In this document: piece by piece, positions 1 to 64,000 of the stretch | How positions within the stretch are numbered: position 1 is the stretch's first letter | How the letters are laid out: every line of letters begins with the position of its first letter | Translations under genes and position numbers: made by a program | DNA from: an uncultured Bacteroidia bacterium | GTDB lineage: Bacteria; Bacteroidota; Bacteroidia; Bacteroidales; F082 | Direction of reading: 5' to 3' | DNA length: 64,000 bases | NCBI GenBank assembly: GCA_902791165.1 | Contig: CADAVB010000008.1 | Location: forward strand, 12,512 to 76,511 | The notes under the pieces: generated by a model | Seen by the model: only the letters and a program-made list of their open reading frames with translations | Told to the model about the DNA's origin: nothing | The model's database searches: none

Positions 1-570
1 ATCACCAAAGCCATCGAGGAAAAGATAGCCGTGGCCAAAAGCCGCCTCAGCGGGAACACCAAAATCTGCTGCACCCGCTATGGCAACGTGATGTGCTCGC
101 GCGGTTCGGTCATTCCGCTTTGGATTGACCAGATTCGCAAGGGAAACCCCATCACCTTGACCGAGCCGAAGATGACCCGTTTCATCATGTCCTTTGCCTT
201 CGAACACGGACAAAACGGCGACATCTTGGTTCAGAAAGCACCGGCTTGTACCATCCAAACACAAGCCGAGGCGGTTTGTGAGCTGTTTGGAGGCAAGAAA
301 GAAGAGATAAAGGTCATTGGCATACGTCATGGCGAGAAGATGTACGAAACGCTACTCACCAAAGAAGAGTGCGCCAAGGCCGAGGACATGGGCAACTTCT
401 ACCGCGTGCCCGCCGACAACCGCGACCTGAACTACGACAAGTATTTCAAGGACGGCGACACCAAACGCGCCACCATTGAGGAATTCAACAGCGACGAGAC
501 CAAGGCAAAAATCGCCTCATTGGAATACATCCAGAATGAGTTGAACGGTATTCCAAATATTGTAAAATAA
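1..570 (+). CDS. fnlA: UDP-N-acetylglucosamine 4,6-dehydratase/5-epimerase (FnlA/CapE family), 5' end cut by window edge
   Basis: Frame 1 is open from base 1. The translation CCTRYGNVMCSRGSVIPLW...MTRF...GDILVQKAPA...IGIRHGEKMYETLL...FYRVPADNRDLNY matches the C-terminal half of CapE/FnlA. fnlB and fnlC homologues follow. Confidence 0.85.
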   Translation: MTKAIEEKIAVAKSRLSGNTKICCTRYGNVMCSRGSVIPLWIDQIRKGNPITLTEPKMTRFIMSFAFEHGQNGDILVQKAPACTIQTQAEAVCELFGGKKEEIKVIGIRHGEKMYETLLTKEECAKAEDMGNFYRVPADNRDLNYDKYFKDGDTKRATIEEFNSDETKAKIASLEYIQNELNGIPNIVK

Positions 571-643
571 GTCTCCATGTATCTCGTGTATCACGAGCAT
601 AATCACGGAAAAAAGATACGCGAAGATACGTGTAATACGTGGG
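571..643. repeat. Imperfect palindromic intergenic element, copy 1 (CTCCAyGTATCTCGyGTATC ... GATACGCGmAGATACGTGTAATACGTGG)
   Basis: The left arm tctccatgtatctcgtgtatc and right arm gatacgcgaagatacgtgtaatacgtggg are largely reverse-complementary. Homologous copies lie at 1938-1970 and 2346-2420. Confidence 0.6.
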
Positions 644-647
644 AAAA

Positions 648-1937
648 ATGAAGATACTAGTAACAGGAGCGAAGGGTTTTGTAGGTCGGAACCTGTGCGC
701 CGAACTTAATAATATAAAAGAAGGCAAGGCCCGCTGTTATGGTGACCTTAAGGTGGATGCCGTTTATGAGTACGATATCGACAGCAAGCCCGAAGAACTG
801 GATGCCTATTGCCAAGACTGCGACTTCGTTTTCAACCTGGCAGGAGTGAACCGTCCGAAGGAACAAAGCGAGTTCATGGAGGGCAATTTCGGTTTTGCCA
901 GCACACTGCTCGATACTTTGAAGAAACACAACAACCATTGCCCCGTGATGTTGAGCAGCTCACAACAAGCCTCTTTGACGGGTCGTTTCGGCAATTCAGA
1001 ATACGGTAGAAGCAAGAAGGCGGGCGAAGAGTTGTTCCTGGACTACGAACGCGATTTTTTGAGCATCGGAAAAAACGGAAAGAACGGAAAAAGAGAATCC
1101 GTTTCTGATTATTCAGATTATTCCGATGTAGAAAAAAACGCTGCCTTGAAGCCGCGTGTGTTGATTTATCGCTTCCCGAACCTTTTTGGCAAGTGGTGCA
1201 GGCCTAACTACAATAGTGCTGTGGCCACTTTCTGCAACAACATCGCCAACGACCTGCCCATCACCGTGAACGACCCAAGTGTGGAGTTGGAACTGCTTTA
1301 TATCGACGACCTTGTGGCCGAAATGATTGCTGCACTGCAAGGCAAGGAACACCGCTGCGACTTCGACGGACTGGGCGTGTTCCCGATGGAAAAAGGCTTG
1401 TACTGCTATTGTCCTGTCACGCATCATGTCAAATTGGGGGAGATTGTGGACTTGCTCTATCGTTTCGCCGAACAGCCTAAGACTTTGCTCATACCCGATA
1501 TTCCCGAAGGAAGTTTCGCCAAAAAACTATATTCCACATATTTATCATATCTCCCCAAAGAGAAAGTCGCTTATCCGCTGAAGATGAATGTGGACGACAG
1601 AGGTTCGTTCACCGAGTTGGTGCATTTAGCCAACTGCGGACAGGTGAGCATCAACATCTCGAAGCCGGGCATCACCAAAGGTCAGCATTGGCATCATTCA
1701 AAATGGGAACTTTTCATCGTCGTGAAAGGTCGCGGGCTGATTCAGGAGCGCAAGGAAGGCTCGGACGAAGTTATTGAGTTTGAGGTGAGCGGCGACAACA
1801 TCCAAGCGGTGCACATGCTTCCAGGCTATACGCACAACATCATCAACCTCAGCGACACCGAGGATTTGGTGACAGTGATGTACTGCAACGAAGTTTTCAA
1901 TCCGAACAAACCAGATACCTTCTTCGACCCAGTTTAA
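648..1937 (+). CDS. fnlB: UDP-2-acetamido-2,6-dideoxy-L-talose-forming reductase/epimerase (FnlB/CapF family: N-terminal SDR plus C-terminal cupin)
   Basis: MKILVTGAKGFVGRNL Rossmann motif, YGRSKKAGEE, FGKWCRPNYNSAVATFC, and a C-terminal cupin (GITKGQHWHH...VHMLPGYTHNI). The ATG at 648 is preferred over the GTG at 639 in the ORF track. Confidence 0.85.
   Translation: MKILVTGAKGFVGRNLCAELNNIKEGKARCYGDLKVDAVYEYDIDSKPEELDAYCQDCDFVFNLAGVNRPKEQSEFMEGNFGFASTLLDTLKKHNNHCPVMLSSSQQASLTGRFGNSEYGRSKKAGEELFLDYERDFLSIGKNGKNGKRESVSDYSDYSDVEKNAALKPRVLIYRFPNLFGKWCRPNYNSAVATFCNNIANDLPITVNDPSVELELLYIDDLVAEMIAALQGKEHRCDFDGLGVFPMEKGLYCYCPVTHHVKLGEIVDLLYRFAEQPKTLLIPDIPEGSFAKKLYSTYLSYLPKEKVAYPLKMNVDDRGSFTELVHLANCGQVSINISKPGITKGQHWHHSKWELFIVVKGRGLIQERKEGSDEVIEFEVSGDNIQAVHMLPGYTHNIINLSDTEDLVTVMYCNEVFNPNKPDTFFDPV
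1064..1128 (+). repeat. Palindromic low-complexity insert inside the fnlB reading frame
   Basis: CATCGGAA (1064-1071) is the exact reverse complement of TTCCGATG (1121-1128). Internal direct repeats are aacggaaagaacggaaa and tctgattattcagattatt. It translates as IGKNGKNGKRESVSDYSDYSD in a loop where the CapF homologues I recall have about 5 residues. Confidence 0.5.
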
Positions 1938-1970
1938 GGCTCCACGTATCACGCGTATCGCGAGTATATC
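1938..1970. repeat. Left half of the palindromic intergenic element, copy 2, abutting the GxxExxY start codon
   Basis: ggctccacgtatcacgcgtatcgcgagtatatc aligns with the left half of copy 1 (tctccatgtatctcgtgtatcacgagcataatc). The right arm is replaced by the GxxExxY ORF. Confidence 0.55.
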
Positions 1971-2339
1971 ATGGATGTTAATAAGTTAATATATGAAGCT
2001 ATTGGTGCTTCTTTTGAGGTGTACAATGCTCTTGGCCCAGGGTTATTAGAGAGTGTTTACGAGAAAGCATTGATACACGAACTAAAGCTACGCGGATTAA
2101 GTGTATCTTCACAACTTCCAGTTGAGATTGTATATAAAGGAGAAACCGTTGGTGCTGATTTACGGCTTGACATTATAGTCAACGACTCATTAATCATAGA
2201 ACTCAAATCGGTTGAGACTTTAATGCCAGTACATTTTAAACAAGTAAGGACTTATATGAAATTGCTTGATAAACCAGCTGGTTTGTTGGTGAATTTTGAT
2301 GTCAGTGATTTCAAAAACGGATATAAAGTAATCAAATAA
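1971..2339 (+). CDS. GxxExxY family protein (PD-(D/E)XK-like)
   Basis: 122 aa with the diagnostic GPGLLESVYEKAL (GxxExxY) motif and DIIVNDSLIIELKSV core. It interrupts the fnlB-fnlC junction. Confidence 0.85.
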   Translation: MDVNKLIYEAIGASFEVYNALGPGLLESVYEKALIHELKLRGLSVSSQLPVEIVYKGETVGADLRLDIIVNDSLIIELKSVETLMPVHFKQVRTYMKLLDKPAGLLVNFDVSDFKNGYKVIK

Positions 2340-2345
2340 ATACAA

Positions 2346-2420
2346 ATCTCCACGTATCTCGCGTATCATGGATATAGTTTCAGGAAAAGATACGCGCAGA
2401 TACGTGTAATACGTGGAGAC
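2346..2420. repeat. Imperfect palindromic intergenic element, copy 3 (complete)
   Basis: tctccacgtatctcgcgtatc...gatacgcgcagatacgtgtaatacgtggaga, with mutually reverse-complementary arms. It sits 6 nt upstream of the fnlC ATG. Confidence 0.6.
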
Positions 2421-2426
2421 AAAAAC

Positions 2427-3581
2427 ATGTTTAAGAATAACGGAAAACTAAAGTTGTTGATTATCGTCGGCACACGTCCTGAGATTATCAGGTTGGCCGC
2501 CGTGATTAACAAGTGCAGACAATACTTCGACTGCATCTTAGCCCATACCGGCCAAAACTACGACTACAACCTCAACGGCGTGTTTTTCAAGGACTTGAAA
2601 CTCGCCGACCCCGAGGTTTACATGGATGCCGTCGGCAACGATTTGGGAGAAACCATGGGCAACATCATCGCCAAGAGCTACCAGTTAATGGTGGAAATCA
2701 AGCCTGATGCAGTACTCGTTTTGGGCGACACCAACAGCTGCCTTTCGGTCATCGGAGCCAAGCGCCTGCATATCCCGATTTTCCACATGGAAGCCGGCAA
2801 CCGTTGCAAGGACGAATGCCTCCCCGAGGAAACCAATCGCCGCATTGTCGATATCATCTCCGACGTGAACATGGCCTACAGCGAGCACGCGAGAAGATAC
2901 CTGGCCGACTGCGGTCTGCCCAAGGAAAGAACGTATGTCACGGGCAGTCCCATGGCAGAAGTGCTGCACAACAACCTGAAGGAAATCGAAGCCTCCGACA
3001 TCCACAAGCGGCTGAACCTCGAAAAAGGCAGGTATATCCTACTCTCCGCCCATCGCGAGGAGAACATCGACACGGAGAAGAACTTCTTGAGCCTTTTCAA
3101 TGCCATCAACCGAATGGCGGAGAAATACGATATGCCCATCCTTTACAGTTGCCATCCGCGTAGTCGCAAGCGCCTTGAGGCGAGTGGCTTCCAACTCGAC
3201 CCGCGCGTCATCCAGCATGAGCCGCTGGGCTTCCACGATTACAACTGTTTGCAAATGAATGCCTTTGCTGTGGTGAGCGACAGTGGCACTTTGCCTGAGG
3301 AAAGTTCATTCTTCACAAGTGTTGGCCATCCCTTCCCCGCAGTGTGCATCCGCACTTCTACGGAGCGCCCCGAGGCATTGGACAAAGGCTGCTTCTTCAT
3401 CGCTGGCATCGACGAGAAGTCGCTACTTCAAGCTGTGGACTGCGCCGTAGAGATGAACCAGAACGCCGACCACGGCATACCCGTCCCCGACTATGTGGAT
3501 GAGAACGTCTCGACCAAAGTCGTGAAAATCATCCAGTCTTATACTGGGATTGTTGATAAGATGGTTTGGAGGAAAGAATAG
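2427..3581 (+). CDS. fnlC: UDP-N-acetylglucosamine 2-epimerase, non-hydrolysing (FnlC/CapG family)
   Basis: LLIIVGTRPEIIRLAAVI, HTGQNYDYNLN, VLGDTNS, HMEAGNRC and SDSGTLPEE are classic WecB/CapG epimerase blocks. It is third in the fnlABC order. Confidence 0.9.
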   Translation: MFKNNGKLKLLIIVGTRPEIIRLAAVINKCRQYFDCILAHTGQNYDYNLNGVFFKDLKLADPEVYMDAVGNDLGETMGNIIAKSYQLMVEIKPDAVLVLGDTNSCLSVIGAKRLHIPIFHMEAGNRCKDECLPEETNRRIVDIISDVNMAYSEHARRYLADCGLPKERTYVTGSPMAEVLHNNLKEIEASDIHKRLNLEKGRYILLSAHREENIDTEKNFLSLFNAINRMAEKYDMPILYSCHPRSRKRLEASGFQLDPRVIQHEPLGFHDYNCLQMNAFAVVSDSGTLPEESSFFTSVGHPFPAVCIRTSTERPEALDKGCFFIAGIDEKSLLQAVDCAVEMNQNADHGIPVPDYVDENVSTKVVKIIQSYTGIVDKMVWRKE

Positions 3582-3608
3582 TTTTGTAAGTGTGTAATAA
3601 AGAAAATA

Positions 3609-4025
3609 ATGCTCAATATCCTCACCTTCGGTGTCTACGATATGCTTCATATCGGACACGTTCTTTTGTTCAAGCACGCCAAGGAATTATTTCCTGATGT
3701 AGAATGCAAACTCATTGTGGCTGTGCAAGACGGAGATTGTATTTTGAAATACAAGCCTGGTACCAAGATGGTCTATTCTACCGAGGAGCGTATGTTCATG
3801 GTAAGTGCCGTGCGTTGGGTGGATGAGGTGGTGACCTATAAGGATGTGGATATTGATATTCAGCATATTGATTTCGATGTCTTTGCCAAAGGTCCCGACC
3901 AGCAGCATTCCGGTTTCCAAAGGGCTGTGGCATGGTGTGAGGCGAATGGCAAGCAGGTGGTAATTATCCCTAGGACGGAAGGCATTTCTTCGACGATGTT
4001 GAGGGAGTATAGTAAGATCAAGTAA
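3609..4025 (+). CDS. Cytidylyltransferase-family protein (TagD-like glycerol-3-phosphate cytidylyltransferase)
   Basis: 138 aa. N-terminal LTFGVYDMLHIGHVLLF is the (T/H)xGH nucleotidyltransferase motif. The size and RTEGISST C-terminal block are typical of TagD/TarD. Confidence 0.75.
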   Translation: MLNILTFGVYDMLHIGHVLLFKHAKELFPDVECKLIVAVQDGDCILKYKPGTKMVYSTEERMFMVSAVRWVDEVVTYKDVDIDIQHIDFDVFAKGPDQQHSGFQRAVAWCEANGKQVVIIPRTEGISSTMLREYSKIK

Positions 4026-4112
4026 AAAGACTATGAATCAGCTTCTTTAGGTTAAGCAATTAACAACAATGCGATTTTTAAAAGAAGAAGTTTCTCTGAT
4101 TAACTTTTTTCA

Positions 4113-4120
4113 TATTTTTG
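4113..4120 (+). promoter_or_regulatory. Bacteroidetes -7 promoter box (TATTTTTG = TAnnTTTG) for the cassette
   Basis: Exact match to the TAnnTTTG consensus, 23 nt upstream of the ATG at 4143, in an AT-rich spacer. Confidence 0.45.
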
Positions 4121-4142
4121 CAAATAAATTAAATGTTTTTTG

Positions 4143-4415
4143 ATGATAGTCCTTATTACATACGATTTGAAGCAACCTGGACGGAACTATACACCTCTTT
4201 ATGAGACTATCAAGTCGTTAGGCGAATGGCAGCATCCACTTGAATCTACTTGGTTTGTTCAGATAGATGAAGAGACTGACTTGAACGAGGTGGTTGAGCT
4301 TTTGAAAAAAAGTGCAGACAAGGGCGACCTATTTTTTGCAGTAAAAATTACCAGTAAGTATCAAGGATGGCTTCCAAAATCGTTTTGGGCTTGGCTTGAT
4401 CCAAAACAGAAATAA
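4143..4415 (+). CDS. Small (90 aa) alpha/beta protein of unknown function; the N-terminal strand-Asp signature is reminiscent of the Cas2/VapD ferredoxin fold
   Basis: MIVLITYDL...SLGEWQHPLESTWFVQ...VVELLKKSADKGDLFFAVKI follows a beta-alpha-beta-beta-alpha-beta spacing. Its stop lies 2 nt before the next ATG. ATG 4143 is preferred over TTG 4140. Confidence 0.6.
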   Translation: MIVLITYDLKQPGRNYTPLYETIKSLGEWQHPLESTWFVQIDEETDLNEVVELLKKSADKGDLFFAVKITSKYQGWLPKSFWAWLDPKQK

Positions 4416-4417
4416 CC

Positions 4418-5530
4418 ATGGTAAATTGTGTAATATTAGAAAAGTTTAAATGTTTTGACGACAGATTAGAAATACCTCTTTCTGAGGTAACAATAATGTA
4501 TGGTAAAAACGGACGAGGAAAATCTAGCGTTTCTCAAGCATTATTGTTGATTGCTCAATCTATGCGTAAAGCAAATGAACTGAACGAACTTGTCATTAAT
4601 GGAGAGTTAGTCAGCCTTGGTTATTTTGAAGAGTTATTATACAATTCCAAGGGAGGTGTTTTTACTATAGGCATCAATTCTGAAACGGAAAATTTGCTTG
4701 CACAATTTGAAGGAGTTGAGGGACATGTATTTTCTGGACGTTTGTCTCGTTTGAGTGTTAATGGTGTGGAGCGACTTGATACGATTTCTGGAACCAATGG
4801 TGTGGGTGAAGATGACAATATCCTTTCAGGTGTCGCTTCTACATCAGATATAAAGATTCTTCAAGATTTGAAGAATTGTATTTATATTTCGGCTGATCGT
4901 CATGGTCCAATCAACGTTCAAAAACGTATTTATTCTGTTAACAAACAAATTCTTGATTCTTTGGGCGACAATGTCATCCAAGTTATCGCGGAAAGAGGTC
5001 TAGAATTTCAGAAAAAACTCGAGCAATCACTTTCAGAAATCATGGATGGTGCTCATTTATCAATTCCAGAGGCCGAGTCAGATTATATCGAGTTGAGACT
5101 GAATTCTGCTGACGGTGACATCTCTTTTAAGCCAGTTAATGTTGGTTATGGCTATAGTTATGTTTTGCCTGTCGTGGTTGCATCTATGATAGCAGAAAGA
5201 GGTGGTATATTGATAGTCGAGAATCCCGAAGCGCATCTACATCCCGGAGCACAATCTCGGTTGACGCGATTTTTGATAAAAAACGCCATTGAAAAAGGGT
5301 ATCAGTTAATTATCGAAAGCCATAGCGATCATGTGGTAAACGGAATGAGGATTGCTTCCAAGGAAGGCGAAATCAAACCATCTCAGTGCCTTGTTGATTA
5401 TTTTTATACAGATTCTGATACGGGAGAATCAGTTGTTGAGGTAATAACATGTGATAGAAAAGGAACCTTAAGCAACTATCCGGATGATTTTATGGATGAA
5501 TGGACTATCCAGTTATTGCAATTGGTATGA
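4418..5530 (+). CDS. ABC-type AAA ATPase (AAA_15/AAA_21-like with a DUF3696-like C-terminus)
   Basis: Walker A GKNGRGKSS, Walker B GGILIVENPEAHLHP and H-loop IIESHSDH. The tail LSNYPDDFMDEW is typical of the DUF3696-type ATPases found in defence islands. Confidence 0.8.
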   Translation: MVNCVILEKFKCFDDRLEIPLSEVTIMYGKNGRGKSSVSQALLLIAQSMRKANELNELVINGELVSLGYFEELLYNSKGGVFTIGINSETENLLAQFEGVEGHVFSGRLSRLSVNGVERLDTISGTNGVGEDDNILSGVASTSDIKILQDLKNCIYISADRHGPINVQKRIYSVNKQILDSLGDNVIQVIAERGLEFQKKLEQSLSEIMDGAHLSIPEAESDYIELRLNSADGDISFKPVNVGYGYSYVLPVVVASMIAERGGILIVENPEAHLHPGAQSRLTRFLIKNAIEKGYQLIIESHSDHVVNGMRIASKEGEIKPSQCLVDYFYTDSDTGESVVEVITCDRKGTLSNYPDDFMDEWTIQLLQLV

Positions 5531-6384
5531 ATCAGATTTGTTTTAACGACCTTTCATCTTATCCTCTTTGTGCCGATGAGACAGAAATAGAGGTTAGGAT
5601 GAATCAGTACATTCAAACGCTGCAAGATGCGGGTCTCAATGGAATTAAAAAAGTGCGGTATGCAGATGATTTGACATCTGTTCTTTTGAGAGAAGGTTAT
5701 TCGGTGCAGGATTATTGTAACTCTCGAATGAAGATGGTCGCGGCTCAGCTCGTTCTTTCTATGGCCACAAAGCCACAAGTTCCCGAAGATAATGATGAAG
5801 TGTTGGAACATTATTTGGAAACCGAAACACGTGTTTTTAAGGATAAGCCTATAAAAGCAGACGGATTCAATGCTGCTTTTTGTATGGGAACCTATTGCAT
5901 TGGGTTTGCATCAGACGCTTTTTGGTCGATGCCTCAATTCAAAATCAATGTTTCTAACAATGATAAAATTGAGAATTACACATGGTTTTGTGTTTCATCT
6001 CCTGTCCACTTTCAAAACGCTGAGTTTCGAGAATGGTTAACTCAATTCTTGCCATTAGATTTACAAGCATCACCTTTGAATCCTGCTGAAAAAGAAATTA
6101 AATTAAGGGATGATCATGGTAAAGATAAATTGCTAACACATGCTCAAAATTTGGCGAATAGCCCTTATGTAGAAGGAGTGTTAACCTCTCTGGCTTTCGA
6201 TAGACATTCAAAGTCATACGTTAGTAAACATTCTGATTTTGCGCAAGGTCTAATTGATGTAGTTCTGTATTGGGAGTCACAAGGATATAGCATGAGGGTG
6301 AAAACAACAGGACGAAACATCCGTGAAACATTGGCAATAGCAAAGCTATTAACAAAGAAATATGGCAGAAGAAAGGATGTGTAG
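5527..6384 (+). CDS. Hypothetical protein (285 aa), no recognisable domain; translationally coupled to the ATPase
   Basis: ATGA start/stop overlap with the ATPase gene at 5527-5530. It is a long uninterrupted ORF with coding-like composition. The ORF-track start at 5500 is less likely. Confidence 0.6.
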   Translation: MNQICFNDLSSYPLCADETEIEVRMNQYIQTLQDAGLNGIKKVRYADDLTSVLLREGYSVQDYCNSRMKMVAAQLVLSMATKPQVPEDNDEVLEHYLETETRVFKDKPIKADGFNAAFCMGTYCIGFASDAFWSMPQFKINVSNNDKIENYTWFCVSSPVHFQNAEFREWLTQFLPLDLQASPLNPAEKEIKLRDDHGKDKLLTHAQNLANSPYVEGVLTSLAFDRHSKSYVSKHSDFAQGLIDVVLYWESQGYSMRVKTTGRNIRETLAIAKLLTKKYGRRKDV

Positions 6385-6461
6385 CTATTATATTTGGATA
6401 ATAGGGAATTGTATATAGTATTTTGAATAATAACTGTTGCGAAAACAACCTAAAGAATGAT

Positions 6462-6563
6462 GCCGTTGCATGGTGTGAGGCGAATGGCAAGCAAGTGGTG
6501 ACCATTCCAAGGACGGAAGGCATTTCTTCGACGATGTTGAGGGAATATAGTAAGATAAAGTAA
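6462..6563 (+). pseudogene. Orphan duplicate of the last 33 codons of the cytidylyltransferase gene
   Basis: It translates to AVAWCEANGKQVVTIPRTEGISSTMLREYSKIK*, versus ...VVIIPR... in the intact gene. There are 10 nt differences, and all but one codon change is synonymous. Confidence 0.8.
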
Positions 6564-6569
6564 ACCATA

Positions 6570-7778
6570 ATGAAAATAGCTTTAATCAAAGAAACAAAGA
6601 CCCCAGTTGACAACCGCGTGGCACTCGCCCCTAAACAGGTGGCTGAGTTGAACAGACAATTTCCGCAGCATCAGATTGTGCTGCAGTCCAGCGATATCCG
6701 CGCTTTCTCCGATGAAGAGTATCGGGCAGAGGGTGTTGAGGTGTTAAATGATGTCAGCGATGCCGACATCCTTTTCGGCATCAAGGAGGCCAAGATTGAA
6801 AGTTTGATTCCGAACAAGCATTATTTCTTCTTTGGCCATATTGCCAAGATGCAGGAATACAACCGTCCACTGCTGCAGGCATTCATTCAGAAGCATATCA
6901 CCTTCTGTGATTACGAATACCTTGTGGATGACAACAATGTCCGCGTTTGTGCCTTCGGTTGGTGGGCTGGCGTGGTGGGTGCCTATTACACCCTGCGCGG
7001 CTATGGCTTGAAGCACAAGCTTTATGAATTACCCAAGCCCGACCGCCGTTTCACCCTCGACCAGCTGCTGAATGCGCTGAAGAGTGTTGAGCTCCCCAAG
7101 GTGAAACTGATGGTGACAGGTGCAGGTCGTGTCTCTCAAGGAGCACAATATGTGTTGGATAACATCGGTGCCCATAAGATGAGCGAAGAAGAGTATCTTT
7201 CCTGTGATTCGGTGGACCATTTGTCCTATTGTTTCGCCGACGTTGACCGCCTGGTGAAACGCAAGGATGGTGGTGTCTTCTCGTGGAATGATTTCACGCA
7301 CAACGCAAAGGAATACGAAAGCGACTTCATGCGTTGGGCAAAGAAAACCGATGTGTTGGTATGCGCCCATTTCTGGGGACCGGAGGCGCCGGTTTACCTG
7401 AGCGAAGAGGATTTGCGTAACAAGGACATGCGCATCCGTATGATTGGCGATGTGACATGCGACATCAAGGGTAGCATCAAATCAACGGTTCGTCCTGCTA
7501 CACACGATGATCCCTATTATGATTATAACCCAATGACAGAACAGGACGAGCCTGCTTTCTCATCGCCTAATAGCATCTCCGTAATGGCAGTGGACACTTG
7601 CCCGAATGCTTTGGCGATGGATACCAGTGCTTATTTCGGTGAAATGTTGACAAAGCATGTGTTTGAGCCTTTGCTGAAGGGCGAACATTCCGAGGTGATT
7701 GGTCGTTCAATGATTCTGAAAGACGGTATGTTGACACCGAGATTTGATTATTTGACGGATTTTGCTGAAGGCAAATAA
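6570..7778 (+). CDS. Lysine-ketoglutarate reductase / saccharopine dehydrogenase (L-lysine-forming)-like, AlaDH/PNT family
   Basis: YFFFGHIAKMQEYNRPLL, VCAFGWWAGVVGAY and VTGAGRVSQGAQ parallel the LKR domain of AASS as I recall it (FFSHTIKAQEANMGLL, VAFGQWAGVAG, FTGTGNVSKGAQ). Confidence 0.75.
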   Translation: MKIALIKETKTPVDNRVALAPKQVAELNRQFPQHQIVLQSSDIRAFSDEEYRAEGVEVLNDVSDADILFGIKEAKIESLIPNKHYFFFGHIAKMQEYNRPLLQAFIQKHITFCDYEYLVDDNNVRVCAFGWWAGVVGAYYTLRGYGLKHKLYELPKPDRRFTLDQLLNALKSVELPKVKLMVTGAGRVSQGAQYVLDNIGAHKMSEEEYLSCDSVDHLSYCFADVDRLVKRKDGGVFSWNDFTHNAKEYESDFMRWAKKTDVLVCAHFWGPEAPVYLSEEDLRNKDMRIRMIGDVTCDIKGSIKSTVRPATHDDPYYDYNPMTEQDEPAFSSPNSISVMAVDTCPNALAMDTSAYFGEMLTKHVFEPLLKGEHSEVIGRSMILKDGMLTPRFDYLTDFAEGK

Positions 7779-7779
7779 A

Positions 7780-9258
7780 ATGGCTGCAAAAAACTTAAAA
7801 CAAAAAGCTGCATCTGGAATGGTGTGGACCGCCTTTCAGAAGTATTCCAAGATGATTATCCAATTCGTCTCGGGTATCATTTTGGCGCGTCTGCTTACAC
7901 CGTTCGATTATGGTTGCATTGGTATGCTGTCCATCTTTATGGTTTTGGCAGAAAACTTTATTGATGCAGGATTTGGTTCTGCATTGATACAAAAAAAAAG
8001 GCCTACCCAAGAGGATTATTCTACAGTTTTCTGGTGGAATCTAGGGGTAGCTTTTGTAATGTATACAGTTTTGTATTTCTGCGCACCTACTATTTCGCGA
8101 TTTTATGAGATTCCCTTGTTGTCTGATGTTTTGAGGGTAGAAGGTATAGTCTTGTTTATCTATTCGCTTAATATCATCCAACGTAATCAGCTTAAGAAAA
8201 AACTGAATTTTAAGCTGTTGTCGATTATTTCTGTTACTACATCCATTATTGCATTGTGTGTTACTATATTCATGGCTTATAAAGGTCTTGGTGTGTGGGC
8301 GTTAGTGGCACAGAATTTGATTATTGCGGCTATACCATCCTTAGTTTTTTGGTTCTATGTGAAATGGCGTCCTAAAATGGTTTTCTCATGGCGGTCGTTC
8401 AAAGAATTGTTTAGTTTTGGTTTTTATATGTTTCTTTCAAATCTTGTTAATAGTTTTTCGACCCAAGTGACAGGTTTGATTATTGGTAAAGTTTACAACG
8501 CTTCTACATTGGGTTATTATTCTAAAGCGCTTGGAACAGAGAAACTTGCTTCCCATTCCGTTTCTTCAATAATGACCCAAGTAACTTATCCTCTATACGC
8601 TGAAGTTCAAGACGATAAACCAGCACTAATTAACATGATTAAACGATTGTCCATGACTATATCATACATCACTTTTCCCATGATGTTTATTTTAATGTTA
8701 ATTGCGAAGCCGTTGTTCTTATTGCTCTATTCAGAAAAATGGATTCAAAGCATCCCATATTTTCAAGTATTGTGTATTGCTGGTTTGGCGGCTTGTTTGC
8801 AATCGGTAAATGCACAGACTATTTCGGCTATTGGTAAGAGTCGTACAATGTTTATTTGGACCTTTATCAAACGTATTATAGGCTTTACAGCTATGGTTGG
8901 TGGATTGATGTTGTTTGGGATGAAAGGATTGTTGATAGGGGTGATTATCAATGCATGGTTCGCGTATTTTGTCAATACCTCATTAGTGTCTAAACATATA
9001 GGTTATAAACAAGTACAACAATATTTAGACATTGCACCGGTTGCAGTGGCTTCTGTAATAATTGCAGGAATAACATATTTCGGCGTTGGTCTTTTGAATT
9101 TCAACCTATATATGGATGGACTCGTAAAACTAATTGTTTTTCTTGCGCTTTATTTAGGTTGGTCATTCGTTTTCAAACCCGAAGCATATACTTATTTCCT
9201 TACGATAATCCCAGCTCGTTTTCGTTTTTGGGAACGACATAGCAAAACAAAACAATAA
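7780..9258 (+). CDS. wzx: Polysaccharide flippase (Wzx, MOP superfamily)
   Basis: About 12 predicted TM segments and an N-terminal block (WTAFQKYSKMIIQFVSGIILARLLTPFDYG) typical of Wzx. ATG 7780 lies just after the upstream stop. Confidence 0.8.
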   Translation: MAAKNLKQKAASGMVWTAFQKYSKMIIQFVSGIILARLLTPFDYGCIGMLSIFMVLAENFIDAGFGSALIQKKRPTQEDYSTVFWWNLGVAFVMYTVLYFCAPTISRFYEIPLLSDVLRVEGIVLFIYSLNIIQRNQLKKKLNFKLLSIISVTTSIIALCVTIFMAYKGLGVWALVAQNLIIAAIPSLVFWFYVKWRPKMVFSWRSFKELFSFGFYMFLSNLVNSFSTQVTGLIIGKVYNASTLGYYSKALGTEKLASHSVSSIMTQVTYPLYAEVQDDKPALINMIKRLSMTISYITFPMMFILMLIAKPLFLLLYSEKWIQSIPYFQVLCIAGLAACLQSVNAQTISAIGKSRTMFIWTFIKRIIGFTAMVGGLMLFGMKGLLIGVIINAWFAYFVNTSLVSKHIGYKQVQQYLDIAPVAVASVIIAGITYFGVGLLNFNLYMDGLVKLIVFLALYLGWSFVFKPEAYTYFLTIIPARFRFWERHSKTKQ

Positions 9259-9272
9259 TAAACAGTACAGCT

Positions 9273-10004
9273 ATGAGTAATTTCATGGATTTATTAAAAT
9301 CAAATGTGACAAAAACCATTTGGTTCAACTTTAAAATGCTTCCTTGGAAACAAGCAATTCGTTTGCCTGTAGTGTTTTATGGAAGAGTCAGTTTTCGATC
9401 ATTGAAAGGGATAGTCTCTATAAAAGGTGGGGTATCAACAGGAATGATTAAAATTGGAGTGAATCAATATGTTGATACAGGAGTACCAGAGAGCATTTGG
9501 ATTATTGATGGCATAATGAAGTTTAATGGACCAATGAAAATGGCAAGAGGTTCCTATATTCATGTAGCAAAAAACGCTACATTGTCTATAGGTTCTGTTG
9601 GTACGTTCTTTGGATCTAATCTGCGAATCTTATGTTGGGATAAGATTACTTTTGGGAATAGTGTCAGAATTACATGGGATTGCCAGTTTTATGATACGAG
9701 TTTTCATTATATAGAATCGTTGGACCCCACCAAAGATATTAAATCTTTGACAAAACCCGTTTCAATAGGCGATAGAGTTTGGATAGGTAATCGAACAACA
9801 ATTTCTAAAGGAGCAATGATTCCAGACGATACCATTGTGGCATCGAATAGTTTGGTAAATAAGGATTTTTCTGATATAGGTCCATATTGTATGCTGGCAG
9901 GAATGCCAGCGGTGGTTAAAACTAAAGAGATTAGGAGGATCTTTGATGTCAAGAAACAAACTCAACTTGACAAACAATTTGGATACCAAAGGCATAAATT
10001 ATAA
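9273..10004 (+). CDS. Hexapeptide-repeat (left-handed beta-helix) acyl/acetyltransferase
   Basis: IGDRVWIGNRTTISKGAMIPDDTIVASNSLVNKD hexapeptide repeats. Confidence 0.7.
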   Translation: MSNFMDLLKSNVTKTIWFNFKMLPWKQAIRLPVVFYGRVSFRSLKGIVSIKGGVSTGMIKIGVNQYVDTGVPESIWIIDGIMKFNGPMKMARGSYIHVAKNATLSIGSVGTFFGSNLRILCWDKITFGNSVRITWDCQFYDTSFHYIESLDPTKDIKSLTKPVSIGDRVWIGNRTTISKGAMIPDDTIVASNSLVNKDFSDIGPYCMLAGMPAVVKTKEIRRIFDVKKQTQLDKQFGYQRHKL

Positions 10005-10018
10005 AAAACATATAATAT

Positions 10019-11083
10019 ATGAATTTATTCTTTTGTGGTGATATTATGCCAGGAGGTGTTTTGCCCTATCAAAGCAAATATATTACTCCAGAACTGCAGG
10101 ACTATATGCGAAGCTTTGATTTCCGTATCGGAACATTGGAAGCTGCTATTGGAACAAACATGCCGTATGATCCCGTTAAAATGGCAGGGAGGCAAAATAT
10201 CATCTATGCCCGAAATGAAGATTTTTCGAGAATCAAGGAGATGGGGTTTGATGTCGTTTCTTTAGCTAATAACCATGTATGGGATTTGGGCGAAGAAGGG
10301 TTGAAGAATACAATTGACATCATAAACCAAGCAAATATCAAATATTTAGGAGCGGGAATGAATGGAGATGCTGCTTCCAAACCTGTCATTTTGAATAAAG
10401 GTGGGGTGTGTGTCGCTATTTTTGCTTATTGTCTTGGGCCTAAATATTTAGGATATGTCGAGTTTGCAGGAAAAGACAAAGCTGGGACTAACCCTTTCGA
10501 CCTGGAAAAGGTGAAAGAAGAGATAAAAAATGCTAAAAAGGAGTATGAATATGTCATAGTAATGCCACATTGGGGGTTAGAGTATCACATGGAACCACGT
10601 CGAGAATGCATGTTTTTTGCTAAACAAATGATTATGGCTGGTGCAGATGCTGTGTTGGGTAGTCATCCCCACGTGGCTCAGCCTTGTGTCAAATACAAAC
10701 ATGGTTTCATCTGCTATAGTATGGGTAACTTTTTGTTCCCCGATTTTTATATGTATCCCCCTCGACCTATTTGGTATCCCGATTCATCAGTTGATTTGTC
10801 TCAAATCGAAGACATTTTCACTTATCCATATCCCATTGAAAAACCACAAAGAAGAGTTTGGAAAAAAACTTCACGATATGGATGCGTTGCACATGTGACA
10901 ATCGAAAAAGAATGCTTTGATGTGACGTACAAATATGTCAAATTATCTCAAGATAATGTTGTGGGACTGACCGATTTAGATAATGATGTTAGGAAATCAT
11001 TGTCTAAAGCAACATTGTTGTCCAAAAATAGCTTTATTCGGCGTCTTGTCTTCTTGAAAAGAAGAATGATAAATAAATATTAG
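10019..11083 (+). CDS. CapA-family protein (PGA_cap metallophosphatase-like), paralogue 1
   Basis: GDIMPGG, SLANNHVWDLGEEG, GAGMN, VMPHWGLEY, GADAVLGSHPHV and YSMGNFLFPD are CapA/PgsA signature blocks. Confidence 0.85.
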   Translation: MNLFFCGDIMPGGVLPYQSKYITPELQDYMRSFDFRIGTLEAAIGTNMPYDPVKMAGRQNIIYARNEDFSRIKEMGFDVVSLANNHVWDLGEEGLKNTIDIINQANIKYLGAGMNGDAASKPVILNKGGVCVAIFAYCLGPKYLGYVEFAGKDKAGTNPFDLEKVKEEIKNAKKEYEYVIVMPHWGLEYHMEPRRECMFFAKQMIMAGADAVLGSHPHVAQPCVKYKHGFICYSMGNFLFPDFYMYPPRPIWYPDSSVDLSQIEDIFTYPYPIEKPQRRVWKKTSRYGCVAHVTIEKECFDVTYKYVKLSQDNVVGLTDLDNDVRKSLSKATLLSKNSFIRRLVFLKRRMINKY

Positions 11084-11086
11084 ATT

Positions 11087-12223
11087 ATGAAAACCAATAA
11101 AATTCTGTTATTCATGGGAAGGATGTTCGGGAAGATAAGCTCAAAAGCTTTCTTTCTAAAGAATGTCTGTTTCCGCAAAGCATACGATTTGAAGGAATTG
11201 AAAACAAAGGACAAGCTTTCCAAAGGCAAACCCGTTGACAAAGCTGCGATTAAGCAAATATGGAATGGTATTCGTGTTAATGATATATGGAGCAGATATT
11301 ATAACGGAATAGAACGAGAAACAAATGATGCGTTTGACGCCAGATATATTCCGTTGGATATGGAAGCGTGTTTTATTGACGATTGGTTTAATAACACAAA
11401 TGCAGCCCTTGCAATTGATGATAAGAACATGTATGACATGTATTTTCATGATGTGAATATGCCTAAAACGGTTGGCCGTATTATCAATCGCACGTTTTTC
11501 GACGATAATTATCATCTGATTTCCATTGACTCCCTGATAGATCGTTGTTCGTTGGCAAAACATGTGATTATGAAACCTTCCATTGGTACAATGGCGGGGC
11601 ATGGCATCGTTTTTTGGAATGAGGAAGAAGGCTTGGACGTGTTGAAAAAGTTTTTGCAAGAGCATGACAATTATATTATTCAAGAGCTTATTCATCAACA
11701 TGAAGAAATCAACAAAATATATTCACAAAGTGTAAATTCAATTCGTATTGTCACCTGTAACTTCAAAGGGAAAACAGAAGTGTTGTCAGCGGTCATTCGT
11801 TTAGGCCAAGGGGGTAACAAATTGGATAATGCCAGTCAAGGAGGTCTGTTCTGTGGAATCAATGAAGATGGGACATTAAAGAAATTTGGATATTCAAAAT
11901 ATGGTGAAACATGCACAGTTCACCCGCAAGGAGCTGTGTTCGCCGATTGCCGCATCCCTAATTTTGATAAGTGTAAAGAACTCGTCATTGATTTGTCCAA
12001 TCGTTTTTTGAGGATTTCAAAACTGATTTCTTGGGATTTGGCTGTGGATGAGAACGGTGAACCGACAATCATTGAAGTTAATCTTTGCTATGGAGGTACG
12101 GACATTCACCAGATTGCCAACGGGCCGCTGTTTGGCGACAAAACTGAAGAAGTGCTGGATAGTGTTTTCAGAAAACAGAGGAAATACAGAGTTGCAAATA
12201 GAATATTAAGCATTTACGGATGA
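11087..12223 (+). CDS. Sugar-transfer-associated ATP-grasp ligase (ATPgrasp_ST family), paralogue 1
   Basis: SVNSIRIVT, RLGQGGNKLDNASQGGLFCGINEDG, HPQG, WDLAVDENGEPTIIEVN. Confidence 0.8.
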   Translation: MKTNKILLFMGRMFGKISSKAFFLKNVCFRKAYDLKELKTKDKLSKGKPVDKAAIKQIWNGIRVNDIWSRYYNGIERETNDAFDARYIPLDMEACFIDDWFNNTNAALAIDDKNMYDMYFHDVNMPKTVGRIINRTFFDDNYHLISIDSLIDRCSLAKHVIMKPSIGTMAGHGIVFWNEEEGLDVLKKFLQEHDNYIIQELIHQHEEINKIYSQSVNSIRIVTCNFKGKTEVLSAVIRLGQGGNKLDNASQGGLFCGINEDGTLKKFGYSKYGETCTVHPQGAVFADCRIPNFDKCKELVIDLSNRFLRISKLISWDLAVDENGEPTIIEVNLCYGGTDIHQIANGPLFGDKTEEVLDSVFRKQRKYRVANRILSIYG

Positions 12224-13329
12224 TACGTATTATTGGAGTCGGTGATATTATGCCTGGAGGACTTCTCCATGGTTCAGATCAACAATTTGTTTCAGATCAA
12301 GTGCTGTCTTTGTTGAATCAAGGGGATCTTCGAGTAGGTACCTTGGAATGTGCAATAGGGAACACACCTGATTTCATTGAAGAAAAGATGTCAAGATATG
12401 GAGACGTGGTGTATGTCCCTGACGCAGATTTGAAACGGATCAAGGAGCTGAATATGGATATGGTTAGTTTGGCAAACAATCATTTTTTTGATCTGAAGGT
12501 GTCTGGTGCCAACCATACCATTCAGTTGCTGGATGAATATGGTATTAAACATAGCGGTGCTGGGATGAATCTGGAAGAAGCCCGTAAACCTGCTGTTTTC
12601 AATATAAGAGGAAAATCCGTCGCAGTCTTGGCATTTTGTGATGTCCATAAGTATATGGGGTATATCCCAATTGCAAAAAGTAATTGTGCCGGCGTTAACC
12701 CCTTGGACGAAGCTTATGCGCTCGGTGAAATAAAGAATGCAAAAAAGCAATATGATTATGTGGTTGTGATGCCGCATTGGGGTAGGGAACACACCTTCGA
12801 GACAACCCTTTGGTGTTATCAAATGGCAAAGAAAATGTTCAAAGCAGGTGCAGATTTGGTTTTAGGCAGTCATCCTCACCGCGTACAAGCAGTCGTGAAT
12901 AAACATGGAAAATCTGTTGCTTATAGTATGGGCAATTTTTGTTTTCCGGACAGGTTGATAGCACCTCCTTTAAGATCCACCTATTATACAGAAGAAAGCA
13001 TCGAACTAGAAAAGCTTCCTGTAACATATAAATATCCTGCGGTTGAAGAGATTACTTATAAGAAATGGATCCCTTTGGCTCGATATGGCATGATTGTGTC
13101 AACCACAATCGACAACCATAGGATTGATTCAGAATTTCGTCTTACGCATATTGATGAAAACAACTTCATAGATTTCGCTGATCGCAATTCTGAGATAGAA
13201 AAAGGTTTGTCAAAATATCATTTTCTTTTAAACCATACGCCATATAGTTTTGTGTTACCTTTAAAAAACAAAGTAAGCTCTTTTGTAAGCCGGTTTTATT
13301 CCACCAAGCATAAAGAAAATAATAAGTAA
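12220..13329 (+). CDS. CapA-family protein, paralogue 2
   Basis: It has the same blocks as paralogue 1 (GDIMPGG, SLANNHFFDL, GAGMN, VMPHWGREH, GADLVLGSHPH, YSMGNFCFPD). ATGA overlap with the upstream gene. Confidence 0.85.
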   Translation: MIRIIGVGDIMPGGLLHGSDQQFVSDQVLSLLNQGDLRVGTLECAIGNTPDFIEEKMSRYGDVVYVPDADLKRIKELNMDMVSLANNHFFDLKVSGANHTIQLLDEYGIKHSGAGMNLEEARKPAVFNIRGKSVAVLAFCDVHKYMGYIPIAKSNCAGVNPLDEAYALGEIKNAKKQYDYVVVMPHWGREHTFETTLWCYQMAKKMFKAGADLVLGSHPHRVQAVVNKHGKSVAYSMGNFCFPDRLIAPPLRSTYYTEESIELEKLPVTYKYPAVEEITYKKWIPLARYGMIVSTTIDNHRIDSEFRLTHIDENNFIDFADRNSEIEKGLSKYHFLLNHTPYSFVLPLKNKVSSFVSRFYSTKHKENNK

Positions 13330-13342
13330 TTGAATTATAAAA

Positions 13343-14431
13343 ATGAAAAAACCACGTTCATTCTTAAGAACAATAAAATCTGCAAAAAAGGATTTCATGC
13401 TCCTTTACAAAACAGGGAGACATCAAGTTTTTTCCCGCTTCCGCAAATATAGAAAATTGCGTTCTTCAAAAAAAATGAAGATAGAAGAGTTTATAAACTA
13501 TGAAGAAGCATTGAAAGATAAAGAATTCTGTGAAACATTTTTGACTTTTAGAGAAGCGTGGGGCTATTGGAAGGTGTTGAACCCTTCTGGATATTATGCA
13601 TTGGCGAAGGATAAATATATCTCCCATTTGTTACTTGAAAAGGAAGGTGTTCCGACTCCCGAATTATATGCCTATTATCATCCGGAAAAGGGGAAATCTG
13701 GCTTTGAGGCGTTAAGAAAGGAGTTGGAGTCAAAAAATGTGCAATCATGTGTGGTCAAGCCTGCTGTTGACGGTGCTCATGGTGCAGGGGTTTTTGTGTG
13801 TAAAGAGCTGAATTATATGCAGGATGATATTATAATCACAAAATCCAAAGGGGAACAGTTATCATTACGCGATTTCTTCAAGAAAAACAAGTCTACATCG
13901 TGGCTGTTTGAAGAAATTGTGGTTCAAAGTGATCAAATTGGAAGGATTAATCGAAGTTCGGTGAATACGGTAAGGTTTATGACAGCACTTTATCCTGATG
14001 GGAGTGCAAAAGTGTTTGCTACATTTATGAAGATTGGACGTGCTGGCTCTGATGTTGATAATGCTGGAGGTGGAGGTAATGTGGATTGTGCAATTAATAT
14101 TGAAACAGGGGAATGCTATAATGCGCTTCAGTTCAATTCATATACCGATGTGAAAAAAGTTAACAACCATCCAGATTCTGGAGAAAAGATTAATGGAATA
14201 CACATTGAGAATTGGGAAGAAATCAAAAAACGTCTTTGCGATTACCAAGCTTATATTCCACAATTAAAAGCTATTGGATGGGATGTGGCTTTGACCGACA
14301 AAGGTCCAGTTATTATAGAAATAAACAATTACTGGGATACTACTGGTCAATTGTTCTTGGGTAGAGGCTGGAGAGAAGAGGTGAGGGATTGCTATCTTGC
14401 CTGGAAAGAATACTACGACAATAAAAAGTAA
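13343..14431 (+). CDS. Sugar-transfer-associated ATP-grasp ligase, paralogue 2
   Basis: SSVNTVRFMT, KIGRAGSDVDNAGGGGNVDCAINIETG, HPDSGEKI, GWDVALTDKGPVIIEINN. Confidence 0.8.
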   Translation: MKKPRSFLRTIKSAKKDFMLLYKTGRHQVFSRFRKYRKLRSSKKMKIEEFINYEEALKDKEFCETFLTFREAWGYWKVLNPSGYYALAKDKYISHLLLEKEGVPTPELYAYYHPEKGKSGFEALRKELESKNVQSCVVKPAVDGAHGAGVFVCKELNYMQDDIIITKSKGEQLSLRDFFKKNKSTSWLFEEIVVQSDQIGRINRSSVNTVRFMTALYPDGSAKVFATFMKIGRAGSDVDNAGGGGNVDCAINIETGECYNALQFNSYTDVKKVNNHPDSGEKINGIHIENWEEIKKRLCDYQAYIPQLKAIGWDVALTDKGPVIIEINNYWDTTGQLFLGRGWREEVRDCYLAWKEYYDNKK

Positions 14432-14435
14432 CATT

Positions 14436-15611
14436 ATGAGAAAGACAATAAATAGTCTTGGAGAAACTCGTTATGTAGAGTATCTCCGAATGAAAAATAG
14501 CTGTTATTTAAGATTTCGCAAACTTCTTCACATCATAAGGCATAAGTCGGATTATGTCAATGGTATTTCCTATTATCCAGAATGTGAACATAAATCGAAA
14601 TCTCAAATTCTGAAGGATCAATTACGTTTTGCATGGAAATATGGATATGTCGAGGACTATTATTATACCTACGGTTTCGATCGTAAAGAAATGACACAGG
14701 ATAAGATGGCATCATATATCACGCCATATTATCCATTCTTGCGTAAACTTGATCATTTGAACTTTCAAAATCCCTATTATGACGATTTTAATGGTAGAAT
14801 GACTTGTAGGGTCATTAATCAGGAGAAGTTTTACTTTTACTTGTTCTTAAGTCGTTTGGGAGTACCTACTCCGAAAGTGCTTTGTTTCATAAAAAACAGG
14901 ACCGTTTTGTACGCCAATGAATCCTTTAACATAGATAAGTCTTTGTCTGTGAAAGAACAATTACAGCGTCTTTTCACTAATGACATGGATGCATTTGCAA
15001 AGCCCTCCGATGGAATGTTGGGTAAAGGTATCTTTAAGCTACTCATTAAAGAGGGCAAAATATACATGGATGGAGTCCAACATTCAATGGAGGATTTGAT
15101 AGATGCCGTACTTTCGGCTGACTATCTCATTCAAGAAAGAATAGTCCAGCACGAAAAAATGTCGGCATTGTGTTCATCATCTGTGAACACCATTAGACTC
15201 CAAACCGTCATGGATAAAGATGGTAATGTTATACCTTTTGGGCCTGGAGTTAGAATTGGGCGTATGGGTAGTTCTGTAGATAACTGGGCATTGGGAGGCG
15301 TATTTGTCGGTATAGATGCGGAAACAGAAAAGTTGAAGGATATAGGCATCCTAAAACCCAAATACGGGACAAAAGTCACAGAGCATCCTGATACTCATAT
15401 TGTTTTTAAAGGATACGATATTCCATATTATAAAGAAGCTGAAAATATGGTTGTTAAATTGCACAAAGTGATGTTTCGTAGCCATTCGATAGGTTGGGAT
15501 ATTGCTATTACCAAAAACGGTCCTGTCATCATAGAGGGAAACGACAGGTGGGAGATTTCGTTAATACAGGCCGTTCATGGTGGTATGCGATATTTGTTGA
15601 AGTATTTCTAA
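14436..15611 (+). CDS. Sugar-transfer-associated ATP-grasp ligase, paralogue 3
   Basis: SSVNTIRLQT, RIGRMGSSVDNWALGGVFVGIDAETE, HPDTH, GWDIAITKNGPVIIEGN. ATG 14436 is preferred over the upstream non-ATG start in the track. Confidence 0.8.
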   Translation: MRKTINSLGETRYVEYLRMKNSCYLRFRKLLHIIRHKSDYVNGISYYPECEHKSKSQILKDQLRFAWKYGYVEDYYYTYGFDRKEMTQDKMASYITPYYPFLRKLDHLNFQNPYYDDFNGRMTCRVINQEKFYFYLFLSRLGVPTPKVLCFIKNRTVLYANESFNIDKSLSVKEQLQRLFTNDMDAFAKPSDGMLGKGIFKLLIKEGKIYMDGVQHSMEDLIDAVLSADYLIQERIVQHEKMSALCSSSVNTIRLQTVMDKDGNVIPFGPGVRIGRMGSSVDNWALGGVFVGIDAETEKLKDIGILKPKYGTKVTEHPDTHIVFKGYDIPYYKEAENMVVKLHKVMFRSHSIGWDIAITKNGPVIIEGNDRWEISLIQAVHGGMRYLLKYF

Positions 15612-15644
15612 TTGGATCACGATTATTATTATTTATCCTTGAAT

Positions 15645-16463
15645 ATGATGCGTATTATAATAAATGCTGATGATTTCGGAAAGAGTCCTATACGAAACAA
15701 GGCCATTGATGATGCATTTAAACAAGGGATGGTCTCTTCTGTTGGTACTATTGTGACAGGTAAATATTTTCAAGATGCTATAAATAAAGCAGATAAAGGG
15801 GGGTATTTAGATAAGTTGCATTTGCATTTCAATTTTGCAGCCAATTCATTGCAAGAAAAATCAGAAGATGCACCTTTGACAGAAGCCATGAAAAAAGATT
15901 CCGTTTTCAGTAAAGAAGGAAAGTTTAAAGAATACAAAGGATTGTCGAAAAGAATATCTGACATCAGAAAATGGAGAGTCGTGTATAATGAAATGGTTGC
16001 TCAATATAACTTTTTCAAAGAAGCGACCAAGGGAAAGGCAGATTACAAACACATCGATTTTCATTTATGGTATAACCTGACAGGAGCAGCCTCGATTGCA
16101 TTGAATCTTTTCACAAGGAAATATAAAATAGATTCAGTTCGATATTGGCCTATCTCTTATTGGAAGAAAAGAAGGTATAGATTATTCCGTGTTCTAGGTT
16201 GGAATCCTCGTGTAAAAAGTATTCCGGCTTGTAGTATCTTTTATTTTCTAACGAAAAGGCAATCGCTTTCTAATTATAAAATTGTTGAATTGTTTTGTCA
16301 CCCAAATTATAAAGATGGGATGTTTATTGATGACACGCCATCGTATTTATACAAAGATAGACGTCCAATGCAGACACAAATTACAGAGTTGAGAGGTTTG
16401 GAGTGTGTCGAATTTGTTTCATGGGAAGAAGTTTACTGTTGTGTAACTGACCCTAAACAATAA
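15645..16463 (+). CDS. YdjC/ChbG-family carbohydrate deacetylase
   Basis: MRIIINADDFGKSPIRNKAIDDAFKQGMVSSVGTIV is the canonical YdjC N-terminus (ADDFG). An internal ATG is preferred as the start. Confidence 0.75.
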   Translation: MMRIIINADDFGKSPIRNKAIDDAFKQGMVSSVGTIVTGKYFQDAINKADKGGYLDKLHLHFNFAANSLQEKSEDAPLTEAMKKDSVFSKEGKFKEYKGLSKRISDIRKWRVVYNEMVAQYNFFKEATKGKADYKHIDFHLWYNLTGAASIALNLFTRKYKIDSVRYWPISYWKKRRYRLFRVLGWNPRVKSIPACSIFYFLTKRQSLSNYKIVELFCHPNYKDGMFIDDTPSYLYKDRRPMQTQITELRGLECVEFVSWEEVYCCVTDPKQ

Positions 16464-16478
16464 TAAAACAAATAAGTA

Positions 16479-17651
16479 ATGGATAAAAAAATCAGCATTT
16501 TCTTTGCTGGCGATTTTTGTTCAAAACCTTCCACTTCGAAGATTTCCGTTTCCGACAAATTGAAGAGTTTGATACAGTCTTGCGATTTGAAAGTAGTGAA
16601 TTTTGAGGTTCCTTTGAATCCTAATAATACTTTATCACTACAGCAACGCGAACGGTTTTGGCAGAATGATGATGCACCATGTTTTCTTCGAAGTCTTGGT
16701 TTTAATTTGTTTTCCATCGCCAACAATCATGCCTTCGATTGGGGCGAAGAAGGCTTCAAGAAAACGAAAACGGCCCTAGGTGATGATGCCTTTGGGGCTG
16801 GCACATACGAAGAAGCCTATAAACCAAAGATTGTGGAAGTGGATGGGATAAAGATTGGATTCCTTGGCTTGTCGTTTGCTGCTTATACAGGCGTTTTTGA
16901 CGATATTACCAAACACGATGGATTGGGTTGCGCCTACATTAACGACCTCAAAGTGAACCATGTCATCATAGAGGCAAAAAAGGAAGTGGATTATCTTTTC
17001 GTTTTGCCGCACGACGGCATTGAATATATTGATATTCCGATGCCTGAAACCATTGCCCGTTATCGCGATTTCATCGACTATGGGGCTGATGGTGTAATTG
17101 CTGCCCATCCACATTGTCCGCAAGGATGGGAAGAATACAACGGAAAGCCTATTTTCTATAGTCTTGGCAACTTCCTTTTCAACAGCAAAGAAGGCTATGA
17201 GTATCGCGCCACCAATCGCCCGCATTGGTACGAAGGTCTTTGCGTTGTGATGACCCTTGGCGATGGAAAACTGACCTGGGAAGTGGTGAATACAAGGAAT
17301 GTGGATAATGTTGGAATCGAAATCGACCATGACGAAGCACGCAACAAGCACAATGAAACCATTTGCCAGTATTTGACCAACAAGGACAAATATAACTCAT
17401 ATCTGAAAAATATTTGTAATGATTTGGGTATGAGGGAGATACTTATTATTGACAAGACAATACATCCACAGTCATTGAAAGAGTGTACCAAGTTATTGCT
17501 TGCCTGTTGGAAAGACAAACTCATAGGGAAAAACAAGACTAACGACTATTCACTATTGCGCCTGCTCACCCATGACGCAAGGCGGAATCTGCTGATGTGG
17601 ACAATAAAAATAAATGAGACTAATAAACCATTGATATGTTTGGTAAATTAA
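16479..17651 (+). CDS. CapA-family protein, paralogue 3
   Basis: FAGDF, SIANNHAFDWGEEG, GAG, VLPHDGIEY, GADGVIAAHPHC, YSLGNFLFN. Confidence 0.8.
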   Translation: MDKKISIFFAGDFCSKPSTSKISVSDKLKSLIQSCDLKVVNFEVPLNPNNTLSLQQRERFWQNDDAPCFLRSLGFNLFSIANNHAFDWGEEGFKKTKTALGDDAFGAGTYEEAYKPKIVEVDGIKIGFLGLSFAAYTGVFDDITKHDGLGCAYINDLKVNHVIIEAKKEVDYLFVLPHDGIEYIDIPMPETIARYRDFIDYGADGVIAAHPHCPQGWEEYNGKPIFYSLGNFLFNSKEGYEYRATNRPHWYEGLCVVMTLGDGKLTWEVVNTRNVDNVGIEIDHDEARNKHNETICQYLTNKDKYNSYLKNICNDLGMREILIIDKTIHPQSLKECTKLLLACWKDKLIGKNKTNDYSLLRLLTHDARRNLLMWTIKINETNKPLICLVN

Positions 17652-18712
17652 GAAAACGGCTCGCCAAAAAGCGCGAGATGAAAAAATGGGAGGTGCGCAT
17701 TACCAAGAACTTTAAAGACTTGGAGCATCATCGCAAACTTACTAAAGAACAGGAAAAGGAAGTACAAGACTTCTATATGGATATGATTGGTAAGAAGGTC
17801 CCGCTCTATTGCCATGAGTATTTCTATTCGCGCACTGGGCACTTTACTAAAGAGTATGTTCCCAACAATATTTATCATTGTGAACTTGTACCGAAAGCCA
17901 ACCAACACCGCCTTCAGGGTGCTTTCGGTGACAAAAACATGTGCGACTTCCTATTTCCGGGAGAGAACATCGTTCATTCCATTCTGAAAAACATGAATGG
18001 CTATTATTATTTTGAGGGGAAGCCTGTCTCGGAAGAGGAAGCCGTTTCTCTGTGTCAAAATTTGGAAAAGGTTATTATCAAACCTTCGCGTCAGTCGGAA
18101 GGACACGGAGTACAGATGTTTAGTGCTAAAAATGGTGTAACAGACCTTAATGGGAAAACTGTAGCTCAATTGTTTAAGGAGTACAAGAAAGATTTTTTGG
18201 TACAGGATTGGGTACGGCAACATGAAGGAATGGCTGCGTTGAATCCTACTTCTGTGAACACTATGCGAATCCTGTCTTATCGTTCTGGTATGGAAGTGCT
18301 AATTATCTATTCAGTGGTTCGCATTGGACGTAATGGTTCGGTGGTCGACAACCAATGTGCCGGTGGAATCAGCACTACAATCGACAAGGAAGGTAGGCTG
18401 GGTAAAGAAGCTTTTGGCGGTTTTAGTACAGACAATATTGATAAGACGGACACAGGTATATTATTGGAAGGCTATCAATTGCCGTCCTACGACAAAGCCA
18501 TAGAGATGGTGAAACGTCTCCATTTGAAACTACCCTTCTTCAACCTTGTGGGTTGGGATGTGGCCATTCAAGAAAATGGTGAGCCTGTGCTTATTGAATT
18601 CAATACCAACCCTGGCTTGAGCCAATCGGCATTTAAGTCAGGCATGGGCGAATACACGGAGAGAATTATACGGGAACTTTGGCCGAGGCCGAATACACGT
18701 TTTTCTGATTAA
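17636..18712 (+). CDS. Sugar-transfer-associated ATP-grasp ligase, paralogue 4
   Basis: TSVNTMRILS, RIGRNGSVVDNQCAGGISTTIDKEG, GWDVAIQENGEPVLIEFN. It overlaps the CapA-3 stop by 16 nt. Confidence 0.8.
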   Translation: MFGKLRKRLAKKREMKKWEVRITKNFKDLEHHRKLTKEQEKEVQDFYMDMIGKKVPLYCHEYFYSRTGHFTKEYVPNNIYHCELVPKANQHRLQGAFGDKNMCDFLFPGENIVHSILKNMNGYYYFEGKPVSEEEAVSLCQNLEKVIIKPSRQSEGHGVQMFSAKNGVTDLNGKTVAQLFKEYKKDFLVQDWVRQHEGMAALNPTSVNTMRILSYRSGMEVLIIYSVVRIGRNGSVVDNQCAGGISTTIDKEGRLGKEAFGGFSTDNIDKTDTGILLEGYQLPSYDKAIEMVKRLHLKLPFFNLVGWDVAIQENGEPVLIEFNTNPGLSQSAFKSGMGEYTERIIRELWPRPNTRFSD

Positions 18713-18718
18713 GATGAT

Positions 18719-20545
18719 ATGCTTCGTAAAATAAGACACTATCTATTCTCCATTTACTATTTGGCATTAGTGTTTGTTTTGTGCTTTTGTAAAAAAGATT
18801 CACAATATACGAAAGGACTCGAAACAAATGCAGACGGGGTGGAAGCCTACGTTGAGGCCTTGAATGAGAATATCAAGAATTTGCAGCAACTGGTACAATT
18901 ATATTCTAATGGGCAGAGTTTGATTACCCGTTTCGATTATGATAAGAAAGAGGATTCGTATCGTTTCACATTCACATCAGGAGAAGTGTTGCGATTTTCC
19001 AATATGAAGACTTTTCCCGATTTTGATTGTCCATTGGTTTCTGTAGTTTTGGACGATAGCGTGTATTTGTGGACAATCAATGACGACTTGGCTAGAGATG
19101 GCGAAAAACATCCTATTGAGGTCAATGGCTCCAATTGTTTGCCTCAATTGAAGTTTTCTGATGGAACTTGGTATTGGCAAACAAACACAATAGACTATTA
19201 CACTATCACCAATACCAAAAAGGAATCCAAGCCCTTTTTCTGTTTTGAAACGGACGAAGGTTGCATCATCTTGGTTTTGCCGACGGAGTGCGCATTTATC
19301 CTTCCTATTTATGATGAGATTACAAACGTTTGTGCATACATCCCCAACAAGGCTTTTTACAAAAACGTGTTTTTGGATGCTGGCATTGGACTCACCTCGA
19401 GAAAGAATTTGGCTGCGGTGACCCATCTTGGTCTTTCGTTGGAATGTATGAGCTTCTCGTCACAAGCAGATAAAGAACTTCAGAACCAGATTGTTGAGGG
19501 GGAAACGACCGATTTGAACGGCCGCCTTTTGTATCCTGATTGGCAACCAAGATACCAATTGTTGTTTGTCAATGGAGGTAATGCCAAGACCCACGCAAAG
19601 TCATTGACCGAAGGTGCACGGCGCAATATGCAACAATTTAATTGGTCTGGAGGCAGCTATATTGGAACTTGCGCAGGAGCTTTTTTTGCTTCTTATGGCG
19701 CTTATGGGCCAACGATCAATGCGGATTATTTAAATATTTGGCCACAATTTGTAAGACGCACACATTTGTCGCAAACTCAAACTGGATTTATCATAGAACC
19801 AAACTCTCCGTTGTTGGACTATTATGATTTTGGAGGCGATATGTATGTTGGGAATGTTCGCCATAATGGAGGCTGTTTCCCTATGGATCTTCCTCAGAAT
19901 GGCGAAGTTTTGGCCCGTTACGATTATCCCGAACTAGATTCGATGCATCTACAGCCTTCGGCATGGGCCTACAAAAACGGTCCATTTATGGGGAGGGTTA
20001 TCCAAATAGGCTCTCATCCCGAAGAAGTTAGCACTGGGGAAAGGAGAGATTTTACTGCGGCTTCCGTATTGTATGCTATTGATGGATGCGGAAAAACAAA
20101 GACTAAAGGTGTTCTACAAAACGGAGTGGGGCGTTTTATGAACAAATCCACAGAAGACAAGGATCCAGACTATACTATGATAGGAGATCTTCAATGCCAT
20201 CATTTTTGCGTTTATATTCCAAAAAACGCAAGCGACATTATTTTTAAATTGCAATGCGATTGGGACGTTGACTTTTCTTTGATGATTAATAAAGGATCTG
20301 CCGCTTATGAAGAAAGTGCCCAATACGTTTCTTCCGCTGTAGGGGCAAACAAAACTTTGAGATTCTCTAAATTAAGTTCGGGATGGTGGTATGTGGGAGT
20401 GAAGTGTAATACAACAGTTACTATCTCCGAAACAGATTGGGGCCAAGAATACACTGGACGAACGGATGTGCTCAATGGTGTCCCATACAGCATAAAAGTG
20501 AATTGGAGCACTTTGGTTGAGCAGTCTTACTTAAACAAAAAATAG
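18719..20545 (+). CDS. Secreted/lipoprotein candidate with a class-I glutamine-amidotransferase-like (BPL_N-like) domain and a C-terminal PPC-type beta-sandwich
   Basis: N-terminal hydrophobic signal ending ...VLCFCKKDS. Nucleophile-elbow-like GGSYIGTCAGAFFAS. The C-terminal GDLQCHHFCVYIP...WDVDFSLMIN...GWWYVGVKC resembles pre-peptidase C-terminal domains. Confidence 0.5.
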   Translation: MLRKIRHYLFSIYYLALVFVLCFCKKDSQYTKGLETNADGVEAYVEALNENIKNLQQLVQLYSNGQSLITRFDYDKKEDSYRFTFTSGEVLRFSNMKTFPDFDCPLVSVVLDDSVYLWTINDDLARDGEKHPIEVNGSNCLPQLKFSDGTWYWQTNTIDYYTITNTKKESKPFFCFETDEGCIILVLPTECAFILPIYDEITNVCAYIPNKAFYKNVFLDAGIGLTSRKNLAAVTHLGLSLECMSFSSQADKELQNQIVEGETTDLNGRLLYPDWQPRYQLLFVNGGNAKTHAKSLTEGARRNMQQFNWSGGSYIGTCAGAFFASYGAYGPTINADYLNIWPQFVRRTHLSQTQTGFIIEPNSPLLDYYDFGGDMYVGNVRHNGGCFPMDLPQNGEVLARYDYPELDSMHLQPSAWAYKNGPFMGRVIQIGSHPEEVSTGERRDFTAASVLYAIDGCGKTKTKGVLQNGVGRFMNKSTEDKDPDYTMIGDLQCHHFCVYIPKNASDIIFKLQCDWDVDFSLMINKGSAAYEESAQYVSSAVGANKTLRFSKLSSGWWYVGVKCNTTVTISETDWGQEYTGRTDVLNGVPYSIKVNWSTLVEQSYLNKK

Positions 20546-20546
20546 A

Positions 20547-21140
20547 ATGGCAAGTCAAGAAATTCAAATCACGGAAAAGCCCGAGTGGGTTTCTTGGGAT
20601 GATATTCACGAAGTTTTGTGGCAGGCACATTCCAAGAACCGAGAAGAAGGGGTTGTCATGCGTTATCCATCGCTGCCTGGTGAAGAGATTCGGAAAAGAG
20701 TCGAGGGAAAAGGAAAGATGTTTGTAGCCATTTTGAGCGAAAAACTGATAGGTACTTCAGCAGTTATTTTCAAGGACAAGTCTCTTTGGTGTGGAAAAGG
20801 GAAATACGCATATTGTTGTTTCGATTCGGTATTGCCCCAGTTGCAAGGTACGGGCGTTTACAGGAAACTATGTCAAAAAAGGGAAGAGTTCGTAAAAAAC
20901 GAGGGCGTTTCACGAATGCTGTTAGACACGAATGAGTCCAATAACCGAGAAAAAATCGTTGTTGTCAAAGCAGGCTTTAAACCTGTTGATTTGGTTTGGT
21001 GGACAGATCATTACAATGTCGTTTTTGTCAAGTGGCTTAATGGCTGTCCGCTCTCGGATTTCAGGTGTAAGTTAGGTTTTTCAGTGAGGAAAATAATGGT
21101 GAAAACCAAACGGTTTATTAAAACATTGTTCAAGGGTTAA
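20547..21140 (+). CDS. GNAT-family N-acetyltransferase
   Basis: Acetyl-CoA-binding motif LPQLQGTGVYRKL, GNAT-like length and beta-strand pattern. Confidence 0.65.
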   Translation: MASQEIQITEKPEWVSWDDIHEVLWQAHSKNREEGVVMRYPSLPGEEIRKRVEGKGKMFVAILSEKLIGTSAVIFKDKSLWCGKGKYAYCCFDSVLPQLQGTGVYRKLCQKREEFVKNEGVSRMLLDTNESNNREKIVVVKAGFKPVDLVWWTDHYNVVFVKWLNGCPLSDFRCKLGFSVRKIMVKTKRFIKTLFKG

Positions 21141-21142
21141 TT

Positions 21143-22378
21143 ATGAAACAGAAAGTTGTTATCATAGGTCATGGGTATACTTCCCGCTTGGGGATTATCC
21201 GTTCGTTGGCAGCGTTGGATTGTGAAATCACGGTTATAGCCATGGTGTTCCATGATTGGCTGGGGCGGTATGTGCGATTTAATTGGAGAATGCCTATAGA
21301 TTGCTATAGCAAGCATGTCGATAGAATGTTTTATTGTTATGCTAAGGACGGTGCTGTTCTAATCGATTTATTACTGAAAAATTGTTCGGATACTCATCAA
21401 AAAGTAATTATTATTCCTGATAGCGATTTTTCTGCGGAAGTCATCGACAAGAATCAGGACCGGCTGAAAGAGCATTTCTTGTTTCCACATATCAACCATA
21501 CTCCTGGAGCTGTGGGGCATTGGATGCACAAGACGGTGCAAAAAAAACTGGCATTGGAAATTGGGCTTAACGTAACGCAGGATTGTACCGTTACGGTGAA
21601 AGGAGGACACTATTCCATGCCTAAAGGAATTCATTATCCTTGTTTCACCAAGCCCCTTGCTACCATTAGCGGTGGAAAGCAATTTCTCAAACGCTGCGAC
21701 AACGAGATTGAACTATGCAAGGTGTTAGAAAAGGCAAGCCGGCAATTCCCAAACACAGAAGTGTTGGTTGAGGATTTTAAGGTTATCGGAACAGAGTATG
21801 CAGTAGTTGGATTTTCGGATGGAACCAATATCATCATCCCGGGTGTGATTGAGTTTATTGTGAACAGTAAGAGCCATTTTGGCATTGCACGTGAAGGGAA
21901 AATCATGCCCATCAGTGGTTTTGAGCCGCTCTTGGATCAATTCAAGACATTTGTTCGCAGGGTAGGGTTCTTTGGCTTGTTCGATATTGATTTTTATGAA
22001 AGTGATGGAGAGATGTATTTCGGCGAAATGAACCTCCGGTTTGGCGGCAGCGGTTATGCCTATACAGCAATGGGCGTAAACCTTCCTGCTATGCTGGTGC
22101 TTGCACTTCGTGGAGAAAACATAGCGGAAATGCCACAGCAAGTGACGGCAACTGCCACCTATGTCAACGAGAGGATGTGTTTGGATGATTATTTTCATGG
22201 TTATATCAATGAAAAAGAATACCATAATATCATACAAGCAGCAGATATACAATTCGTTGACGATGAAAACGACCCGAATCCAAGTAAGAATTTGCAAAAA
22301 GAATTCTTCAAAATCAGACTGAAGCGGATACGTTTGCAAATAAAAAAGAAATTTAAAAAATTGGGGGGGTATGGATAA
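21143..22378 (+). CDS. ATP-grasp carboxylate-amine ligase (COG3919-like)
   Basis: N-terminal pre-ATP-grasp Rossmann-like KVVIIGHGYTSRLGIIRSL, central YPCFTKPL...LVEDF, C-terminal FDIDFYESDGEMYFGEMNLRFGGSG. Confidence 0.7.
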   Translation: MKQKVVIIGHGYTSRLGIIRSLAALDCEITVIAMVFHDWLGRYVRFNWRMPIDCYSKHVDRMFYCYAKDGAVLIDLLLKNCSDTHQKVIIIPDSDFSAEVIDKNQDRLKEHFLFPHINHTPGAVGHWMHKTVQKKLALEIGLNVTQDCTVTVKGGHYSMPKGIHYPCFTKPLATISGGKQFLKRCDNEIELCKVLEKASRQFPNTEVLVEDFKVIGTEYAVVGFSDGTNIIIPGVIEFIVNSKSHFGIAREGKIMPISGFEPLLDQFKTFVRRVGFFGLFDIDFYESDGEMYFGEMNLRFGGSGYAYTAMGVNLPAMLVLALRGENIAEMPQQVTATATYVNERMCLDDYFHGYINEKEYHNIIQAADIQFVDDENDPNPSKNLQKEFFKIRLKRIRLQIKKKFKKLGGYG

Positions 22379-23225
22379 CCGTATTCAAAAAGAAAAATAT
22401 AAGGAGAAAATACTTGGTGTACTAAAATATAGCATCAAGTTTTTTGAAAAACATGACATCCGTTGGTTTATTGCCTGTGGTTCTGCTATCGGTGCTGTAC
22501 GACATAAGGGAATCATCCCTTGGGACGACGACATAGATTTATATATGCCACGCGCCGATTATAACAAACTCATTTCTGTTCGTGACGAGATGCTTAAAGA
22601 TGGATTTCGTTTTGTTTATTTGAAAGACGAGGGCTATCCGTATGCTTTTGGAAAAGTTATGGATAACAACACCACTTTATGGCAAGAGCGTAGATTCCCA
22701 TTCAATGTGGGTTGTTATGTTGATATTTTCCCGTTGGATTTGACCGATATAGGAATGATGTCGTATAGCAAAAAATGGCGGGCTTTTCGCGATTTGTTTT
22801 CATTATACAGGGTGAAGGTTTCAAAGGTGTCGTTCAGAGGTATTGTTGACGATATTAAAACTCAAAAAGTAAATACACTCCGCCTTATTCCAGCTAAAGT
22901 TTTCTTGATGTTTAAAAGTAAACAGCAAATCCTGAATGAATTGTTAGAAAAGGAGGCTTTATGGAATAAGAAAGCGGGGGATAGATATGTCTCTTTTACA
23001 GAAGCGGGAATGTACATGTTTCCAAAAGACTGGTTTGAAGATTTTGTAATTGTGCCTTTTGAAAACTTGGAGGTTAGAATTTCCGCTAAATATGATGAGT
23101 ATCTAACATATATGTATGGCGATTATATGACACCTCCACCGGAAGAACAAAGGAAAGGAGATGGTCCCCATGGAAAGGTTTATGTGAATTTGGAACAGAA
23201 CATACCACTTTCTAACATCAAATAA
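22371..23225 (+). CDS. licD: LicD-family phosphotransferase
   Basis: ACGSAIGAVRHKGIIPWDDDIDLYMPRADY is the LicD signature. Confidence 0.85.
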   Translation: MDNRIQKEKYKEKILGVLKYSIKFFEKHDIRWFIACGSAIGAVRHKGIIPWDDDIDLYMPRADYNKLISVRDEMLKDGFRFVYLKDEGYPYAFGKVMDNNTTLWQERRFPFNVGCYVDIFPLDLTDIGMMSYSKKWRAFRDLFSLYRVKVSKVSFRGIVDDIKTQKVNTLRLIPAKVFLMFKSKQQILNELLEKEALWNKKAGDRYVSFTEAGMYMFPKDWFEDFVIVPFENLEVRISAKYDEYLTYMYGDYMTPPPEEQRKGDGPHGKVYVNLEQNIPLSNIK

Positions 23226-23231
23226 AAAAAC

Positions 23232-24335
23232 ATGAAAAAGTTGCTATTTATTTTACCAGCGCTTCCCGATTATGAGCCCTATGTGTTCAATTATTTCAGA
23301 ATCGCTGAAGAAAACACTATAAGTTATGATGTTGTTTGCTGGAATAGGAAAGGTGAAAAAGTAGAATTGCCAGATAATTATTTGGTATATCAGCATCCAA
23401 CTAATGACGCATATTCGAAATTAAAAAAAATCAAAGAAATATATGGGTTTTACCGTTTTGTCAGAAAAACAATACTAGGAAAAGAATACCAAACTATTTT
23501 TACTTTTACCATAGCGGATTCAGTTTTTTTTACATCTTTTCTAACACACAAATACAAAGGTCGCTATGTTTTCGATATAAGGGATTATTCTCCGATGATT
23601 AAGAATCGTTTTTTTTATACGAGAATAAAACGTTTAATACGCAATTCGGCTTGTAATGTTATATCTTCAGAAGGATTCAAAGCTTGGTTGCCTGATCAGT
23701 ATAGATATATTGTGTGTCATAATACAGATGTAGAAAAAATAAAACAATCAACAGTGTCACATAAAGTAGAAACCAACCCCAAAGAACTGACGGTATTAAC
23801 TATTGGCTCAATAAGAAATATTGCTACAAACCAAAGAGTTATTGATGCTCTTTCTAATAAAAAGGATATAAAGCTTCGTTTTGTTGGAGATGGTATGGGC
23901 GCACCAGTTTTAAAGCTGTATTGCGAAGAGAACCGTTATAACAACATAGAGTTCTATGGCCGATATAAAAAAACAGAAGAAGACGGTTTTGTAATGGAAA
24001 GTGATTTTATAAATATTCTGTTACCTCGTTGCGCCAATAGTGATTATGTTATGGCAAATCGTTTTTATCTTTCCGCTTTATTCCGGAAGCCGATGATTGT
24101 CAACGAAGGCTGCTTTCAGGCAGAGCAAGCAAAAAAATATGGTCTTGGATTGGTGGTTGCCGATATTGATAATTTGTATGAAACGCTTGTTTCATATTGG
24201 GAAAACCTTGATTGGAATCAATATGATGCTAATTGTTCAAGGTTTTTGGATGTTGTTTTTGATGAAATGCAGGTGTTTAAGGATACTATCAAAAAAATAA
24301 TGATAAGGGAAATCATAGCAGACAGTTTTAATTGA
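23232..24335 (+). CDS. Glycosyltransferase (GT-B fold, GT4-like)
   Basis: The C-terminal half (LTIGSIRN...LRFVGDG...FYGRY...ESDFINILL...MANRFYLSALFRKPMIV) has GT-B donor-domain organisation. The assignment is weak. Confidence 0.5.
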   Translation: MKKLLFILPALPDYEPYVFNYFRIAEENTISYDVVCWNRKGEKVELPDNYLVYQHPTNDAYSKLKKIKEIYGFYRFVRKTILGKEYQTIFTFTIADSVFFTSFLTHKYKGRYVFDIRDYSPMIKNRFFYTRIKRLIRNSACNVISSEGFKAWLPDQYRYIVCHNTDVEKIKQSTVSHKVETNPKELTVLTIGSIRNIATNQRVIDALSNKKDIKLRFVGDGMGAPVLKLYCEENRYNNIEFYGRYKKTEEDGFVMESDFINILLPRCANSDYVMANRFYLSALFRKPMIVNEGCFQAEQAKKYGLGLVVADIDNLYETLVSYWENLDWNQYDANCSRFLDVVFDEMQVFKDTIKKIMIREIIADSFN

Positions 24336-24344
24336 TCGAGAAAC

Positions 24345-25526
24345 ATGTTGTTTTCAAATAATTTTATAAAAAACATAAGGGATTTATTGTTGTATCTCTT
24401 GTTGTTTGCTTCGGCTATTTCATATCATCCAACGATTGTTAGGATGAGTCATTTAGCTGGATATGAAAGCGGAACGATTCTTTCAAGGTATATTGTTGTG
24501 CTATTTGGGGTGGTATTGTTTTTGTCATTGAATACAAAAGCATTCAAAAACTCGAAATTAGTTAAGAAATACGTTTTTTGGTTATTTGTCATTTTTGTTG
24601 TAGGATTAATAGTACTCACTTTCTTCAACAACAAAAGAATGATAAACGAACTCCGAACATTTCTTATCGTACTTGGTGCTATTATGATAGGTTACGATTT
24701 AAGAGTAAATGATCAAACGAAATATATCCTTGTTCTAGCTTTTTGTTTGCCAACATTGTTTTCAGGATTAATGCAAGTATTGGTTAACGTAGGAGGTTTC
24801 CAAATTATGGATCAGTATTTGACAGATAGTAAAAACGCACTTGGTGCTATGTTAGCGACATCATGTTTTTCTCTGTTTTATTTGTCTCGTTCAAGTAATC
24901 GACTATCTTTTCGTGGAGTACTGCTGTTTTTAGCTATACTCGCATTAGTTATCATTATTACCATTCGTGCAAGAATGGCGATGCTGTCCCTTTTTATGAT
25001 AGGTGTTTTTTACTACTATCTGTTAAAAAGAAATGGCAGTTTTATTATTAGCCTAGTAGTAATAGGGGTTGTGGCTTTCTTTGCTATTTTGTTATTACCC
25101 GATTCAATATTTAGATACTTTGAATCAAGTTTTACGGCAGGTTCGCAAGGAGGGGATATTTCATCGGGAAGGTTTGGAACATATGAGGAAGCTATATCTT
25201 ATCTGTCTTTTCATCCATTTTTAGGTGATATACTAAGAGAAAATCAAATTAGTTGGATACATAACTATCTTTTGTTAAAGCTTTATAATTTTGGCGTTTT
25301 GTTCTCTTGGCCGATAATCATTCTTTACTTTATTATCATTTTTAGAGCAGCCAAGAATTCATTTCGTTTTCATCCCGCAAGTGTAGAATGTTATGGTTCT
25401 GTTTGTCTGCTAATACCATTTTTTATTTCACTTGCCGAGCCAACATTTCCTTTTGGGCCAGGAACAGTTACTGTTTTTAATTTTATTTTGTTAGGGATGT
25501 CGGAGCAATCTATTCGCAATGCATAA
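24345..25526 (+). CDS. wzy: O-antigen polymerase / ligase-like membrane protein (Wzy)
   Basis: About 10 TM segments and a large loop with the IRARMAM motif region. Its position in the locus is typical of Wzy. Confidence 0.6.
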   Translation: MLFSNNFIKNIRDLLLYLLLFASAISYHPTIVRMSHLAGYESGTILSRYIVVLFGVVLFLSLNTKAFKNSKLVKKYVFWLFVIFVVGLIVLTFFNNKRMINELRTFLIVLGAIMIGYDLRVNDQTKYILVLAFCLPTLFSGLMQVLVNVGGFQIMDQYLTDSKNALGAMLATSCFSLFYLSRSSNRLSFRGVLLFLAILALVIIITIRARMAMLSLFMIGVFYYYLLKRNGSFIISLVVIGVVAFFAILLLPDSIFRYFESSFTAGSQGGDISSGRFGTYEEAISYLSFHPFLGDILRENQISWIHNYLLLKLYNFGVLFSWPIIILYFIIIFRAAKNSFRFHPASVECYGSVCLLIPFFISLAEPTFPFGPGTVTVFNFILLGMSEQSIRNA

Positions 25527-25744
25527 ATCATTTATTATTTATGTGTTTGTAATTATGGGTAGTCTCCTTTTTCCTCACCAAATCCAATGTCATCGAATTG
25601 AACACGTATGGCATATATAGAAACCCAATTCGGAAGTTTCGCTATGATGAAAAGACGAGGTTTATCCACAAACGCCGAGGCATCCCAACCAGAGGTATAA
25701 GAAAAATGGTTAAAGAGATAGCCCAATAAAACCACAATTTAATT

Positions 25745-26956
25745 ATGCACGTTATTTTCCTCACCATGTCCAATATCCAAGGATTGGGCAATCATGGAAT
25801 CTATTCCGATTTGATTCGGAAGTTCCGCGACGAAGGTCATCAGGTGACAATTGTGACGCCGCGTGAACGTCGTTTTGGAGAGCAAACGAGTCTTAAAGAA
25901 GTGGATGGTGTCCAAATTCTTGGTGTCCGCACGCTCAACCTTCAGAAAACCAATGCCATTGAGAAAGGCATCGGGCAGGTGATGGTGGAGAGGCTATTTA
26001 AACAGGCCGTCAAAAAACACTTGGGCAATCTTAAGGCAGATTTGATTCTGTACTCCACGCCACCCATCACGTTCCCGAAAGTGATACAATATCTGAAGAA
26101 ATCCAATCCACAAGCCAAAACATATTTGTTGCTGAAGGATATTTTTCCACAAAACGCAGTGGATTTGGGAATGATGAGCAAATCTGGTGTGAAAGGTGTG
26201 TTGTATCGCTTCTTTCGAACGAAAGAAAAGAGACTCTATGCCTTGTCTGACCATATCGGCTGCATGAGTCCTGCCAATGTGCAATATATTTTGAAACATA
26301 ATCCAGAAATTGCGACTGATAGGGTGGAAGTGGCACCCAACTCATACGAGGTCCAAGAAATGACAGTTCTGACGGAAGAGCAACGCAGGTTGATTCGGCA
26401 GAAGTACGATTTGCCGACAGAAAAGCCCATTCTTATTTACGGCGGCAACTTGGGCAAGCCGCAGGGCATTCCGTTCTTGATAAAATGTTTGGATGCCAAC
26501 GCTGGCCGAGAGGATTGCCATTTCGTGGTAGTGGGCAATGGTACGGAATACGGCAAATTGGAAGCGTGGTTTAATTCCAAACGCCCCCAGAGCGTATCGG
26601 TTTTCCAACGCCTACCCAAGGAAGACTACGACCAACTGGTTCGTGCCTGCGATGTCGGGTTGATATTCTTGGACTATCGTTTCACAATCCCCAACTATCC
26701 TTCTCGCCTGTTACCTTATCTGATGGAGAAAAAGCCCATTATCGCCGCCACCGACCCGAATTGTGATACGGGCAGTATTGCCGAGCAAAACGGTTATGGT
26801 TTTTGGTGTCCGAGCAATAATGTTGAGGCTTTTACGCAATGTGTGGATAAGATTTTGAAGTCGGATTTGGCTCAAATGGGAGAAAAGGGCTATCAATTCT
26901 TTTTGGACAATTACACGATTACGCATACCTACAATGCTATTATGAAGCATTTTTGA
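25745..26956 (+). CDS. Glycosyltransferase family 4 (WbuB-like, commonly the L-FucNAc transferase)
   Basis: N-terminus HVIFLTMSNIQGLGNHGIYSDLIRKFRDEGHQVTIVTP is typical of WbuB-type GT4. C-terminal GT-B donor domain. Confidence 0.75.
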   Translation: MHVIFLTMSNIQGLGNHGIYSDLIRKFRDEGHQVTIVTPRERRFGEQTSLKEVDGVQILGVRTLNLQKTNAIEKGIGQVMVERLFKQAVKKHLGNLKADLILYSTPPITFPKVIQYLKKSNPQAKTYLLLKDIFPQNAVDLGMMSKSGVKGVLYRFFRTKEKRLYALSDHIGCMSPANVQYILKHNPEIATDRVEVAPNSYEVQEMTVLTEEQRRLIRQKYDLPTEKPILIYGGNLGKPQGIPFLIKCLDANAGREDCHFVVVGNGTEYGKLEAWFNSKRPQSVSVFQRLPKEDYDQLVRACDVGLIFLDYRFTIPNYPSRLLPYLMEKKPIIAATDPNCDTGSIAEQNGYGFWCPSNNVEAFTQCVDKILKSDLAQMGEKGYQFFLDNYTITHTYNAIMKHF

Positions 26957-26975
26957 AACATAACATTGGGATATT

Positions 26976-28157
26976 ATGACTAATTACGATTTATTACTTG
27001 AAAAAATAAGAGCCTTGGGTATGGATTACCGCTGGGCAGGTATGTTTGTTAAAAAACTGAAGGACGACGAAGTGGCATTTCCCGTAGCCGATGACGAAAA
27101 GAAACGCTGGGCTTTAGAACGTGGCTTCTATCCAGGACGTATCGAATTATACGGTTTGACGGAAGATAATTACAAGGATTATGTTCCCGATTTCCAATAT
27201 TTCATGCTGCACCCGATGAACAATCATTTCTTGAAGTGGCTCGACAAAACCACATTGAAATATGTGCTCAACAGCAATGGCTGCGAAGATACCATGCCGG
27301 AATATTATGTGTATGTTGAAAATGACCTATGTGGCGGCCGTTTCACTTATTTGATGGATTGTCCCACGGATATTCCAAAAAACAAAGATTTCCTGTGGAA
27401 TCTTCTTCAAAGGAAAAAGATTCTTGCCATGAAGCCAAATTCAGGGTCTTCGGGTGGACTTGGCTTTATCAAAATGGAGTTGCGCGAAAACGGGCTTTAC
27501 GAGAACAACAAACCGATAGATATGGCTCGTTTTGAGGAAATCCGAGACACGATGCGCAACTATATCATTACAGAATACTGCCATCAGCATCATGAACTTG
27601 CCAAAGTTTGGCCTGATAGCGAGTGCACGCTACGTGTAATAATGTGTAAGATACCACCAAAAAACCGATATGAAGAAACAAAGTGGTCTTGTGTTGCTTC
27701 TTTTGCTCGTTTTGGTTCTGCGGTAAGTGGTGGGACAAGTAATATGGCAACAGGGGGAGTTGCAATTGGTTTTGATTTCAAAACTGGGTTGTTTAAAGAA
27801 TATGGAATGTGTTATAAGTCTTTTACTAAAGACGGTAATTGTTTTCTTAATAAGCATCCAGATACAGGAATAGAATGGAAAGGGTTTATGATGCCAAATT
27901 GGATGTTGGTAAGAAATAAAATTGAAAGAATATGCCAACATTTATCTTCTCTAGATTACTTGGGATTAGATATTATTGTCACAGAAGATGGTATGAAACT
28001 ATGTGAAATTAATTCCCATCCAGCAAATGATTATGGTCAAATCTTATGCATGCCACATCTTATAGATAAAGAAGTGAAGTTGTTTTATGAGAAAAAGGGG
28101 CTTTATAGATACGATGGGAAAGATTTTTGTCAAGCATATTTTGAAAGCCAACAATGA
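26976..28157 (+). CDS. Sugar-transfer-associated ATP-grasp ligase, divergent paralogue 5
   Basis: ECTLRVIM, RFGSAVSGGTSNMATGGVAIGFDFKTG, HPDTGIEW, GLDIIVTEDGMKLCEINS. Confidence 0.7.
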   Translation: MTNYDLLLEKIRALGMDYRWAGMFVKKLKDDEVAFPVADDEKKRWALERGFYPGRIELYGLTEDNYKDYVPDFQYFMLHPMNNHFLKWLDKTTLKYVLNSNGCEDTMPEYYVYVENDLCGGRFTYLMDCPTDIPKNKDFLWNLLQRKKILAMKPNSGSSGGLGFIKMELRENGLYENNKPIDMARFEEIRDTMRNYIITEYCHQHHELAKVWPDSECTLRVIMCKIPPKNRYEETKWSCVASFARFGSAVSGGTSNMATGGVAIGFDFKTGLFKEYGMCYKSFTKDGNCFLNKHPDTGIEWKGFMMPNWMLVRNKIERICQHLSSLDYLGLDIIVTEDGMKLCEINSHPANDYGQILCMPHLIDKEVKLFYEKKGLYRYDGKDFCQAYFESQQ

Positions 28158-28756
28158 TTATGTATAAAAGGTTTTTTAAGCGAGTTCTCGATTTCCTTAT
28201 CTCGTTTGTTGCATTAATATGCATTAGTCCAATACTTCTGGTTTTTATAGTCGTATTGCATGTTGCCAATAAAGGCGCGGGGGCATTCTTTTATCAGGAA
28301 CGCCCAGGACTTAATGGTAAGATTTTCAAGGTTATCAAGTTTAAATCCATGACTGACGAGAAGGATGAGAATGGGGTGCTGCTTCCAAACGACCAACGAA
28401 TCACTAAAGTTGGTAAGTTTATCCGTAAATTCTCCATTGATGAACTTCCTCAACTCATCAATATACTCAAAGGAGACATGTCGCTCATAGGTCCTCGGCC
28501 ATTGTTAAAACGGTATCTTGAACTATATACACCCGAGCAGGCAAGACGTCATGAAGTTCGGCCTGGCCTTACAGGTTGGGCGCAGGTGCATGGTCGCAAC
28601 AACATCTCTTGGACAGAAAAATTCAAGTTGGATGTGTGGTATGTCGATCATTGTTCATTGTGGGTGGATATAAAAGTGATATTTATGACCATCAAGAATG
28701 TTTTAAGCGGTAAGGATGTAAGTGTGATAAGTGGAAGTTTCGATGGTACGAACTAA
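28154..28756 (+). CDS. Undecaprenyl-phosphate sugar phosphotransferase, small PglC/WcfS type (initiating transferase)
   Basis: Re-entrant helix FISFVALICISPILLVFIV, then YQERPGLNGKIFKVIKFKSM, DELPQLINILKGDMSLIGPRP. Confidence 0.9.
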   Translation: MIMYKRFFKRVLDFLISFVALICISPILLVFIVVLHVANKGAGAFFYQERPGLNGKIFKVIKFKSMTDEKDENGVLLPNDQRITKVGKFIRKFSIDELPQLINILKGDMSLIGPRPLLKRYLELYTPEQARRHEVRPGLTGWAQVHGRNNISWTEKFKLDVWYVDHCSLWVDIKVIFMTIKNVLSGKDVSVISGSFDGTN

Positions 28757-28768
28757 ATGGTATAGAAC

Positions 28769-29995
28769 ATGAAAGCATTAGTGATAGCAGGCGGACTTCC
28801 GCAAATAGAATTGATAAAACAACTGAAGGATAGGGGAATCGAGGCTTTGTTGGCCGATGGCAGCCCCAATGCCGTGGCACGACCTTATTGCGACAAGTTT
28901 TTCCATGTGGATGTGTTCGATATGGAGGCCATCAAGAATATCGCTATCAAGGAAAAAGTCGATTTCCTGATTACGGTTTGTGCCGATCAGGTGCTGCTGG
29001 TCGTGGCCAAAGTGTCGGAAGTTCTTGGTCTTCCGTGCTATATTGATTATGAAACTTGCCAAAATGTGTCGGACAAGATTCGCATGAAGCGAATTTTCAA
29101 GGCGAATGGCATCCCAACGACGGATTATGTGGAGACCGACCATCTTGATATGGATGTGATTGGCAAGTTGAACTATCCTTTGGTGGTGAAGCCCGTGGAT
29201 GCCTATAGTTCCAAGGGCGTGAGAAAAGCCGAGAATTTGGAGGAACTAAAACAATATTACGAAGAAGCCCACAAGATAAGCCGAAGCGGTGGCGTGATTG
29301 TGGAGGAGTTCTTTGCCGGCGACGAAATAAGTGTGGATGCCTTCGTGGTTAATGGAAAAGCACATGTGTTGAATGTCACGAATAGCGAGAAAGTAAAAGA
29401 CAAAGACCGTTTCGTCATCTTCCGTGGCCGTTATCCAGTAAAAGCGTCGGAAGCGGTTATGCGGCAGATTGAGGAGATTTGCCAGAAGATAGCAGACGGC
29501 TTCGGTTTGGTGAATGCGCCTTTGTTGGTGCAGTTGCTCCACAATGGCGATAAGGTTTCGGTGCTTGAGTTTTGTGCCCGCACGGGTGGCAACATGAAGT
29601 ATTTGTTGATTAAATATGCGTCGGGTGTTGATGTCATTGGTGCCACTATCGACATCACACTTGGGAAAGAACCCGATTTGAGCAAGAAAACCAAATCTTA
29701 TCATGTTGTCGTAAACGATTTCATTTATTGCCAACCAGGTGTTTTCGACCATTTCGAAGGCTTTGAGGAACTTGAAAAAGAAGGAATCATCAACGAATTT
29801 CATCCTGTTAGGATAAAGGGCACTGAAATGCGCGGCGTGACCAGCAGCAGTGACCGCATCGCAGGTATGAACATCGTGGCGGATTCGATTGAGCAGTATA
29901 ATGAGAAATTGCGCCAGATTAACAATACCGTAAAAGTGATGGATGCAGAAGGCAACGACATCATGCGGCACGATTTGTTACCAGAATTGAAATAA
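28769..29995 (+). CDS. ATP-grasp domain protein (PurK/CarB-like carboxylate-amine/thiol ligase)
   Basis: MKALVIAGG..., YPLVVKPVDAYSSKGV, VIVEEFFAGDEISVDAF, VLEFCARTGG. Confidence 0.75.
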   Translation: MKALVIAGGLPQIELIKQLKDRGIEALLADGSPNAVARPYCDKFFHVDVFDMEAIKNIAIKEKVDFLITVCADQVLLVVAKVSEVLGLPCYIDYETCQNVSDKIRMKRIFKANGIPTTDYVETDHLDMDVIGKLNYPLVVKPVDAYSSKGVRKAENLEELKQYYEEAHKISRSGGVIVEEFFAGDEISVDAFVVNGKAHVLNVTNSEKVKDKDRFVIFRGRYPVKASEAVMRQIEEICQKIADGFGLVNAPLLVQLLHNGDKVSVLEFCARTGGNMKYLLIKYASGVDVIGATIDITLGKEPDLSKKTKSYHVVVNDFIYCQPGVFDHFEGFEELEKEGIINEFHPVRIKGTEMRGVTSSSDRIAGMNIVADSIEQYNEKLRQINNTVKVMDAEGNDIMRHDLLPELK

Positions 29996-30016
29996 TAATT
30001 TAAAATATCGAGAATA

Positions 30017-30913
30017 ATGAAGTACTACACAATGCCTGAAACTCGCGAGTTTCTTGAAAGTATCGGTATGCCTGGCGGCGATCTTTACGATTTGCCAACA
30101 TCAGAAAAACGCTTCCCCGACGGAGGCCAGTATCGTTTTGAAGTTCCCGGAATCCAGGGACCTGGTCCGATGAAAGCCTTGCTGGAGGCTTTGGATGAAT
30201 ACGGAATCCAAATCCATAGGGTAACCCAAACCAAGGGTATCATGTTTTTGACCGATGACGAGATTAAACAAATGGTTGAATACGCGAAGAAATGGAATGT
30301 CCAGTTGGTATTAGCCTGCGGTCCGCGTGCCACGACCGACACTTCTGCTTCTGTAAAGACTGAGGAAGGCCAGCGCATGGGCTATCGCCTGCGCGGTGAA
30401 GAACAAATTGCCCGTGGTATCGAAGAAATCAGGCGTGGTGCCCGTTTGGGCGTCCGTGGGTTCCTTGTGTACGACGAGGGTCTGCTTTGGGCATTGGGCG
30501 AAGCCCGCAAGAAAGGCTTCATTCCTGCGGATTGCCACTTCAAGGTGAGTGCACATAGCGGCCACGGTAATCCGTGCTCGGCCCACTTGTTGGAAGCCAT
30601 TGGTGCCGACAGCATCAATCCTGTGCGCGACATACAAGTGCAAATGTTAGCCGCCATGCGTGCTGCCATCGATGTGCCGATTGACCTGCACACAGAAAAT
30701 CCCAAATCGAGCGGTGGCTTTATTCGCCATTACGAAGTGCCCGATTTCATCCGCGTGGCCGCGCCCGTTTATCTTAAGACAGGAGGTTCTGTGGCGGCCA
30801 ACCATAGTTATGACACCACGGAAAAAGAGGCTCGCCAGCGCGCTAAGCAGATTATGCTCGTTAAGAGGGTCATCGATACCTACTATCCCGAGGCCATCGT
30901 TTCGCCCAAATAA
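30017..30913 (+). CDS. Hypothetical protein (298 aa), possible alpha/beta-barrel enzyme; family not recognised
   Basis: Long ORF with strong coding composition and alternating hydrophobic-strand/helix pattern. No motif that I can name. Confidence 0.55.
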   Translation: MKYYTMPETREFLESIGMPGGDLYDLPTSEKRFPDGGQYRFEVPGIQGPGPMKALLEALDEYGIQIHRVTQTKGIMFLTDDEIKQMVEYAKKWNVQLVLACGPRATTDTSASVKTEEGQRMGYRLRGEEQIARGIEEIRRGARLGVRGFLVYDEGLLWALGEARKKGFIPADCHFKVSAHSGHGNPCSAHLLEAIGADSINPVRDIQVQMLAAMRAAIDVPIDLHTENPKSSGGFIRHYEVPDFIRVAAPVYLKTGGSVAANHSYDTTEKEARQRAKQIMLVKRVIDTYYPEAIVSPK

Positions 30914-30939
30914 AATAACTATAAACTCTCAAATTATAA

Positions 30940-32085
30940 ATGAGACATCATAGTTACAATCCAGATTTCAACTTTGTGAAGCTCCCAATGGAGTTCAACA
31001 AGTACACCGATCGTGACACGCTCCAGTATTGTCTCGGTGCTACACTCTACATGCCTGGCACAAAGGACATCAAGGAGAAGGTGGTGAACCATCAGCTGGC
31101 CGTGACATCCTTGGTCATGTGTTGTGAAGATGCTATCAAGGAAGAGGATTTGCCCATTGCCGAGCAGAATATTCTCGACCACATGGACTATTTTGCCGAT
31201 TTGATTGAGGAAGGAAAATTGTCCCATGATGATATCCCGCTGATATTTGTTCGTGTACGCAATCCCGAGCAGTTTGAGAGTTTCGCCGCGCGAATGACGG
31301 CAAAACAGGCATCGGTGCTGACGGGATTCAACTTTCCGAAGTTCAGTAGCGGTAATGCTTTCAAGGTTTTGCAGACTTTAGTTAAAGTCAACAATCGTTT
31401 AGGCGTTGTACTTTATGGCATGCCTATTCTTGAAGGCCCTGAAATCGCTTTTCGTGAAAGCCGAAAACAAGAGTTGTTGTTGCTTCGTAATATTCTTGAA
31501 CCATATAAAAATCTGATCCTCAACATTCGTGTTGGAGGAACAGACATGTCGTCGTTGTTCGGTGTGCGCCGTGGCATCAATTCTACGGTGTATGATATTA
31601 TGCCTGTGCGCGACGCTTTGAGCGATGTGCTGAATTTTTTCAACCGCTACAACGACTACTGTGTTTCTGCGGCAGTGTGGGAATACTTCCGCGCCTACAA
31701 GGATGACGACATTAACGATGTCATCAAGCGCAACTTCCACAATGCCCTTATCAAAGGTCAGGAGATTGTCAATCCCGCTATTGATGGCTTGATGAAGGAG
31801 GTGCTTATCGACCGCGCCAATGGCTTCGTGGGCAAAACCATCATCCACCCGACCCATGCACGCTTCGTGAACGCGATGTTTGCCGTGGTGGAAGAGGAAT
31901 ACCACGATGCGGTGCAGATTCTTCACACTTCGGGCGGCGTGGTCAAGAGCGAGCACGGCGACAAGATGAACGAGATAGGTCCGCACCGCCGTTGGGCTGA
32001 AAAAATCGCGAAAAGAGCCGATATTTACGGTGTTATCAAGAATGAGGATTCGGTGTTGAGCCTTGTTTTGGACGGAAAGGAATGA
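30940..32085 (+). CDS. HpcH/HpaI aldolase - citrate lyase beta (CitE)-like C-C bond lyase
   Basis: LGATLYMPG, VMCCEDAI, GFNFPKF, RVGGTDMSSLFG and KTIIHPTH follow the CitE/HpcH TIM-barrel pattern. Confidence 0.65.
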   Translation: MRHHSYNPDFNFVKLPMEFNKYTDRDTLQYCLGATLYMPGTKDIKEKVVNHQLAVTSLVMCCEDAIKEEDLPIAEQNILDHMDYFADLIEEGKLSHDDIPLIFVRVRNPEQFESFAARMTAKQASVLTGFNFPKFSSGNAFKVLQTLVKVNNRLGVVLYGMPILEGPEIAFRESRKQELLLLRNILEPYKNLILNIRVGGTDMSSLFGVRRGINSTVYDIMPVRDALSDVLNFFNRYNDYCVSAAVWEYFRAYKDDDINDVIKRNFHNALIKGQEIVNPAIDGLMKEVLIDRANGFVGKTIIHPTHARFVNAMFAVVEEEYHDAVQILHTSGGVVKSEHGDKMNEIGPHRRWAEKIAKRADIYGVIKNEDSVLSLVLDGKE

Positions 32086-33032
32086 CAAGCATGAAAATCG
32101 TTTTAGGAACCATGAATTTCGGTCCGCAGTTGGACTTGGAGGCCAGTCGCACGATGGTGAATGCCTACCTTGCCACAGGCGGACGGGAATTGGACACGGC
32201 CTACGTCTATAATGGCGGAACGACGGAAGACTATTTGGGCGAGATTTTGCCCGAACTGAATCCGCAAAGTTACGAGATTGCCACGAAAGTGCATCCGCGC
32301 ATCACGGGAAAACTCGACCGCGAAACAATTCTGATGGAGTTCACGGAATCGTTGCGTCGCATGAAACGCGATTCGGTCGATTTGCTCTATTTCCATTTCC
32401 CTGACGGCAAAACGCCCATTGACGAGGCTTTGGAAACCGTTGCAGAATTGCACGAACAAGGCAAAATCAAGGAGTTGGGATTGAGCAATTATCCCGCTTG
32501 GCAGGTCATCGATATTGCATACAAATGCGACAAAATCGGTTGCCCGCGCCCGACGGTTTATCAAGGAATGTACAATGCCTTGTGCCGCAATGTGGATCCA
32601 GAACTCTTTCCCGCCATCCGCTCGTTGGGAATGCGTTTCTACGCTTTCAATCCCTTGGCAGGCGGAATGCTGACGGGCAAGCACCATCATTTTGAAGACG
32701 CGCCTGAAGCGGGTCGTTTCGCCCGACTGAAGAGTTACCGCGATCGTTATTGGAAGCTCTCTTATTTCGATGCCATGGAGGAAATTCGTTTGGCTTGTGA
32801 AAAAGAAGGCATCGTGATGGTTGAAGCAGCCTATCGTTGGTTGGTGAACCATTCTTGCATGAGAACCGAACTGAACGATGGTATCTTGTTGGGTGCTTCT
32901 CGTCAGGAGCAGATGGAGCAAAATCTTGCTGCTGCGAAGAAAGGTTCGTTGCCAGAAAACATTATTGCCGCGATGGACGAAGCATGGGAAATCGCCAAGC
33001 CCGACAGTCCGGCTTATTTTAAGTTTGTTTGA
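32082..33032 (+). CDS. Aldo/keto reductase
   Basis: GTMNFG, LDTAYVYNGGTTE, DLLYFHFPD, GLSNY, FYAFNPLAGG. Confidence 0.85.
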   Translation: MTSMKIVLGTMNFGPQLDLEASRTMVNAYLATGGRELDTAYVYNGGTTEDYLGEILPELNPQSYEIATKVHPRITGKLDRETILMEFTESLRRMKRDSVDLLYFHFPDGKTPIDEALETVAELHEQGKIKELGLSNYPAWQVIDIAYKCDKIGCPRPTVYQGMYNALCRNVDPELFPAIRSLGMRFYAFNPLAGGMLTGKHHHFEDAPEAGRFARLKSYRDRYWKLSYFDAMEEIRLACEKEGIVMVEAAYRWLVNHSCMRTELNDGILLGASRQEQMEQNLAAAKKGSLPENIIAAMDEAWEIAKPDSPAYFKFV

Positions 33033-33034
33033 AA

Positions 33035-34378
33035 ATGAACGTATCACAATCATTTTTTGCAGAGATAGACAAAATCGCAAAGTGTGAAGTTCCCGTAGAG
33101 GTGATGGCGCGGTCAAAACGCTCGTTGCTTGATTATTTGGCGGTAACTTGCGCGGGTGCGGCCTTCCAAAAGGACAAACTCAACGGCTATTTTGATTTTG
33201 CCCAACCCGAAGCGGGCGATTTCAAGGCCATTGGCACGGGCAAAAGCCTTGTCTTGAAAGAAGCCGTGTTTCTCAACGGCCTCAACGCCCATGCCTTGGA
33301 CTTTGACGACGGCACCAATTCGGGTATCATCCATTTGGGTTCGCCTATCTTCTCGTTGTTGTTGCCGCTTTCGCAGCGCTACAACATTACCATTGAGGAC
33401 ATGCTGAAGGCTGCCATTGTAGGCTATGAGGCTTCCTACACTTTGGCCGTTTCCATTCAACCCAAACACAAGGCATTGGGCTATCATGCCACGGGAACTT
33501 GCGGCACGATTGGCGCGACTTTGGCAGCAGCGTATATGCTTGGATTGACGGAAGAAGAACGTTATCAGGCGTTTGCGACGGCTTGTGTGGCGGCATCGGG
33601 AATGTTGAAAGTGTTGGACGACGGTTCGGAGTTGAAGCCTTACAATGTGGCGAAAACCGCGCTGTTGTCATTGACGAGCTTACAACTGGCCAAGTCCGGT
33701 TTCAAGGGACACACCGACCCACTTGGCGGCTATCGCGGTTTCCTCAAAATGATGTCGGGCGACGAAAACACTGAAATCAAGCCGACTTTGCTCAATGGCA
33801 CTTACGCCATCATGAAGAGTTATACAAAGCCTTACGCTTCGTGCCGTTACACCCATCCGCCCGTTGAGGCCGCCATCCATCTGCGCAATCAACATGGCTT
33901 GAAGCCAGAGAATGTCGAGCAAATTAAGGTGGAAACCTACAATCTTGCCGTTTCGGGTCACGACCACACGGACATCAAAGGGGCTTATTCTGCGAAAATG
34001 AGTACGCCTTACAGCACGGCGGTTGCGCTCATCTATGGAAGGGCGGGTCTGCAAGAGTTCAGCGAAGAAAACTTAAACAACTCCGTCGTTCAAGCATTGA
34101 CGCGGAAAGTTCAGGTTGTTTCCGACGACGAAATGAGCCGCATTTTCCCCGATAAGCAAAGTGCCGTTGTTACAATTGTGACGGAAAACGGCACTTGTTC
34201 CGAGCGTGTGGACTTCCCGAAAGGTGAACCCGAAAATCCGATGACGGAAACAGAATTCCGTGAACGTTATGCGAATTTGATGGCTTATGGAAACGTGGCC
34301 AAGGAGACTTATGAAACGATTTATGAATTGGTAAACAAGCCGAATTTGAAGGCTTCGGAATTGATAAAAGACTTATAG
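33035..34378 (+). CDS. MmgE/PrpD-family protein (2-methylcitrate dehydratase / cis-aconitate decarboxylase superfamily)
   Basis: LLDYLAVTCAGA, NAHALDFDDG, IHLGSPIF, YHATGTCGTIGA and KPYASCRYTHP are PrpD-family blocks. ATG 33035 is preferred over TTG 33029. Confidence 0.85.
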   Translation: MNVSQSFFAEIDKIAKCEVPVEVMARSKRSLLDYLAVTCAGAAFQKDKLNGYFDFAQPEAGDFKAIGTGKSLVLKEAVFLNGLNAHALDFDDGTNSGIIHLGSPIFSLLLPLSQRYNITIEDMLKAAIVGYEASYTLAVSIQPKHKALGYHATGTCGTIGATLAAAYMLGLTEEERYQAFATACVAASGMLKVLDDGSELKPYNVAKTALLSLTSLQLAKSGFKGHTDPLGGYRGFLKMMSGDENTEIKPTLLNGTYAIMKSYTKPYASCRYTHPPVEAAIHLRNQHGLKPENVEQIKVETYNLAVSGHDHTDIKGAYSAKMSTPYSTAVALIYGRAGLQEFSEENLNNSVVQALTRKVQVVSDDEMSRIFPDKQSAVVTIVTENGTCSERVDFPKGEPENPMTETEFRERYANLMAYGNVAKETYETIYELVNKPNLKASELIKDL

Positions 34379-34379
34379 T

Positions 34380-35507
34380 ATGGTAAACCAAAAAGAACTA
34401 TTTGACGCTTTGTGCGACATGGGCGTTGATTTCTTCACCGGCGTGCCCGACTCGCTGTTGAACGACTTCTGCCTTTATATGACTAACAACCTGACTGCAA
34501 GGCAGCATGTGATGGCCGCCAACGAGGGCAACGCCATCGGCATCGCGGCGGGTCATTACATGGCCACAGGCAAAATGCCTTTGGTGTATATGCAGAACTC
34601 TGGCATCGGAAATGCCACCAATCCGCTGTTGTCATTGACACACGATTGCGTGTATGGTATTCCCATGCTGCTCGTCATCGGTTGGCGCGGCGACCCGTCC
34701 ATCAACGACCACGCCCAGCATAAGAAACAAGGCGAATTGACACCTATCTTGATGAAGGATATGGATATTCCTTACGAGATTCTCGACGACGAAAACACGG
34801 TGATTGAGAAATTCCGTTGGGCTGCCAACAAAGCTCGTGAAATCTCTTCACCCGTCGCCTTGATTGCGAAAAAGGCCATCCTCACCCAAAAAGAGAAGAA
34901 GCAGCAATATCCCGAAAGCCGCTTGATGAACCGCGAGGAAGCCGTTTCAGCCGTTATCGATGTGTTCGGCGAAGACGCGGTGTATCTTGGCACTACGGGT
35001 CGCGCCACTCGCGAGGTGAACGAACAATTGAAGATGCACGGTATCGGCGAAGGCCACGAATGGCAGAATGTTGGCTCGATGGGACATGTTTCGTCGGTGG
35101 GTCTGGGTTTGGCCTTGGCTCGCCCCGACAAGAAGGTTGTCGTCTTTGATGGCGATGCTGCCGCCGTGATGCATTTGGGCGCATTTGCCACCAATTGCCG
35201 CTACAAGGCTCCGAACCTCATCCATATTGTGTTGAACAACGGCGTGAACGAATCCGTTGGTGGACAAGAATCGGCTGGCCAGTTGATTAACCTTACGGGT
35301 GTCGCCGAAGCCTGCGGCTACCGCAATGTTGGTCATGCCGTTGAAACGAAAGAAGAATTGCAGCAGGTGCTGAAAACCTTGCCGGGTGGCGACATGCCTA
35401 CGTTTATAGATATATATGTCCGTCAAGGAATCCGTCCCGATATGCCTAAATTAAATATCGACCATAAGGCACAGAAGGTTGCCTTGATGAATTACCTAAA
35501 AAAGTAA
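34380..35507 (+). CDS. Phosphonopyruvate/sulfopyruvate decarboxylase-like ThDP-dependent decarboxylase
   Basis: The N-terminus ELFDALCDMGVDFFTGVPDSLL and GNAIGIAAGH, a later GSMGHVSSVGLGLA, and the VFDGDAA...LNNG ThDP motif are typical of AepY/Ppd/ComDE. Confidence 0.8.
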   Translation: MVNQKELFDALCDMGVDFFTGVPDSLLNDFCLYMTNNLTARQHVMAANEGNAIGIAAGHYMATGKMPLVYMQNSGIGNATNPLLSLTHDCVYGIPMLLVIGWRGDPSINDHAQHKKQGELTPILMKDMDIPYEILDDENTVIEKFRWAANKAREISSPVALIAKKAILTQKEKKQQYPESRLMNREEAVSAVIDVFGEDAVYLGTTGRATREVNEQLKMHGIGEGHEWQNVGSMGHVSSVGLGLALARPDKKVVVFDGDAAAVMHLGAFATNCRYKAPNLIHIVLNNGVNESVGGQESAGQLINLTGVAEACGYRNVGHAVETKEELQQVLKTLPGGDMPTFIDIYVRQGIRPDMPKLNIDHKAQKVALMNYLKK

Positions 35508-35511
35508 GCGC

Positions 35512-36018
35512 ATGATTGAATTGACGACACCTTTCAGCGAGGAAGCCATCGCGCAATTGAAAGTCGGCGACGTGGTGACCATCACGGGCAACATTTTTAC
35601 AGGCCGTGATGCCGTGCTTCCCAAGATTGTGAAAGCCGCAGAGGAAGGCGCTTTGAAAGATTTGGGCATTGATTTGCAAGGCGCGGTCATTTTCCATACT
35701 GCCGTCAGTCCGGCGGGGGTTGGCCCGACTTCAAGCAACAAAGTGGAGATTGAATGTACCTTTGGCCCGCTGTCGAAACACGGCGTGAAAATGCACCTCG
35801 GCAAAGGAGCAATTTCAAAGGAAACGGTAAAGGTCTTGGCCGAGCATAATGCCGTCTTTGCCATCATTCCGCCAGTAACCGCTTTGTTAGGCAGTCAGAC
35901 CATGGAACAGGAAATCGTCGCCTTCCCTGAATTGGGCATGGAGGCGTTCAACCGTTTGAAAGTGGTGAAATACCAAGCCATCATAGCCGCCGCACAAGGT
36001 CAATCCATTTATGAATAA
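35512..36018 (+). CDS. Fe-S type hydro-lyase, tartrate/fumarate family, beta subunit
   Basis: LKVGDVVTITGNIFTGRDAVLPKI...GKGAIS... is characteristic of the FumA C-terminal/TtdB domain. Confidence 0.85.
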   Translation: MIELTTPFSEEAIAQLKVGDVVTITGNIFTGRDAVLPKIVKAAEEGALKDLGIDLQGAVIFHTAVSPAGVGPTSSNKVEIECTFGPLSKHGVKMHLGKGAISKETVKVLAEHNAVFAIIPPVTALLGSQTMEQEIVAFPELGMEAFNRLKVVKYQAIIAAAQGQSIYE

Positions 36019-36072
36019 TTGTAGGGGCTGACCTATGTGTCAGCCATTTGTAGGGACGCACCGCGTGCGTCC
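36019..36072. repeat. Two tandem TGTAGGG-prefixed hairpins (REP-like) between the beta and alpha subunit genes
   Basis: tgtagg GGCTGAC ctatgt GTCAGCC, then ttgtagg GGACGCAC cgc GTGCGTCC. Confidence 0.6.
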
Positions 36073-36089
36073 GAGAAAAAGCCAATAAT

Positions 36090-36935
36090 ATGAGCAATAT
36101 AATTGAAAAAGTGGCCGATTGCCTCGTCAGGGCCGGCTCCACCTTCCGCGAAGACCAGAAGGAAGCCTACCGCCAAGCAATCGCCGACGAAGCCAACGCA
36201 CAGTCGTGCTGGGTGATGCAGCAAGTGCTGGATAACGCCTTGGTTGCCGAGGAGAGAAGAAGTCCGTTGTGTGACGACACAGGCATTCCGCATCTGTTTC
36301 TCGAGGTCGGAAAAAACCGTTCCGTTTCGGGGGAAATGATGCAAGAGATCATGGAAGGCGTGGAGATGGGTTTGCGCCAGTTGCCAGGTCGTCCGATGGC
36401 CATCATGGGTGATGACAATGCACGTATCGACCAAAGCGGTGGCTTGAACCCTGATTCAGGAGCATTGAAACCTTCACCCTTCCTCATCAAACCCATTGAT
36501 GAAGATGTCATCCGCTTGACGGTTTTGATGTTGGGTGGCGGTCCGGCCATTCGTGGCATCACACAGCGTGTGTTCCACAAGCATAATGTGGATGTGGTCA
36601 TTGATGAAATCGTGAACCGCGCCACCGAAGGCGTATCGAAACTCGGTTGTAGCCCTTGTGTGTTGGCGGTTGGCGTCGGTCGCAGTCAGTTTGAGGCCAC
36701 TTCGATGATGATGGAGGCGATGGCCAAGGGCGATTTCAGCAAACAAACCGAATTTGAAAAGAAAATCACAAAAAAAGTGAATGAAGCCAACATTGGTCCG
36801 CTCGGATTGGGCGGCAAACACAGCGTTTTGGCGACTTTCGCCAAAGTTGGCCCGCAACGCGCCAGCGGTGTTCGCATCGTGGCTTTGAGGCCCTGCTGCT
36901 GCTTTGAGCCGAGGAGGGCGAGTGTGGAATTGTAA
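36090..36935 (+). CDS. Fe-S type hydro-lyase, tartrate/fumarate family, alpha subunit
   Basis: The PLCDDTGIPHLFLEVG block (PlCqDTG) and Cys-rich C-terminus are typical of the FumA N-terminal/TtdA domain. Confidence 0.85.
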   Translation: MSNIIEKVADCLVRAGSTFREDQKEAYRQAIADEANAQSCWVMQQVLDNALVAEERRSPLCDDTGIPHLFLEVGKNRSVSGEMMQEIMEGVEMGLRQLPGRPMAIMGDDNARIDQSGGLNPDSGALKPSPFLIKPIDEDVIRLTVLMLGGGPAIRGITQRVFHKHNVDVVIDEIVNRATEGVSKLGCSPCVLAVGVGRSQFEATSMMMEAMAKGDFSKQTEFEKKITKKVNEANIGPLGLGGKHSVLATFAKVGPQRASGVRIVALRPCCCFEPRRASVEL

Positions 36936-36951
36936 GAATAAAGTTGTTACT

Positions 36952-37038
36952 ATGAACAAAAGTATCTACCTCTGCCTAGCCCACATGAGCGAGGCAGGAC
37001 TTGAACAAAAGTATATCCAAGAGGCTTTCGAAATATAA
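36952..37038 (+). pseudogene. Orphan 5' fragment (28 codons) of the DegT-type aminotransferase gene
   Basis: 36964-37031 is 66/68 identical to 38152-38219 (IYLCLAHMSEAGLEQKYIQEAF). The reading frame stops 2 codons after the homology ends. Confidence 0.8.
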
Positions 37039-37100
37039 TCTTTTCAAAAAACCATCCTTTTTGGGAAAAAGTTATATTTTTGCGGTGTAATACAACAGCT

Positions 37101-37322
37101 ATGTCGGAAAAGACGCTCAATACGATTGGTTTTGTGGCAATGATTGTTGCCTTGTTCGCCAAGAAGCATCATTTCAGCGAACCCGTAGCCTTTCATTATC
37201 TTCGTCAATATGGGGGAGCCAGCCTTTTGGTGAACCATTACGGATATCTTCACACACAGGATTATGACCAGTTGGTTGATGATTTGTCCGATTACTGCCG
37301 TCATCAAGGAGGAACCCTGTAA
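37101..37322 (+). CDS. DUF3791-like small helical protein
   Basis: 73 aa from ATG 37101. Its size, position and sequence style match the small proteins that flank DUF3990 in Bacteroidales. Confidence 0.55.
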   Translation: MSEKTLNTIGFVAMIVALFAKKHHFSEPVAFHYLRQYGGASLLVNHYGYLHTQDYDQLVDDLSDYCRHQGGTL

Positions 37323-37798
37323 TGAAACTTTATCACGGAAGCAATATAATCATTGAAAGCGTTGATCTGTCGAAGTCTCGCCCTTACAAAGATTTCGGAA
37401 AGGCGTTTTACTTGTCGGCGGACGAACAACAGGCGTGGGAACGTGCTTACGCCGCTATCACAATGTGGGGCGGTACTCCTTGTGTGAGTGCCTTTGAGTT
37501 TGATGAAAAGCAGTTGTCGTCAAGCGAAATGAAAGTGTTGATATTCGATTCTTATTCTGAGGAATGGGCGGATTTCGTTTTTGCCAATCGCCGACATCAG
37601 AAACCTCCCTTTCAACATGATTACGACATTGTGTTCGGTCCGATTGCCAACGACAAGGTTGGGGAACAAGTTGCGCTTCTCAAGGGAGGCTACATTACAA
37701 AAGAACGCTTCTTTCGGAAACTGAAACTGATGAAAGGCATCACTTTTCAGTATGCTTTTTGTTCCGAATTGTCAATAGGTAAATTGAAGAAACTATGA
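37322..37798 (+). CDS. DUF3990-like protein with an ADP-ribosyltransferase-like H-Y signature
   Basis: N-terminal KLYHGSN and DFGKAFYLSAD. TAATG overlap with the upstream ORF and ATGA overlap with the downstream ORF. Confidence 0.6.
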   Translation: MKLYHGSNIIIESVDLSKSRPYKDFGKAFYLSADEQQAWERAYAAITMWGGTPCVSAFEFDEKQLSSSEMKVLIFDSYSEEWADFVFANRRHQKPPFQHDYDIVFGPIANDKVGEQVALLKGGYITKERFFRKLKLMKGITFQYAFCSELSIGKLKKL

Positions 37799-38016
37799 CA
37801 CAACAGAAGCGCATAGAATTTCTGAAACTCAAACTGACAGAAGAACTTGCCGTCATCTTAATAGAGGAAACGGGATGCTCCATAGAGAATGCATTTGAAA
37901 TTTTATACAATTCCCAAACCTACTCCAAACTATCTAATCCTAACACTAAACTGTTTTTTCAAAGCGCAGGGTATGTGTACTCGCTCCTTGAAGAGGAATT
38001 GAACCAAAACCATTAA
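37795..38016 (+). CDS. DUF3791-like small helical protein (second copy)
   Basis: 73 aa, coupled by ATGA overlap. It is paralogous in style to 37101-37322. Confidence 0.5.
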   Translation: MTQQKRIEFLKLKLTEELAVILIEETGCSIENAFEILYNSQTYSKLSNPNTKLFFQSAGYVYSLLEEELNQNH

Positions 38017-38133
38017 TTCTTTTTTAAAAAGAAACTTTCATGCGCATGGTTTTTTGGTTCTGTGTCCACCTGCATTTGACCACCGCAAGTTGGTAAATAG
38101 ACCGAAAGAAATAAACAATTAAACGAGCATAAT

Positions 38134-39420
38134 ATGTCAGTTAAGAACCGCATCTACCTCTGCCTGGCCCACATGAGCGAAGCAGGACTTGAACAAAAGT
38201 ATATCCAAGAGGCTTTCGACACCAACTGGGTGGTGCCGCTTGGGCCGAATGTCAATGGGTTTGAGAAAGACTTGGAAGACTTTGTGAATGAGATTGCGGG
38301 TCAAGCCCGCAATGACAAACCGTTGAACAAACGCGTGGTGGCGCTTTCGGCCGGAACTGCTGCCGTGCATCTGGCCCTGATTGCCTGCGGCGTGAAGCCT
38401 GGCGACGAGGTCATTGTGCAGAGTTTCACGTTCTGCGCTTCGTCGCACCCGATTACCTATTTGGGCGCGACCCCCATTTTCGTTGATTCAGAGAAGGACT
38501 CTTGGAACATCGACCCGGAATTGATGGAAGAGGCCATCAAAGACCGAATCGCCAAGACGGGCAAGAAACCTAAAGCCATTGTGCCGGTCGCTCTTTATGG
38601 AATGCCTTACGACATCGACCGCATCATGGATATTGCCAACCGCTACGACATCCCTGTCATCGAGGATGCCGCCGAGGGTTTCGGCAGCCGCTGGAAAGGG
38701 CAGATGTTGGGTACTTTTGGTAAATATGGCGTGTTGTCGTTCAACGGCAACAAGATGATCACCACCTCGGGCGGCGGCGCGTTGATTACACCCGACGAGG
38801 ACGCTTGGCGCGAGATTATGATGTACGCCACGCAATACCGCGAGAGTTATCCCTACTACCAGCACGAGAAAATCGGCTTCAACTACCGAATGTCGAACAT
38901 CTGCGCGGGCATCGGGCGCGGCCAGATGACGGTGGCCAACGACCATATCGCGCACCACAAGCATGTCTTTGAGCTTTACAAGGAGCTGCTGAAAGACGTG
39001 AAGGGCATCGAGGTTCACGGCAATCCCGATGAGCGTTATGACAGCAACTTCTGGCTGAACACCATCACCATCGCTCCCGAAGTGAAGGTAAAAGGGCAAG
39101 AAAACGCGTACAAAACCGTGGTTCAAGGTGCTGTTGGTGGTGCGGCGGGTGTCATCCATGTGGCGGATTCGGCCACTACGGATTGCCAACCTAATGACAA
39201 CGTGGAAGCCATGCGCGTTTTCCTCGACGAGCGAGGCATCGAGGCACGTCCGCTTTGGAAGCCCATGCATAAGCAGCCGGTTTACAAAGATGCTCCGGCG
39301 TATGTAAACGGCGTTTCGGAGGCTTTGTTCAAGGTGGGAATGTGCTTGCCTTCAGGTCCTTACGTTTCAGATGAGGATGTAAGATACATCGTGGATTGCA
39401 TCAAGGAGGCGATAGAATAG
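38134..39420 (+). CDS. DegT/DnrJ/EryC1/StrS-family PLP aminotransferase (WcfR/PglE-like sugar 4-aminotransferase)
   Basis: FTFCASSHP, VIEDAAEGFGS, SFNGNKMITTSGGGAL (PLP-lysine region) and a GFNYRMSN block. Confidence 0.85.
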   Translation: MSVKNRIYLCLAHMSEAGLEQKYIQEAFDTNWVVPLGPNVNGFEKDLEDFVNEIAGQARNDKPLNKRVVALSAGTAAVHLALIACGVKPGDEVIVQSFTFCASSHPITYLGATPIFVDSEKDSWNIDPELMEEAIKDRIAKTGKKPKAIVPVALYGMPYDIDRIMDIANRYDIPVIEDAAEGFGSRWKGQMLGTFGKYGVLSFNGNKMITTSGGGALITPDEDAWREIMMYATQYRESYPYYQHEKIGFNYRMSNICAGIGRGQMTVANDHIAHHKHVFELYKELLKDVKGIEVHGNPDERYDSNFWLNTITIAPEVKVKGQENAYKTVVQGAVGGAAGVIHVADSATTDCQPNDNVEAMRVFLDERGIEARPLWKPMHKQPVYKDAPAYVNGVSEALFKVGMCLPSGPYVSDEDVRYIVDCIKEAIE

Positions 39421-39441
39421 TATTTGCCTTACTCTTCACCA

Positions 39442-39480
39442 AAAAAGCGGATTCAGTTTTAGCTGTTTCCGCTTTTTTTG
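39442..39480 (+). terminator. Rho-independent terminator ending the polysaccharide operon
   Basis: AAAAAGCGGA ttcagttttagctgtt TCCGCTTTTT followed by TTG. Confidence 0.75.
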
Positions 39481-39501
39481 TGCCTATTGCTGGAAAATGT
39501 G

Positions 39502-39509
39502 TATCTTTG
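39502..39509 (+). promoter_or_regulatory. Bacteroidetes -7 box (TATCTTTG)
   Basis: Exact TAnnTTTG match about 100 nt upstream of the TM1266-like gene. Confidence 0.4.
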
Positions 39510-39610
39510 CAGCGCAAAATCAAACGCCGCAGTATCGCTGAGATGAAGACAATGTGTTGACATCAAGGCCGTTGCGGGAATCATAATCATCTGATCCGGA
39601 GGAAATTCAA

Positions 39611-39868
39611 ATGGAAAGGAGAATAGGCTCAGTCCTTATTTATGTGGGAAACCGCGAAGCCGCGCCACAAGTGAACGCGGTGCTTTCCCGTCACGCGGGC
39701 ATCATCATCTGCCGTCAAGGCTTTCCGCGTGGTAATTACAGCATCATTTCCGTCATTTTCGAAGGCACCACCGATGAGATTGGTTCCCTCACGGGCCAGT
39801 TGGGTCGCATCGAAGGCATCGAGGTGAAGTCGGCGTTGCTAAAAACAGGTACGGCTGCCACAGTGTGA
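39611..39868 (+). CDS. TM1266-family putative iron-only hydrogenase system regulator (ACT-like)
   Basis: 85 aa. The GSVLIYVGNRE...VNAVLSRHAGIIICRQGFP...ISVIFEGTTDEIGSLTGQLGRIEGIEVK pattern resembles TM1266 as I recall it. It sits directly upstream of hydG. Confidence 0.7.
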   Translation: MERRIGSVLIYVGNREAAPQVNAVLSRHAGIIICRQGFPRGNYSIISVIFEGTTDEIGSLTGQLGRIEGIEVKSALLKTGTAATV

Positions 39869-39932
39869 CAGCCCTACAACGAATAACTATCAACTGTAAA
39901 CTTTTAACTGTAAACTGATATGCAATTCACGG

Positions 39933-41223
39933 GTGCGCGAAATCATCCAGAAGTCGTTGGACAAGAATCGCCTGACGATGGAGGAGACCGCTGTCCTTGT
40001 CAATACCACTGACCCTGCATTGGTGGAGGAAATCAAGGAAGGCGCGCGCGAACTGAAACGCCGCATCTACGGCAACCGTATCGTGCTGTTTGCCCCGCTC
40101 TATGTGGGCAACTATTGCGTGAACAACTGCAAATACTGCGGTTTCCGTTCCTCGAACAAGGAACAAATCCGTACCACGCTGACCGACGAGGAACTTATCC
40201 GCAACGTGGAGGCTTTGGAGGACGACGGCCAGAAGCGCCTCATCCTCGTCTATGGCGAGTCGCCGAAGTATTCACCCGAGTATATCGCTCACACCGTGAA
40301 AGTTACCTACGCCACCAAGAAAGGCAAGGGCAGCATCCGCCGCGTGAACATAAATGCCGCTCCTCTGGATATGGAAGGCTTCCGCATCGTGAAAGAGGCG
40401 GGCATCGGCACCTATCAGATTTTCCAAGAGACTTATTGCCCAGAGATTTACAACGAATACCACCCCACTAACACCAAGAAGGGCGACTACAATTACCGCC
40501 TCACCGCCATGGACCGCGCCCAGCAGGCTGGCATCGACGACAACGGCTTGGGTATTCTTTTCGGCCTTTATGATTGGCGTTACGAGGTGCTGGCCATGAT
40601 TCGCCACACCAACCACTTGGAGGCTTGCTTCAACGTGGGTCCGCACACGATTTCATTCCCGCGCATCAAGGACGCTTCGGGCCTGAACATCGACAAGAAG
40701 TATTTCGTTGATGATGAGACTTTTGAGAAAATCATCGCCATTTTCCGTTTGGCCGTGCCTTACACGGGTATGATTTTGACCGCCCGCGAGGATGCCGCTT
40801 TCCGCGCCAAGGCCATCGAATACGGCATTTCGCAAATCGATGGCGGCACCAACCTTCAAATTGGCGACTACAAATACCACCACGAGGAAGAGGAGAAGAA
40901 CAGCGACAAGCAGGAGGACCAAAACCTGCACCGCGAGCAGTTCAAGATTGGCGACGACCGCTCGCACGGCCTGCTACCGCCTGGGTCGCACGGGCGAGCA
41001 CTTTATGGAATTCAGTGTGCCGGGCTTCATCAAGCGCTACTGCACTCCGAATGCCATCCTTACTTTGAGCGAATACTTGGTGGACTACGCCACGCCTGAA
41101 GTCGCTGCCAAAGGCTGGAAGTGCATCGAGAACAACTTCAAGAATGTTGATCCGAAGTTCTTGGACGAGCTGAAGAGCCGCATCGAGCGCATCAAAAATG
41201 GCGAGCGAGATTTGTATTTCTAA
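39933..41223 (+). pseudogene. hydG: [FeFe]-hydrogenase maturase HydG (radical SAM tyrosine lyase), reading frame broken near 40956-40960
   Basis: RIYGNRIVLFAPLYVGNYCVNNCKYCGF (CX3CX2C) in frame 0 runs to ...QFKIGDDRS. The conserved C-terminus TACYRLGRTGEHFMEFSVPGFIKRYCTPNAILTLSEYL continues in frame +1. The N-terminal start (GTG 39933) is also uncertain. Confidence 0.7.
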
Positions 41224-41251
41224 ACAACTCCGATTAAGGTTATTAGATAGT

Positions 41252-41291
41252 AAAAGCCTCTGCCAAAGTTTTCGGTGGGAGGCTTTTTTTG
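41252..41291 (+). terminator. Rho-independent terminator after hydG
   Basis: AAAAGCCTC tgccaaagttttcggtgg GAGGCTTTTTTT. Confidence 0.75.
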
Positions 41292-41314
41292 TGCGTTGTT
41301 ATCGTATTTTCATC

Positions 41315-41322
41315 TATATTTG
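41315..41322 (+). promoter_or_regulatory. Bacteroidetes -7 box (TATATTTG) preceding a non-coding structured region
   Basis: Exact TAnnTTTG match 24 nt after the hydG terminator T-tract. No credible ORF follows before 41608. Confidence 0.4.
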
Positions 41323-41329
41323 CACCCAG

Positions 41330-41558
41330 AAACACAACGATAAAAGTAACTAAAACAACAAAGAAATAGAGAATATTAAACATATAGTATAACATAGCGC
41401 GAGCGAATTATTCGGCATACCTTGAAACTTCGGAACTTTCAATCGTACAATGCGAATAAGTCTGCAAGCGTCTGCGTTGGTGCAGACGAGACTTATCTGT
41501 TTGTACGGGCATCCGAAGGCCTCAAGGTGCAGAAAAAGTGTCTGCACCTTTTGTTTTT
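41330..41558 (+). ncRNA. Candidate small structured RNA (about 230 nt) with its own promoter box and intrinsic terminator
   Basis: Nested helices are CCTTGA/TCAAGG, CTTCGG/CCGAAG, CGTACA/TGTACG, ATAAGTCT/AGACTTAT and CGTCTGC/GCAGACG (41420-41527). They are followed by GGTGCAGA aaaagtg TCTGCACC TTTTGTTTTT (41526-41558). Confidence 0.4.
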
Positions 41559-41607
41559 GGATGCTTGTTACGCTGAATAGGTCAATCGCCAACAAAACGC
41601 AGACAAT

Positions 41608-43281
41608 ATGCCTACACTAAATTGGATAGGAAAAGACAAGGTCGTCACCCATCATAACGATGTGCCGTTTCGGGTGCTCGACCGCAAATATACCTTCGGC
41701 GACACGCCCGACAGCGGCAATATGATTATCCATGGCGACAACCTTGAAGCCCTGAAAGCCCTGCTCCCTGAATACGAGAATAGAATCAAGTGCATTTACA
41801 TTGACCCGCCTTACAACACGGGCAATGAAAATTGGGTGTATAACGACAATGTGAACGACCCGCATATCCGCCGTTGGCTTGGCAAGGTGGTAGGTTCGGA
41901 AATAGATGACCTTACGCGACACGACAAGTGGCTTTGTATGATGTATCCGCGACTTGTTCTTCTACAAAAGTTATTGTCAAGAGATGGACTTATTTTCATT
42001 GCAATTGATGATAATGAACAACCATATTTGCGATTAATTTTGGATGAGATTTTTGGTAAAACTAATTTCATTGCACAGTTTATTTGGAGGGGAGGTAAGA
42101 GAAATCTAGCAAAATATGTTTCTGTTTCACATGAATACATGCTTATGTACGCAAAAGACCTGAGCTTTTGTAATGCTATGGGTGTTTCATGGAAAGAACA
42201 GAAACAGGGAATTACAGATATTTATAAATCGGTTAATGATTGTATTAAGTTGGCTAAAGGTGATTTCAAACAGGCTACTTCATTATTAAAAGAATGGTAC
42301 AGAAAATTACCAGATGGTCATCCAAGCAGAGACCATGAACACTATTGCAATATTGATTCTGTAGGGGTGTATTGTATGGATAATGTTTCGAGGGTCGGGG
42401 GCGGAAAATATAGTGTGGTTAGCCCGTTAACAGGTAACAAAATTAATCCACCGTCAAGAGGATGGGCTTTTGGCAAAATGGAAGATTTTTGGCAAGCTTA
42501 TGAAGATGGGATAATTGAATTTACGCCAAATGATACTTTGCCTATTTTTAAGAGGTATTTAAAAGACAATGAGACTCAAATTGTTGAAACAGTGTTTTAT
42601 AAAGATAGAAGAGGAAGCAGCCGTAGATTAAAGGAATTGATGGGCAATGATGTATTCCCTTTTCCTAAAGATGAAGAAGTATTATTCCGGTTCTTTCAAA
42701 TCTTTGCCCCAAAAGATTCAATTGTTTTAGATAGTTTCGCCGGCAGCGGCACCACAGCCCATGCTGTCCTCAACCTCAACAAACAAGACGGCGGCAACCG
42801 CAAAATCATTCTCTGTGAGATGTGCGATTATGCTGAAACCATCACGGCGGAACGAGTGCGCCGTGTGATGAAAGGCTACGGAGAAGGCAAAAACGCTGTT
42901 GCAGGCACAGGCGGCAGTTTCGATTTCTACGAATTGGGCGAAACCATTTTTGACCCCGTCACTGGCAACCTCAACGACAATGCCGACACAGAGGCAATCC
43001 GCCGCTACGTGTGGTTCAGCGAAACGAATTCGGCCTACATCCAGCCAGCAAAAGACGCACATTCATACCTGCTCGGCACATTCCAGCACAACAACTACTA
43101 TTTCTACTACAAGAAAGGTGAGGAAACCTGCCTTGATTGGGATTTCCTCAACACCTTCACACAGAAGGACAAAGCCGAAATGTATATCATTTATGCCGAC
43201 CGTTGCGTACTGACAGAGGAGGAGATGATGCGGCTCAACATAAGATTCAAGAAAATTCCCAGAGATATAAAGCGCGTGTAA
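41608..43281 (+). CDS. mod: Type III restriction-modification system methyltransferase (Mod; beta-class N6A/N4C MTase)
   Basis: IYIDPPYNTG (motif IV) is N-terminal and DSFAGSGTTAHA (motif I) is C-terminal, with a variable middle. It is followed 2 nt later by res. Confidence 0.85.
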   Translation: MPTLNWIGKDKVVTHHNDVPFRVLDRKYTFGDTPDSGNMIIHGDNLEALKALLPEYENRIKCIYIDPPYNTGNENWVYNDNVNDPHIRRWLGKVVGSEIDDLTRHDKWLCMMYPRLVLLQKLLSRDGLIFIAIDDNEQPYLRLILDEIFGKTNFIAQFIWRGGKRNLAKYVSVSHEYMLMYAKDLSFCNAMGVSWKEQKQGITDIYKSVNDCIKLAKGDFKQATSLLKEWYRKLPDGHPSRDHEHYCNIDSVGVYCMDNVSRVGGGKYSVVSPLTGNKINPPSRGWAFGKMEDFWQAYEDGIIEFTPNDTLPIFKRYLKDNETQIVETVFYKDRRGSSRRLKELMGNDVFPFPKDEEVLFRFFQIFAPKDSIVLDSFAGSGTTAHAVLNLNKQDGGNRKIILCEMCDYAETITAERVRRVMKGYGEGKNAVAGTGGSFDFYELGETIFDPVTGNLNDNADTEAIRRYVWFSETNSAYIQPAKDAHSYLLGTFQHNNYYFYYKKGEETCLDWDFLNTFTQKDKAEMYIIYADRCVLTEEEMMRLNIRFKKIPRDIKRV

Positions 43282-43282
43282 T

Positions 43283-45928
43283 ATGGAACTCAAAGGCTAT
43301 CAACAAACCAATCTCGATGCATTGGACCGTTTTCTGTCATGCGTTGATAAGAACAAAGATACGGCAAGAGGTTTCTATGAGTTTTGGCAGACCAACAATC
43401 CGCCACTCACACCTTTCCCAGGCACCATCATCGAACCCTACAAAGACAATGTGAAAGGCGCGCCTCATGTCTGTCACAAGGTGCCTACTGGAGGCGGAAA
43501 GACCTTTATCGCCTCTGCCGCGCTGAAGGTGGCCATGGCGCATATCAACCCGCTTTATAAAGTGGTGGTGTGGCTGGTGCCTTCCAATGCCATCTTGGAT
43601 CAAACGCTGCGCAACTTGCGCAACAAGCAGCATCCTTATCGTCAGCGCATCGACACTGACTTCCAAAACCGTGTAGAGGTATTCGACAAGCAGCAGGCAC
43701 TGACGGGCCACGGATTCACGCTGACGACGGTGCGTGAAAACCTCTGTATTTTGGTCATGTCGTTCGATTCATTTAGAACCAACAATAAAGAAGGCCGTAA
43801 GGTGTACCAAGAAAACGGCTATTTACAGTCGTTTGCCCCGCTGGTGGCGACCCAACTTGACGACGACGATGAGGTGCAGCTGATGAAAGTGTTGCAAGCC
43901 GTTCATCCGCTTGTAGTGGTCGATGAGAGCCACAATGCCACATCGAAACTATCCGAGCAAATGCTCAACGATTTGCAGCCCTCTTTGGTTATCGACCTGA
44001 CGGCCACACCGCGCGAAAACAGCAATATCATCTGTTTCACAGATGCATTGGAATTGAAACGCAACAACATGGTAAAACTGCCTGTGATTGTGTATAATCA
44101 CACCTCAAAAAGCCAGGTCATCGACTCAGCACTGCACTTGCAGCGCAGGCTCGAACTGATGGCCATGCAAGAAACCAACGGCAATTATATCAGGCCCATA
44201 GTTCTGTTTCAGGCCGAGTCGAAACAACAAGGCGCAGAAGACAGGGAAACCTTTGAAAAAGTGAAACAAACGCTGCTTGATTTAAAGATTCCCGAGGAAC
44301 AAATCAAAATCAAGACTGCCGAAATCGATGAGTTGAAAGGTGTTGATTTGATGTCGCCTGGTTGTCCGGTTCGCTATATCATCACCATCAATGCCCTCAA
44401 AGAAGGCTGGGACTGCCCGTTTGCTTACATTTTGGCTTCGCTTGCCGACAAATCTTCTGCCGTTGACGTGGAGCAGATTGTGGGTCGTGTGCTTCGTTTG
44501 CCCAATGCAAGACGCAACAAAAACGACATCCTCAATTTGAGTTATGTGCTTACAGCCTCGGCCAAGTTTCAGGAAACATTGGACAATGTGGTGAAGGGTT
44601 TGAATCATGCTGGTTTTTCCGATAGGGATTACCGCTCCATCGATGCGGCTGAACCTGTTGAGAAACCAGAGAAACCCGTTTTCAATCCAACAATAATATT
44701 CCCAGAAGAGCCAAAAGCGGAGAAAGAAGAAGATGTCGATTTGGAAGAGATTACTTTCAAGCCAGTTCCCTACGATCAAGCAGAGAATTTAACCGGGTCG
44801 GTGGCTAAGGAAGAATCGACCTATACATCTGCCGAACCTGCCACAGTGACTGACATTTTGGAAAACGCCCAAAGGCAAGCCGAAGAAATGAACAAACAAA
44901 TTAACGAACAAGATGATTTAATGATTACACCCGATATTGCCCCGCAGGTAAAGACGGCAACCATTCAATCCGTTTTTTCCGATTCAGCCAAACAGGTGAT
45001 GCTGCCGATGTTCTTTGTGGCCAACGATTCGCCGCAGAACAGTTTGTTTGGTCGGCCTGATGAAATAAAACTCGAAGGTCAGCATTTGTTGAAGACCTTC
45101 AAACTTTCGGCGCAACCCGCCGACATCACTTTTGCCGCTGCCGAAACGTCGATGTACAAAGTGGACATCGACGAAAAGACCGACGAACACGCGCCTCGAT
45201 ATGAGAAAGTGAAAGGAGCGGCTTACAACTACATCCTCGATTATATCCGCCAAGCCGAGAATTTTGAAACGAAATTGCGCCGTTGTTCAAATGTTGTCGC
45301 AGAAACAATGGGCAAGATGATACCGCTCACACAGAAGGACATTCAAGGCTATGTTGCCCGAATATTCGAGAACTTCACGGAAGAACAGTTAGAGGATTTC
45401 ATGCGCCATTTAAAAGAATATACGGATACAATTAAGAAGAGAATTTTGGCATTGGAAGACGAACATAAGGAGAAAGAGTTTCGCCGTTTGCTCGACACGG
45501 ATCAAATCATCACCAAGCAAACCTATTCCATCCCGAACAAAATCACCTTGAAATTGCCTTCGCAGGGCATAACCAAGATGCTGCACACGAAGGAGGAATC
45601 TGTCAACGGTTTCGAAGCAGAAGTAATCAATGATGTTGCCAATCTTGAGAGTGTGGAATGGTGGACGCGCAATGTCGAGATGCGAGGTTTCTACATCAAC
45701 GGCTTCATCAACCATTATCCTGACTTCATCATCAAGACAAAGAAAGGAAAAATCATCTTGCTTGAAACCAAAGGCGACCACCTCGAAGCCGAAAAGAAGA
45801 TTCGGCTTGGAAACTTGTGGGCCAACAAAGCAGGGAATGACTATCGATATTGCTTGGTGTACAAAGACCGCAAAGTGGATGGAGCCTATACCAAGTCTGA
45901 GTTTATTGATATGATGAAGAGTCTGTAA
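43283..45928 (+). CDS. res: Type III restriction enzyme Res subunit (SF2 helicase plus C-terminal PD-(D/E)xK nuclease)
   Basis: KVPTGGGKT (motif I), VVVDESHN (motif II), TATP, QIVGRVLR (motif VI), and C-terminal YPDFII...ILLETKG. Confidence 0.85.
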   Translation: MELKGYQQTNLDALDRFLSCVDKNKDTARGFYEFWQTNNPPLTPFPGTIIEPYKDNVKGAPHVCHKVPTGGGKTFIASAALKVAMAHINPLYKVVVWLVPSNAILDQTLRNLRNKQHPYRQRIDTDFQNRVEVFDKQQALTGHGFTLTTVRENLCILVMSFDSFRTNNKEGRKVYQENGYLQSFAPLVATQLDDDDEVQLMKVLQAVHPLVVVDESHNATSKLSEQMLNDLQPSLVIDLTATPRENSNIICFTDALELKRNNMVKLPVIVYNHTSKSQVIDSALHLQRRLELMAMQETNGNYIRPIVLFQAESKQQGAEDRETFEKVKQTLLDLKIPEEQIKIKTAEIDELKGVDLMSPGCPVRYIITINALKEGWDCPFAYILASLADKSSAVDVEQIVGRVLRLPNARRNKNDILNLSYVLTASAKFQETLDNVVKGLNHAGFSDRDYRSIDAAEPVEKPEKPVFNPTIIFPEEPKAEKEEDVDLEEITFKPVPYDQAENLTGSVAKEESTYTSAEPATVTDILENAQRQAEEMNKQINEQDDLMITPDIAPQVKTATIQSVFSDSAKQVMLPMFFVANDSPQNSLFGRPDEIKLEGQHLLKTFKLSAQPADITFAAAETSMYKVDIDEKTDEHAPRYEKVKGAAYNYILDYIRQAENFETKLRRCSNVVAETMGKMIPLTQKDIQGYVARIFENFTEEQLEDFMRHLKEYTDTIKKRILALEDEHKEKEFRRLLDTDQIITKQTYSIPNKITLKLPSQGITKMLHTKEESVNGFEAEVINDVANLESVEWWTRNVEMRGFYINGFINHYPDFIIKTKKGKIILLETKGDHLEAEKKIRLGNLWANKAGNDYRYCLVYKDRKVDGAYTKSEFIDMMKSL

Positions 45929-45933
45929 AATGA

Positions 45934-45968
45934 AAAAAGCCTCTGCTGAAAAGTGGAGGCTTTATTTT
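45934..45968 (+). terminator. Rho-independent terminator after res
   Basis: AAAAAAGCCTC tgctgaaaagtg GAGGCTTTATTTT. Confidence 0.7.
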
Positions 45969-45990
45969 AATCAGCTCAAAAAATGTCAAG

Positions 45991-46046
45991 AATCGGCTCA
46001 AATCTGCGCTGATTTGAAGGGTTTTTCTTATTTTTGTGAGCCGATT
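45991..46046. promoter_or_regulatory. Perfect 10-bp inverted repeat bracketing the fic promoter (candidate operator)
   Basis: AATCGGCTCA (45991-46000) and TGAGCCGATT (46037-46046). A TATTTTTG -7 box at 46029-46036 abuts the right arm. Confidence 0.5.
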
Positions 46047-46051
46047 TGGAA

Positions 46052-47080
46052 ATGACTATGGACAACCACGACCTCTTAACCTATATTCAAGCACATCCCG
46101 GACAATCGTCAGGCCAGATTGCCGAAGCTTTGACCGACAAAGCCAGCCTCGCCACGGTGAAACGTGGCATCAATGAGTTGATGGCGCAGTATTATGTTTA
46201 TTCGGAAGGCAAGGCACGGGCGACCAAATATTACGCCTCATCATTATTTGCTCCAGTGGATGTGGACGATTATTTCAGCAAGGAAGTGGATGAGCGGCAA
46301 ATTCAAACGGGTTACAATTTCGACCTGATTCCCAAGGTGTTGAGGAAAGTGAGCCTTTTCACGGAAGCCGAAATGTTGGAACTGGATGCCTTGCAACACC
46401 AGTTTTCAGAAAATTTCGCCGTACTCACCGATGAGGAAAAGCGGAAGGAGATGGAACGTTTGGGCATTGATCTCAGTTGGAAGTCGTCGCAAATTGAAGG
46501 CAACACCTATTCGCTGTTAGAGACTGAACGCTTGCTGAAGGAGAAAAAGACAGCCTCGGGGAAGACCAAGGAAGAGGCCATCATGCTACTCAACCACAAG
46601 GACGCGCTTGATTTCATCGTGGCTCATCCCGATTATTTAGAGCAACTTACCATTGCCCATATCGAGGACATCCATAGCCTGCTTGTCAAAGAATTGGGCG
46701 TTGACCGAAACATCAGGTCGCGGCGTGTAGGCATCACGGGAACAAATTACAGACCTATCGATAACGAATTCCAAATTCGCGAGGCCCTTCAGCAGACCTG
46801 TGACTTGGTGAACAGTCGCGACAACGTGTTTGAAAAGGCGCTCTTTGTGTTGGTTCTGCTTTCGTATATCCAAGCGTTCAACGATGGCAACAAACGGGTG
46901 GCTCGCATCACAAGCAATGCCTTGCTCATCGCCAATGGCTACTGCCCCATCTCGTTCCGGACAGTCGACAGCATCGACTACAAAAAAGCCATGTTGCTTT
47001 TCTACGAGCAAAACAACATTTCGGCGTTCAAGAAGATTTTTATCGAGCAATTCCGGTTTGCAGTAGAGACGTATTTCTGA
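46052..47080 (+). CDS. Fic/Doc-family protein with N-terminal winged-HTH; degenerate active-site motif
   Basis: The core motif reads QAFNDGNKRVAR, versus the Fic consensus HxFx(D/E)GNGRxxR. N-terminal IQAHPGQSSGQIAEAL...TVKRGINELM is wHTH-like. Confidence 0.75.
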   Translation: MTMDNHDLLTYIQAHPGQSSGQIAEALTDKASLATVKRGINELMAQYYVYSEGKARATKYYASSLFAPVDVDDYFSKEVDERQIQTGYNFDLIPKVLRKVSLFTEAEMLELDALQHQFSENFAVLTDEEKRKEMERLGIDLSWKSSQIEGNTYSLLETERLLKEKKTASGKTKEEAIMLLNHKDALDFIVAHPDYLEQLTIAHIEDIHSLLVKELGVDRNIRSRRVGITGTNYRPIDNEFQIREALQQTCDLVNSRDNVFEKALFVLVLLSYIQAFNDGNKRVARITSNALLIANGYCPISFRTVDSIDYKKAMLLFYEQNNISAFKKIFIEQFRFAVETYF

Positions 47081-47257
47081 TGAGGTCGTTAAAAAAGTAA
47101 GGACATGCCTCTTCCTTATTTTTTGCTACATAATTGATTTTCAATAAAAACCAATAGGGACATCCAAAAAAAGTAGGGACATCGCCTTCTTGTGAGCCTC
47201 ACACCTTTTGACAAATGTTTTTTCTGGTTAATTTTGCGATGACAAAACGAAAAAGTC

Positions 47258-48728
47258 ATGAAGACGTTTTTACAATCTATAATCTTAACAGCCATCGCTT
47301 TCCTCGCGCTGACATCCTGCGACAGCGTAACGAAGCGTATGGAACAGGCCCAAGCCTTATATGAAGAAGGCATGCAACTGCGAACGTCGCTCCGAAGAGG
47401 CCGCCGAGAAGTTCCTGCAAGGACTGGCACTCGTGCAGCGTTCCGACAAGACTGCGGAAACAGTCCAATTGGAAGGCCAACTCTGCGACAACCTCGGCGC
47501 GATGTACCTCAAACACGGCCTTTTCGAGGATGCCTTCAAGCAACACCAGCGGGCACTGACTTGTTTCAAGCAGACCGCCGACTCCACGGGTATGATGAAC
47601 GCCTACCGCAACAGCGGTCGGGCGGTGCGGGCGCAAGAGCAATACACCCAAGCCAAGCAATACTACGACTCAGCTTTTCGTGTTGCCACCTTCATCAACG
47701 ACCAAGCCATGCTCGCTGACCTCTATCTCGAGATGGGCCGCGATTACTACATGGAAACGGGCAACTTCGCCAAAGGCATCGAGAGCGTCAACCAAGCCTT
47801 GGAAATCGGCCTCGGCGACAACGACACCGACATCGCCAACATGACCTTGGGCATCCTCTATTATTACACACGCGAAAACGAAAAGGCGAAGTCGTTTCTT
47901 GACAAGGCGCTACGCAGCGAGCGTGCCGGACTGAAAATGTCTGTCTATCAAACGCTTTACGCCATCGCCTACAGTGAAGGCAACTACCAACAGGCGGTGA
48001 AATACCACGAGCAGTTTGCCGCGAGCATGATGCAAGCCGACGCTGAACACTCCAACGAGAACATCCAAAGAATCAAGGCGGAATACGAGTTGAAGGAGCA
48101 GCAGAGCGAGTTGGAAAGCCTGCACCGCAATCGCGACCTGAAACTCTATCTGATTATCGCTTTGGCGGTGATTGCCTTGCTTGTCATCCTCCTGATTGTG
48201 AGGAAGAAAATCAGCGACCACAAGCTGGAGATGGAGCACTTCGGGCGGCAGGTGGAGCGCGACCAGAACCGCATCCACGAGTTGGTGAGCGACATGGAGA
48301 ACCTGATTCGCACCAACGACGAGCTGCGCCGCCAGCAGCAGACCCTTCCACCGAAGGATTTGATGTCGATCCAGAAAATCTTGACGCGAAACAAGATCAT
48401 GGTCACCGCGCAAGCCCTCACGGAAGAAGTGAACAACGACTCGCTCAACTTCGAGCTGACCGACAACGACTGGAACGACTTCATCAGCCTCACCGACTTG
48501 GTCTTCGACGGCTTCTCGCAGCGGCTGTTGCAACTCTACCCCAAACTAAGCAAGTGGGATGTGCGCATCTGCTGCCTCTCGAAAAACGGCTTCTCCAACC
48601 AGGTGATTTCCATCCTGTTGGACACGCAGACCGACTCTTACTACAAACGCAAAACCCGCATAAAACAGATGAAGATGGACCTCGGGGATGATAACCGCAC
48701 CTTTGAGGAAATAGTGAATGCTGTATGA
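47258..48728 (+). pseudogene. TPR-repeat, single-pass membrane regulator with C-terminal LuxR-like HTH; apparent +1 frameshift near 47361-47385
   Basis: The lipoprotein-type signal MKTFLQSIILTAIAFLALTSC...ALYEEGMQL is in one frame. The TPR body (ERRSEEAAEKFLQG...), a TM segment (LYLIIALAVIALLVILLIV) and the tail WDVRICCLSKNGFSNQVISILL...YYKRKTRIK are in the +1 frame. Confidence 0.55.
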
Positions 48729-48730
48729 GA

Positions 48731-48803
48731 AACTACGGATTACACGGATTTGACGGAAATATTCATCAAAATGGAATTTGTATAATCCGTAAAATCCGTA
48801 GTT
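48731..48803. repeat. Long imperfect palindrome after the regulator gene
   Basis: AACTACGGATTACACGGATT ... AATCCGTAAAATCCGTAGTT, with arms separated by about 33 nt. Confidence 0.6.
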
Positions 48804-48845
48804 AAAAAACGAAATCAAATAATTAACAATCAAATACTTACAACT

Positions 48846-51394
48846 ATGAAAAAATTAGCATTAACTTTAGCGATTTGCCTCGGTTGCCTCGGCATCCTTA
48901 AGGCACAGAACAGCTTCCCCCTGGAAAACACGGCATGGGTGCAGTTCTACCGTTCCATGTACGAGGACTCCACCTATTACCAGTTGGGCATCAAGGGCGA
49001 TACGGTGGTGAACGAGATGGCTTACAAGAAAGTCATCAATTGCACTCATCTGGGTTATCCCATAGAAGGCGAGTGCTTCGGCGGCATCCGTGAGGACGAG
49101 GATGGCAAATGCTATTTCATGTCGTTCGTGCCAGGAATATATGCGCCTTGGCCTTTGCATTACTACTGTGAGGTGAATACCGAATATCCCTTGTACGATT
49201 TCTCGCTTTCGGTGTGCGATGTCTTCCAGACGGATGGCGGCACGCCCAATGTCGTTTTCGATACCGCCGAAATGCAACTCAACGGCAGCACAAGGAAAGT
49301 GTTTTGGTTTAGCAACAACTGCGACAATGGGAATTATTATGATTACCAATGGATTGAAGGCATTGGAAGCACGCATAGCCTGTTATTCCCCATCCAATGG
49401 GAGCCTGACAACGGGCCGGAATACCGTTTGGCGGAGGTTTGGCAGGACGAGGAACTGCTTTACAAGAACCCACATTTTGAAGAAGATTTTCCGTATGACA
49501 ACACGCGTTGGGCCATCTATTACCAAAACCTATATTTGGATTGGGCTCCATATATCCAGATTGGAATAAAGGGTGATACGGTTGTGGAAGGCACAACTTA
49601 TCATAAAGTGATTAAATGCACGTCTTATGGAGACGTCATTGATGGAGATTGCTTTGGCGGCAGAATGTGCCGCAGTATTTGTATTTGGATATGGAACCGA
49701 ATACTGAACGGCTCATTTATGACTACTCACTTTCCGTGTGTGATGGTTTTGAATATGAAGGACAATATTGGATGTCAGTATTTGAGATTGACGAGATTGA
49801 AATCAATGGAAGCATGAGAAGACGCTTATGGTTTGACGGTAATTGCGAGGAAGGCGACCATACTTATGACTGGAATTGGATTGAAGGTATTGGCTGCAAT
49901 TATGGATTGTTATATTCTATCCAAGCATTCCCTTGGGATGGTTCTGCCTACCATTTGGGTGAGGTTTATCAAGACGGGGAATTAATCTATAGAGATCCGT
50001 ATTTCATCAATGAGCCTTCCTCATTTGCTCCCCAAGGCGCGGAGTGGTATTTCGATGTGTTCAACCCATGGGGCACGCATCCTGAATATCAGAGGTTTTT
50101 CGTGGATGGCGACACGATTATCCAAGGCCATCAGTGCAGCATCATCACGCAGCATTTTGTTGACACTGGGCATGAAGGGGGAGAATTTGTGTACGAGGAA
50201 GACAACAAGGTGTATTGGTTCAACCCGACCACAAACGCCTTCTCGATTTTGTACGACTTTGATGCCGAAGCAGGTGAATCGTGGAATTACGAAGTAGGTG
50301 AATGTTCGCATCAGGTGACTGTCGATAGCGTTGGCAGTGTGACATGGAATGGACACACTTATCGCACGCAGTGGGTTAGGTTTAACGAGGATGTTCAATA
50401 CTATAGTGGGAAAATCATCGAGGGAATCGGTTATGAGAAAGGATTGTTCCCCAGCATTTATGTTTGTGATGGATTGGAAATGTTTGATGCAAGTGAGATA
50501 GAATACCTTCGTTGTTATGTTAAAGATGGCGAGATGCTTTATCACGAAGGGGGATATGATTGCGATGAGACTACTATCACACCGCCGAGCCATCCTGAAT
50601 GGTACTACGAAATCTTGAATGAGAATGGCACCATCACCTACCAATATATGTATCAGGCAGGCGACACCATCATCAACGATGAGCCAACACATATCCTTGT
50701 GAAAATCAACACGCTTTACGACAAAGGATTGCGCGACGAGGTGACGCACGAATATGTTTATGAGCGCGATGGCAAACTATATTGGTGGAACAAGACTTTA
50801 GAAGAGTTTACCGTACTGTATGACTATGAAGCCGAAGTGGGCGACTCGTGGGAAATCAAGGTCGGAACAAGAACTATCGACATGCATGTGGATGCGGTGG
50901 AAGAAATCGAATATGAGGGCAGGGTTTGGCGGATGCTGCGTGTGAGCGACCCCGAAGACCTCTTCAGCGGCAATATCGTATGCGGCATCGGTCACCTCAC
51001 CAGTTTCTTCCCAGAAAGGCTGATGGACAAAGGGGACGGCGTGCGCGTGGAAGGTATGCGTTGCTATTGGAATGAGGGCGAACTGGTGTTCAAATACGGC
51101 GACGAGGACTGCGACGCAGTCATTAGCGAACTGCACGGTGTGGAGGAGGACGGTCCTTCGACAGGCTCAGGGACCTTTACGGTTTATCCTAATCCTACCA
51201 ACGGCGTTCTTACCGTTCATCATTCCGCATTCCGCATTCATCATTCCGAATTCCAAATTGCCAACCTCATGGGGCAAACCGTCCTTGCGGGCAACCTCAC
51301 CACCGAAACGCAGCAGATTGATGTTTCGGGATTGCCGCAGGGGATGTATTTTGTGACCGTTGGCGGCGAAACACGGAAGTTTGTGGTGAAATGA
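48846..51394 (+). pseudogene. Repeat-containing secreted protein with a T9SS C-terminal sorting domain; apparent -1 frameshift near 49655-49665
   Basis: Signal peptide MKKLALTLAICLGCLGILKAQ. Module 1 (GECFGGIREDEDG...YDFSLSVCD...WIEGIGS) is repeated as GDCFGG | RQNVPQYLYLDME...YDYSLSVCD...WIEGIGC across the frame break. C-terminal TVYPNPTNGVL...GMYFVTVGGETRKFVVK is a Por secretion tail. Confidence 0.65.
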
Positions 51395-51401
51395 TGATAT
51401 G

Positions 51402-51435
51402 AATGAGGTCGGCGGTCTGTGTTGCCGACCTCATT
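51402..51435. terminator. Bidirectional hairpin between convergent genes
   Basis: AATGAGGTCGGC ggtctgtgtt GCCGACCTCATT. Confidence 0.65.
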
Positions 51436-52634
51436 TAATACAACAGTCCAATCATCCAAAGCGGGAGTTTGTGGCCTCGGGGCGATTCGATGTCGTCGGC
51501 TAAGACGTAGGAATTGGGCTGGTCGGCAATTTGGTCGAAGGTCTTGTCTTCGCCGCCGACCTCAAAAATCCACTTGCCGTCCACCTTGAAGTCGCCGTGC
51601 TGCTTGCCATACTCGATGGTGTACTGGTAACTCAACTGATTGACAGCGAAGCACTCACGCGCCGTGCCAATCTTCACGGGCGTTGTGGCCAAGGCGTAAA
51701 GCAGGTTGGGGTTCTCAAGGAAAATCTTGTCGGGTTTTTGCATCTTTTTTACCGAAACAAGGTCGCTGTGAAGCAAATGAATCAGTTTCGCGTCGTCCAA
51801 ATGGCTTAGGTATTCGATGACGGTGTTCCGCTGCAACTCAATCATCGAAGCCATCTTCGAGATGTCGACATCGAAAGGAACCAATTGCGCCAGCACATTC
51901 AGCAACGCCTTGATTTTACGGCAGTTGCTCGGGCTGACCTTCCGAAGTTGGGGCAACTCCACATCGATGACATAGTTCGTTATCTGCTCGATAAGCGGGT
52001 AATAGTCGATGGGGTTTTTCAGATAGAAGGGATAATACCCGTATTTAAGATAGTCATGAAAATGCTGGAGCGGACGGCACGCCTTGTTCACCTCGGCGGC
52101 CACCGCCTTCGGGTCGGCAAGCAGGTGCTCCAAAGAATATGAGGGCAGATGAATGCCTTTGTAGAACTGAAGGTATTCCCTAAATGAGAGCCCGGGCATA
52201 TAATATCCACGGCAACGGCGCGAAAGGTCGGCGTCGCCGTCCATCAGTTTCAGCAGGGATGACCCGCTGAGAATTATCTGAAGGTTGGGGTAGATTTCGG
52301 CCACTTCCTTCACCTCGCGGCTCCAGTTCTCGTATTTGTGGGCTTCGTCCAAGACCAGCAACCTGCCGCCGCGCTTGTAGAACTTCTCGGCCACCTCCAA
52401 AATGGAGTGTTGGGTGAAATAGACGAAGTCCAAGGAGCAATACAGCACCTCCTCGCTCCCGATGCCATACTGCTGTATGATGTGTTGCCGCAGCAAGGTG
52501 GACTTGCCCACGCCTCTCGGCCCCCTGATGCAAAGCATGGGCGCGTCCCAGTTGACATGCCCCATGAAGTTTCTCACTATTTCCATGCCGGTGGCGTTGA
52601 GCATGGCATCCTGTTTCTCAAATAACAATTCCAT
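51435..52634 (-). CDS. AAA-family ATPase with DUF4143-type C-terminal domain
   Basis: Walker A GPRGVGKST, Walker B LLVLDEAHKY, and a C-terminal region typical of AAA_14/DUF4143 proteins. Confidence 0.8.
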   Translation of the reverse strand: MELLFEKQDAMLNATGMEIVRNFMGHVNWDAPMLCIRGPRGVGKSTLLRQHIIQQYGIGSEEVLYCSLDFVYFTQHSILEVAEKFYKRGGRLLVLDEAHKYENWSREVKEVAEIYPNLQIILSGSSLLKLMDGDADLSRRCRGYYMPGLSFREYLQFYKGIHLPSYSLEHLLADPKAVAAEVNKACRPLQHFHDYLKYGYYPFYLKNPIDYYPLIEQITNYVIDVELPQLRKVSPSNCRKIKALLNVLAQLVPFDVDISKMASMIELQRNTVIEYLSHLDDAKLIHLLHSDLVSVKKMQKPDKIFLENPNLLYALATTPVKIGTARECFAVNQLSYQYTIEYGKQHGDFKVDGKWIFEVGGEDKTFDQIADQPNSYVLADDIESPRGHKLPLWMIGLLY

Positions 52635-52649
52635 CGTTTTTCGGTTTTG

Positions 52650-52733
52650 TGCTTTTTGCAGAAAGCAAAATTTTGTATAATTTGCTTTTTATAGAAAGCA
52701 ATTTTAGTAGAAAAATGCTTTTTACAGAAAGCA
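52650..52733. repeat. Three copies of an 18-bp palindrome at exact 33-bp spacing (candidate operator array) upstream of the ATPase gene
   Basis: TGCTTTttgcagAAAGCA (52650), TGCTTTttatagAAAGCA (52683) and TGCTTTttacagAAAGCA (52716). Confidence 0.7.
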
Positions 52734-52771
52734 AAATTACACATTTTTTGAATATCTGACGCAAATTTTGC

Positions 52772-52812
52772 AAAAAAAAAGCCTCTACCGAGAATTTCGA
52801 TAGAGGCTTTTC
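52772..52812 (-). terminator. Rho-independent terminator of the DPP-IV gene
   Basis: GCCTCTA ccgagaatttcga TAGAGGC, with a 9-nt A-run on the plus strand that is a T-tract on the minus strand. Confidence 0.75.
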
Positions 52813-52824
52813 TTGCGCTAAAAC

Positions 52825-54978
52825 TTACAGATTATCCTTAAAATACTGCAAAATCTTAGAAACTAAATGCGCCCTGTCCATGCCGTAAACGTTGTGGTCG
52901 TGGCCGGGATAGACGAAATAGTCGAGTTGTTTGCCGTTGTGGATGCAATTCTCCATGAAGACGAGGCTGTGCTGCCAAAGCACGACGGGGTCGGTGGTGC
53001 AGTGGATGATTAAGAGCTTGCCTTCGAGTTTGTCGGTCTTGTTTTCGAGGCTGGTCAGCTCGTAGCCTTCGGGATTTTCTTCGGGCGTGTCCATATAGCG
53101 TTCGCCGTACATGATTTCGTAGTATTTCCAATCCATCACGGGACCTCCTGCCACGCTCACTTTGAACACATCAGGATGGTTGATTTTCAGCGAAGTGGAC
53201 ATAAAACCGCCATAGCTCCAGCCATCGCTGCCGATGCGGTCGGCATCAACGTAGGGCAAGGTTTTCAGCCATTCGATGCCTTTCATCTGGTCGCGCATTT
53301 CGAGTTGTCCGCATTGGCGGTGGATGCACTGCTCAAAGGCCTCGCCACGGTCGGCGGAGCCACGGTTGTCGAGGGTAAAGACAAGGAAGCCTTCCTGGGC
53401 CAAATAGTTCAAGTAAATATTGGCACCGGCCAACCAACTGTCGGTGATGAGTTGGGCATGAGGGCCGCCATAAACGTAAACCACAACGGGATATTTCTTG
53501 GAGGCGTCGAAGTTGTACGGCTTGATGAGGCGCGTGTAGAGCGTTTGCCCGTCGTCGGCCTTCAAGGTGCCGAGTTCGGTCGCGCCGAGATGGTAGTCCT
53601 TCAGCGGGTTTTCGGCTTGATGCAAGCGTCTGACAAACTTACCGTTGGCATCCATAATGTCCACGTTGAAAGGTACGTCGGTGCTGTTGTAGATGTCGAG
53701 GAAATACTTGCCGTTGGCGGAAGGCGTGATGTCGTGGGTGCCATGTTCCTTGGTGAGTTTCGTCACCTTGCCGCTACGGATGTCCATCGCGTAGCAGTGG
53801 CGTTCCAGCGGGCTGACCTCGGTGCTGCGATAATAGATTTGGCTACCGTCTTTCGAAAAGCCGTTGAAGTCGGTGATGACGAAGTCGCCTTTGGTCAATT
53901 GGCGCACCGTGCCCTTGCTGATAGTGTATAAGTAAAGGTGATAGTAGCCATCGCGCTGGGCCTTCCAAATGAACTGGTCGGGGTTGTCGGGCAGGAAATG
54001 GGCGGGACCTTGCGGCTCCACATATTGCTCGTCGCGGTCCTCGAAGATGGTCTGGATGAAATCGCCCGTGATGGCGTTGTACTCGTTGAATTTCAGGTGG
54101 TTCTGTTCGCGGTTGAGCACGCCAATATAGATGCGCTTGCTGTCGGGGTTCCAAGTGACGGCGGTGAGATATTGCTCGGCAGGTTCGCCCGTTTTCACGG
54201 TGATGTCTTTACCTGTGGCCATGTCGTAAACGTGGAGCTTTACCTCGTGGCTAGTCATGCCAGCCATGGGGTATTTGATGGGCTTGGCCGTGGCAACGCG
54301 CTCCGTAACATCCACCAAAGGATAGTCGGTCACCATGCGCTCGTCCATGTTGTAATAGGCGAGGAGTTTGCCGTTGGGCGACCAGAAAATGCCGCCGTCG
54401 ATGGCAAACTCGTTGCGGTGCACGCTCTGTCCGGCCACCACGCCTTCGGGGTTATTGGTGATTTGGGTTTGCTTGTCGCCTTTGGCTACATAAAGATTGT
54501 TGTCTATGGTGTAAGCCACATTCATGGTAGGTTTGCAAATGGTTTGGTTTTCAGTATTTTGCGGAATCGAAGCAAGGGTTTCTATGGTTTTTTTCTTGAT
54601 GTCCATCCGGTTGAGGCAGATGCCATCGCCGCCTATGGCGTAGAAATAGGCTTGGTAGGCATTAATCCAGGTCAGTTGTGGGATGCGCTTCAGGTCGTCC
54701 ATGCCATCGGCCTTGGTGTAGGCGTTCAGCTCATCGAGGGTGAGGAAAGAGGTTTCCTTTTTCGAGTCGGGACTCATCGTGACGATTTCGTTGCCTTTCA
54801 CCTTCATGAGGATGTCGGTGTCGCCGATCCATTTCAGCTGGATCGGGCGTTGGGCATAGATGCTGCGGTTGTTGTAGGAAGCGTCGGCGGGAGAGAACAG
54901 TTTCTTTTCCTGCGACAAAGCTGGCGTGGCGACAGCAAGCATTGCGGCCACCGACAAAAGGGTCAGAATCTTTTTCAT
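52825..54978 (-). CDS. Dipeptidyl-peptidase IV (S9B prolyl oligopeptidase family)
   Basis: Signal peptide MKKILTLLSVAAMLAVATPALSQ, a beta-propeller N-domain and the catalytic GWSYGGFMS motif. The internal ATG at 54978 is preferred. Confidence 0.9.
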   Translation of the reverse strand: MKKILTLLSVAAMLAVATPALSQEKKLFSPADASYNNRSIYAQRPIQLKWIGDTDILMKVKGNEIVTMSPDSKKETSFLTLDELNAYTKADGMDDLKRIPQLTWINAYQAYFYAIGGDGICLNRMDIKKKTIETLASIPQNTENQTICKPTMNVAYTIDNNLYVAKGDKQTQITNNPEGVVAGQSVHRNEFAIDGGIFWSPNGKLLAYYNMDERMVTDYPLVDVTERVATAKPIKYPMAGMTSHEVKLHVYDMATGKDITVKTGEPAEQYLTAVTWNPDSKRIYIGVLNREQNHLKFNEYNAITGDFIQTIFEDRDEQYVEPQGPAHFLPDNPDQFIWKAQRDGYYHLYLYTISKGTVRQLTKGDFVITDFNGFSKDGSQIYYRSTEVSPLERHCYAMDIRSGKVTKLTKEHGTHDITPSANGKYFLDIYNSTDVPFNVDIMDANGKFVRRLHQAENPLKDYHLGATELGTLKADDGQTLYTRLIKPYNFDASKKYPVVVYVYGGPHAQLITDSWLAGANIYLNYLAQEGFLVFTLDNRGSADRGEAFEQCIHRQCGQLEMRDQMKGIEWLKTLPYVDADRIGSDGWSYGGFMSTSLKINHPDVFKVSVAGGPVMDWKYYEIMYGERYMDTPEENPEGYELTSLENKTDKLEGKLLIIHCTTDPVVLWQHSLVFMENCIHNGKQLDYFVYPGHDHNVYGMDRAHLVSKILQYFKDNL

Positions 54979-55111
54979 TTTGGCAAGTGTTTTACATTTT
55001 GCGGCAAAATTAGTGTTTTTTCGCCGATTGTCGGTTTTTTTGGTTACTTTTGCCCCAATAATCAATCTGAACGTATTCGGAAATTAAAACAACCTTTTAA
55101 GAATCAAGAAA

Positions 55112-56086
55112 ATGAAAAAAATGTTCAAATTAGTTGTGGGTCTGTGTTCCTTTATGTTGATAACAGCCTGCGGAAATGCTTCGAATGAAGGTGTCAAAAA
55201 CCAAGTCCAAGAGCAGCCGAGCGAAATGGAAGACAGCAACAAAGTTGCCGAAAAGGCAACCAAATGTGATTATTTCTTGTTCAGCGAAACGCCAGCCATC
55301 CGTGCCGAAATCAAAGGCAACGATGTTATGTTGGAGTTTGACGAGAAAGAGCTCGGGCAGATTCGTTTGGGAGGCAGCGAGGGAAACTGTTTGTCCGAAA
55401 AGGTTGCCAAGGTTGAAAACCTCAAAGGCACGCCACAGAGCGTGTTCATCGGCGACATTGGAAACGACTTCAATCCCATCCTTTGTGTGTTGCTCGAGAA
55501 TGGAGACTTGCAAATCATGAGTCTTTTCGATTGCGTGCGCTATTGCGACTTTGAAGCCTCCGACGTGCTGCTTCATGGCATCTCGAACTTCAAGGAAGGC
55601 CCTGGCGGCTGCTATGAGGATGACGGCGAAACCCGTTGCGACTACGTAACCATCTATGCCATTTCGGGCGACAAGGAAACAGAAATCACGTTGGGCTTCG
55701 CTCCTGGCGGTTGCTTGCAATATGCCGAACCTATGGACAACGGCTCTGTGGGAATCTGCCAATTGAACCTCACCAGCGACTGGAAAATGAGCTATGTCTT
55801 GGGTTGGGAAGAGAGCGAAATCGACATGATGTTGCGGGGCAATTACTGGGCTATCCACGAAGACTTCGAAAAGATGGTGTTCCGCTATGGCTATGAGTTG
55901 AAGAAACAGATTGAATATGATTACGATACCGATGACGGAGAAGAGATCGTGACGGCAATATCGCAAAAAGGCGTATTTGAATTGCGCTATAGCGAAAGCC
56001 AAGGCTACCTCGTCACGCCCATCGAAGGTGTTGATTTTGCTGGGAAAGGCCTGAACGTTCCGGTCGAGTTTAAAACAGTATGGTGA
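55112..56086 (+). CDS. Hypothetical lipoprotein
   Basis: Lipobox LITAC after MKKMFKLVVGLCSFM. No recognised domain. Confidence 0.6.
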   Translation: MKKMFKLVVGLCSFMLITACGNASNEGVKNQVQEQPSEMEDSNKVAEKATKCDYFLFSETPAIRAEIKGNDVMLEFDEKELGQIRLGGSEGNCLSEKVAKVENLKGTPQSVFIGDIGNDFNPILCVLLENGDLQIMSLFDCVRYCDFEASDVLLHGISNFKEGPGGCYEDDGETRCDYVTIYAISGDKETEITLGFAPGGCLQYAEPMDNGSVGICQLNLTSDWKMSYVLGWEESEIDMMLRGNYWAIHEDFEKMVFRYGYELKKQIEYDYDTDDGEEIVTAISQKGVFELRYSESQGYLVTPIEGVDFAGKGLNVPVEFKTVW

Positions 56087-56111
56087 ATTTGGCAAAAACA
56101 AGGATACTCTC

Positions 56112-57386
56112 ATGGCAAAACCGCGTTTACTTCTTTTTTTGGCCCTCTTGCCCTGCATGGCTTGGGCGCAGTTCGACCGTCATTTCGCCGAGGCATCGCT
56201 CCGCGTGGACTATTGTCTGACGGGAAACCATAACACGACCGTTTGTTCGCTCAAGGAACTCATCCGCGAGCCTTACTGGAGCGGCTCCAAGACCAACCTC
56301 ATCGACACGCTCGAGTTCGGCAGCTACATCGTCAAGGTTTTTGAAGCCGGAACTGACAACCTGCTGTTTTCCAAGGGCTACCAAAACCTCTTTGGCGAAT
56401 GGCAAACCACCAACGAGGCCAAGAAAATCACCAAAAGCTTCGACGAGTCGGTCATCGTGCCCTTCCCGAAAGTGAAAATCGACATCGCCTTGTTCTACAA
56501 GACTTGGGACGGTGAGCTGAAGGAAGGAATGCGCATTGCGGTCAGCCCCGACGACTACTTCATCCGCGACTACGACAACCTCAACCTGCCCGTGTATGAC
56601 GCTTGGATTGGCAACAAGGACATCACCAAAGCCGTTGATATTGTGATACTTCCCGAAGGCTACACCCAAGCCGAAATGGGCAAGTTCGTCAAGGACTGCG
56701 ACTTCTTCGTGCAAAGCTTGTTCAGCTATGCGCCTTACGATCGCTACCGCGAGAGTTTCAACATCCGTGGCGTGATGGTGCCTTCCGAGGAATCGGGCTG
56801 CACCATGCCTGGCGACCATATCTATAAAAACACCGCCATGCGCTTTAGCTTCTGGACCTTCGACTCGGAACGCTATTGCATGAGCACCGACAACCGCGAC
56901 ATCCGCGACCTGGCCGGACAAGTGCCCTACGACCAAATCTATGTCCTTGTCAATACCGAGAAATACGGCGGCGGCGGCATCTACAACTTCTATTGCTCAA
57001 GCGCGAGCAGCAACGGATTCTCAAGCCAAGTCATCATCCACGAGTTTGGGCACGGATTCGCTGGCCTCGCCGACGAATACTACACCGACGAAACGGGCTA
57101 CGACCACATGTATAACCTCAACTTGGAACCCTGGGAACCCAACATCACCACAATGGTCGATTTCAGCAACAAATGGGGCGACATGCTCAGCAAGAGAACG
57201 CCCGTGCCCACGCCCCGCGAACCCAAGTACGAACAAACCATTGGCGTGTTTGAGGGCGGCGGCTACGAGGCGAAGGGTGTGTTCAGCCCCCACATGGACT
57301 GCCTGATGAAAACCTTCAAAGGCAACGAGTTCTGTCCCGTGTGCCAACGCGCCATTGAACGAATGATTCTTTATTATAGTGAGTAG
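56112..57386 (+). CDS. Peptidase M64 family (IgA-peptidase-like zinc metalloprotease)
   Basis: Signal peptide, HEFGHGFAGLADEY zinc motif, C-terminal CPVCQRAIE. Confidence 0.85.
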   Translation: MAKPRLLLFLALLPCMAWAQFDRHFAEASLRVDYCLTGNHNTTVCSLKELIREPYWSGSKTNLIDTLEFGSYIVKVFEAGTDNLLFSKGYQNLFGEWQTTNEAKKITKSFDESVIVPFPKVKIDIALFYKTWDGELKEGMRIAVSPDDYFIRDYDNLNLPVYDAWIGNKDITKAVDIVILPEGYTQAEMGKFVKDCDFFVQSLFSYAPYDRYRESFNIRGVMVPSEESGCTMPGDHIYKNTAMRFSFWTFDSERYCMSTDNRDIRDLAGQVPYDQIYVLVNTEKYGGGGIYNFYCSSASSNGFSSQVIIHEFGHGFAGLADEYYTDETGYDHMYNLNLEPWEPNITTMVDFSNKWGDMLSKRTPVPTPREPKYEQTIGVFEGGGYEAKGVFSPHMDCLMKTFKGNEFCPVCQRAIERMILYYSE

Positions 57387-57454
57387 TTAGGAGTGTGTAG
57401 TTAGGAGTATTTTCCACTCCACATTCATCACTCCCCACTCAAAACTGAAAAAAA

Positions 57455-57996
57455 ATGAACTACATCGACATCATCATAGCAATCATCCTTTTTCTTTTCG
57501 CTTTTAAAGGATTGCGCAAGGGCCTCATCATCGAGGTGGTTACTTTGGCGGCTTTTATTGTGGGCATCTATGGCGCCATGCACTTCTCTGACTTCACGGC
57601 GGCGCACCTGCAAGAGGTGATGGAAATCAACCCGAAATACCTCAACACGGTCGCTTTCGTGCTGACTTTCATTCTTTTGGTGATTGTCGTCAATCTGATT
57701 GGGCGGTGGGTGTCGAAGATCGTCAAGAACCTCAATCTCGGCTTTTTCGACCGTTTGGGCGGCTTCGTGTTTGGCGCGGCCAAGGGCGTTTTGCTTTGTA
57801 GCGTCATGCTGACCGTGCTCGTCAATCTGCAATGGGCGGGATTCGTGAAAGCGGAGGCCACCAAGGAATCGAAGCTGTTTCCCTATATTGAGCAAACTGT
57901 TCCCTATCTCTACCAAGGCTTCGATATGGTCAGGGACTTTGTGAAGGAAAATATTCCAGAAATTCCTGAAAAGCAGCAAGATACAACAATAAAACA

Positions 57997-58006
<10 letters not shown>
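57455..58006 (+). CDS. cvpA: CvpA-family membrane protein
   Basis: MNYIDIIIAIILFLFAFKGLRKGLI is the typical CvpA N-terminus, with four TM segments. Confidence 0.8.
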
Positions 58007-59613
<1,607 letters not shown>

Positions 59614-59622
59614 TCTAGTGTT

Positions 59623-61830
59623 ATGAAATGGCATTTTTTTGGCATATTATTTTTGGCTGGCTTGGTGGGCTGTCAGACGAAGGAGCAATCCCAACCATGG
59701 AACCTCATTGCCACTTCCCCCGCCCAAATCTGGGAGGAATGTTTCCCTTTGGGCAACGGACATCTCGGTATGATGCCGGATGGTGGCATTGACAAGGAAA
59801 CCATTGTGCTGAACGACATCACTTTATGGAGCGGCGCACCGAGCGACGACAGCAATCCCAAGGCTTTGGAATCATTGCCCGAAATCCAAAGGCTGTTGAA
59901 AGAAGGCAAGAACGACGAAGCCCAAAACCTGATGTATGAGACTTTTGTCTGCGGCGGTGCGGGTTCGGGCCACGGACAAGGCGCGAAGGTGCCGTTTGGC
60001 TGCTACCAGACTTTGGGCAATATGACGATTGCATACCATTATCCAAATGATGATTCAGTAACCAACTATAAACGAACACTTTGCCTTAACGATGCCATCC
60101 ACAGAGTTTCTTTTGAGAAAAGCGGGCAACATTATGAGCGCGAGGCTTTTCTTTCGCGTCGGGATGATGTTGCGGTTATCCGATTGTCAGGTGTTGCTTC
60201 GTTATCAATTGATTTATCCCGCCCCGAAAAAGCCGAAGTATTCACCGATGCAGACGGTATCGTTATGCGCGGCCAATTGGACAGCCAAGTCGATGGGGTG
60301 GAAGGAATGAAGTATTACGCTAAAGCACAGTCGGTTACAGATAATAATGAAACGATTATCTATTTTTGTGCTGCCACCGATTTTATGTGCGACAATCCCG
60401 AAATTTATGTCAACGAGCACCTTCAAAAGGCCATCGCAAAAGGTTTCGATGACGTGAAAAACGACCACTTGAAAGCTCACCACAAACTGTTTGACCGCGT
60501 GGAATTGCAGATTGGCGAACCAAAAGAAAAACAAGAACTTACCTTGGAAAACCATTGGAAAGATTTCCTCGTAAACGACGACCCGTGGCTGCCCGTGTGT
60601 TATTTCCACTTTGGCCGATACTTGCTCATCAGTTCCACGCAAGAAGATTTGCTGCCACCCAATCTGCAAGGGCTTTGGGCCAACACCATACAAACCCCGT
60701 GGAACGGCGACTACCACCTGAATATCAACGTGCAGATGAACCATTGGCCTTGCGAGGTCTGTAACCTCTCGGAACTGCACTTGCCACTAATTCGTTTCGC
60801 CGAAGGATTGATGCCATCGGGACGAAAGACGGCGCAGTCGTTCTACGGTGCTCGCGGCTGGACGGCGCATGTGGTGTGCAATCCGTGGGGCTTCACCGCG
60901 CCAGGCGAGCATCCCTCATGGGGCGCGACCAACACGGGCGGGGCTTGGTTGGCCCTGCACGCTTGGCAGCATTACGAGTTTACTCAAGATGTTGGTTTTC
61001 TGAGAGAAGTATATCCATTAATGAAAGAAGCCGCGCAGTTTTTCCTCGATGCGATGATAGAGGAACCCGAACACGGCTGGCTCGTCACTGCCCCGACCAC
61101 TTCGCCTGAAAATGCCTTTTGGCTCAACGACAGCACCGCCGTCAGTGTATGCATGGGCAGCACGATGGATGTGCAGATTGTCAGTGAGTTGTATGATGCT
61201 GTTTGTCAGTCGGCGAGCATTTTGGGCCTTGATGAGGCGTTTGCTGACAGTCTGAAATTCGCCAAGGCGAAATTTCCGCCCATGCAGGTCAGCGGGGAGG
61301 GTTATTTGCAGGAATGGCTGAAAGATTACAAGGAAGTGGAGCCGCAACACCGCCATGTGTCGCATTTGTTTGGGCTGTATCCCGGCACGATGCTCACCCC
61401 GACCAAAACGCCTTTATTAATGGAGGCCTGCCGTCAGACTTTGCTCCGTCGTGGTAACGAAGGCACGGGCTGGTCGCGGGCATGGAAAATCTGTTTCTGG
61501 GCGCGCCTCGGCGACGGCGATCATGCCTATCGACTTTTGAGAAACCTGCTCGAACCAGCCATTCGGCTCGACGGAAGCAATCATGCAGGCACTTATCCCA
61601 ACCTTTTCTGCGCCCATCCGCCCTTCCAAATCGACGGCAACTTCGGCGGCACGGCAGGCATTGCAGAGATGCTGTTGCAAAGCCATGATGGGAAAATTGA
61701 ATTGCTACCCGCTTTGCCTTCAGTGTGGAAGGACGGCCATTTCAAAGGACTTTGCGCCCGTGGCAATAAGGTGGTGGAATGTACTTGGAAGAATGGGAAA
61801 GTTAGGCATTATGTCATCACGGATCGATAA
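59623..61830 (+). CDS. Glycoside hydrolase family 95 (alpha-L-fucosidase-like)
   Basis: The signal/lipobox [32 protein letters not shown] and [16 protein letters not shown] are GH95 blocks. Confidence 0.8.
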
Positions 61831-62002
61831 TTTGGGGACAAAATGCCACTTTGTCACCCCAACTGACAAAACCCTGCCATTTTCCACTTTGGCACGATAT
61901 ATGACAAGCCGATGCAGCCCCATAGGGGCGTAGGATGATAAGCAGGCGGTGATAACCCCTGCGTTAAACATGACAAACATCAACAACTAAACAACAAATA
62001 AA

Positions 62003-62281
62003 ATGGCAAAATTAGCAATCAAACCTTTGGCAGACCGCGTGGTCATTGAGCCCGCCGCCGCCGAACAGAAAACAGCAAGCGGTATCATCATCCCCGACAC
62101 CGCCAAAGAGAAACCCCAACAAGGTAAAGTCGTAGCCGTAGGTCCCGGCACCAAAGACAACGCCATGACCCTGAAGGTCGGCGACAATGTTATTTATGGC
62201 AAATACGCCGGCACCGAGTTCCATCTCGACGGCAAGGATTATATGATTATGCGTGAAAACGATGTAATCGCAATCATTTGA
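62003..62281 (+). CDS. groES: Co-chaperonin GroES
   Basis: [44 protein letters not shown]. Confidence 0.95.

Positions 62282-64000
<1,719 letters not shown>

Follow-up and report, generated by a model that had tools for sequence, protein, structure and literature searches.

What are three translationally coupled genes doing between two genes of a capsule operon? The question is raised by an inserted block in a window of 64,000 nucleotides (64 kb, the whole stretch analysed here) from an uncultured Bacteroidales bacterium of the gut or rumen. The original prediction saw in it a candidate undescribed defence-type module whose effector logic would be new. The view we favor is somewhat different. 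The block is probably a cassette directed against phages or other mobile elements, of the Menshen type but without NsnA; it comprises a Cas2-fold protein, NsnB and NsnC, and has been moved by recombination. The defence-type character stands, and the first gene is new in this place as far as we have searched, but genes 2 and 3 are NsnB and NsnC of Menshen, and two of the three proteins match the PADLOC HMMs of that named system.

Layout of the inserted block

The arrangement of the block is given in Table 1. Three coupled ORFs had been read between cytT, the cytidylyltransferase gene, and a second copy of the 3' end of that gene, and the coordinates, the ATGA overlap joining the NsnB and NsnC genes and the repeat all agree with that reading. 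The gap between the gene 1 stop and the NsnB start is 2 nt. The gene 1 start, the ATG at 4143, agrees with the MIVLITYDL N-terminus of its homologues. The three ORFs are intact, with dN/dS of about 0.3-0.6 from few substitutions, and are transcribed in the same direction as the capsule operon. An Rfam search of the block returned no structured RNA.

Table 1. Features of the inserted block and its immediate neighbors (positions in the window)
Feature	Position	Strand	Basis
cytT, resident capsule-locus cytidylyltransferase gene, 138 aa, 3' end duplicated	3609..4025	+	Pfam CTP_transf_like 1.1e-17
Left repeat copy, 103 nt, the authentic cytT 3' end	3924..4026	+	Repeat search
Cassette leader with -7-like box	4027..4142	+	Sequence
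Gene 1, 90 aa, Cas2-fold, PHROG 1090	4143..4415	+	Fold model and profile matches
Gene 2, 370 aa, NsnB-type ABC ATPase	4418..5530	+	PADLOC, Pfam
Gene 3, 285 aa, NsnC-type effector	5527..6384	+	PADLOC
Spacer 3' of the NsnC stop codon, with a second TAnnTTTG at 6389-6396	6385..6436	+	Sequence
Flippase (wzx) relic, degenerate, about the first 10 codons	6437..6461	+	Alignment with intact junctions
Right repeat copy, part of the cytT 3' end, by which the following gene regains its tight native junction	6462..6564	+	Repeat search
Next capsule-locus gene, AlaDh_PNT_N family, 402 aa	6570..7778	+	Pfam 3.4e-20

Two features that had been taken to set the block apart carry less weight than they seemed to. 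Its GC content (0.35-0.41) is indeed lower than that of the flanks (0.45-0.55), but the capsule genes further downstream (7800-14000) are equally AT-rich, so that composition by itself is a weak sign of foreignness. Similarly, the Bacteroidetes -7-like box (TAnnTTTG) ascribed to the block is present in the leader (TATTTTTG at 4113-4120), but the motif occurs in the window at chance frequency (54 observed vs. 50.5 expected), and its presence is by itself no evidence for a promoter. A promoter inferred from the box was therefore rejected; the sigma-70 and terminator scans were uninformative. That the leader carries a promoter of its own is possible. The start of the leader, AAGAC(T/A)ATGAATC, is kept across three other loci that bear the cassette (L001-L003).

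Genes 2 and 3 are of the Menshen type

Gene 2 matches the PADLOC profile of NsnB from residue 1 to 369 (E 8.3e-82). The ATPase motifs of the original prediction are readily seen (Walker A GKNGRGKSS, Walker B ILIVENPEAHLHP and ESHSDH) and the DUF3696-like tail proved genuine, its Pfam score (32.3 bits, cut-off 22) being above threshold, as are those of AAA_15 (8e-24) and AAA_21 (1e-17). The Walker B motif has the 'EN' (ILIVEN), and GYG replaces SGG. These are the peculiarities described for NsnB, along with AAA_15 and a DUF3696 C-terminal helix (PMC12065111). The nearest solved structure is that of an OLD nuclease.

PARIS (AriA/AriB), Septu (PtuA/PtuB) and Gabija (GajA/GajB) likewise combine an ABC ATPase of the AAA_15/21 class with a toxic effector, which the ATPase presumably restrains. 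The matches of gene 2 to AriA (1e-25), GajA (7e-16) and PtuA (1.5e-6) are, however, partial and far weaker than that to NsnB, and genes 1 and 3 have no TOPRIM, HNH or helicase match in PADLOC or Pfam, in keeping with the earlier remark that an HNH or TOPRIM partner was absent. Two PADLOC candidate systems, PDC-M55 and HEC-03, were set aside, as the similarity was limited to part of the ATPase and the partner was unmatched.

Gene 3 matches the NsnC profile PDLC03895 over its full length (8.2e-60). It has an N-terminal domain (~1-175) and a DUF2103-like C-terminal domain (~180-285), residues 180-279 of which match CARF7--CARF_DUF2103 at 4.7e-9. The AF2 model of the whole protein is of high confidence (pLDDT 94.5), and Foldseek with that model found nothing in the PDB at E<0.1, a PIN-like fold of the N-domain included; no PDB relatives were found at the sequence level either. 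A search of plasmids (PLSDB) did not find NsnC. An NsnC of the inPIN plus DUF2103-like kind is an effector type already catalogued for Menshen (PMC12065111), and the claim of a new effector logic is not supported.

The location in a capsule operon and the ABC-type fold of the ATPase invite the thought that the trio helps to make or export polysaccharide, perhaps as an ABC-type export ATPase and its accessory proteins. We regard this as highly improbable. The transporter signal is not above noise (Pfam ABC_tran 13.7 bits vs. a cut-off of 25), the ATPase belongs to the AAA_15/OLD-type soluble class, relatives with an empty site have capsule loci without the trio, and the trio is also found outside capsule loci. 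A glycosyl- or acyl-transferase fold was considered for the 285-aa protein and rejected, there being no such Foldseek or PDB-profile match, and the earlier view that no role in sugar chemistry is evident holds.

The comparison with canonical Menshen is closest in the second and third positions. Common to both are an NsnB with a DUF3696 tail and the 'EN' Walker B, the order and coupling of the B and C genes, and an NsnC with a DUF2103-like effector domain. A locus with all three canonical genes, L025 (NsnA 6.5e-130; NsnC PDLC03895 5.5e-86), has an NsnC of the same sub-family as that of the window. The difference is in the first position, where a 90-aa Cas2-fold protein is present and the ParB-DUF262/ParBDB NsnA, the usual sensor of DNA, is not. 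Neither tblastn with a bona fide NsnA nor a scan for its DGxQR motif found NsnA within the 64-kb window, and the gene upstream of the trio is cytT. The Menshen rules of PADLOC and DefenseFinder require all three core genes. With no NsnA in the window, strict membership fails, though an NsnA may yet lie elsewhere in the genome.

The published survey of Menshen took NsnA as its seed; it covers 1997 systems and makes no mention of Cas2 (PMC12065111). Loci of the Cas2-like/NsnB/NsnC kind would be missed by a survey so anchored. We found no description of a Cas2-like protein in a Menshen-type system in the literature searched, where PMC12065111 was the one dedicated Menshen paper to come up; as far as we have searched, the replacement of NsnA by a Cas2-fold protein in such a locus is new.

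A Cas2-fold protein in the first position

The AF2 model of gene 1 (pLDDT 93.5) shows a beta-alpha-beta-beta-alpha-beta arrangement with a C-terminal helix, the ferredoxin-like fold that is common to the Cas2/VapD superfamily. Cas2 entries or members of the Cas2 family account for 25 of its 27 top Foldseek matches in the PDB, and VapD for one; no PDB relatives were found at the sequence level. Against the Cas2 HMMs the match is full-length but sub-threshold (Pfam 16.2 bits vs. 23.8; TIGR01573 15.1 vs. 24.5), yet 55 of 131 members of the gene 1 family match Pfam CRISPR_Cas2, the best at 6.5e-7, and we therefore regard gene 1 as a relative within the superfamily rather than a Cas2 orthologue. 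The gene tables of the sampled trio loci contain no Cas1. Gene 1 has no match to PADLOC NsnA (E<=1) or to Pfam DUF262/GmrSD_N.

Residue D8, in the N-terminal strand, does not vary among 40 homologues, and over 131 its conservation is 90% or more. We take it to be the position of the catalytic or metal-binding Asp in Cas2 and VapD. One of the Foldseek matches, 6zi1, bears the title 'D7N mutant'. The family signature is HPLES together with a Trp-rich C-terminal helix, GWLPKSFWxW.

Gene 1 matches phrog_1090 over its full length (6e-21), and its family is a large one, with 4405 clusters when grouped at 50% identity. Its members are mostly solitary, in prophage lysogeny modules or adjoining ImmA/XRE genes. 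In temperate Firmicutes phages they adjoin cI, ImmA and integrase genes; gp05 of Enterococcus phage phiFL2B is one such member within a lysogeny module. One homologue instead lies behind two other genes, for a GHKL-like ATPase and a 219-aa protein. Gene 1 of the window is no lone prophage gene; it is chromosomal and translationally coupled to NsnB-NsnC. Being mostly solitary, the homologues are expected to have a role independent of NsnBC, and to call gene 1 a sensor is a guess.

Conservation and contexts of the trio

Does gene 1 belong with NsnB and NsnC, or is it merely a neighbor? By comparison of their sequences, the trio recurs with its three members co-diverging: identities to gene 1, NsnB and NsnC were 76/74/67, 74/70/59, 54/51/31 and 44/47/43% at different loci. 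Wherever a sampled locus has an NsnC with 31-100% identity to that of the window, a Cas2-like gene precedes NsnB. Among 80 metagenome loci with a gene 1 homologue, NsnB is directly downstream in 44 and the homologue is solitary in the other 36. In the loci compared, NsnA is missing exactly where gene 1 occurs.

It is conceivable that the NsnB-NsnC pair is the functional unit and that gene 1 is an independent, hitch-hiking moron of PHROG 1090 with an activity of its own, such as a toxin resembling VapD/Cas2 or a factor for superinfection exclusion. The solitary homologues in metagenomes and temperate phages, the one associated with a GHKL-like ATPase and the size of the family would all fit such a passenger. 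We nevertheless think it unlikely: only 2 nt separate gene 1 from NsnB, gene 1 co-diverges with NsnBC and accompanies it at all the sampled loci of this clade, to NsnC identities as low as 31%, and its appearance coincides with the loss of NsnA.

The settings of the trio are varied and often rich in defence genes. It is found inside capsule loci or on their margins (the window and L001-L007, L008, L010, L013, L022 and L114), in a non-capsule defence island with KAP NTPase, TIR, caspase and RelA_SpoT genes, in other contexts with AbiH, with NACHT, or with DarT-Macro and type III R-M genes, beside SecA, and surrounded by housekeeping and defence genes in 16 dereplicated metagenome loci. The presence in unrelated capsule loci, in defence islands and beside housekeeping genes argues for a mobile defence-type module and against a role in sugar chemistry; the neighborhood is variable, and polysaccharide loci are not its only setting.

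The repeated placement in or beside capsule loci could also mean that the trio stabilizes the locus by addiction, in the manner of a toxin-antitoxin pair, or regulates it by tying capsule expression to stress, with no anti-phage function. That the components are nuclease- or toxin-like and read in the direction of the operon is compatible with this. The non-capsule island, the SecA neighbor and the 16 metagenome loci speak against it, as does homology to a system reported to be anti-phage by experiment (PMC12065111), and we consider it very unlikely. In that account, the validation of anti-phage activity concerns Solibacillus silvestris StLB046 and a canonical NsnABC system only.

The insertion site and the repeat

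The block was proposed to have entered a formerly tight gene junction, and related genomes bear this out. Five rumen Bacteroidia MAGs have a single copy of cytT and no trio. In three of them a flippase gene directly follows cytT (e.g., TAATTATG in L029 and L030), and at the empty sites in related genomes the two genes are 2 nt apart. The cytT-flippase loci used in this comparison are 86-87% identical. The exact empty site, cytT followed by the AlaDH-like gene, was not found; the sole extra contig with an identical AlaDH protein begins 55 nt upstream.

The origin of the 3' copy needs revision. It had been taken for a 102-bp footprint of the insertion. The direct repeat is 103 nt long, its two copies being 90% identical, and the right copy is preceded by the flippase relic, which aligns to the junctions in L029 and L030 and to a near-perfect flippase start before a third repeat copy in L003. 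On these alignments the copy is a chimeric scar of recombination (flippase 5' end fused to cytT 3' end), not a transposition footprint. A short target-site duplication was rejected on the same ground, as the flanking repeat consists of 103 coding nucleotides joined to the relic. A cassette of the transposon or integron type was likewise discarded: none of the three ORFs is a recombinase and terminal inverted repeats are absent.

The junction between cassette and copy is common to the window, L001, L002 and L003. Between the window and L001, cytT and the cassette are 99.9-100% identical and the flanks 90-94%; the right repeat copy is 90% and the adjoining AlaDH-like gene 89.7% identical. In L002 and L003 the cassette keeps 98.5% identity although its flanks show no relation or have diverged strongly, the flippase gene downstream being only 69-75% identical; there, the cassette has the allele type of the left copy on its other side. 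Its place would then be a slot of the Bacteroidales capsule locus that lies between cytT and the flippase gene, and it would spread from locus to locus by homologous recombination, with the duplicated cytT end as its right-hand homology arm.

A working model

How Menshen works is not known, signaling from NsnA to NsnB being the least understood step (PMC12065111). Our proposal for the architecture and activation of the complex leans on the AlphaFold 3 models for that system (PMC12065111) and also on PARIS, Septu and Gabija. NsnB oligomers would hold NsnC through their DUF3696 tails. A cue from the infection would alter the state of the ATPase, and NsnC would be activated or released. Its DUF2103-like C-domain would then damage nucleic acid, probably RNA, and halt the infection. 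By analogy, the Cas2-like protein may serve as the sensor, as it stands in the position of NsnA; it would probably bind or cut nucleic acid derived from the invader, or report it. This is the most speculative of the steps.

A wider hypothesis, which we find possible but on the whole doubtful, is that PHROG 1090 is an autonomous sensor or trigger of infection that swaps into Menshen for ParB-DUF262, couples to a GHKL-like ATPase elsewhere and acts alone in prophages. If true, Cas2-like proteins would have a place in defence wholly outside CRISPR adaptation, and effectors of the Menshen type would be open to re-wiring to a new class of input.

In closing, a 90-aa Cas2-fold protein in place of a ParB-DUF262 sensor of ~400-600 aa offers a minimal and tractable version of the system in which to ask what the ATPase senses, and PHROG 1090, a very large phage and prophage family, gains its first functional context. 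The cytT/flippase slot and the duplicated 103-nt homology arm show in concrete terms how defence cassettes may pass between capsule loci of Bacteroidales. As capsule loci are themselves determinants of phage resistance, two layers of resistance would be coupled in one recombining locus.

Layout of the Inserted Block

The original prediction placed three coupled ORFs between the stop codon of the cytidylyltransferase gene (cytT) and a copy of that gene's 3′-end. The coordinates and the repeat are borne out, and all three ORFs lie on the same strand. The surrounding polysaccharide locus contains epimerase, flippase, PGA_cap and ATP-grasp genes (gene tables of the comparison loci L001 and L005; L005 is 100% identical to window positions 3000-8000). 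The G+C content of the block is 0.35-0.41 vs. 0.45-0.55 in the immediate flanks, and the variable capsule genes downstream are equally A+T rich. The TAnnTTTG motif predicted to be the block's own box does exist, but such motifs occur in the window at chance level (54 observed, 50.5 expected). A second one follows the gene 3 stop closely, ahead of the point where the junction with the next capsule gene is restored; it could serve to restart transcription of the downstream operon, with the motif again at chance frequency. Separately, a PDDEXK_3 ORF between two conserved sugar-nucleotide genes lies in a local G+C dip (0.37 vs. ~0.48), is also present in L001 and L005, and resembles a further small non-sugar insertion into the operon.

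Features of the cassette and its surroundings in the window
Feature	Position	Strand	Description
PDDEXK_3 ORF	1971-2339		122 aa; nuclease superfamily, Pfam 2.2e-39
cytT	3609-4025	+	cytidylyltransferase; Pfam CTP_transf_like 1e-17
TAnnTTTG	4113-4120		ahead of gene 1
Gene 1	4143-4415	+	90 aa, ORF
Gene 2	4418-5530	+	370 aa; start 2 nt past gene 1 stop
Gene 3	5527-6384	+	285 aa; ATGA overlap with gene 2
TAnnTTTG	6389-6396		past gene 3
Flippase-start relic	about 6437-6461		~25 nt
Right copy	6462-6564	+	last 103 nt of cytT; 90% identity to 3924-4026
AlaDH	start 6570	+	AlaDh_PNT_N family; next gene past right copy

A Menshen Core with a Cas2-Like First Gene

The block is a defence-type module, as originally proposed; it is not wholly undescribed, since Menshen (NsnA-NsnB-NsnC), a named anti-phage system, accounts for two of the three genes. 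Over its whole length gene 2 matches the PADLOC NsnB model (8.3e-82), and the runner-up matches are partial and far weaker (PDC-M55A, 9e-34; AriA, 1e-25; GajA, 7e-16). AAA_15, AAA_21 and a DUF3696 tail score above the Pfam threshold. Besides a Walker A motif (GKNGRGKS), the protein has ILIVEN as an unusual Walker B and GYG where the ABC signature would be, the latter two peculiarities having been reported for NsnB (Li et al., PMC12065111). The closest solved structure by sequence is the OLD-family nuclease 6p74 (1.6e-8). In one low-coverage human-gut contig (L047:4165-4728) the NsnB homologue is broken into three ORF fragments, which may reflect a pseudogene or a sequencing error.

Gene 3 matches the NsnC model PDLC03895 end to end (8.2e-60), and a CARF7--CARF_DUF2103 model matches residues 180-279 with its C-terminal part (4.7e-9). 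Its C-domain thus falls in the "DUF2103-like" NsnC effector class, and the effector, thought at first to be new, is of a type already catalogued (Li et al., PMC12065111). Conserved residues concentrate in this domain (K189, D196, H197, G198, H205, S221 and a T261-G-R-N stretch with E267). No glycosyl- or acyl-transferase fold is recognisable: at E<0.1 the PDB contains no fold neighbour of the confident AF2 model (pLDDT 94.5), a putative PIN-like N-domain included. This is consistent with the DUF2103-like domain being without a confident structural homologue (Li et al., PMC12065111).

The difference from Menshen lies in the first position. Gene 1 has no NsnA match among the PADLOC profiles, no gene for a ParB-DUF262 protein (the NsnA type) is found anywhere in the 64-kb window, and a Cas2-fold gene stands in its place. 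Its full-length matches to Cas2 models (five in PADLOC, plus Pfam CRISPR_Cas2 and TIGR01573) all stay below threshold (E 0.002-0.03). The AF2 model of gene 1 (pLDDT 93.5) shows a ferredoxin fold (beta-alpha-beta-beta-alpha-beta) with a C-terminal helix. Cas2 entries or Cas2-family proteins account for 25 of the top 27 Foldseek hits in the PDB, and VapD for one (best hit 5h1o_A, E 7e-4; TM-scores of Cas2/VapD hits ~0.48-0.62); one hit, 6zi1, is titled "D7N mutant". In a set of 131 diverse family members, 55 match CRISPR_Cas2 at E<=0.1 (best, 6.5e-7), and Y7, D8, L9, Y16, S35, W37, D62 and W84 are at least 90% conserved. The D8 position we take to be that of the catalytic/metal-binding Asp of Cas2 and VapD. 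Gene 1 belongs to phrog_1090, a family of unknown function (6e-21). The family is large: searched with a profile at E<=1e-3, 1.84 billion representative proteins gave 4405 clusters (50% identity), nearly all ~90 aa.

The Trio as a Unit

Homologues formed 59 (gene 1) and 169 (NsnC) clusters at 90% identity. At every sampled locus with an NsnC 31-100% identical to that of the window, NsnB directly follows a gene-1 homologue, and L114 and L116 share this order; in a metagenome scan that gave 336 stretches with gene-1 relatives, NsnB was immediately downstream in 44 of the best 80. The exception is L025 (NsnC 36% identical), a canonical Menshen operon (NsnA 6.5e-130, NsnB 4.5e-115, NsnC 5.5e-86) with the same NsnC sub-family, PDLC03895. 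Identities to window gene 1/NsnB/NsnC fall together: 76/74/67% in L019, 74/70/59% in L008 (its gene-1 value coming from a separate homologue search, not the same comparison as the others), 54/51/31% in L013 and 44/47/43% in L022. The chief rival reading, in which gene 1 would be an independent moron, is supported by the mostly solitary occurrence of its family, but its coupling to NsnB-NsnC and its co-divergence with both argue against this. That co-divergence and the canonical L025 operon make the Cas2-like/NsnB/NsnC arrangement a coherent clade that either arose within canonical Menshen or is its sister.

It is common for gene-1 homologues to occur without NsnBC. Those of temperate Firmicutes phages lie in the lysogeny module; phiFL2B gp05 adjoins cI, a DUF955 gene and integrase, and those of GQ478085.1 (L112:3495-3773) and KT626446.1 (L113:3501-3743) neighbour cI/XRE, DUF955/ImmA-type peptidase and integrase genes. 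On environmental contigs they stand beside ImmA/IrrE-type peptidase, XRE, integrase and R-M genes, the prophage gene types (cI/XRE, DUF955/ImmA, integrase) recurring in L018, L075, L082, L086, L090, L103 and L104. In L015 (5433-8273) a 47%-identical homologue is the last gene after a 615-aa protein (weak HATPase_c/GHKL similarity, E 0.002) and a 219-aa unknown protein. This putative trio, flanked by a SIR2-HerA pair and capsule genes, has no PADLOC matches and may be another uncharacterised system employing the same small protein.

Genomic Contexts

The trio is not confined to polysaccharide loci with conserved synteny. At least four different capsule loci contain it (window/L001-L007, L008, L013, L022). 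Elsewhere it stands at a defence-gene/capsule-gene border (L010; L114, adjoining a NACHT gene), next to SecA (L116), or, in L019-L021, in a classic defence island whose other genes are of the KAP NTPase, RelA_SpoT, ThsB-TIR, caspase and TIR types. In 16 dereplicated loci its neighbours include both housekeeping genes and defence genes (DarT-Macro, type III R-M, AbiH, DUF4276+AAA_21). Capsule loci also carry, at their 5′-edge, defence-type genes immediately adjoining the trio: AbiH (L008:10399-11547), a NACHT/NA-iREase2 protein (L114:1171-3318), and a block of AAA_15, SMC_N-like and N6_N4 methylase genes (L010:620-7178). This suggests that capsule-locus borders are small defence islands in these Bacteroidales.

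Origin and Movement of the Cassette

Insertion into a formerly tight junction, part of the original prediction, is upheld. Five rumen Bacteroidia MAGs have a single cytT (86-87% identical to the window's) and no trio. The flippase gene directly follows cytT in L026, L029 and L030, with the junction TAATTATG and a 2-nt gap in the last two; in L027 and L028 an extra segment separates them. The tight junction is thus ancestral, and the slot between cytT and flippase takes cassettes.

The repeat had been read as an insertion footprint. However, the ~25 nt ahead of the right copy resemble the first ~10 flippase codons, and there is microhomology at the exact left edge of the repeat between the flippase 5′-region (GCCGCCGC AGGC ATGGTGTGGACC) and cytT (GCTGTGGC ATGGTGTGAGGC). 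The right copy is thus a flippase-5′::cytT-3′ chimeric junction from illegitimate, microhomology-level recombination, not a target-site duplication.

The slot holds other cargo besides the trio (window 6437-6564; L003:10326-11386; L027/L028 downstream of cytT). In L003 and L007 a GNAT acetyltransferase cassette is followed by its own chimeric copy, the third cytT-3′ copy, preceded by an almost perfect flippase start. The same GNAT cassette, judging from identical post-stop sequence and an ORF of equal length (173 aa), appears in L027 ahead of an intact flippase gene; the L028 segment is shorter, without the full ORF. The arrangement looks like serial cassette stacking by recombination.

Identities by segment
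Segment	Window vs. L001	Window vs. L002/L003
Upstream genes	91-94%	unrelated
cytT + cassette (3582-6461)	100% / 99.9%	cytT 5′ part 84-85%, cassette 98.5%
Right copy	90%	97-99% to window's left-copy allele
Downstream genes	AlaDH 89.7%, flippase 70%	AlaDH absent, flippase gene 69-75%

These identities show that the cassette moved recently; in L002 and L003 the two repeat alleles are on opposite sides relative to the window. We infer that the duplicated 103 nt would let a [cytT-]cassette-copy unit enter any cytT-bearing capsule locus, either by double crossover or by Campbell-type re-integration after the unit has looped out through the repeats. The shared junction, the natively spaced but variable downstream genes and the swapped alleles would all follow from either route.

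Proposed Working

Li et al. (PMC12065111) liken Menshen to PARIS, Septu and Gabija and propose a sensor role for NsnA, a transducer role for NsnB and an effector role for NsnC, admitting that the NsnA-to-NsnB signal is unexplained. Their AlphaFold 3 prediction has an NsnB tetramer clamping the NsnC N-domain between DUF3696 tails. By homology, the same NsnB-NsnC core would operate here, with the Cas2-fold gene 1 supplying its input. The conserved Asp and the Cas2/VapD fold suggest that gene 1 may bind or cleave nucleic acid. As far as the literature shows, what is new is the NsnA-less Menshen clade with a Cas2-fold first gene, and its apparent spread through capsule loci by recombination scars.

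Follow-up and report, generated by a model that had tools for sequence, protein, structure and literature searches.

In a capsule locus of a Bacteroidales bacterium from gut or rumen, CapA-family genes lie together with genes for ATP-grasp ligases of the ATPgrasp_ST family. The arrangement goes far beyond chance: other genomes have it too, with type-specific pairing, and it also occurs in the form of gene fusions. The CapA plus ATPgrasp_ST dyad claimed in a first-pass annotation of this sequence is a real conserved unit, and recurrence, pairing and fusions also support its idea of a modular amino-acid-decorating gene set in a capsule locus. The likely function of the pairs is to attach amino acids, including some in the D-form, to the capsule sugar unit.

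The array and its surroundings

The window, meaning the whole 64,000-nucleotide stretch analysed, contains a Wzx/Wzy-type capsule locus that holds the array CapA1-AG1-CapA2-AG2-AG3-YdjC-CapA3-AG4. This gene order, first proposed from the sequence alone, was confirmed by Pfam searches, which matched the open reading frames in position and family: the PGA_cap and ATPgrasp_ST assignments hold, with E values of about 1e-41 to 1e-49 for AG1-AG4 and a weaker 1e-22 for AG5. AG5, at 26976, and two other predicted ATP-grasp ligases, at 21143 and 28769, were likewise verified beyond the array in the same locus (Pfam/NCBIfam), and ATP-grasp ligases stand to CapA genes in the window as 7 to 3. The genes are as tightly packed as claimed: AG1 and CapA2 overlap in an ATGA at 12220, and the ATG of AG4, at 17636, lies 16 nt within CapA3; a further ATGA overlap at 28154 joins the AG5 stop to the priming transferase start. 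Gene calls on an identical contig (L001) make ATG 14436 the most likely start of AG3, over TTG 14397, and correct the most likely YdjC start from 15612 to 15645; they place the Wzx start at 7819, while the longest open reading frame begins at TTG 7762.

Table 1. Predicted features of the capsule locus (window coordinates)
Feature	Position	Strand	Support
Small glycerol-3-phosphate cytidylyltransferase-like protein	3609..4025	+	CTP_transf_like 1e-17; g3p_cytidyltrns 2e-15, sub-cut-off
AlaDH/PNT-family dehydrogenase, lysine-ketoglutarate reductase / saccharopine dehydrogenase-like (opine-forming type)	6570..7778	+	AlaDh_PNT_N 3e-20
Wzx-type flippase	7819..9258	+	Polysacc_synt_3 2e-92; gene call in L001
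Hexapeptide-repeat acyltransferase	9273..10004	+	Hexapep 5e-6, slightly under gathering score
CapA1, soluble PGA_cap / MslH-like	10019..11083	+	PGA_cap 2e-61; no hydrophobic segment
AG1, ATPgrasp_ST amide ligase	11087..12223	+	ATPgrasp_ST 3e-42
CapA2, soluble PGA_cap / MslH-like	12220..13329	+	PGA_cap 1e-55; ATGA overlap with AG1 stop
AG2, ATPgrasp_ST amide ligase	13343..14431	+	ATPgrasp_ST 4e-45
AG3, ATPgrasp_ST amide ligase	14436..15611	+	ATPgrasp_ST 1e-48
YdjC-family deacetylase-like	15645..16463	+	YdjC 5e-23; chitin disaccharide deacetylase model 5e-14, sub-cut-off
CapA3, soluble PGA_cap / MslH-like	16479..17651	+	PGA_cap 4e-44
AG4, ATPgrasp_ST amide ligase	17636..18712	+	ATPgrasp_ST 1e-41; start 16 nt inside CapA3
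Exported lipoprotein-like, 608 aa, DUF4988 + BPL_N (glutamine-amidotransferase-like)	18719..20545	+	Pfam
GNAT acetyltransferase	20547..21140	+	Acetyltransf_1 7e-8
AGx1, carbamoyl-phosphate-synthase-like ATP-grasp ligase	21143..22378	+	Weak; PRK12767-like 1e-10 (NCBIfam)
LicD-family phosphotransferase	22371..23225	+	LicD 2e-40; 13/32 loci
367-aa protein	23232..24335	+	No family match
Wzy-type polymerase	24345..25526	+	Wzy_C 5e-9
GT4 glycosyltransferase	25745..26956	+	Glycos_transf_1 2e-13
AG5, divergent ATPgrasp_ST ligase	26976..28157	+	ATPgrasp_ST 1e-22; catalytic residues kept
Small priming phosphoglycosyl transferase	28154..28756	+	Bac_transf 6e-67
AGx2, L-amino-acid-ligase / PylC / Ddl-like ATP-grasp	28769..29995	+	ATP-grasp_4 4e-16, LAL_C2

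The sequence blocks that the first reading noted as shared among the paralogues are real and coincide with catalytic residues. CapA1 and CapA2 are 40% identical, each is 30% identical to CapA3, and the ligases are 24-34% identical to one another; judged by these sequences, both sets of paralogues are old.

Among the accessory genes, the saccharopine dehydrogenase-like gene has the tightest linkage to the dyad. It is found in 18/32 CapA+ligase loci versus 5/19 ligase-only loci, and among PDB sequences it best matches the LKR domain of AASS (4e-30), then saccharopine dehydrogenase (4e-13). An AlaDh_PNT gene also lies immediately upstream of a CapA::ligase fusion. Other families recur less often in the CapA+ligase loci: GNAT in 14/32 (elsewhere before a fourth CapA type), the cytidylyltransferase in 8/32 (also in loci L083 and L084), the hexapeptide acyltransferase in 7/32 (in L084 between CapA1-type and AG2-type genes), YdjC, with an N-terminal NADDFG motif in the translation, in 7/32, and the lipoprotein-like protein in 5/32. 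The last begins MLRKIRHYLFSIYYLALVFVLCFCKK, has a homologue in L084 and gave no sequence match in the PDB. The cytidylyltransferase and LicD probably add a phospho-linked substituent. AGx1 is homologous to a 400-aa gene in L083 (3e-127), and AGx2, which resembles PylC and archaeal Ddl-like NCBIfam models below cut-off, has a similar gene at the end of L085. The 367-aa protein, which matched nothing in Pfam, NCBIfam or the PDB sequences when thresholds were relaxed either, is possibly a glycosyltransferase, to judge from its position. Possible suppliers of a first carboxylate, a UDP-sugar 6-dehydrogenase or a pyruvyl transferase, are not encoded in the window, a point against the tailoring model set out below.

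Linkage across genomes and pairing by type

Co-occurrence of the dyads outside this genome, on which the first-pass annotation had staked its proposal, was found: of the 12 reference-species loci nearest to this one, which are all from Bacteroidales, 11 have CapA adjoining ATPgrasp_ST genes, versus 0/70 distant CapA genes. A ligase lies next to CapA (within 150 nt, same strand) in 16/20 and 17/23 cases, and the genes of an array share one strand in 90/91 loci. Arrays of two to five ligases without any CapA occur in 19 of 38 long ligase-seeded loci.

When CapA type was tabulated against the type of the downstream ligase after 90% de-duplication, the table was block-diagonal, with 21 of 23 non-redundant pairs on the diagonal, and none of 10,000 permutations reached the observed pairing. 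The ligase after a CapA2-type gene elsewhere is of the AG3 type in 7/7 non-redundant cases, and the one after a CapA3-type gene is of the AG4 type in 10/10; AG2-type ligases elsewhere come after CapA1-type genes. A fourth type, CapA4, which is absent from the window, precedes an AGx1-type ligase in 10 of 14 assessable cases; AGx1-type ligases belong to a different ATP-grasp family. What is conserved as a unit is a CapA gene with a ligase of a particular type after it. In the window the order is partly scrambled: AG2 stands between CapA2 and AG3, the usual partner type of CapA2. Pairing by type could in part be inherited synteny instead of functional constraint; contrary to pure synteny, modules have been shuffled between loci.

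Natural PGA_cap::ATPgrasp_ST fusions form at least four sequence clusters, diverged down to 65% identity, on dozens of contigs. They keep the CapA-then-ligase order and both sets of catalytic motifs, and the N-terminal half of one (P0307) is 48% identical to CapA2.

Folds, catalytic residues and relatives of the enzymes

The best PDB fold match to an AF2 model of CapA1 (pLDDT 92) is MslH (E 2e-19, TM 0.70), whereas the best phosphoesterase reaches E 5e-9 and TM 0.41, and MslH entries are the only solved relatives of CapA by sequence. MslH, the epimerase of the C-terminal Trp of lasso peptide MS-271 (PDB 8GQ9; PMC10406935, PMC8179263), belongs to the same PGA_cap family. It acts on a peptide's C-terminal residue in a Ca(II)-dependent manner, with Ca(II) binding the free C-terminal carboxyl of the substrate and two acid/base pairs, H88/D91 and H295/D11 (PMC10406935). 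CapA1 residues D8, E41, N85, H86, D89, H184, E188, H216 and H218 are invariant, as are the CapA counterparts of MslH D11, E44, N87, H88, D91, H259 and H295; each of the two His/Asp catalytic pairs has a conserved counterpart, and so do three of the four residues that bind Ca. MslH and the CapA paralogues have in common a GD-x-M first motif without the second-metal His: the DxH histidine of two-metal phosphoesterases is missing in 63/63 CapA sequences examined, and a Glu stands in place of the phosphoesterases' bridging Asp, as in single-metal MslH. The two differ in that overall identity is about 19% and the counterpart of Ca ligand H261 is Gly in every CapA; our guess is that invariant E188, two residues further on, stands in as the ligand. 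The roughly 90-residue G-domain (residues 141-234) with which MslH grips its peptide is absent from the CapA paralogues, and therefore substrate recognition must differ. The settings differ too, MslH lying in a lasso-peptide cluster with a precursor and a leader-binding protein, and the CapA paralogues in capsule loci beside ATP-grasp ligases. From sequence and model together we propose that the CapA paralogues are soluble, single-metal, MslH-type C-alpha amino-acid epimerases.

The PgsA/CapA proteins of Bacillus PgsBCA/CapBCA are of the same family, have the identical catalytic-residue signature, and are likewise teamed with an ATP-dependent amide ligase. PgsA is tied genetically to D-residue content: without pgsA, B. 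subtilis makes L-rich poly-gamma-glutamate (PGA; D/L 5/95 versus 75/25; PMC6029982). CapA has been proposed as the PGA epimerase (PMC8179263); no demonstration of in vitro epimerase activity of PgsA/CapA was found in the literature searched. The classical proteins differ from those of the array in having an N-terminal extension, often a hydrophobic anchor (41/72 versus 0/20), and Mur-ligase-type PgsB plus PgsC as partners instead of an ATP-grasp ligase, whereas the array proteins look soluble and occur as several diverged copies per locus. The first-pass view of CapA as in the PGA synthesis and export complex is not supported: the anchor is missing, no PgsB- or PgsC-like gene was seen among the genes scanned, and the nearest characterised relative is MslH.

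The catalytic K, R, DN-GG, D and E-x-N of ATPgrasp_ST are conserved in the ligases. The nearest NCBIfam models for AG2 are RimK-related alpha-L-glutamate ligases, below cut-off, and the best PDB folds for an AF2 model of AG4 (pLDDT 81) are ArgX/LysX, L-amino-acid ligases and Ddl, all weak (TM 0.4-0.55). ArgX and LysX put an amino acid onto a macromolecular carboxylate. The ATPgrasp_ST ligases are accordingly described here as RimK/LysX-like by sequence and model similarity. The literature searched never names ATPgrasp_ST, in keeping with the claim that the family is biochemically uncharacterised, but its TupA-like sister family has been characterised in Cj1438C, which amidates capsule GlcA (PMC11800379).

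A tailoring model and its alternatives

We infer which way the ligases work, that CapA epimerises, which amino acids and acceptor take part, and in what order the steps run, as follows. An ATPgrasp_ST ligase would activate a carboxylate on the growing repeat unit as an acyl-phosphate and join to it the amino group of an amino acid, leaving a new free alpha-carboxylate; the CapA metal would hold this carboxylate while the alpha-carbon of the residue added by the cognate ligase is inverted from L to D. A CapA-then-ligase gene pair would therefore be a module that adds one D-residue, and a solo ligase one that adds one L-residue (or glycine). It is likely that each repeat unit comes to carry either a short peptide of mixed D and L residues or several separate amino-acid amides, because five ATPgrasp_ST and two other ATP-grasp ligases exceed about three sugar-adding enzymes in the locus. 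YdjC, GNAT, the hexapeptide acyltransferases and the opine-forming-type enzyme would trim or cap the product; the co-inherited Wzx would then flip the completed unit, and Wzy would polymerise it. We propose that the enzymes act in the cytoplasm before flipping: no CapA or ligase of the array has a hydrophobic segment, the ligase N-termini (AG1, net charge +11 over the first 50 residues) and CapA C-termini are strongly basic, and Wzx homologues of the same type are found in 25/32 CapA+ligase loci. Amides of D-allo-threonine and N-epsilon-(1-carboxyethyl)-lysine do occur on bacterial glycans (PMC7685785, PMC10609480). As a whole, this amide-ligase and CapA-epimerase tailoring of a lipid-linked capsule repeat unit is our leading, still tentative, explanation. 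Against it, YdjC and GNAT are just as compatible with a sugar amine to which amino acids are bound by their own carboxyl, giving a product without the free carboxylate that an MslH-type mechanism needs. The ligate-then-epimerise logic is that of Xanthomonas peptidoglycan synthesis, where MurD2 ligates L-Glu to a carboxylate linked to a sugar, after which MurL, an epimerase distinct from the ligase, turns the newly added terminal residue D. That system differs in its Mur-type ligase, unrelated epimerase family, peptidoglycan precursor and single step.

A capsule precedent exists for a different second step. In C. jejuni HS:2, the ATP-grasp amidoligase Cj1438C, the C-terminal domain of Cj1438, likewise acts on a capsule sugar carboxylate before chain extension, and a dedicated second enzyme, the phosphatase Cj1435, completes the added group (PMC11800379). 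By analogy, the array ligases would attach a phospho-amine (ethanolamine phosphate and serinol phosphate are candidates) and CapA, as a calcineurin-fold phosphatase, would remove the phosphate; the fold is indeed calcineurin-like, 5'-nucleotidases and other phosphoesterases are the second-best structural matches, and an optional CapA would fit if only some amines carried phosphate. We nonetheless consider this unlikely, since the metal-site residues of all CapA sequences examined follow the MslH pattern (PMC10406935), MslH is by far the better structural match, and no PLP-dependent decarboxylase or aminotransferase for phospho-amines lies in or adjoining the array. The Campylobacter system also differs in that its phosphatase is of the unrelated HAD family, its ligase is TupA-like with a phospho-amino-alcohol as the amine, and it has just one module where the array has several copies.

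It is less likely still that iterative ligases, like RimK or tubulin glutamylases, build oligo- or poly-glutamate or other poly-amino-acid tails whose stereochemistry CapA scrambles, a role modelled on that proposed for PgsA. The ligases are weakly similar to the RimK, TTL and YheC/D families, and the sister-family name TupA comes from teichuronopeptide, a glucuronic acid/polyglutamate polymer. As many as fifteen glutamates are added by RimK (a figure cited in PMC4431377), and the CapA family has historical ties to PGA, which is L-rich without pgsA (PMC6029982). However, iteration needs neither five to seven ligases as diverged as these nor a type-specific CapA, and such diversity is better explained by distinct substrates or positions.

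The first-pass version, in which CapA and ligase jointly add each residue and CapA serves structurally or in elongation instead of tailoring, would account for conserved adjacency, overlapping genes, type pairing and fusions, all expected of a two-subunit enzyme. It appears improbable as an obligatory elongation module, given that about half of the long ligase-seeded loci lack CapA, ligases outnumber CapA in the window, CapA has no membrane anchor, and PgsB- or PgsC-like partners were not among the genes scanned; the invariant catalytic set argues for catalysis by CapA itself. The idea that each pair adds one residue was not upheld: because arrays without CapA are common and ligases outnumber CapA, the ligase would do the adding and CapA would be an optional tailoring partner outside the adding step. 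Least probable is a protein, small peptide or soluble metabolite as target, with the genes merely residing in a capsule locus: RimK, LysX and MslH act on proteins or peptides, and in Klebsiella the action of the TupA-like CfmP on fimbriae does not depend on surface polysaccharides (PMC13419641), but the arrays are embedded, on one strand, among Wzx, Wzy, glycosyltransferase and priming-transferase genes, with a specific Wzx type co-inherited and AG5 overlapping the priming transferase gene, the peptide-grip domain is absent, and a non-systematic look noticed no conserved small precursor gene.

The ATPgrasp_ST and TupA-like families were defined by comparative genomics and predicted to put amino acids on surface polysaccharides (Iyer et al. 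2009, cited in PMC13419641; Burroughs et al. 2015, PMC4431377). The claim that no such system has been described stands in part: the organisation was not found in the literature searched, but for tandem ligases in O-antigen or teichuronopeptide loci, ligations one after another had been predicted before (PMC4431377). Neither type-specific CapA partners, nor CapA::ligase fusions, nor the epimerase reading are described in the literature searched, Iyer et al. 2009 lying outside the search, and the first two appear to be undescribed. To the tandem ligases already predicted for glycan loci, the present analysis adds the pairing with CapA by type and the fusions.

The capsule locus and its paralogues

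The first 30 kb of the window form a low-GC island (GC 0.36-0.43, against about 0.50 in the flanks) with the gene make-up of a Bacteroidota Wzx/Wzy capsule locus, all of whose genes lie on the plus strand. Gene order was assigned from Pfam and NCBIfam matches. The coordinates, order, overlaps and motif blocks given for the CapA and ligase genes in the first-pass annotation were all right, and the sole correction concerns the start codons of AG3 and of the YdjC gene, which are revised to 14436 and 15645. No family assignment was obtained for the 367-aa protein of the locus or for a 298-aa protein beyond it. A promoter and terminator scan with a sigma-70 consensus, which is ill-suited to Bacteroidota, stayed at background level. 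The upstream start of the locus was not recovered, the longest alternative contig beginning about 0.8 kb before the window.

Features of the capsule locus and its 3' flank, in window coordinates
Feature	Position	Strand	Remark
FnlA/B/C-like genes	31-3581	+	N-acetyl-6-deoxy-amino sugar
PD-(D/E)XK_3 (GxxExxY-type) small protein	1971-2339	+	between FnlB-like and FnlC-like genes; kept on identical contigs
Small cytidylyltransferase	3609	+	
NsnB/NsnC-like pair	4418-6384	+	inserted; possibly from ~4143
AlaDH/PNT-family dehydrogenase	6570	+	
Wzx	7819	+	
Hexapeptide acyltransferase	9273	+	
CapA1, AG1, CapA2, AG2, AG3, YdjC, CapA3, AG4, in that order	10019-18712	+	
608-aa lipoprotein-like BPL_N/DUF4988 protein	18719-20545	+	directly after AG4
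GNAT, AGx1 (carbamoyl-phosphate-synthase-like ATP-grasp), LicD, 367-aa protein, in that order		+	after 608-aa protein
Wzy, GT4, AG5, small priming phosphoglycosyl transferase, AGx2 (L-amino-acid-ligase-type ATP-grasp), in that order		+	after 367-aa protein
Organic-acid enzyme run	30017-36935	+	directly 3' of capsule locus
DUF3990 protein	37322-37798	+	
DegT-type sugar aminotransferase, then radical-SAM/BATS protein	38134-41099	+	
N6/N4 DNA methylase, then 881-aa ResIII helicase-type protein	41608-45928	+	type III-like restriction-modification pair

Profile searches placed the three CapA proteins in PGA_cap (PF09587; 208, 189 and 152 bits, cut-off 27) and the ligases in ATPgrasp_ST (PF14397; 143-166 bits for AG1-4 and 81 bits for AG5, cut-off 31.4), in both cases above the curated scores. 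ATPgrasp_ST genes are flanked by Wzx, Wzy, glycosyltransferase and priming transferase genes here and in related loci. CapA1 and CapA2 are 40% identical, CapA3 is 30% identical to either, and the ligases share 24-34% among themselves; these values, together with deep clades common to other genomes, rule out recent tandem duplication. The CapA signature GD-x-M ... E ... NNH..D ... H-x-G-x-E ... H-x-H does not vary among the sequences compared, 23 of Bacteroidales type and about 40 classical ones, and D8, E41, N85, H86, D89, H184, E188, H216 and H218 are kept in all three CapA proteins. All five ATPgrasp_ST proteins retain the ATP-binding Lys, the Arg, the DN-x-GG block and the Mg ligands D...E-x-N; in AG2 numbering K139, R211, N240, GG, D314, E326 and N328 are invariant in the five paralogues and across 43 homologues. 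Judged by these residues, the paralogues look old and active.

None of the CapA proteins or ligases has a hydrophobic segment, and the CapA domain begins at residue 2, with no 19-mer reaching KD 1.6. N-terminal extensions were found in 0 of 20 Bacteroidales CapA proteins, whereas classical CapA proteins have extensions with a median of 61 residues that are hydrophobic in 41 of 72. Net charge is +6 to +15 over the first 50 residues of AG1-4 and +4 to +7 over the last 40 of the CapA proteins, and these strongly basic ends may reflect peripheral association with the membrane or with an anionic lipid-linked substrate.

The 608-aa protein carries a lipoprotein-like signal (…LALVFVLCFCKK), and within the tailoring block it would thus be the only one that is exported. 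By sequence, no solved structure is related to its glutamine-amidotransferase-like domain, and a homologue of the protein adjoins the AlaDH-like gene in the related locus L084.

Pairing and fusion of CapA with ATPgrasp_ST ligases

Searching one genome per species with CapA as the seed gave 80 loci, and HMMs of the paralogues in the window were used to score their ORFs. The nearest 12 come without exception from uncultured Bacteroidales, Prevotella or Rikenellaceae, mostly from the rumen, and the nearest named relatives are MAGs. ATPgrasp_ST genes lie beside CapA in 11 of these 12, often in multi-copy arrays. The 68 distant loci, from Bacillus, Chloroflexi, deltaproteobacteria and other groups, hold 70 CapA genes, none of which has such a ligase gene within 10 kb. 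The dyad of a CapA gene and a ligase gene thus recurs outside this genome. The only near-relative locus without a ligase, L012, has a CapA2-type gene (9938-11071) directly after which the plus-strand gene run appears to break, opposite-strand ORFs following, suggesting a rearranged or truncated locus. A second, ligase-seeded scan of metagenomes used a narrower alignment, because no stretch was conserved enough across all five ligases to seed the search, and its sample is biased towards AG4-, AG3- and AG2-like genes. Of the 38 loci in it that span 12 kb or more, two or more ligases are present in 27 and CapA as well in half (19), showing that tandem ligase arrays are commoner than CapA-containing ones.

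Capsule-type CapA genes lie within 150 nt of a same-strand ligase in 16 of 20 and 17 of 23 cases. Each gene was typed as the paralogue of the window that it matched best, and pairs more than 90% identical were removed. The directly downstream ligase is AG2 (4 cases) or AG1 (2) for CapA1, AG3 (7) for CapA2 and AG4 (10) for CapA3; its type fits the CapA type in 21 of 23 de-duplicated pairs, a figure reached by none of 10,000 permutations. The upstream ligase is much less specific (13 of 20; 403 of 10,000 permutations). Since the downstream type is nearly fixed by the CapA type and the upstream type far less so, the unit is a CapA gene followed by its ligase. Such units are shuffled between loci, for example as CapA1-AG2-CapA3-AG4, CapA2-AG3-AG3-AG4 and AG4-CapA2-AG3-CapA3-AG4, and the window departs from the usual order in having AG2 between CapA2 and AG3. 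A fourth, divergent CapA type usually has a GNAT gene upstream and, in 10 of 14 assessable cases, an AGx1-type ligase, which belongs to a different ATP-grasp family, downstream; the window has GNAT and AGx1 without a CapA of this type between them. A rough tree places the CapA proteins of these loci in at least five deep clades.

An exhaustive HMMER search with CapA1 against 1.84 billion representatives found 24,046 relatives at E <= 1e-3 and only 197 at E <= 1e-30. Two of the best matches are of double length, P0293 (744 aa) and P0307 (724 aa), and in both an N-terminal PGA_cap domain is followed by a C-terminal ATPgrasp_ST domain (Pfam), in the order of the dyad and with the catalytic motifs of both halves intact. 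The P0307 cluster has seven fused members (710-724 aa), which occur on many contigs from ENA and Logan, and P0293 was found on five contigs. Two more fused clusters, one of them on more than 20 contigs, are 68% and 65% identical to P0307, and the architecture has thus survived substantial divergence. Because P0307 joins a CapA2-type domain to a ligase half nearest AG3, while P0293 has a CapA1-type domain, at least two fusions occurred independently. The genes around the fusion include other ATPgrasp_ST genes, an AlaDH/PNT-family gene directly upstream, and a hexapeptide acyltransferase and a MatE-like flippase nearby. Fusions of this kind are classical evidence that two activities serve one pathway step sequence and one substrate.

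In other proteins of the CapA family, PGA_cap is doubled in tandem (about 680 aa) or joined to TPR repeats or to a glycoside hydrolase family 25 domain (seen in P0345, P0354, P0472, P0481, P0487, P0521 and P0545). The family serves several contexts beyond polyglutamate.

Putative activities of the CapA proteins and the ligases

The only solved relatives of the CapA proteins by sequence are the 8GQ9-series entries of MslH, a Ca(II)-dependent epimerase acting on the C-terminal tryptophan of a lasso-peptide precursor (PMC10406935). MslH was also the best Foldseek match of the predicted CapA1 model (pLDDT 92; E 2e-19, query-normalised TM 0.70), and the next family, the 5'-nucleotidases (E 5e-9, TM 0.41), is ten orders of magnitude worse in E. 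The model matches the overall fold of MslH, including its C-terminal cover domain, and the acid/base pairs H88/D91 and H295/D11 of MslH align with the invariant CapA residues H86/D89 and H218/D8. The Ca(II) ligands E44, N87 and H259 have conserved counterparts in E41, N85 and H184, whereas H261 is replaced by Gly in all CapA sequences, with the invariant E188 nearby in sequence. The proteins differ further in that the MslH G-domain (141-234), which forms the peptide cleft, is skipped in the CapA profile alignment, and in that MslH belongs to a lasso-peptide cluster and the CapA genes here to a capsule locus. Two-metal calcineurin-like phosphoesterases carry a D-x-H motif I and a GD-x-x-DR motif II, which supply second-metal ligands, whereas the first motif reads GD-x-M in CapA and GDCM in MslH; CapA position 10 is M, C, A or I, never H, and a single Glu replaces motif II. 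The second-metal histidine and the GDxxDR aspartate were missing from all 63 CapA sequences examined, classical and Bacteroidales-type alike.

The substrate of MslH binds Ca(II) through its free C-terminal carboxyl, and the metal stabilises the enolate (PMC10406935). Bacillus subtilis without pgsA makes an L-rich polymer (D/L 5/95, against 75/25; PMC6029982), and the discoverers of MslH proposed CapA as the poly-gamma-glutamate (PGA) epimerase (PMC8179263). Going by sequence and predicted structure, the Bacteroidales CapA proteins are most likely MslH-type epimerases.

AG2 had no match in the PDB by sequence, and the ligases have no close solved structure. The nearest folds to the predicted AG4 model (pLDDT 81) are ArgX/LysX, L-amino-acid ligases and D-Ala-D-Ala ligases (TM 0.4-0.55), and the nearest named sequence models of the ligases are RimK-related glutamate ligases. 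RimK, LysX and ArgX all work on a macromolecule, one of whose carboxylates they activate and join to an amino acid. The TupA-like domain of Cj1438, a sister family, amidates capsule glucuronate likewise (PMC11800379). The ligases of the window match ATPgrasp_ST and not ATPgrasp_TupA; when the ATPgrasp_ST profile was compared with a single TupA-like protein, taken from the related locus L085, nothing was found, a result that is uninformative with only one target.

A ligase working in the RimK/LysX/ArgX direction would yield an N-acylated amino acid with a free alpha-carboxylate, a centre of the kind that an MslH-type enzyme could invert. We rank first the mechanism in which the ligase adds an amino acid to the lipid-linked capsule unit and its partner CapA epimerises it, because the ligase product fits the need of the epimerase, CapA is optional and the pairing is type-specific; it is the best mechanism we can offer, held tentatively and a little short of an even chance. 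Inversion of the alpha-carbon of L-threonine would give D-allo-threonine, and D-allo-threonine amides are known on several O-antigens (PMC7685785, PMC10609480). Some ligases, especially AGx2, may conceivably work in the opposite direction, joining the carboxyl group of an amino acid to a sugar amine, with its amino group capped by the GNAT. A classical PGA system is rejected: in PgsBCA/CapBCA the CapA/PgsA protein is anchored by an N-terminal membrane segment, whereas the CapA proteins here have none, and neither PgsB (Mur-ligase-type) nor PgsC had a match among the 40 main-strand proteins of at least 100 aa scanned between 31 and 45928.

The first-pass annotation is thus confirmed in its observation and partly supported in its interpretation. 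A modular amino-acid-decorating machine holds, given the CapA and ligase arrays in the capsule locus, the conserved dyad and the fusions. Its assignment to CapA of the role known from the PGA complex gives way, for want of an anchor and of PgsB or PgsC among the genes scanned, to MslH as the nearest solved relative, and its equation of one dyad with one residue does not fit ligase arrays that occur without CapA, which is optional.

Acceptor, product and neighbouring genes

The proposed sequence of ligation and epimerisation would need a first carboxylate on the capsule unit. The 64-kb window has no homologue of UDP-sugar 6-dehydrogenase, as a Campylobacter-type uronic-acid acceptor would need, and no pyruvyl transferase as a source of a pyruvate ketal; related loci do have such genes. 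The C. jejuni capsule amidation pair Cj1438C and Cj1435 differs further in having an HAD phosphatase and PLP enzymes that make a phospho-amine, none of which lies in or next to the array. L085 (including 16841-17737 and 377-1642) combines two CapA, four ATPgrasp_ST and one TupA-like ATP-grasp gene with a UDP-sugar 6-dehydrogenase, a pyruvyl transferase and an L-amino-acid-ligase-type gene, and would be a good locus in which to trace the carboxylate acceptor.

The accessory most tightly linked to the dyad is the AlaDH/PNT-family gene, present in 18 of 32 loci with CapA and ligase versus 5 of 19 with ligase only, and also adjoining the fusion. The best solved relatives of its product are lysine-ketoglutarate reductase and saccharopine dehydrogenase, enzymes of a type that condenses an amine with a 2-oxo acid. 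Speculatively, where YdjC has freed a sugar amine, the enzyme could attach a carboxylate handle there, or it could make N-(carboxyalkyl) amino acids; N-epsilon-(1-carboxyethyl)-lysine is known from Providencia (PMC7685785, PMC10609480). The locus has seven ligases and about three sugar-adding enzymes (the priming transferase, GT4 and perhaps the 367-aa protein) plus LicD, and this excess of ligases suggests more than one amino acid per sugar and makes a short peptide a plausible product.

The DegT gene, named dTDP-4-amino-4,6-dideoxygalactose transaminase in two sources, is the nearest aminotransferase gene to the array and lies outside the low-GC locus. With the small priming transferase it could provide a 4-amino sugar with a free amine, which bears on the ligase acceptor.

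Our literature search found no mention of ATPgrasp_ST or PF14397; Iyer et al. 2009, which reportedly defined these ATP-grasp families, lay outside that search. For MslH or CapA combined with ATP-grasp it returned only ribosomal-peptide reviews, and for gene assignments of O-antigens with amide-linked amino acids it returned structures and no enzymology. That ATP-grasp enzymes amidate surface glycans with amino acids is already known biochemically (Cj1438C), as is epimerisation by a CapA-family protein (MslH); for these families such amidation was predicted by comparative genomics (cited in PMC13419641), and successive ligation by linked ligases was predicted too (PMC4431377). The search found no description of soluble CapA proteins as type-specific, sometimes fused, ATP-grasp partners in multi-module capsule arrays.

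It is possible, if rather unlikely in full, that on a lipid-linked capsule unit Bacteroidales of the rumen and gut assemble short peptides of mixed D/L residues, akin to peptidoglycan stem peptides, by means of RimK-like ligases and their own CapA/MslH-type epimerases, possibly from an opine-type carboxylate handle that would come from the saccharopine-dehydrogenase-like enzyme. Were this true, it would add a route to D-amino-acid non-ribosomal peptides besides NRPS and Mur ligases, and the whole CapA/PgsA family would be metal-dependent epimerases of residues with a free alpha-carboxylate. If the first-ranked mechanism is right, many Bacteroidales of the rumen and gut would carry capsules with D-amino acids or short peptides, with consequences for protease resistance and for recognition by phages and the immune system. 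The function of CapA/PgsA has resisted assignment for decades because PGA synthetase is an unstable membrane complex (PMC8179263). The soluble homologues offer a tractable route to it: being free of an anchor, with the same catalytic residues and an identifiable or fused partner ligase, they make the epimerase hypothesis testable with recombinant proteins. CapA-then-ligase modules could also be used as simple building blocks for making D-residue amides enzymatically. Should the epimerase reading be wrong, the conserved pairing and the fusions would still point to a so far uncharacterised step of glycan tailoring carried out by two enzymes.

Several neighbouring genes deserve mention. The organic-acid enzyme run, which could conceivably provide the capsule pathway with an unusual acid, has flank-like GC (0.50). 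Besides the 298-aa protein it encodes a TIM-barrel C-C bond lyase, an aldo-keto reductase, an MmgE/PrpD dehydratase, a small TPP enzyme and, as two halves, a class-I fumarase/tartrate-dehydratase-like enzyme; just 3 of 32 related loci have a homologue of the lyase. The DUF3990 protein matches the PADLOC candidate defence families PDC-M13B and PDC-M10A (1e-42). Inside the capsule locus, between the cytidylyltransferase and AlaDH-like genes, an AAA_15/DUF3696 ATPase (PADLOC NsnB, 8e-82) and its 294-aa partner (NsnC, 9e-60) look like a candidate anti-phage defence pair, which none of the 51 related loci examined contains. An identical contig has a further ORF, of 90 aa, immediately 5' of this pair, perhaps encoding a third component.

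Follow-up and report, generated by a model that had tools for sequence, protein, structure and literature searches.

The 2-methylcitrate cycle, carried out by PrpC, PrpD, aconitase and PrpB, joins an acyl-CoA to a 2-oxo acid in a Claisen step, dehydrates the product with a PrpD-family enzyme, re-hydrates it and uses a TIM-barrel C–C enzyme to give a 2-oxo acid. Citrate fermentation operons encode citCDEFXG together with oxaloacetate decarboxylase, and the methylaspartate pathway uses mesaconase plus citramalate lyase. In Bacteroides fragilis, the 2-aminoethylphosphonate (AEP) pathway of polysaccharide B consists of the PEP mutase AepX, the decarboxylase AepY and the transaminase AepZ. To judge from how Pfam describes PF15617 and PF15632, biosynthetic modules associated with Ter operons pair a PF15617 lyase with an ATP-grasp ligase (PF15632). 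The first-pass annotation of this locus had pointed to known N-acylated 4-amino sugars, and amino sugars that carry hydroxy-dicarboxylic acids in amide linkage have indeed been described: 2-hydroxyglutar-5-yl is found on QuiNAc4N in Tenacibaculum maritimum and malyl groups on amino sugars of Flavobacterium psychrophilum, Vibrio vulnificus, Pseudoalteromonas rubra and Shewanella algae (PMC3210612). These acids are N-linked through their distal carboxylate, their hydroxyl can be glycosylated or O-acetylated, and D and L forms both occur (PMC3210612). The genes for these structures are not known (PMC9796276).

In the 64-kb window, the whole stretch of DNA analysed here, a Bacteroidales capsule locus ends in an eight-gene co-oriented block. 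This block represents one version of a gene cassette that is widespread yet undescribed and whose most likely role is to make a small hydroxy-carboxylic acid and couple it, through an amide bond, to a surface-polysaccharide amino sugar. We found no description of this pathway in the literature, in keeping with the earlier remark that the gene combination matched no described pathway.

The cassette shares its logic with the methylcitrate cycle and with the citrate-to-isocitrate segment of the TCA and glyoxylate cycles. However, the PrpD-family protein is the sole member homologous to the methylcitrate cycle, and it misses the PrpD equivalog models widely. The condensing enzyme is CitE-like rather than citrate-synthase-like, the hydratase is a class I fumarase-type Fe–S enzyme rather than aconitase, the TIM barrel lies outside ICL/PEPM, and the setting is biosynthetic and glycan-linked. 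A sister operon in Clostridia (L023) resembles both this cycle and citrate fermentation: it opens with the gene for a sigma-54 regulator that has a PrpR_N domain and combines a complete citrate-lyase-type complex (citCDEFXG) with the cassette's PrpD, hydro-lyase and dehydrogenase genes and a 77%-identical TIM-barrel gene, the latter placed where a decarboxylase or second lyase would be expected. In contrast, the window has a stand-alone PF15617 enzyme instead of an ACP-dependent complex, no regulator and no transporter, and its direction is presumably synthetic. Both the cassette and the B. fragilis polysaccharide B genes include, within a Bacteroidales capsule locus, ThDP decarboxylases belonging to one clade, but the cassette lacks PEP mutase and AEP transaminase, and its partners are carboxylic-acid enzymes. 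It shares the lyase–ligase pairing of the Ter module but not the Ter genes, phosphoribosyltransferase or HAD phosphatase, being found instead with PrpD, hydro-lyase, ThDP enzyme and glycan genes. Hydroxyglutaryl- and malyl-sugars are the kind of product predicted for the cassette, and their D and L acid forms and O-acetylation fit its interchangeable D- and L-specific reductases and adjoining Acyl_transf_3 genes. To make malate or 2-hydroxyglutarate a reductase suffices; the cassette has several C–C and hydro-lyase steps, and its acid is therefore probably another.

Organization of the locus

The block is flanked on its 5' side by a small PglC-like polyprenyl-phosphate glycosyl-1-phosphate transferase, the initiating transferase (28154..28756; PF02397 Bac_transf, 225 bits), and on its 3' side by a DegT-family sugar aminotransferase (38134..39420; PF01041, 297 bits); these and all features below lie on the + strand. 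Between them follow, in order, an ATP-grasp ligase, a 298-aa protein that we call U32L, a CitE-like lyase, an aldo-keto reductase (AKR), a PrpD-family protein, a ThDP decarboxylase and a split Fe–S hydro-lyase. The open reading frames of the first-pass annotation all exist where it had placed them, and Pfam and NCBIfam bear out their family assignments. The spacing is as tight as described (a 4-nt overlap at 32082-32085, the AKR stop at 33030-33032 followed by the PrpD ATG at 33035, and a 1-nt gap at 34378/34380), and the 9.4 kb given for the distance from transferase to aminotransferase measures 9378 nt. The seven genes counted there are in fact eight (seven enzymes), and the gene list had missed a DUF3791 and DUF3990 gene pair (37080..37798; Pfam) and a remnant of the DegT 5' end comprising its first 28 codons (36953..37038). 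Pair and remnant sit between the hydro-lyase and DegT and are bounded by a 77-nt direct repeat, of which the remnant is the left arm.

The arrangement had been taken for an anomaly of this window, but the same eight genes recur in the same order in other Bacteroidales loci (L001-L004). There the DUF3791/DUF3990 pair, which is an insertion outside the pathway, is absent and DegT lies directly 3' of the hydro-lyase. The PglC-like transferase occupies the same position (72% identity), the DegT counterparts are 82% identical, and directly 3' of DegT lies a homologue (75% identity) of the window's CapD/PglF-like NDP-sugar 4,6-dehydratase (639..1937; Pfam Epimerase and Polysacc_synt_C). The latter probably supplies the 4-keto-6-deoxy-HexNAc that DegT aminates, and we infer its link to the cassette. 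The block has a GC content of 0.48-0.52, like the flanking genome and unlike the low-GC middle of the capsule locus, and Pfam annotation of the window genes revealed no transporter or regulator in it.

Enzymes of the cassette

The CitE-type acyl-CoA Claisen lyase/synthase (30940..32085; PF15617 C-C_Bond_Lyase, 358.7 bits) has the ED and GxxG[KR]TxIHP motifs. Its AF2 model (pLDDT 82.6) retrieved exclusively CLYBL, malyl-CoA, citramalyl-CoA or CitE lyases among the top 50 Foldseek matches, with TM scores, normalised to target length, of 0.55-0.78. The MmgE/PrpD-family protein (33035..34378; PF03972 and PF19305, the N and C domains) scores far under the PrpD equivalog cut-offs; among solved structures it is closest to B. 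subtilis IRG1 (7bra) and IDS epimerase (2hp3), and D93, H102, H153, K203, K267 and H276 are conserved. By homology it would be a di- or tricarboxylate dehydratase, isomerase or decarboxylase. The hydro-lyase belongs to the class I fumarase/tartrate dehydratase family. Its beta subunit (35512..36018; PF05683 Fumerase_C) is under every equivalog cut-off, and its alpha subunit (36090..36935; PF05681 Fumerase) scores 108.6 bits against TIGR00722 (cut-off 100.65), with three cysteines (61, 187 and 270) conserved in 95 homologues.

The ThDP-dependent 2-oxoacid decarboxylase (34380..35507) belongs to the phosphonopyruvate/sulfopyruvate-decarboxylase clade, scoring 390.6 bits against the phosphonopyruvate decarboxylase model TIGR03297 (cut-off 312.5), and its nearest PDB entry is 9iz3 (alpha and beta subunits). 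It occurs together with the AKR (32082..33032; PF00248, 190.7 bits) in 59 loci. This pair and the alternative reductases 2-Hacid_dh or Ldh_2 are mutually exclusive except in L025, where 2-Hacid_dh lies in the same flank as the pair; one further locus (L026) has the AKR without the ThDP enzyme. The AKR fills the cassette's reductase slot and in the window probably reduces an aldehyde made by the ThDP enzyme.

U32L (30017..30913), listed earlier as an orphan, is encoded by the signature gene of the cassette and had no match in Pfam, NCBIfam or PDB sequences. Its AF2 model (pLDDT 93.9) is a confidently predicted (beta/alpha)8 TIM barrel, remotely U32-like; the best TM score to a PDB fold is only ~0.5. 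Peptidase_U32 is matched weakly by 27 of 37 relatives. Twelve arginines of U32L are conserved, and no cysteine is. At least 575 species encode the protein, which keeps 71-97% identity between phyla (Bacteroidota, Bacillota, Eggerthellaceae, Kiritimatiellae, Desulfobacter, Balneola and Vreelandella), and its gene is usually adjoined by a reductase or ThDP gene. We propose that U32L is a metal-dependent C–C lyase or decarboxylase with a polycarboxylate substrate.

The ligase (28769..29995; PF13535, PF07478 and a weak LAL_C2 match) is of the L-amino-acid-ligase type, its nearest solved structure being the L-amino acid ligase 3vot, and also matches PF15632 (31.6 bits; cut-off 29.1). We propose that it forms an amide bond between the acid and an amine. 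DegT scores 327.6 bits against the LegC-family model, under the cut-off of 420, and is the proposed source of the acid's acceptor, a 4-amino-4,6-dideoxy sugar.

Distribution and modularity

Homologues of these genes occur together in ~100 independent loci, a co-occurrence far beyond chance. Clustering of ORFs in 179 related loci found U32L in all 179, PrpD in 121, the CitE-like enzyme in 105, the hydro-lyase alpha and beta subunits in 99 and 95, the ATP-grasp ligase in 75, AKR, ThDP enzyme and DegT in 59 each, 2-Hacid_dh in 47 and Ldh_2 in 23. The core in glycan loci is U32L, the CitE-like enzyme, one 2-oxoacid reductase and the ATP-grasp ligase, to which PrpD, hydro-lyase and ThDP decarboxylase come as optional additions. 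Minimal cassettes (L020, L022, L010 and L014) have neither PrpD nor hydro-lyase, and the hydroxyl-shift steps are therefore not essential to the core chemistry. Three loci without the Fe–S hydro-lyase have Lyase_1/ADSL_C and a PF04199 hydrolase in its place, and Acyl_transf_3 genes adjoin the reductase in several cassettes. The gene families, their conserved co-occurrence and the functions that swap in the same slot are direct observations. The organic-acid unit for a glycan that the first-pass annotation had envisaged is indeed conserved, mainly in surface-glycan loci, but as a modular cassette rather than a fixed pathway wedged into a gene pair.

In 67 loci the flanks reach 7 kb or more in both directions, and 45 of these have recognisable glycan markers. 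The cassette is accompanied by DegT, RmlA/RmlB or a CapD-like 4,6-dehydratase, and the ATP-grasp ligase; DegT adjoins it in many other loci of several phyla, together with RmlA/RmlB in Desulfobacter, Vreelandella, Mediterraneibacter and Balneola. Firmicutes copies adjoin GT2, EpsG, Wzy and Wzx genes, and a few of them have no ATP-grasp gene within 10 kb. A setting outside glycan loci, the outcome that would have spoken against a glycan role, was found for a minority of the family but not for the close relatives: some operons combine these enzymes with regulators, with citrate-lyase complexes or with transporters for tricarboxylates, and Methanobrevibacter-like contigs also have them. Besides L023, other operons with U32-like genes carry the tricarboxylate transporter genes TctABC, and the Methanobrevibacter-like contigs (31-32% G+C, one bearing the tRNA-modification gene TiaS) cluster the enzymes with a short citrate synthase. 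These non-glycan operons have neither ligase nor aminotransferase, and point to a citrate- or methylcitrate-like intermediate.

Discussion

We favor, with a probability of roughly 0.55, a model in which the window holds one variant of an acid-decoration cassette that has spread horizontally among surface-polysaccharide loci and decorates glycans with an acid amide-linked to a DegT-made 4-amino sugar. The enzyme order, substrates, product, carboxylate used and acceptor in this model are read from protein families and gene neighbourhoods. The CitE-type enzyme would start by condensing a central 2-oxo acid with acetyl-CoA (or propionyl-CoA), and the resulting hydroxy acid would resemble citrate or citramalate; the PrpD-family protein would dehydrate it and the Fe–S hydro-lyase re-hydrate it, shifting the hydroxyl as aconitase does, or PrpD plus aconitase in the methylcitrate cycle. 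U32L could then carry out metal-dependent C–C cleavage or beta-decarboxylation to a 2-oxo di-acid. In the window's variant the ThDP enzyme would take off C1 and the AKR reduce the aldehyde, so that the product is an omega-hydroxy acid with one carbon fewer, whereas sister cassettes would use a 2-hydroxyacid dehydrogenase, D- or L-specific, to arrive at a 2-hydroxy acid instead. The ligase would activate one carboxylate of the product and couple it to the 4-amino group that DegT puts on the 4-keto-6-deoxy-HexNAc from the CapD-like dehydratase, and the PglC-like transferase would start the repeat unit on that sugar. The new hydroxyl may be a site of glycosylation or O-acetylation, as in the known hydroxyglutaryl- and malyl-sugars. 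Under this model the ThDP enzyme must be a paralogue with a substrate other than phosphonopyruvate. Against it, no single nameable product uses every enzyme without loose ends; with plain oxaloacetate or 2-oxoglutarate as the 2-oxo acid, there would be no need for the enzymes upstream.

The recipient of the acid, or of an amine made from it, might instead be something other than the DegT-made sugar, for example the carboxylate of a uronic acid, or a side chain of peptide-like character assembled by the numerous further ATP-grasp enzymes that these loci encode. We consider this reading doubtful. The ligase's kinship to L-amino acid ligases would suit it, as would the five ATPgrasp_ST and three PGA_cap genes upstream in the window and such genes, of either or both kinds, inside or beside the cassette in L005-L008, L011, L014 and L056. 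In L012 and L013 the ATP-grasp ligase is swapped (28-32% identity) while the acid genes remain 71-94% identical, and a second ATP-grasp gene stands where DegT would follow the hydro-lyase, so a DegT product cannot be the acceptor in every case. However, the immediate neighbourhood of DegT, often with RmlA/RmlB, across phyla argues for an amino sugar, such acids are N-acyl groups in known structures (PMC3210612), and the window variant's product, once decarboxylated and reduced, should still carry a carboxylate rather than an amine.

The TIGR03297 score raises the question of a phosphonate or sulfonate pathway, in which the ThDP enzyme would be a true phosphonopyruvate decarboxylase, U32L a non-canonical PEP mutase or sulfopyruvate-forming enzyme, and the reductases would yield 2-hydroxyethylphosphonate or phosphonolactate as the decoration. 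Ldh_2 of sister cassettes is closest to M. jannaschii L-sulfolactate dehydrogenase (ComC; 2x06, 262 bits) and 2-Hacid_dh to phosphoglycerate dehydrogenases; the decarboxylase or reductase beside U32L is the kind of enzyme that pulls the unfavourable PEP mutase reaction (logic as in PMC8942020); more distant U32-like genes adjoin TauD, HD, aldehyde dehydrogenase and ATP-grasp genes; and the window has a LicD gene. But the PEP mutase motif EDKx5NS is absent from the 64-kb window and from 88 related loci, which makes a phosphonate route unlikely. In addition, neither LicD nor, among the 179 clustered loci, any nucleotidyltransferase is conserved with the cassette, 2-hydroxyethylphosphonate would offer the ligase no carboxylate, and the U32-like genes in the citrate-lyase operon, which has no phosphonate or sulfonate function, and beside tricarboxylate transporters argue the same way. 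We regard this pathway as quite improbable. The block could also be a catabolic or anaplerotic operon, a methylcitrate- or TCA-like shunt merely located in capsule loci, as its GC content and the same enzyme quartet with citCDEFXG and a PrpR_N regulator, with TctABC or with short citrate synthase might suggest. This appears highly improbable: relatives more than 70% identical are overwhelmingly co-oriented in glycan loci of unrelated phyla, the PF15617 lyase, ATP-grasp ligase and DegT go with the glycan form only, and the block itself has no transporter or regulator.

Results

The open reading frames listed in the first-pass annotation between 28154 and 39420 are all present on the forward strand, with the overlaps and gaps it described, and matches to Pfam and NCBIfam models bear out their family assignments. 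A PglC-like transferase (28154-28756) is followed by an ATP-grasp ligase (28769-29995), a 298-residue protein without a family match (30017-30913; hereafter the TIM barrel, after its predicted fold), a CitE-like lyase of family PF15617 (30940-32085), an aldo-keto reductase (AKR; 32082-33032), an MmgE/PrpD-family protein (33035-34378), a ThDP enzyme that passes the phosphonopyruvate decarboxylase model (34380-35507), the beta (35512-36018) and alpha (36090-36935) subunits of an Fe-S hydro-lyase, and a DegT aminotransferase (38134-39420). The latter matches PF01041 with 297 bits and scores below the cut-offs of LegC, PseC and the other equivalog models. That list, correct in what it named, had overlooked a DUF3791/DUF3990 gene pair (37080-37798) and a 28-codon remnant reading frame that copies the start of DegT (36953-37038). 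A 77-nt direct repeat (36955-37031 and 38143-38219; 92% identical) that duplicates the first codons of DegT lies on either side of the pair, as if the pair had been inserted at the beginning of this gene with an intact copy remaining. The two hydro-lyase genes are separated in the window by a 71-nt spacer (36019-36089) containing the inverted repeats ggctgac..gtcagcc and ggacgcac..gtgcgtcc, whereas in related loci they overlap.

Rather than a local wedge between transferase and aminotransferase, as had been supposed, these genes form a conserved cassette. The same ten genes occur in the same order in other Bacteroidales contigs (L001-L004), where DegT directly follows the hydro-lyase and a CapD-like gene comes next; the CapD-like 4,6-dehydratase of the window lies at 639-1937. 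The search for co-occurrence advised in the first-pass annotation found homologues together in other genomes; 179 loci with a TIM-barrel gene were compared. The TIM barrel has about 6100 database relatives, the best 120 of which share 82% identity or more, and a scan of one genome per species placed it in at least 575 species. In the best 80 of these it is 71-97% identical to the window protein, and their hosts include Bacteroidota, many Bacillota, Eggerthellaceae, Kiritimatiellae, Desulfobacter, Balneola, Taibaiella, Vreelandella, a spirochaete and a Bdellovibrio relative. Cultured strains that carry the cassette include Prevotella sp. khp7, Mediterraneibacter massiliensis Marseille-P2086, Sporofaciens musculi WCA-9-b2, Sarcina sp. 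DSM 11001, Eubacterium ruminantium FB3002, Desulfobacter latus AcRS2 and Vreelandella nigrificans. A metagenome scan with one distant homologue as query gave no matches. Between the window and Desulfobacter latus, the TIM barrel (73% identity) is conserved above every partner protein: the CitE-like lyase (57%), AKR (55%), hydro-lyase beta and alpha (55% and 52%), ThDP enzyme (50%), PrpD (43%), DegT (33%) and ATP-grasp (31%).

To describe the modularity of the cassette, all open reading frames of the 179 loci were clustered and combined with tblastn tables. AKR and the ThDP enzyme co-occur (59 loci each) and exclude 2-Hacid_dh (47 loci) and Ldh_2 (23 loci), the sole exception being one locus (L025) with both kinds in the same flank; another (L026) has AKR without the ThDP enzyme. 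Three unrelated families therefore serve one reductase slot, and the decarboxylase is an optional extra. The Ldh_2 of sister cassettes is closest to the L-sulfolactate dehydrogenase of M. jannaschii (2x06, 262 bits), an enzyme that acts on oxaloacetate and 2-oxoglutarate as well; for their 2-Hacid_dh the closest enzymes are phosphoglycerate dehydrogenases and glyoxylate reductases. Three loci, from Vreelandella, Balneola and Taibaiella, lack the Fe-S hydro-lyase and carry in its place a Lyase_1/ADSL_C protein and a PF04199 hydrolase, which looks like an alternative way of adding water across a double bond. Some cassettes of Prevotella and other Bacteroidales have neither PrpD nor hydro-lyase and consist of a core of TIM barrel, ATP-grasp, CitE-like enzyme and 2-Hacid_dh, and in one locus (L056) the hydro-lyase is present while PrpD is absent. 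Usually the gene directly beside that of the TIM barrel encodes the reductase or the ThDP enzyme. In Prevotella-type loci (L020, L022, L019, L026 and L012) a recurrent protein of 436-453 residues adjoins the cassette. Its N-terminus is hydrophobic and resembles that of a lipoprotein, and it has no relative in the PDB; the 445-residue gene beside the TIM barrel in minimal cassettes, which shows these features, was judged not to be a hidden PrpD.

Recognisable glycan markers (DegT, PglC, Wzx, RmlA/B, CapD, ATPgrasp_ST and PGA_cap) are present in 45 of the 67 loci that have at least 7 kb on both sides. The first-pass annotation had considered that the module might be found mostly outside glycan loci, as a catabolic operon with transporters and regulators; a minority of family members lie in such operons, but the close relatives by and large do not. 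The gene pattern of the window is the commonest full pattern (19 of the 45 glycan loci), followed by the 2-Hacid_dh form with PrpD and hydro-lyase (9 of 45). By Pfam annotation, the cassette neighbours Wzy, Wzx, GT2, DegT, RmlB and RmlA in Mediterraneibacter, RmlA and DegT in Desulfobacter and Vreelandella, and GT2 and EpsG in its Firmicutes form. Two loci (L012 and L013) have acid genes 71-94% identical to those of the window, an ATP-grasp and a PglC of merely 28-32% and 37-41% identity, and a second ATP-grasp in place of DegT. We read this arrangement as a constant acid module joined to differing ligase and acceptor parts.

In the window the cassette is the closing block of a long capsule locus that also encodes a Wzx flippase, a Wzy-like protein, a glycosyltransferase and LicD. 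Genes for ATPgrasp_ST ("sugar-transfer associated" ATP-grasp) and PGA_cap (CapA-like) proteins are unusually numerous: five of the former and three of the latter, mostly in alternating pairs, lie at 10019-18712 and 26976-28157. The locus additionally encodes YdjC and GNAT proteins, a further ATP-grasp (21143-22378) and a 608-residue BPL_N/DUF4988 protein. Such a gene content suggests a glycan rich in side chains of amide or peptide-like type. A LicD-family gene and then a 367-residue protein without a family occupy 22371-24335, and neither LicA/B/C nor a nucleotidyltransferase was seen nearby. Directly before the flippase gene, 6570-7778 encodes a 402-residue protein whose sole domain is AlaDh_PNT_N and which might be an opine-type (carboxyethyl-amino acid) synthase. 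A stretch of low G+C content (0.37) at 4418-6384 separates the UDP-GlcNAc 2-epimerase from the remaining locus and encodes an AAA_15/AAA_21/DUF3696 ATPase with a 294-residue partner without a family, possibly a defence gene pair. The acid block (29000-37000) has a G+C content of 0.48-0.52, like the flanking genome, whereas the middle of the locus (8000-27000) has 0.33-0.42; the locus is thus a mosaic. Downstream, 39933-47080 encodes a radical-SAM/BATS protein, a type III restriction-modification pair (methylase, 41608-43281; Res helicase, 43283-45928) and a Fic protein.

The predicted model of the 298-residue protein is a confident TIM barrel (pLDDT 93.9). In a structure search, as advised in the first-pass annotation, its best solved matches reach a TM-score of only about 0.5. 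The best of these is the U32 peptidase Mk0906 (TM 0.42-0.50); the others are class II aldolases, ALA dehydratase, ICL/PEPM members and the carboxyltransferase domains of pyruvate carboxylase and oxaloacetate decarboxylase. By sequence the window protein has no match in the PDB. The Peptidase_U32 model PF01136 does not match it and weakly matches 27 of 37 relatives (best E-value 2.4e-8). Cysteines that hold a 4Fe-4S cluster are a feature of the U32 family, which includes the Fe-S hydroxylases UbiU/V, TrhP and RlhA; no cysteine is conserved in the TIM barrel among these 37 or among 167 homologues. The conserved residues are twelve arginines together with D35, E42, D153, E154, D223, H225, K176 and K254, a pattern that would suit a metal-dependent enzyme for a polyanionic substrate. 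Similarity to the ICL/PEP mutase superfamily (PrpB, ICL) is at the level of unrelated TIM barrels (TM 0.44-0.49), and there is no Pfam match to that superfamily. Neither Pfam nor NCBIfam has a model for the TIM-barrel family, some members of which are called "peptidase" in NCBI records.

The CitE-like lyase contains the ED and GxxG[KR]TxIHP motifs, and its residues E63-D64 and G295..G298..I302-H303-P304, unchanged across 22-31 homologues, line up with the motifs of malyl-CoA lyase. Its sole match among the curated CitE models and PF15617 is the latter: PF03328 and TIGR01588 are missed (citE 18.9 bits versus 443.4), and the RipC model scores 19.9 bits against a cut-off of 375. The top 50 Foldseek matches of its predicted model (pLDDT 82.6) are exclusively CitE-type acyl-CoA lyases (CLYBL, malyl-CoA lyase, M. 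tuberculosis CitE and citramalyl-CoA lyase; TM 0.55-0.78, normalised to target length), and no pyruvate aldolase is among them. We therefore ranked lower a role as a class II pyruvate aldolase on a route from 4-hydroxy-2-oxoglutarate to 2,4-dihydroxybutyrate. The PrpD-family protein has both MmgE/PrpD domains (N, 149.6 bits; C, 137.9 bits) and falls short of the PrpD equivalog level (32.4 bits versus 575; 25.9 versus 458); among solved structures it is closest to B. subtilis IRG1 and IDS epimerase rather than to PrpD proper. The hydro-lyase has the domains PF05681 and PF05683 and passes TIGR00722 (108.6 versus 100.65), with C61, C187 and C270 of the alpha subunit conserved in 95 homologues, and it scores below the equivalog cut-offs for fumarate hydratase (106.2 bits versus 276), TtdA (66.6 versus 365) and TtdB (68.9 versus 264). 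The ATP-grasp ligase passes the core models, scores 24 bits against the LAL_C2 cut-off of 29.4, and has the LAL 3vot as its best solved relative (70 bits).

Several loci carry the same enzymes outside a glycan setting. Sedimentibacter and two other Clostridia MAGs (L023, L029 and L048) share a citrate-lyase operon that begins with a PrpR_N-domain sigma-54 regulator, citC, citD-E, citF, citX-G and 2-Hacid_dh and continues with TIM barrel, PrpD, a second TIM barrel, hydro-lyase beta and alpha, and Ldh_2; downstream of these come genes for an Ntn-type acyltransferase/hydrolase and a peptide/opine-type ABC importer. The two TIM-barrel gene copies are identical to each other, and their product is 77% identical to that of the window. 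This operon may be a catabolic mirror of the cassette. A 53%-identical relative is found in the order GntR, TIM barrel, TctCBA, PrpD and DHDPS, and an environmental locus combines two PrpD genes, an aminotransferase, the hydro-lyase, a maleate-isomerase-like protein, TIM barrel and TctABC with a CitE-like lyase and a succinyl-CoA-synthetase-like pair. Contigs of 31-32% G+C (L151, L159, L140 and L143) have PrpD, TIM barrel, hydro-lyase alpha and a short citrate synthase, preceded by DUF3100 and a LysO-like membrane protein and followed by a nitroreductase; the short citrate synthase occurs in thirteen loci, these four and nine more. One of them, L151, comes from a human gut metagenome and additionally encodes TiaS and subunit I of a V-type ATPase, which is why we take these contigs to be from Methanobrevibacter. 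Four unrelated Claisen enzymes thus accompany the same trio of TIM barrel, PrpD and hydro-lyase, which points to an intermediate that resembles citrate, citramalate or methylcitrate. More distant TIM-barrel relatives (35-47% identity) lie in other kinds of cluster.

Discussion

The best-supported reading of the cassette is a route resembling the methylcitrate cycle, each step of which we infer. The CitE-type enzyme would condense an acyl-CoA with a 2-oxo acid, PrpD and the hydro-lyase would shift the hydroxyl, and the TIM barrel would cleave or decarboxylate the product to a 2-oxo di-acid. In the sister form this acid would be reduced to a D- or L-2-hydroxy acid; in the window form, decarboxylation by the ThDP enzyme and reduction by AKR would yield an omega-hydroxy acid. 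The ATP-grasp ligase would then join a remaining carboxylate to the amine made by DegT. We also considered a split isocitrate dehydrogenase, in which a dehydrogenase acts with the TIM barrel as beta-decarboxylase to give 2-oxoglutarate, and set it aside because the window would be left without a reductase for the aldehyde of the decarboxylase and because D- and L-specific dehydrogenases would not be interchangeable at an internal step.

Glycans of the predicted kind provide a chemical template for the proposed product. Tenacibaculum maritimum carries a 2-hydroxyglutar-5-yl group on QuiNAc4N, with the acid hydroxyl glycosylated, and D- or L-malyl groups, partly O-acetylated, occur in F. psychrophilum, V. 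vulnificus, P. rubra and S. algae (PMC3210612). The genes for these structures are not known (PMC9796276), and the T. maritimum O-antigen paper makes no mention of the cassette genes. Acyl_transf_3 genes adjoin the reductase in several cassettes, which would fit, by analogy, an O-acetylated hydroxy acid. Malate, 2-hydroxyglutarate, 3-hydroxypropionate or 4-hydroxybutyrate as the product would not need the upstream enzymes.

Several other readings deserve consideration. A phosphonate or sulfonate route is suggested by the ThDP enzyme, which exceeds the cut-off of the phosphonopyruvate decarboxylase model TIGR03297 (390.6 bits versus 312.5), by the ComC-like and PGDH-like reductases and by gene adjacency in the cassette. 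However, the PEP mutase motif EDKx5NS is absent from six-frame translations of the window and of 88 related loci, no member of the PEP mutase family is found among the annotated reading frames of the window, and the near-identical TIM barrel of the citrate-lyase operon argues for carboxylate chemistry. Annotations as phosphonopyruvate decarboxylase in cassette loci that lack PEP mutase are probably mis-assignments. The citrate-lyase operon and the Tct-associated clusters are the setting expected if the acid genes had a purely metabolic role, which is unlikely for the close relatives, found largely beside glycan markers. Less probably, the acid is attached to something other than a 4-amino sugar; L012 and L013 have a second ATP-grasp where DegT would stand, whereas RmlA or RmlB accompanies DegT in Mediterraneibacter, Desulfobacter and Vreelandella.

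With the methylcitrate-cycle-like route as the preferred reading, we tentatively propose a wider one, to which we give odds well short of even: that the TIM barrel founds a new enzyme family and belongs, with the PrpD-family protein, the Fe-S hydro-lyase and one of four mutually non-homologous Claisen enzymes, to an unrecognised pathway of this type in anaerobes. It would have been put to three uses, namely acid decoration of capsules in many phyla, polycarboxylate breakdown in Clostridia and environmental bacteria, and a use in Methanobrevibacter-type methanogens. A literature search found no description of the cassette or its pathway. The TIM-barrel family and the enzyme set are not known to have been described, and precursor synthesis combined with ligation in a glycan locus is already known in general. 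The non-orthologous replacements, in which three kinds of reductase, two of hydratase and four of Claisen enzyme fill the same slots, constrain the chemistry.

Our analysis provides a first context-based role for a highly conserved TIM-barrel family that has no curated model. If the wider reading is correct, the cassette would also supply the missing genetics of amino sugars that bear hydroxy acids. How gut and rumen Bacteroidales and Clostridia are recognised by the immune system, and how susceptible they are to phages, is shaped by their capsules, yet few capsule structures are known; for hundreds of species the cassette predicts an acyl decoration that is charged and hydroxylated.
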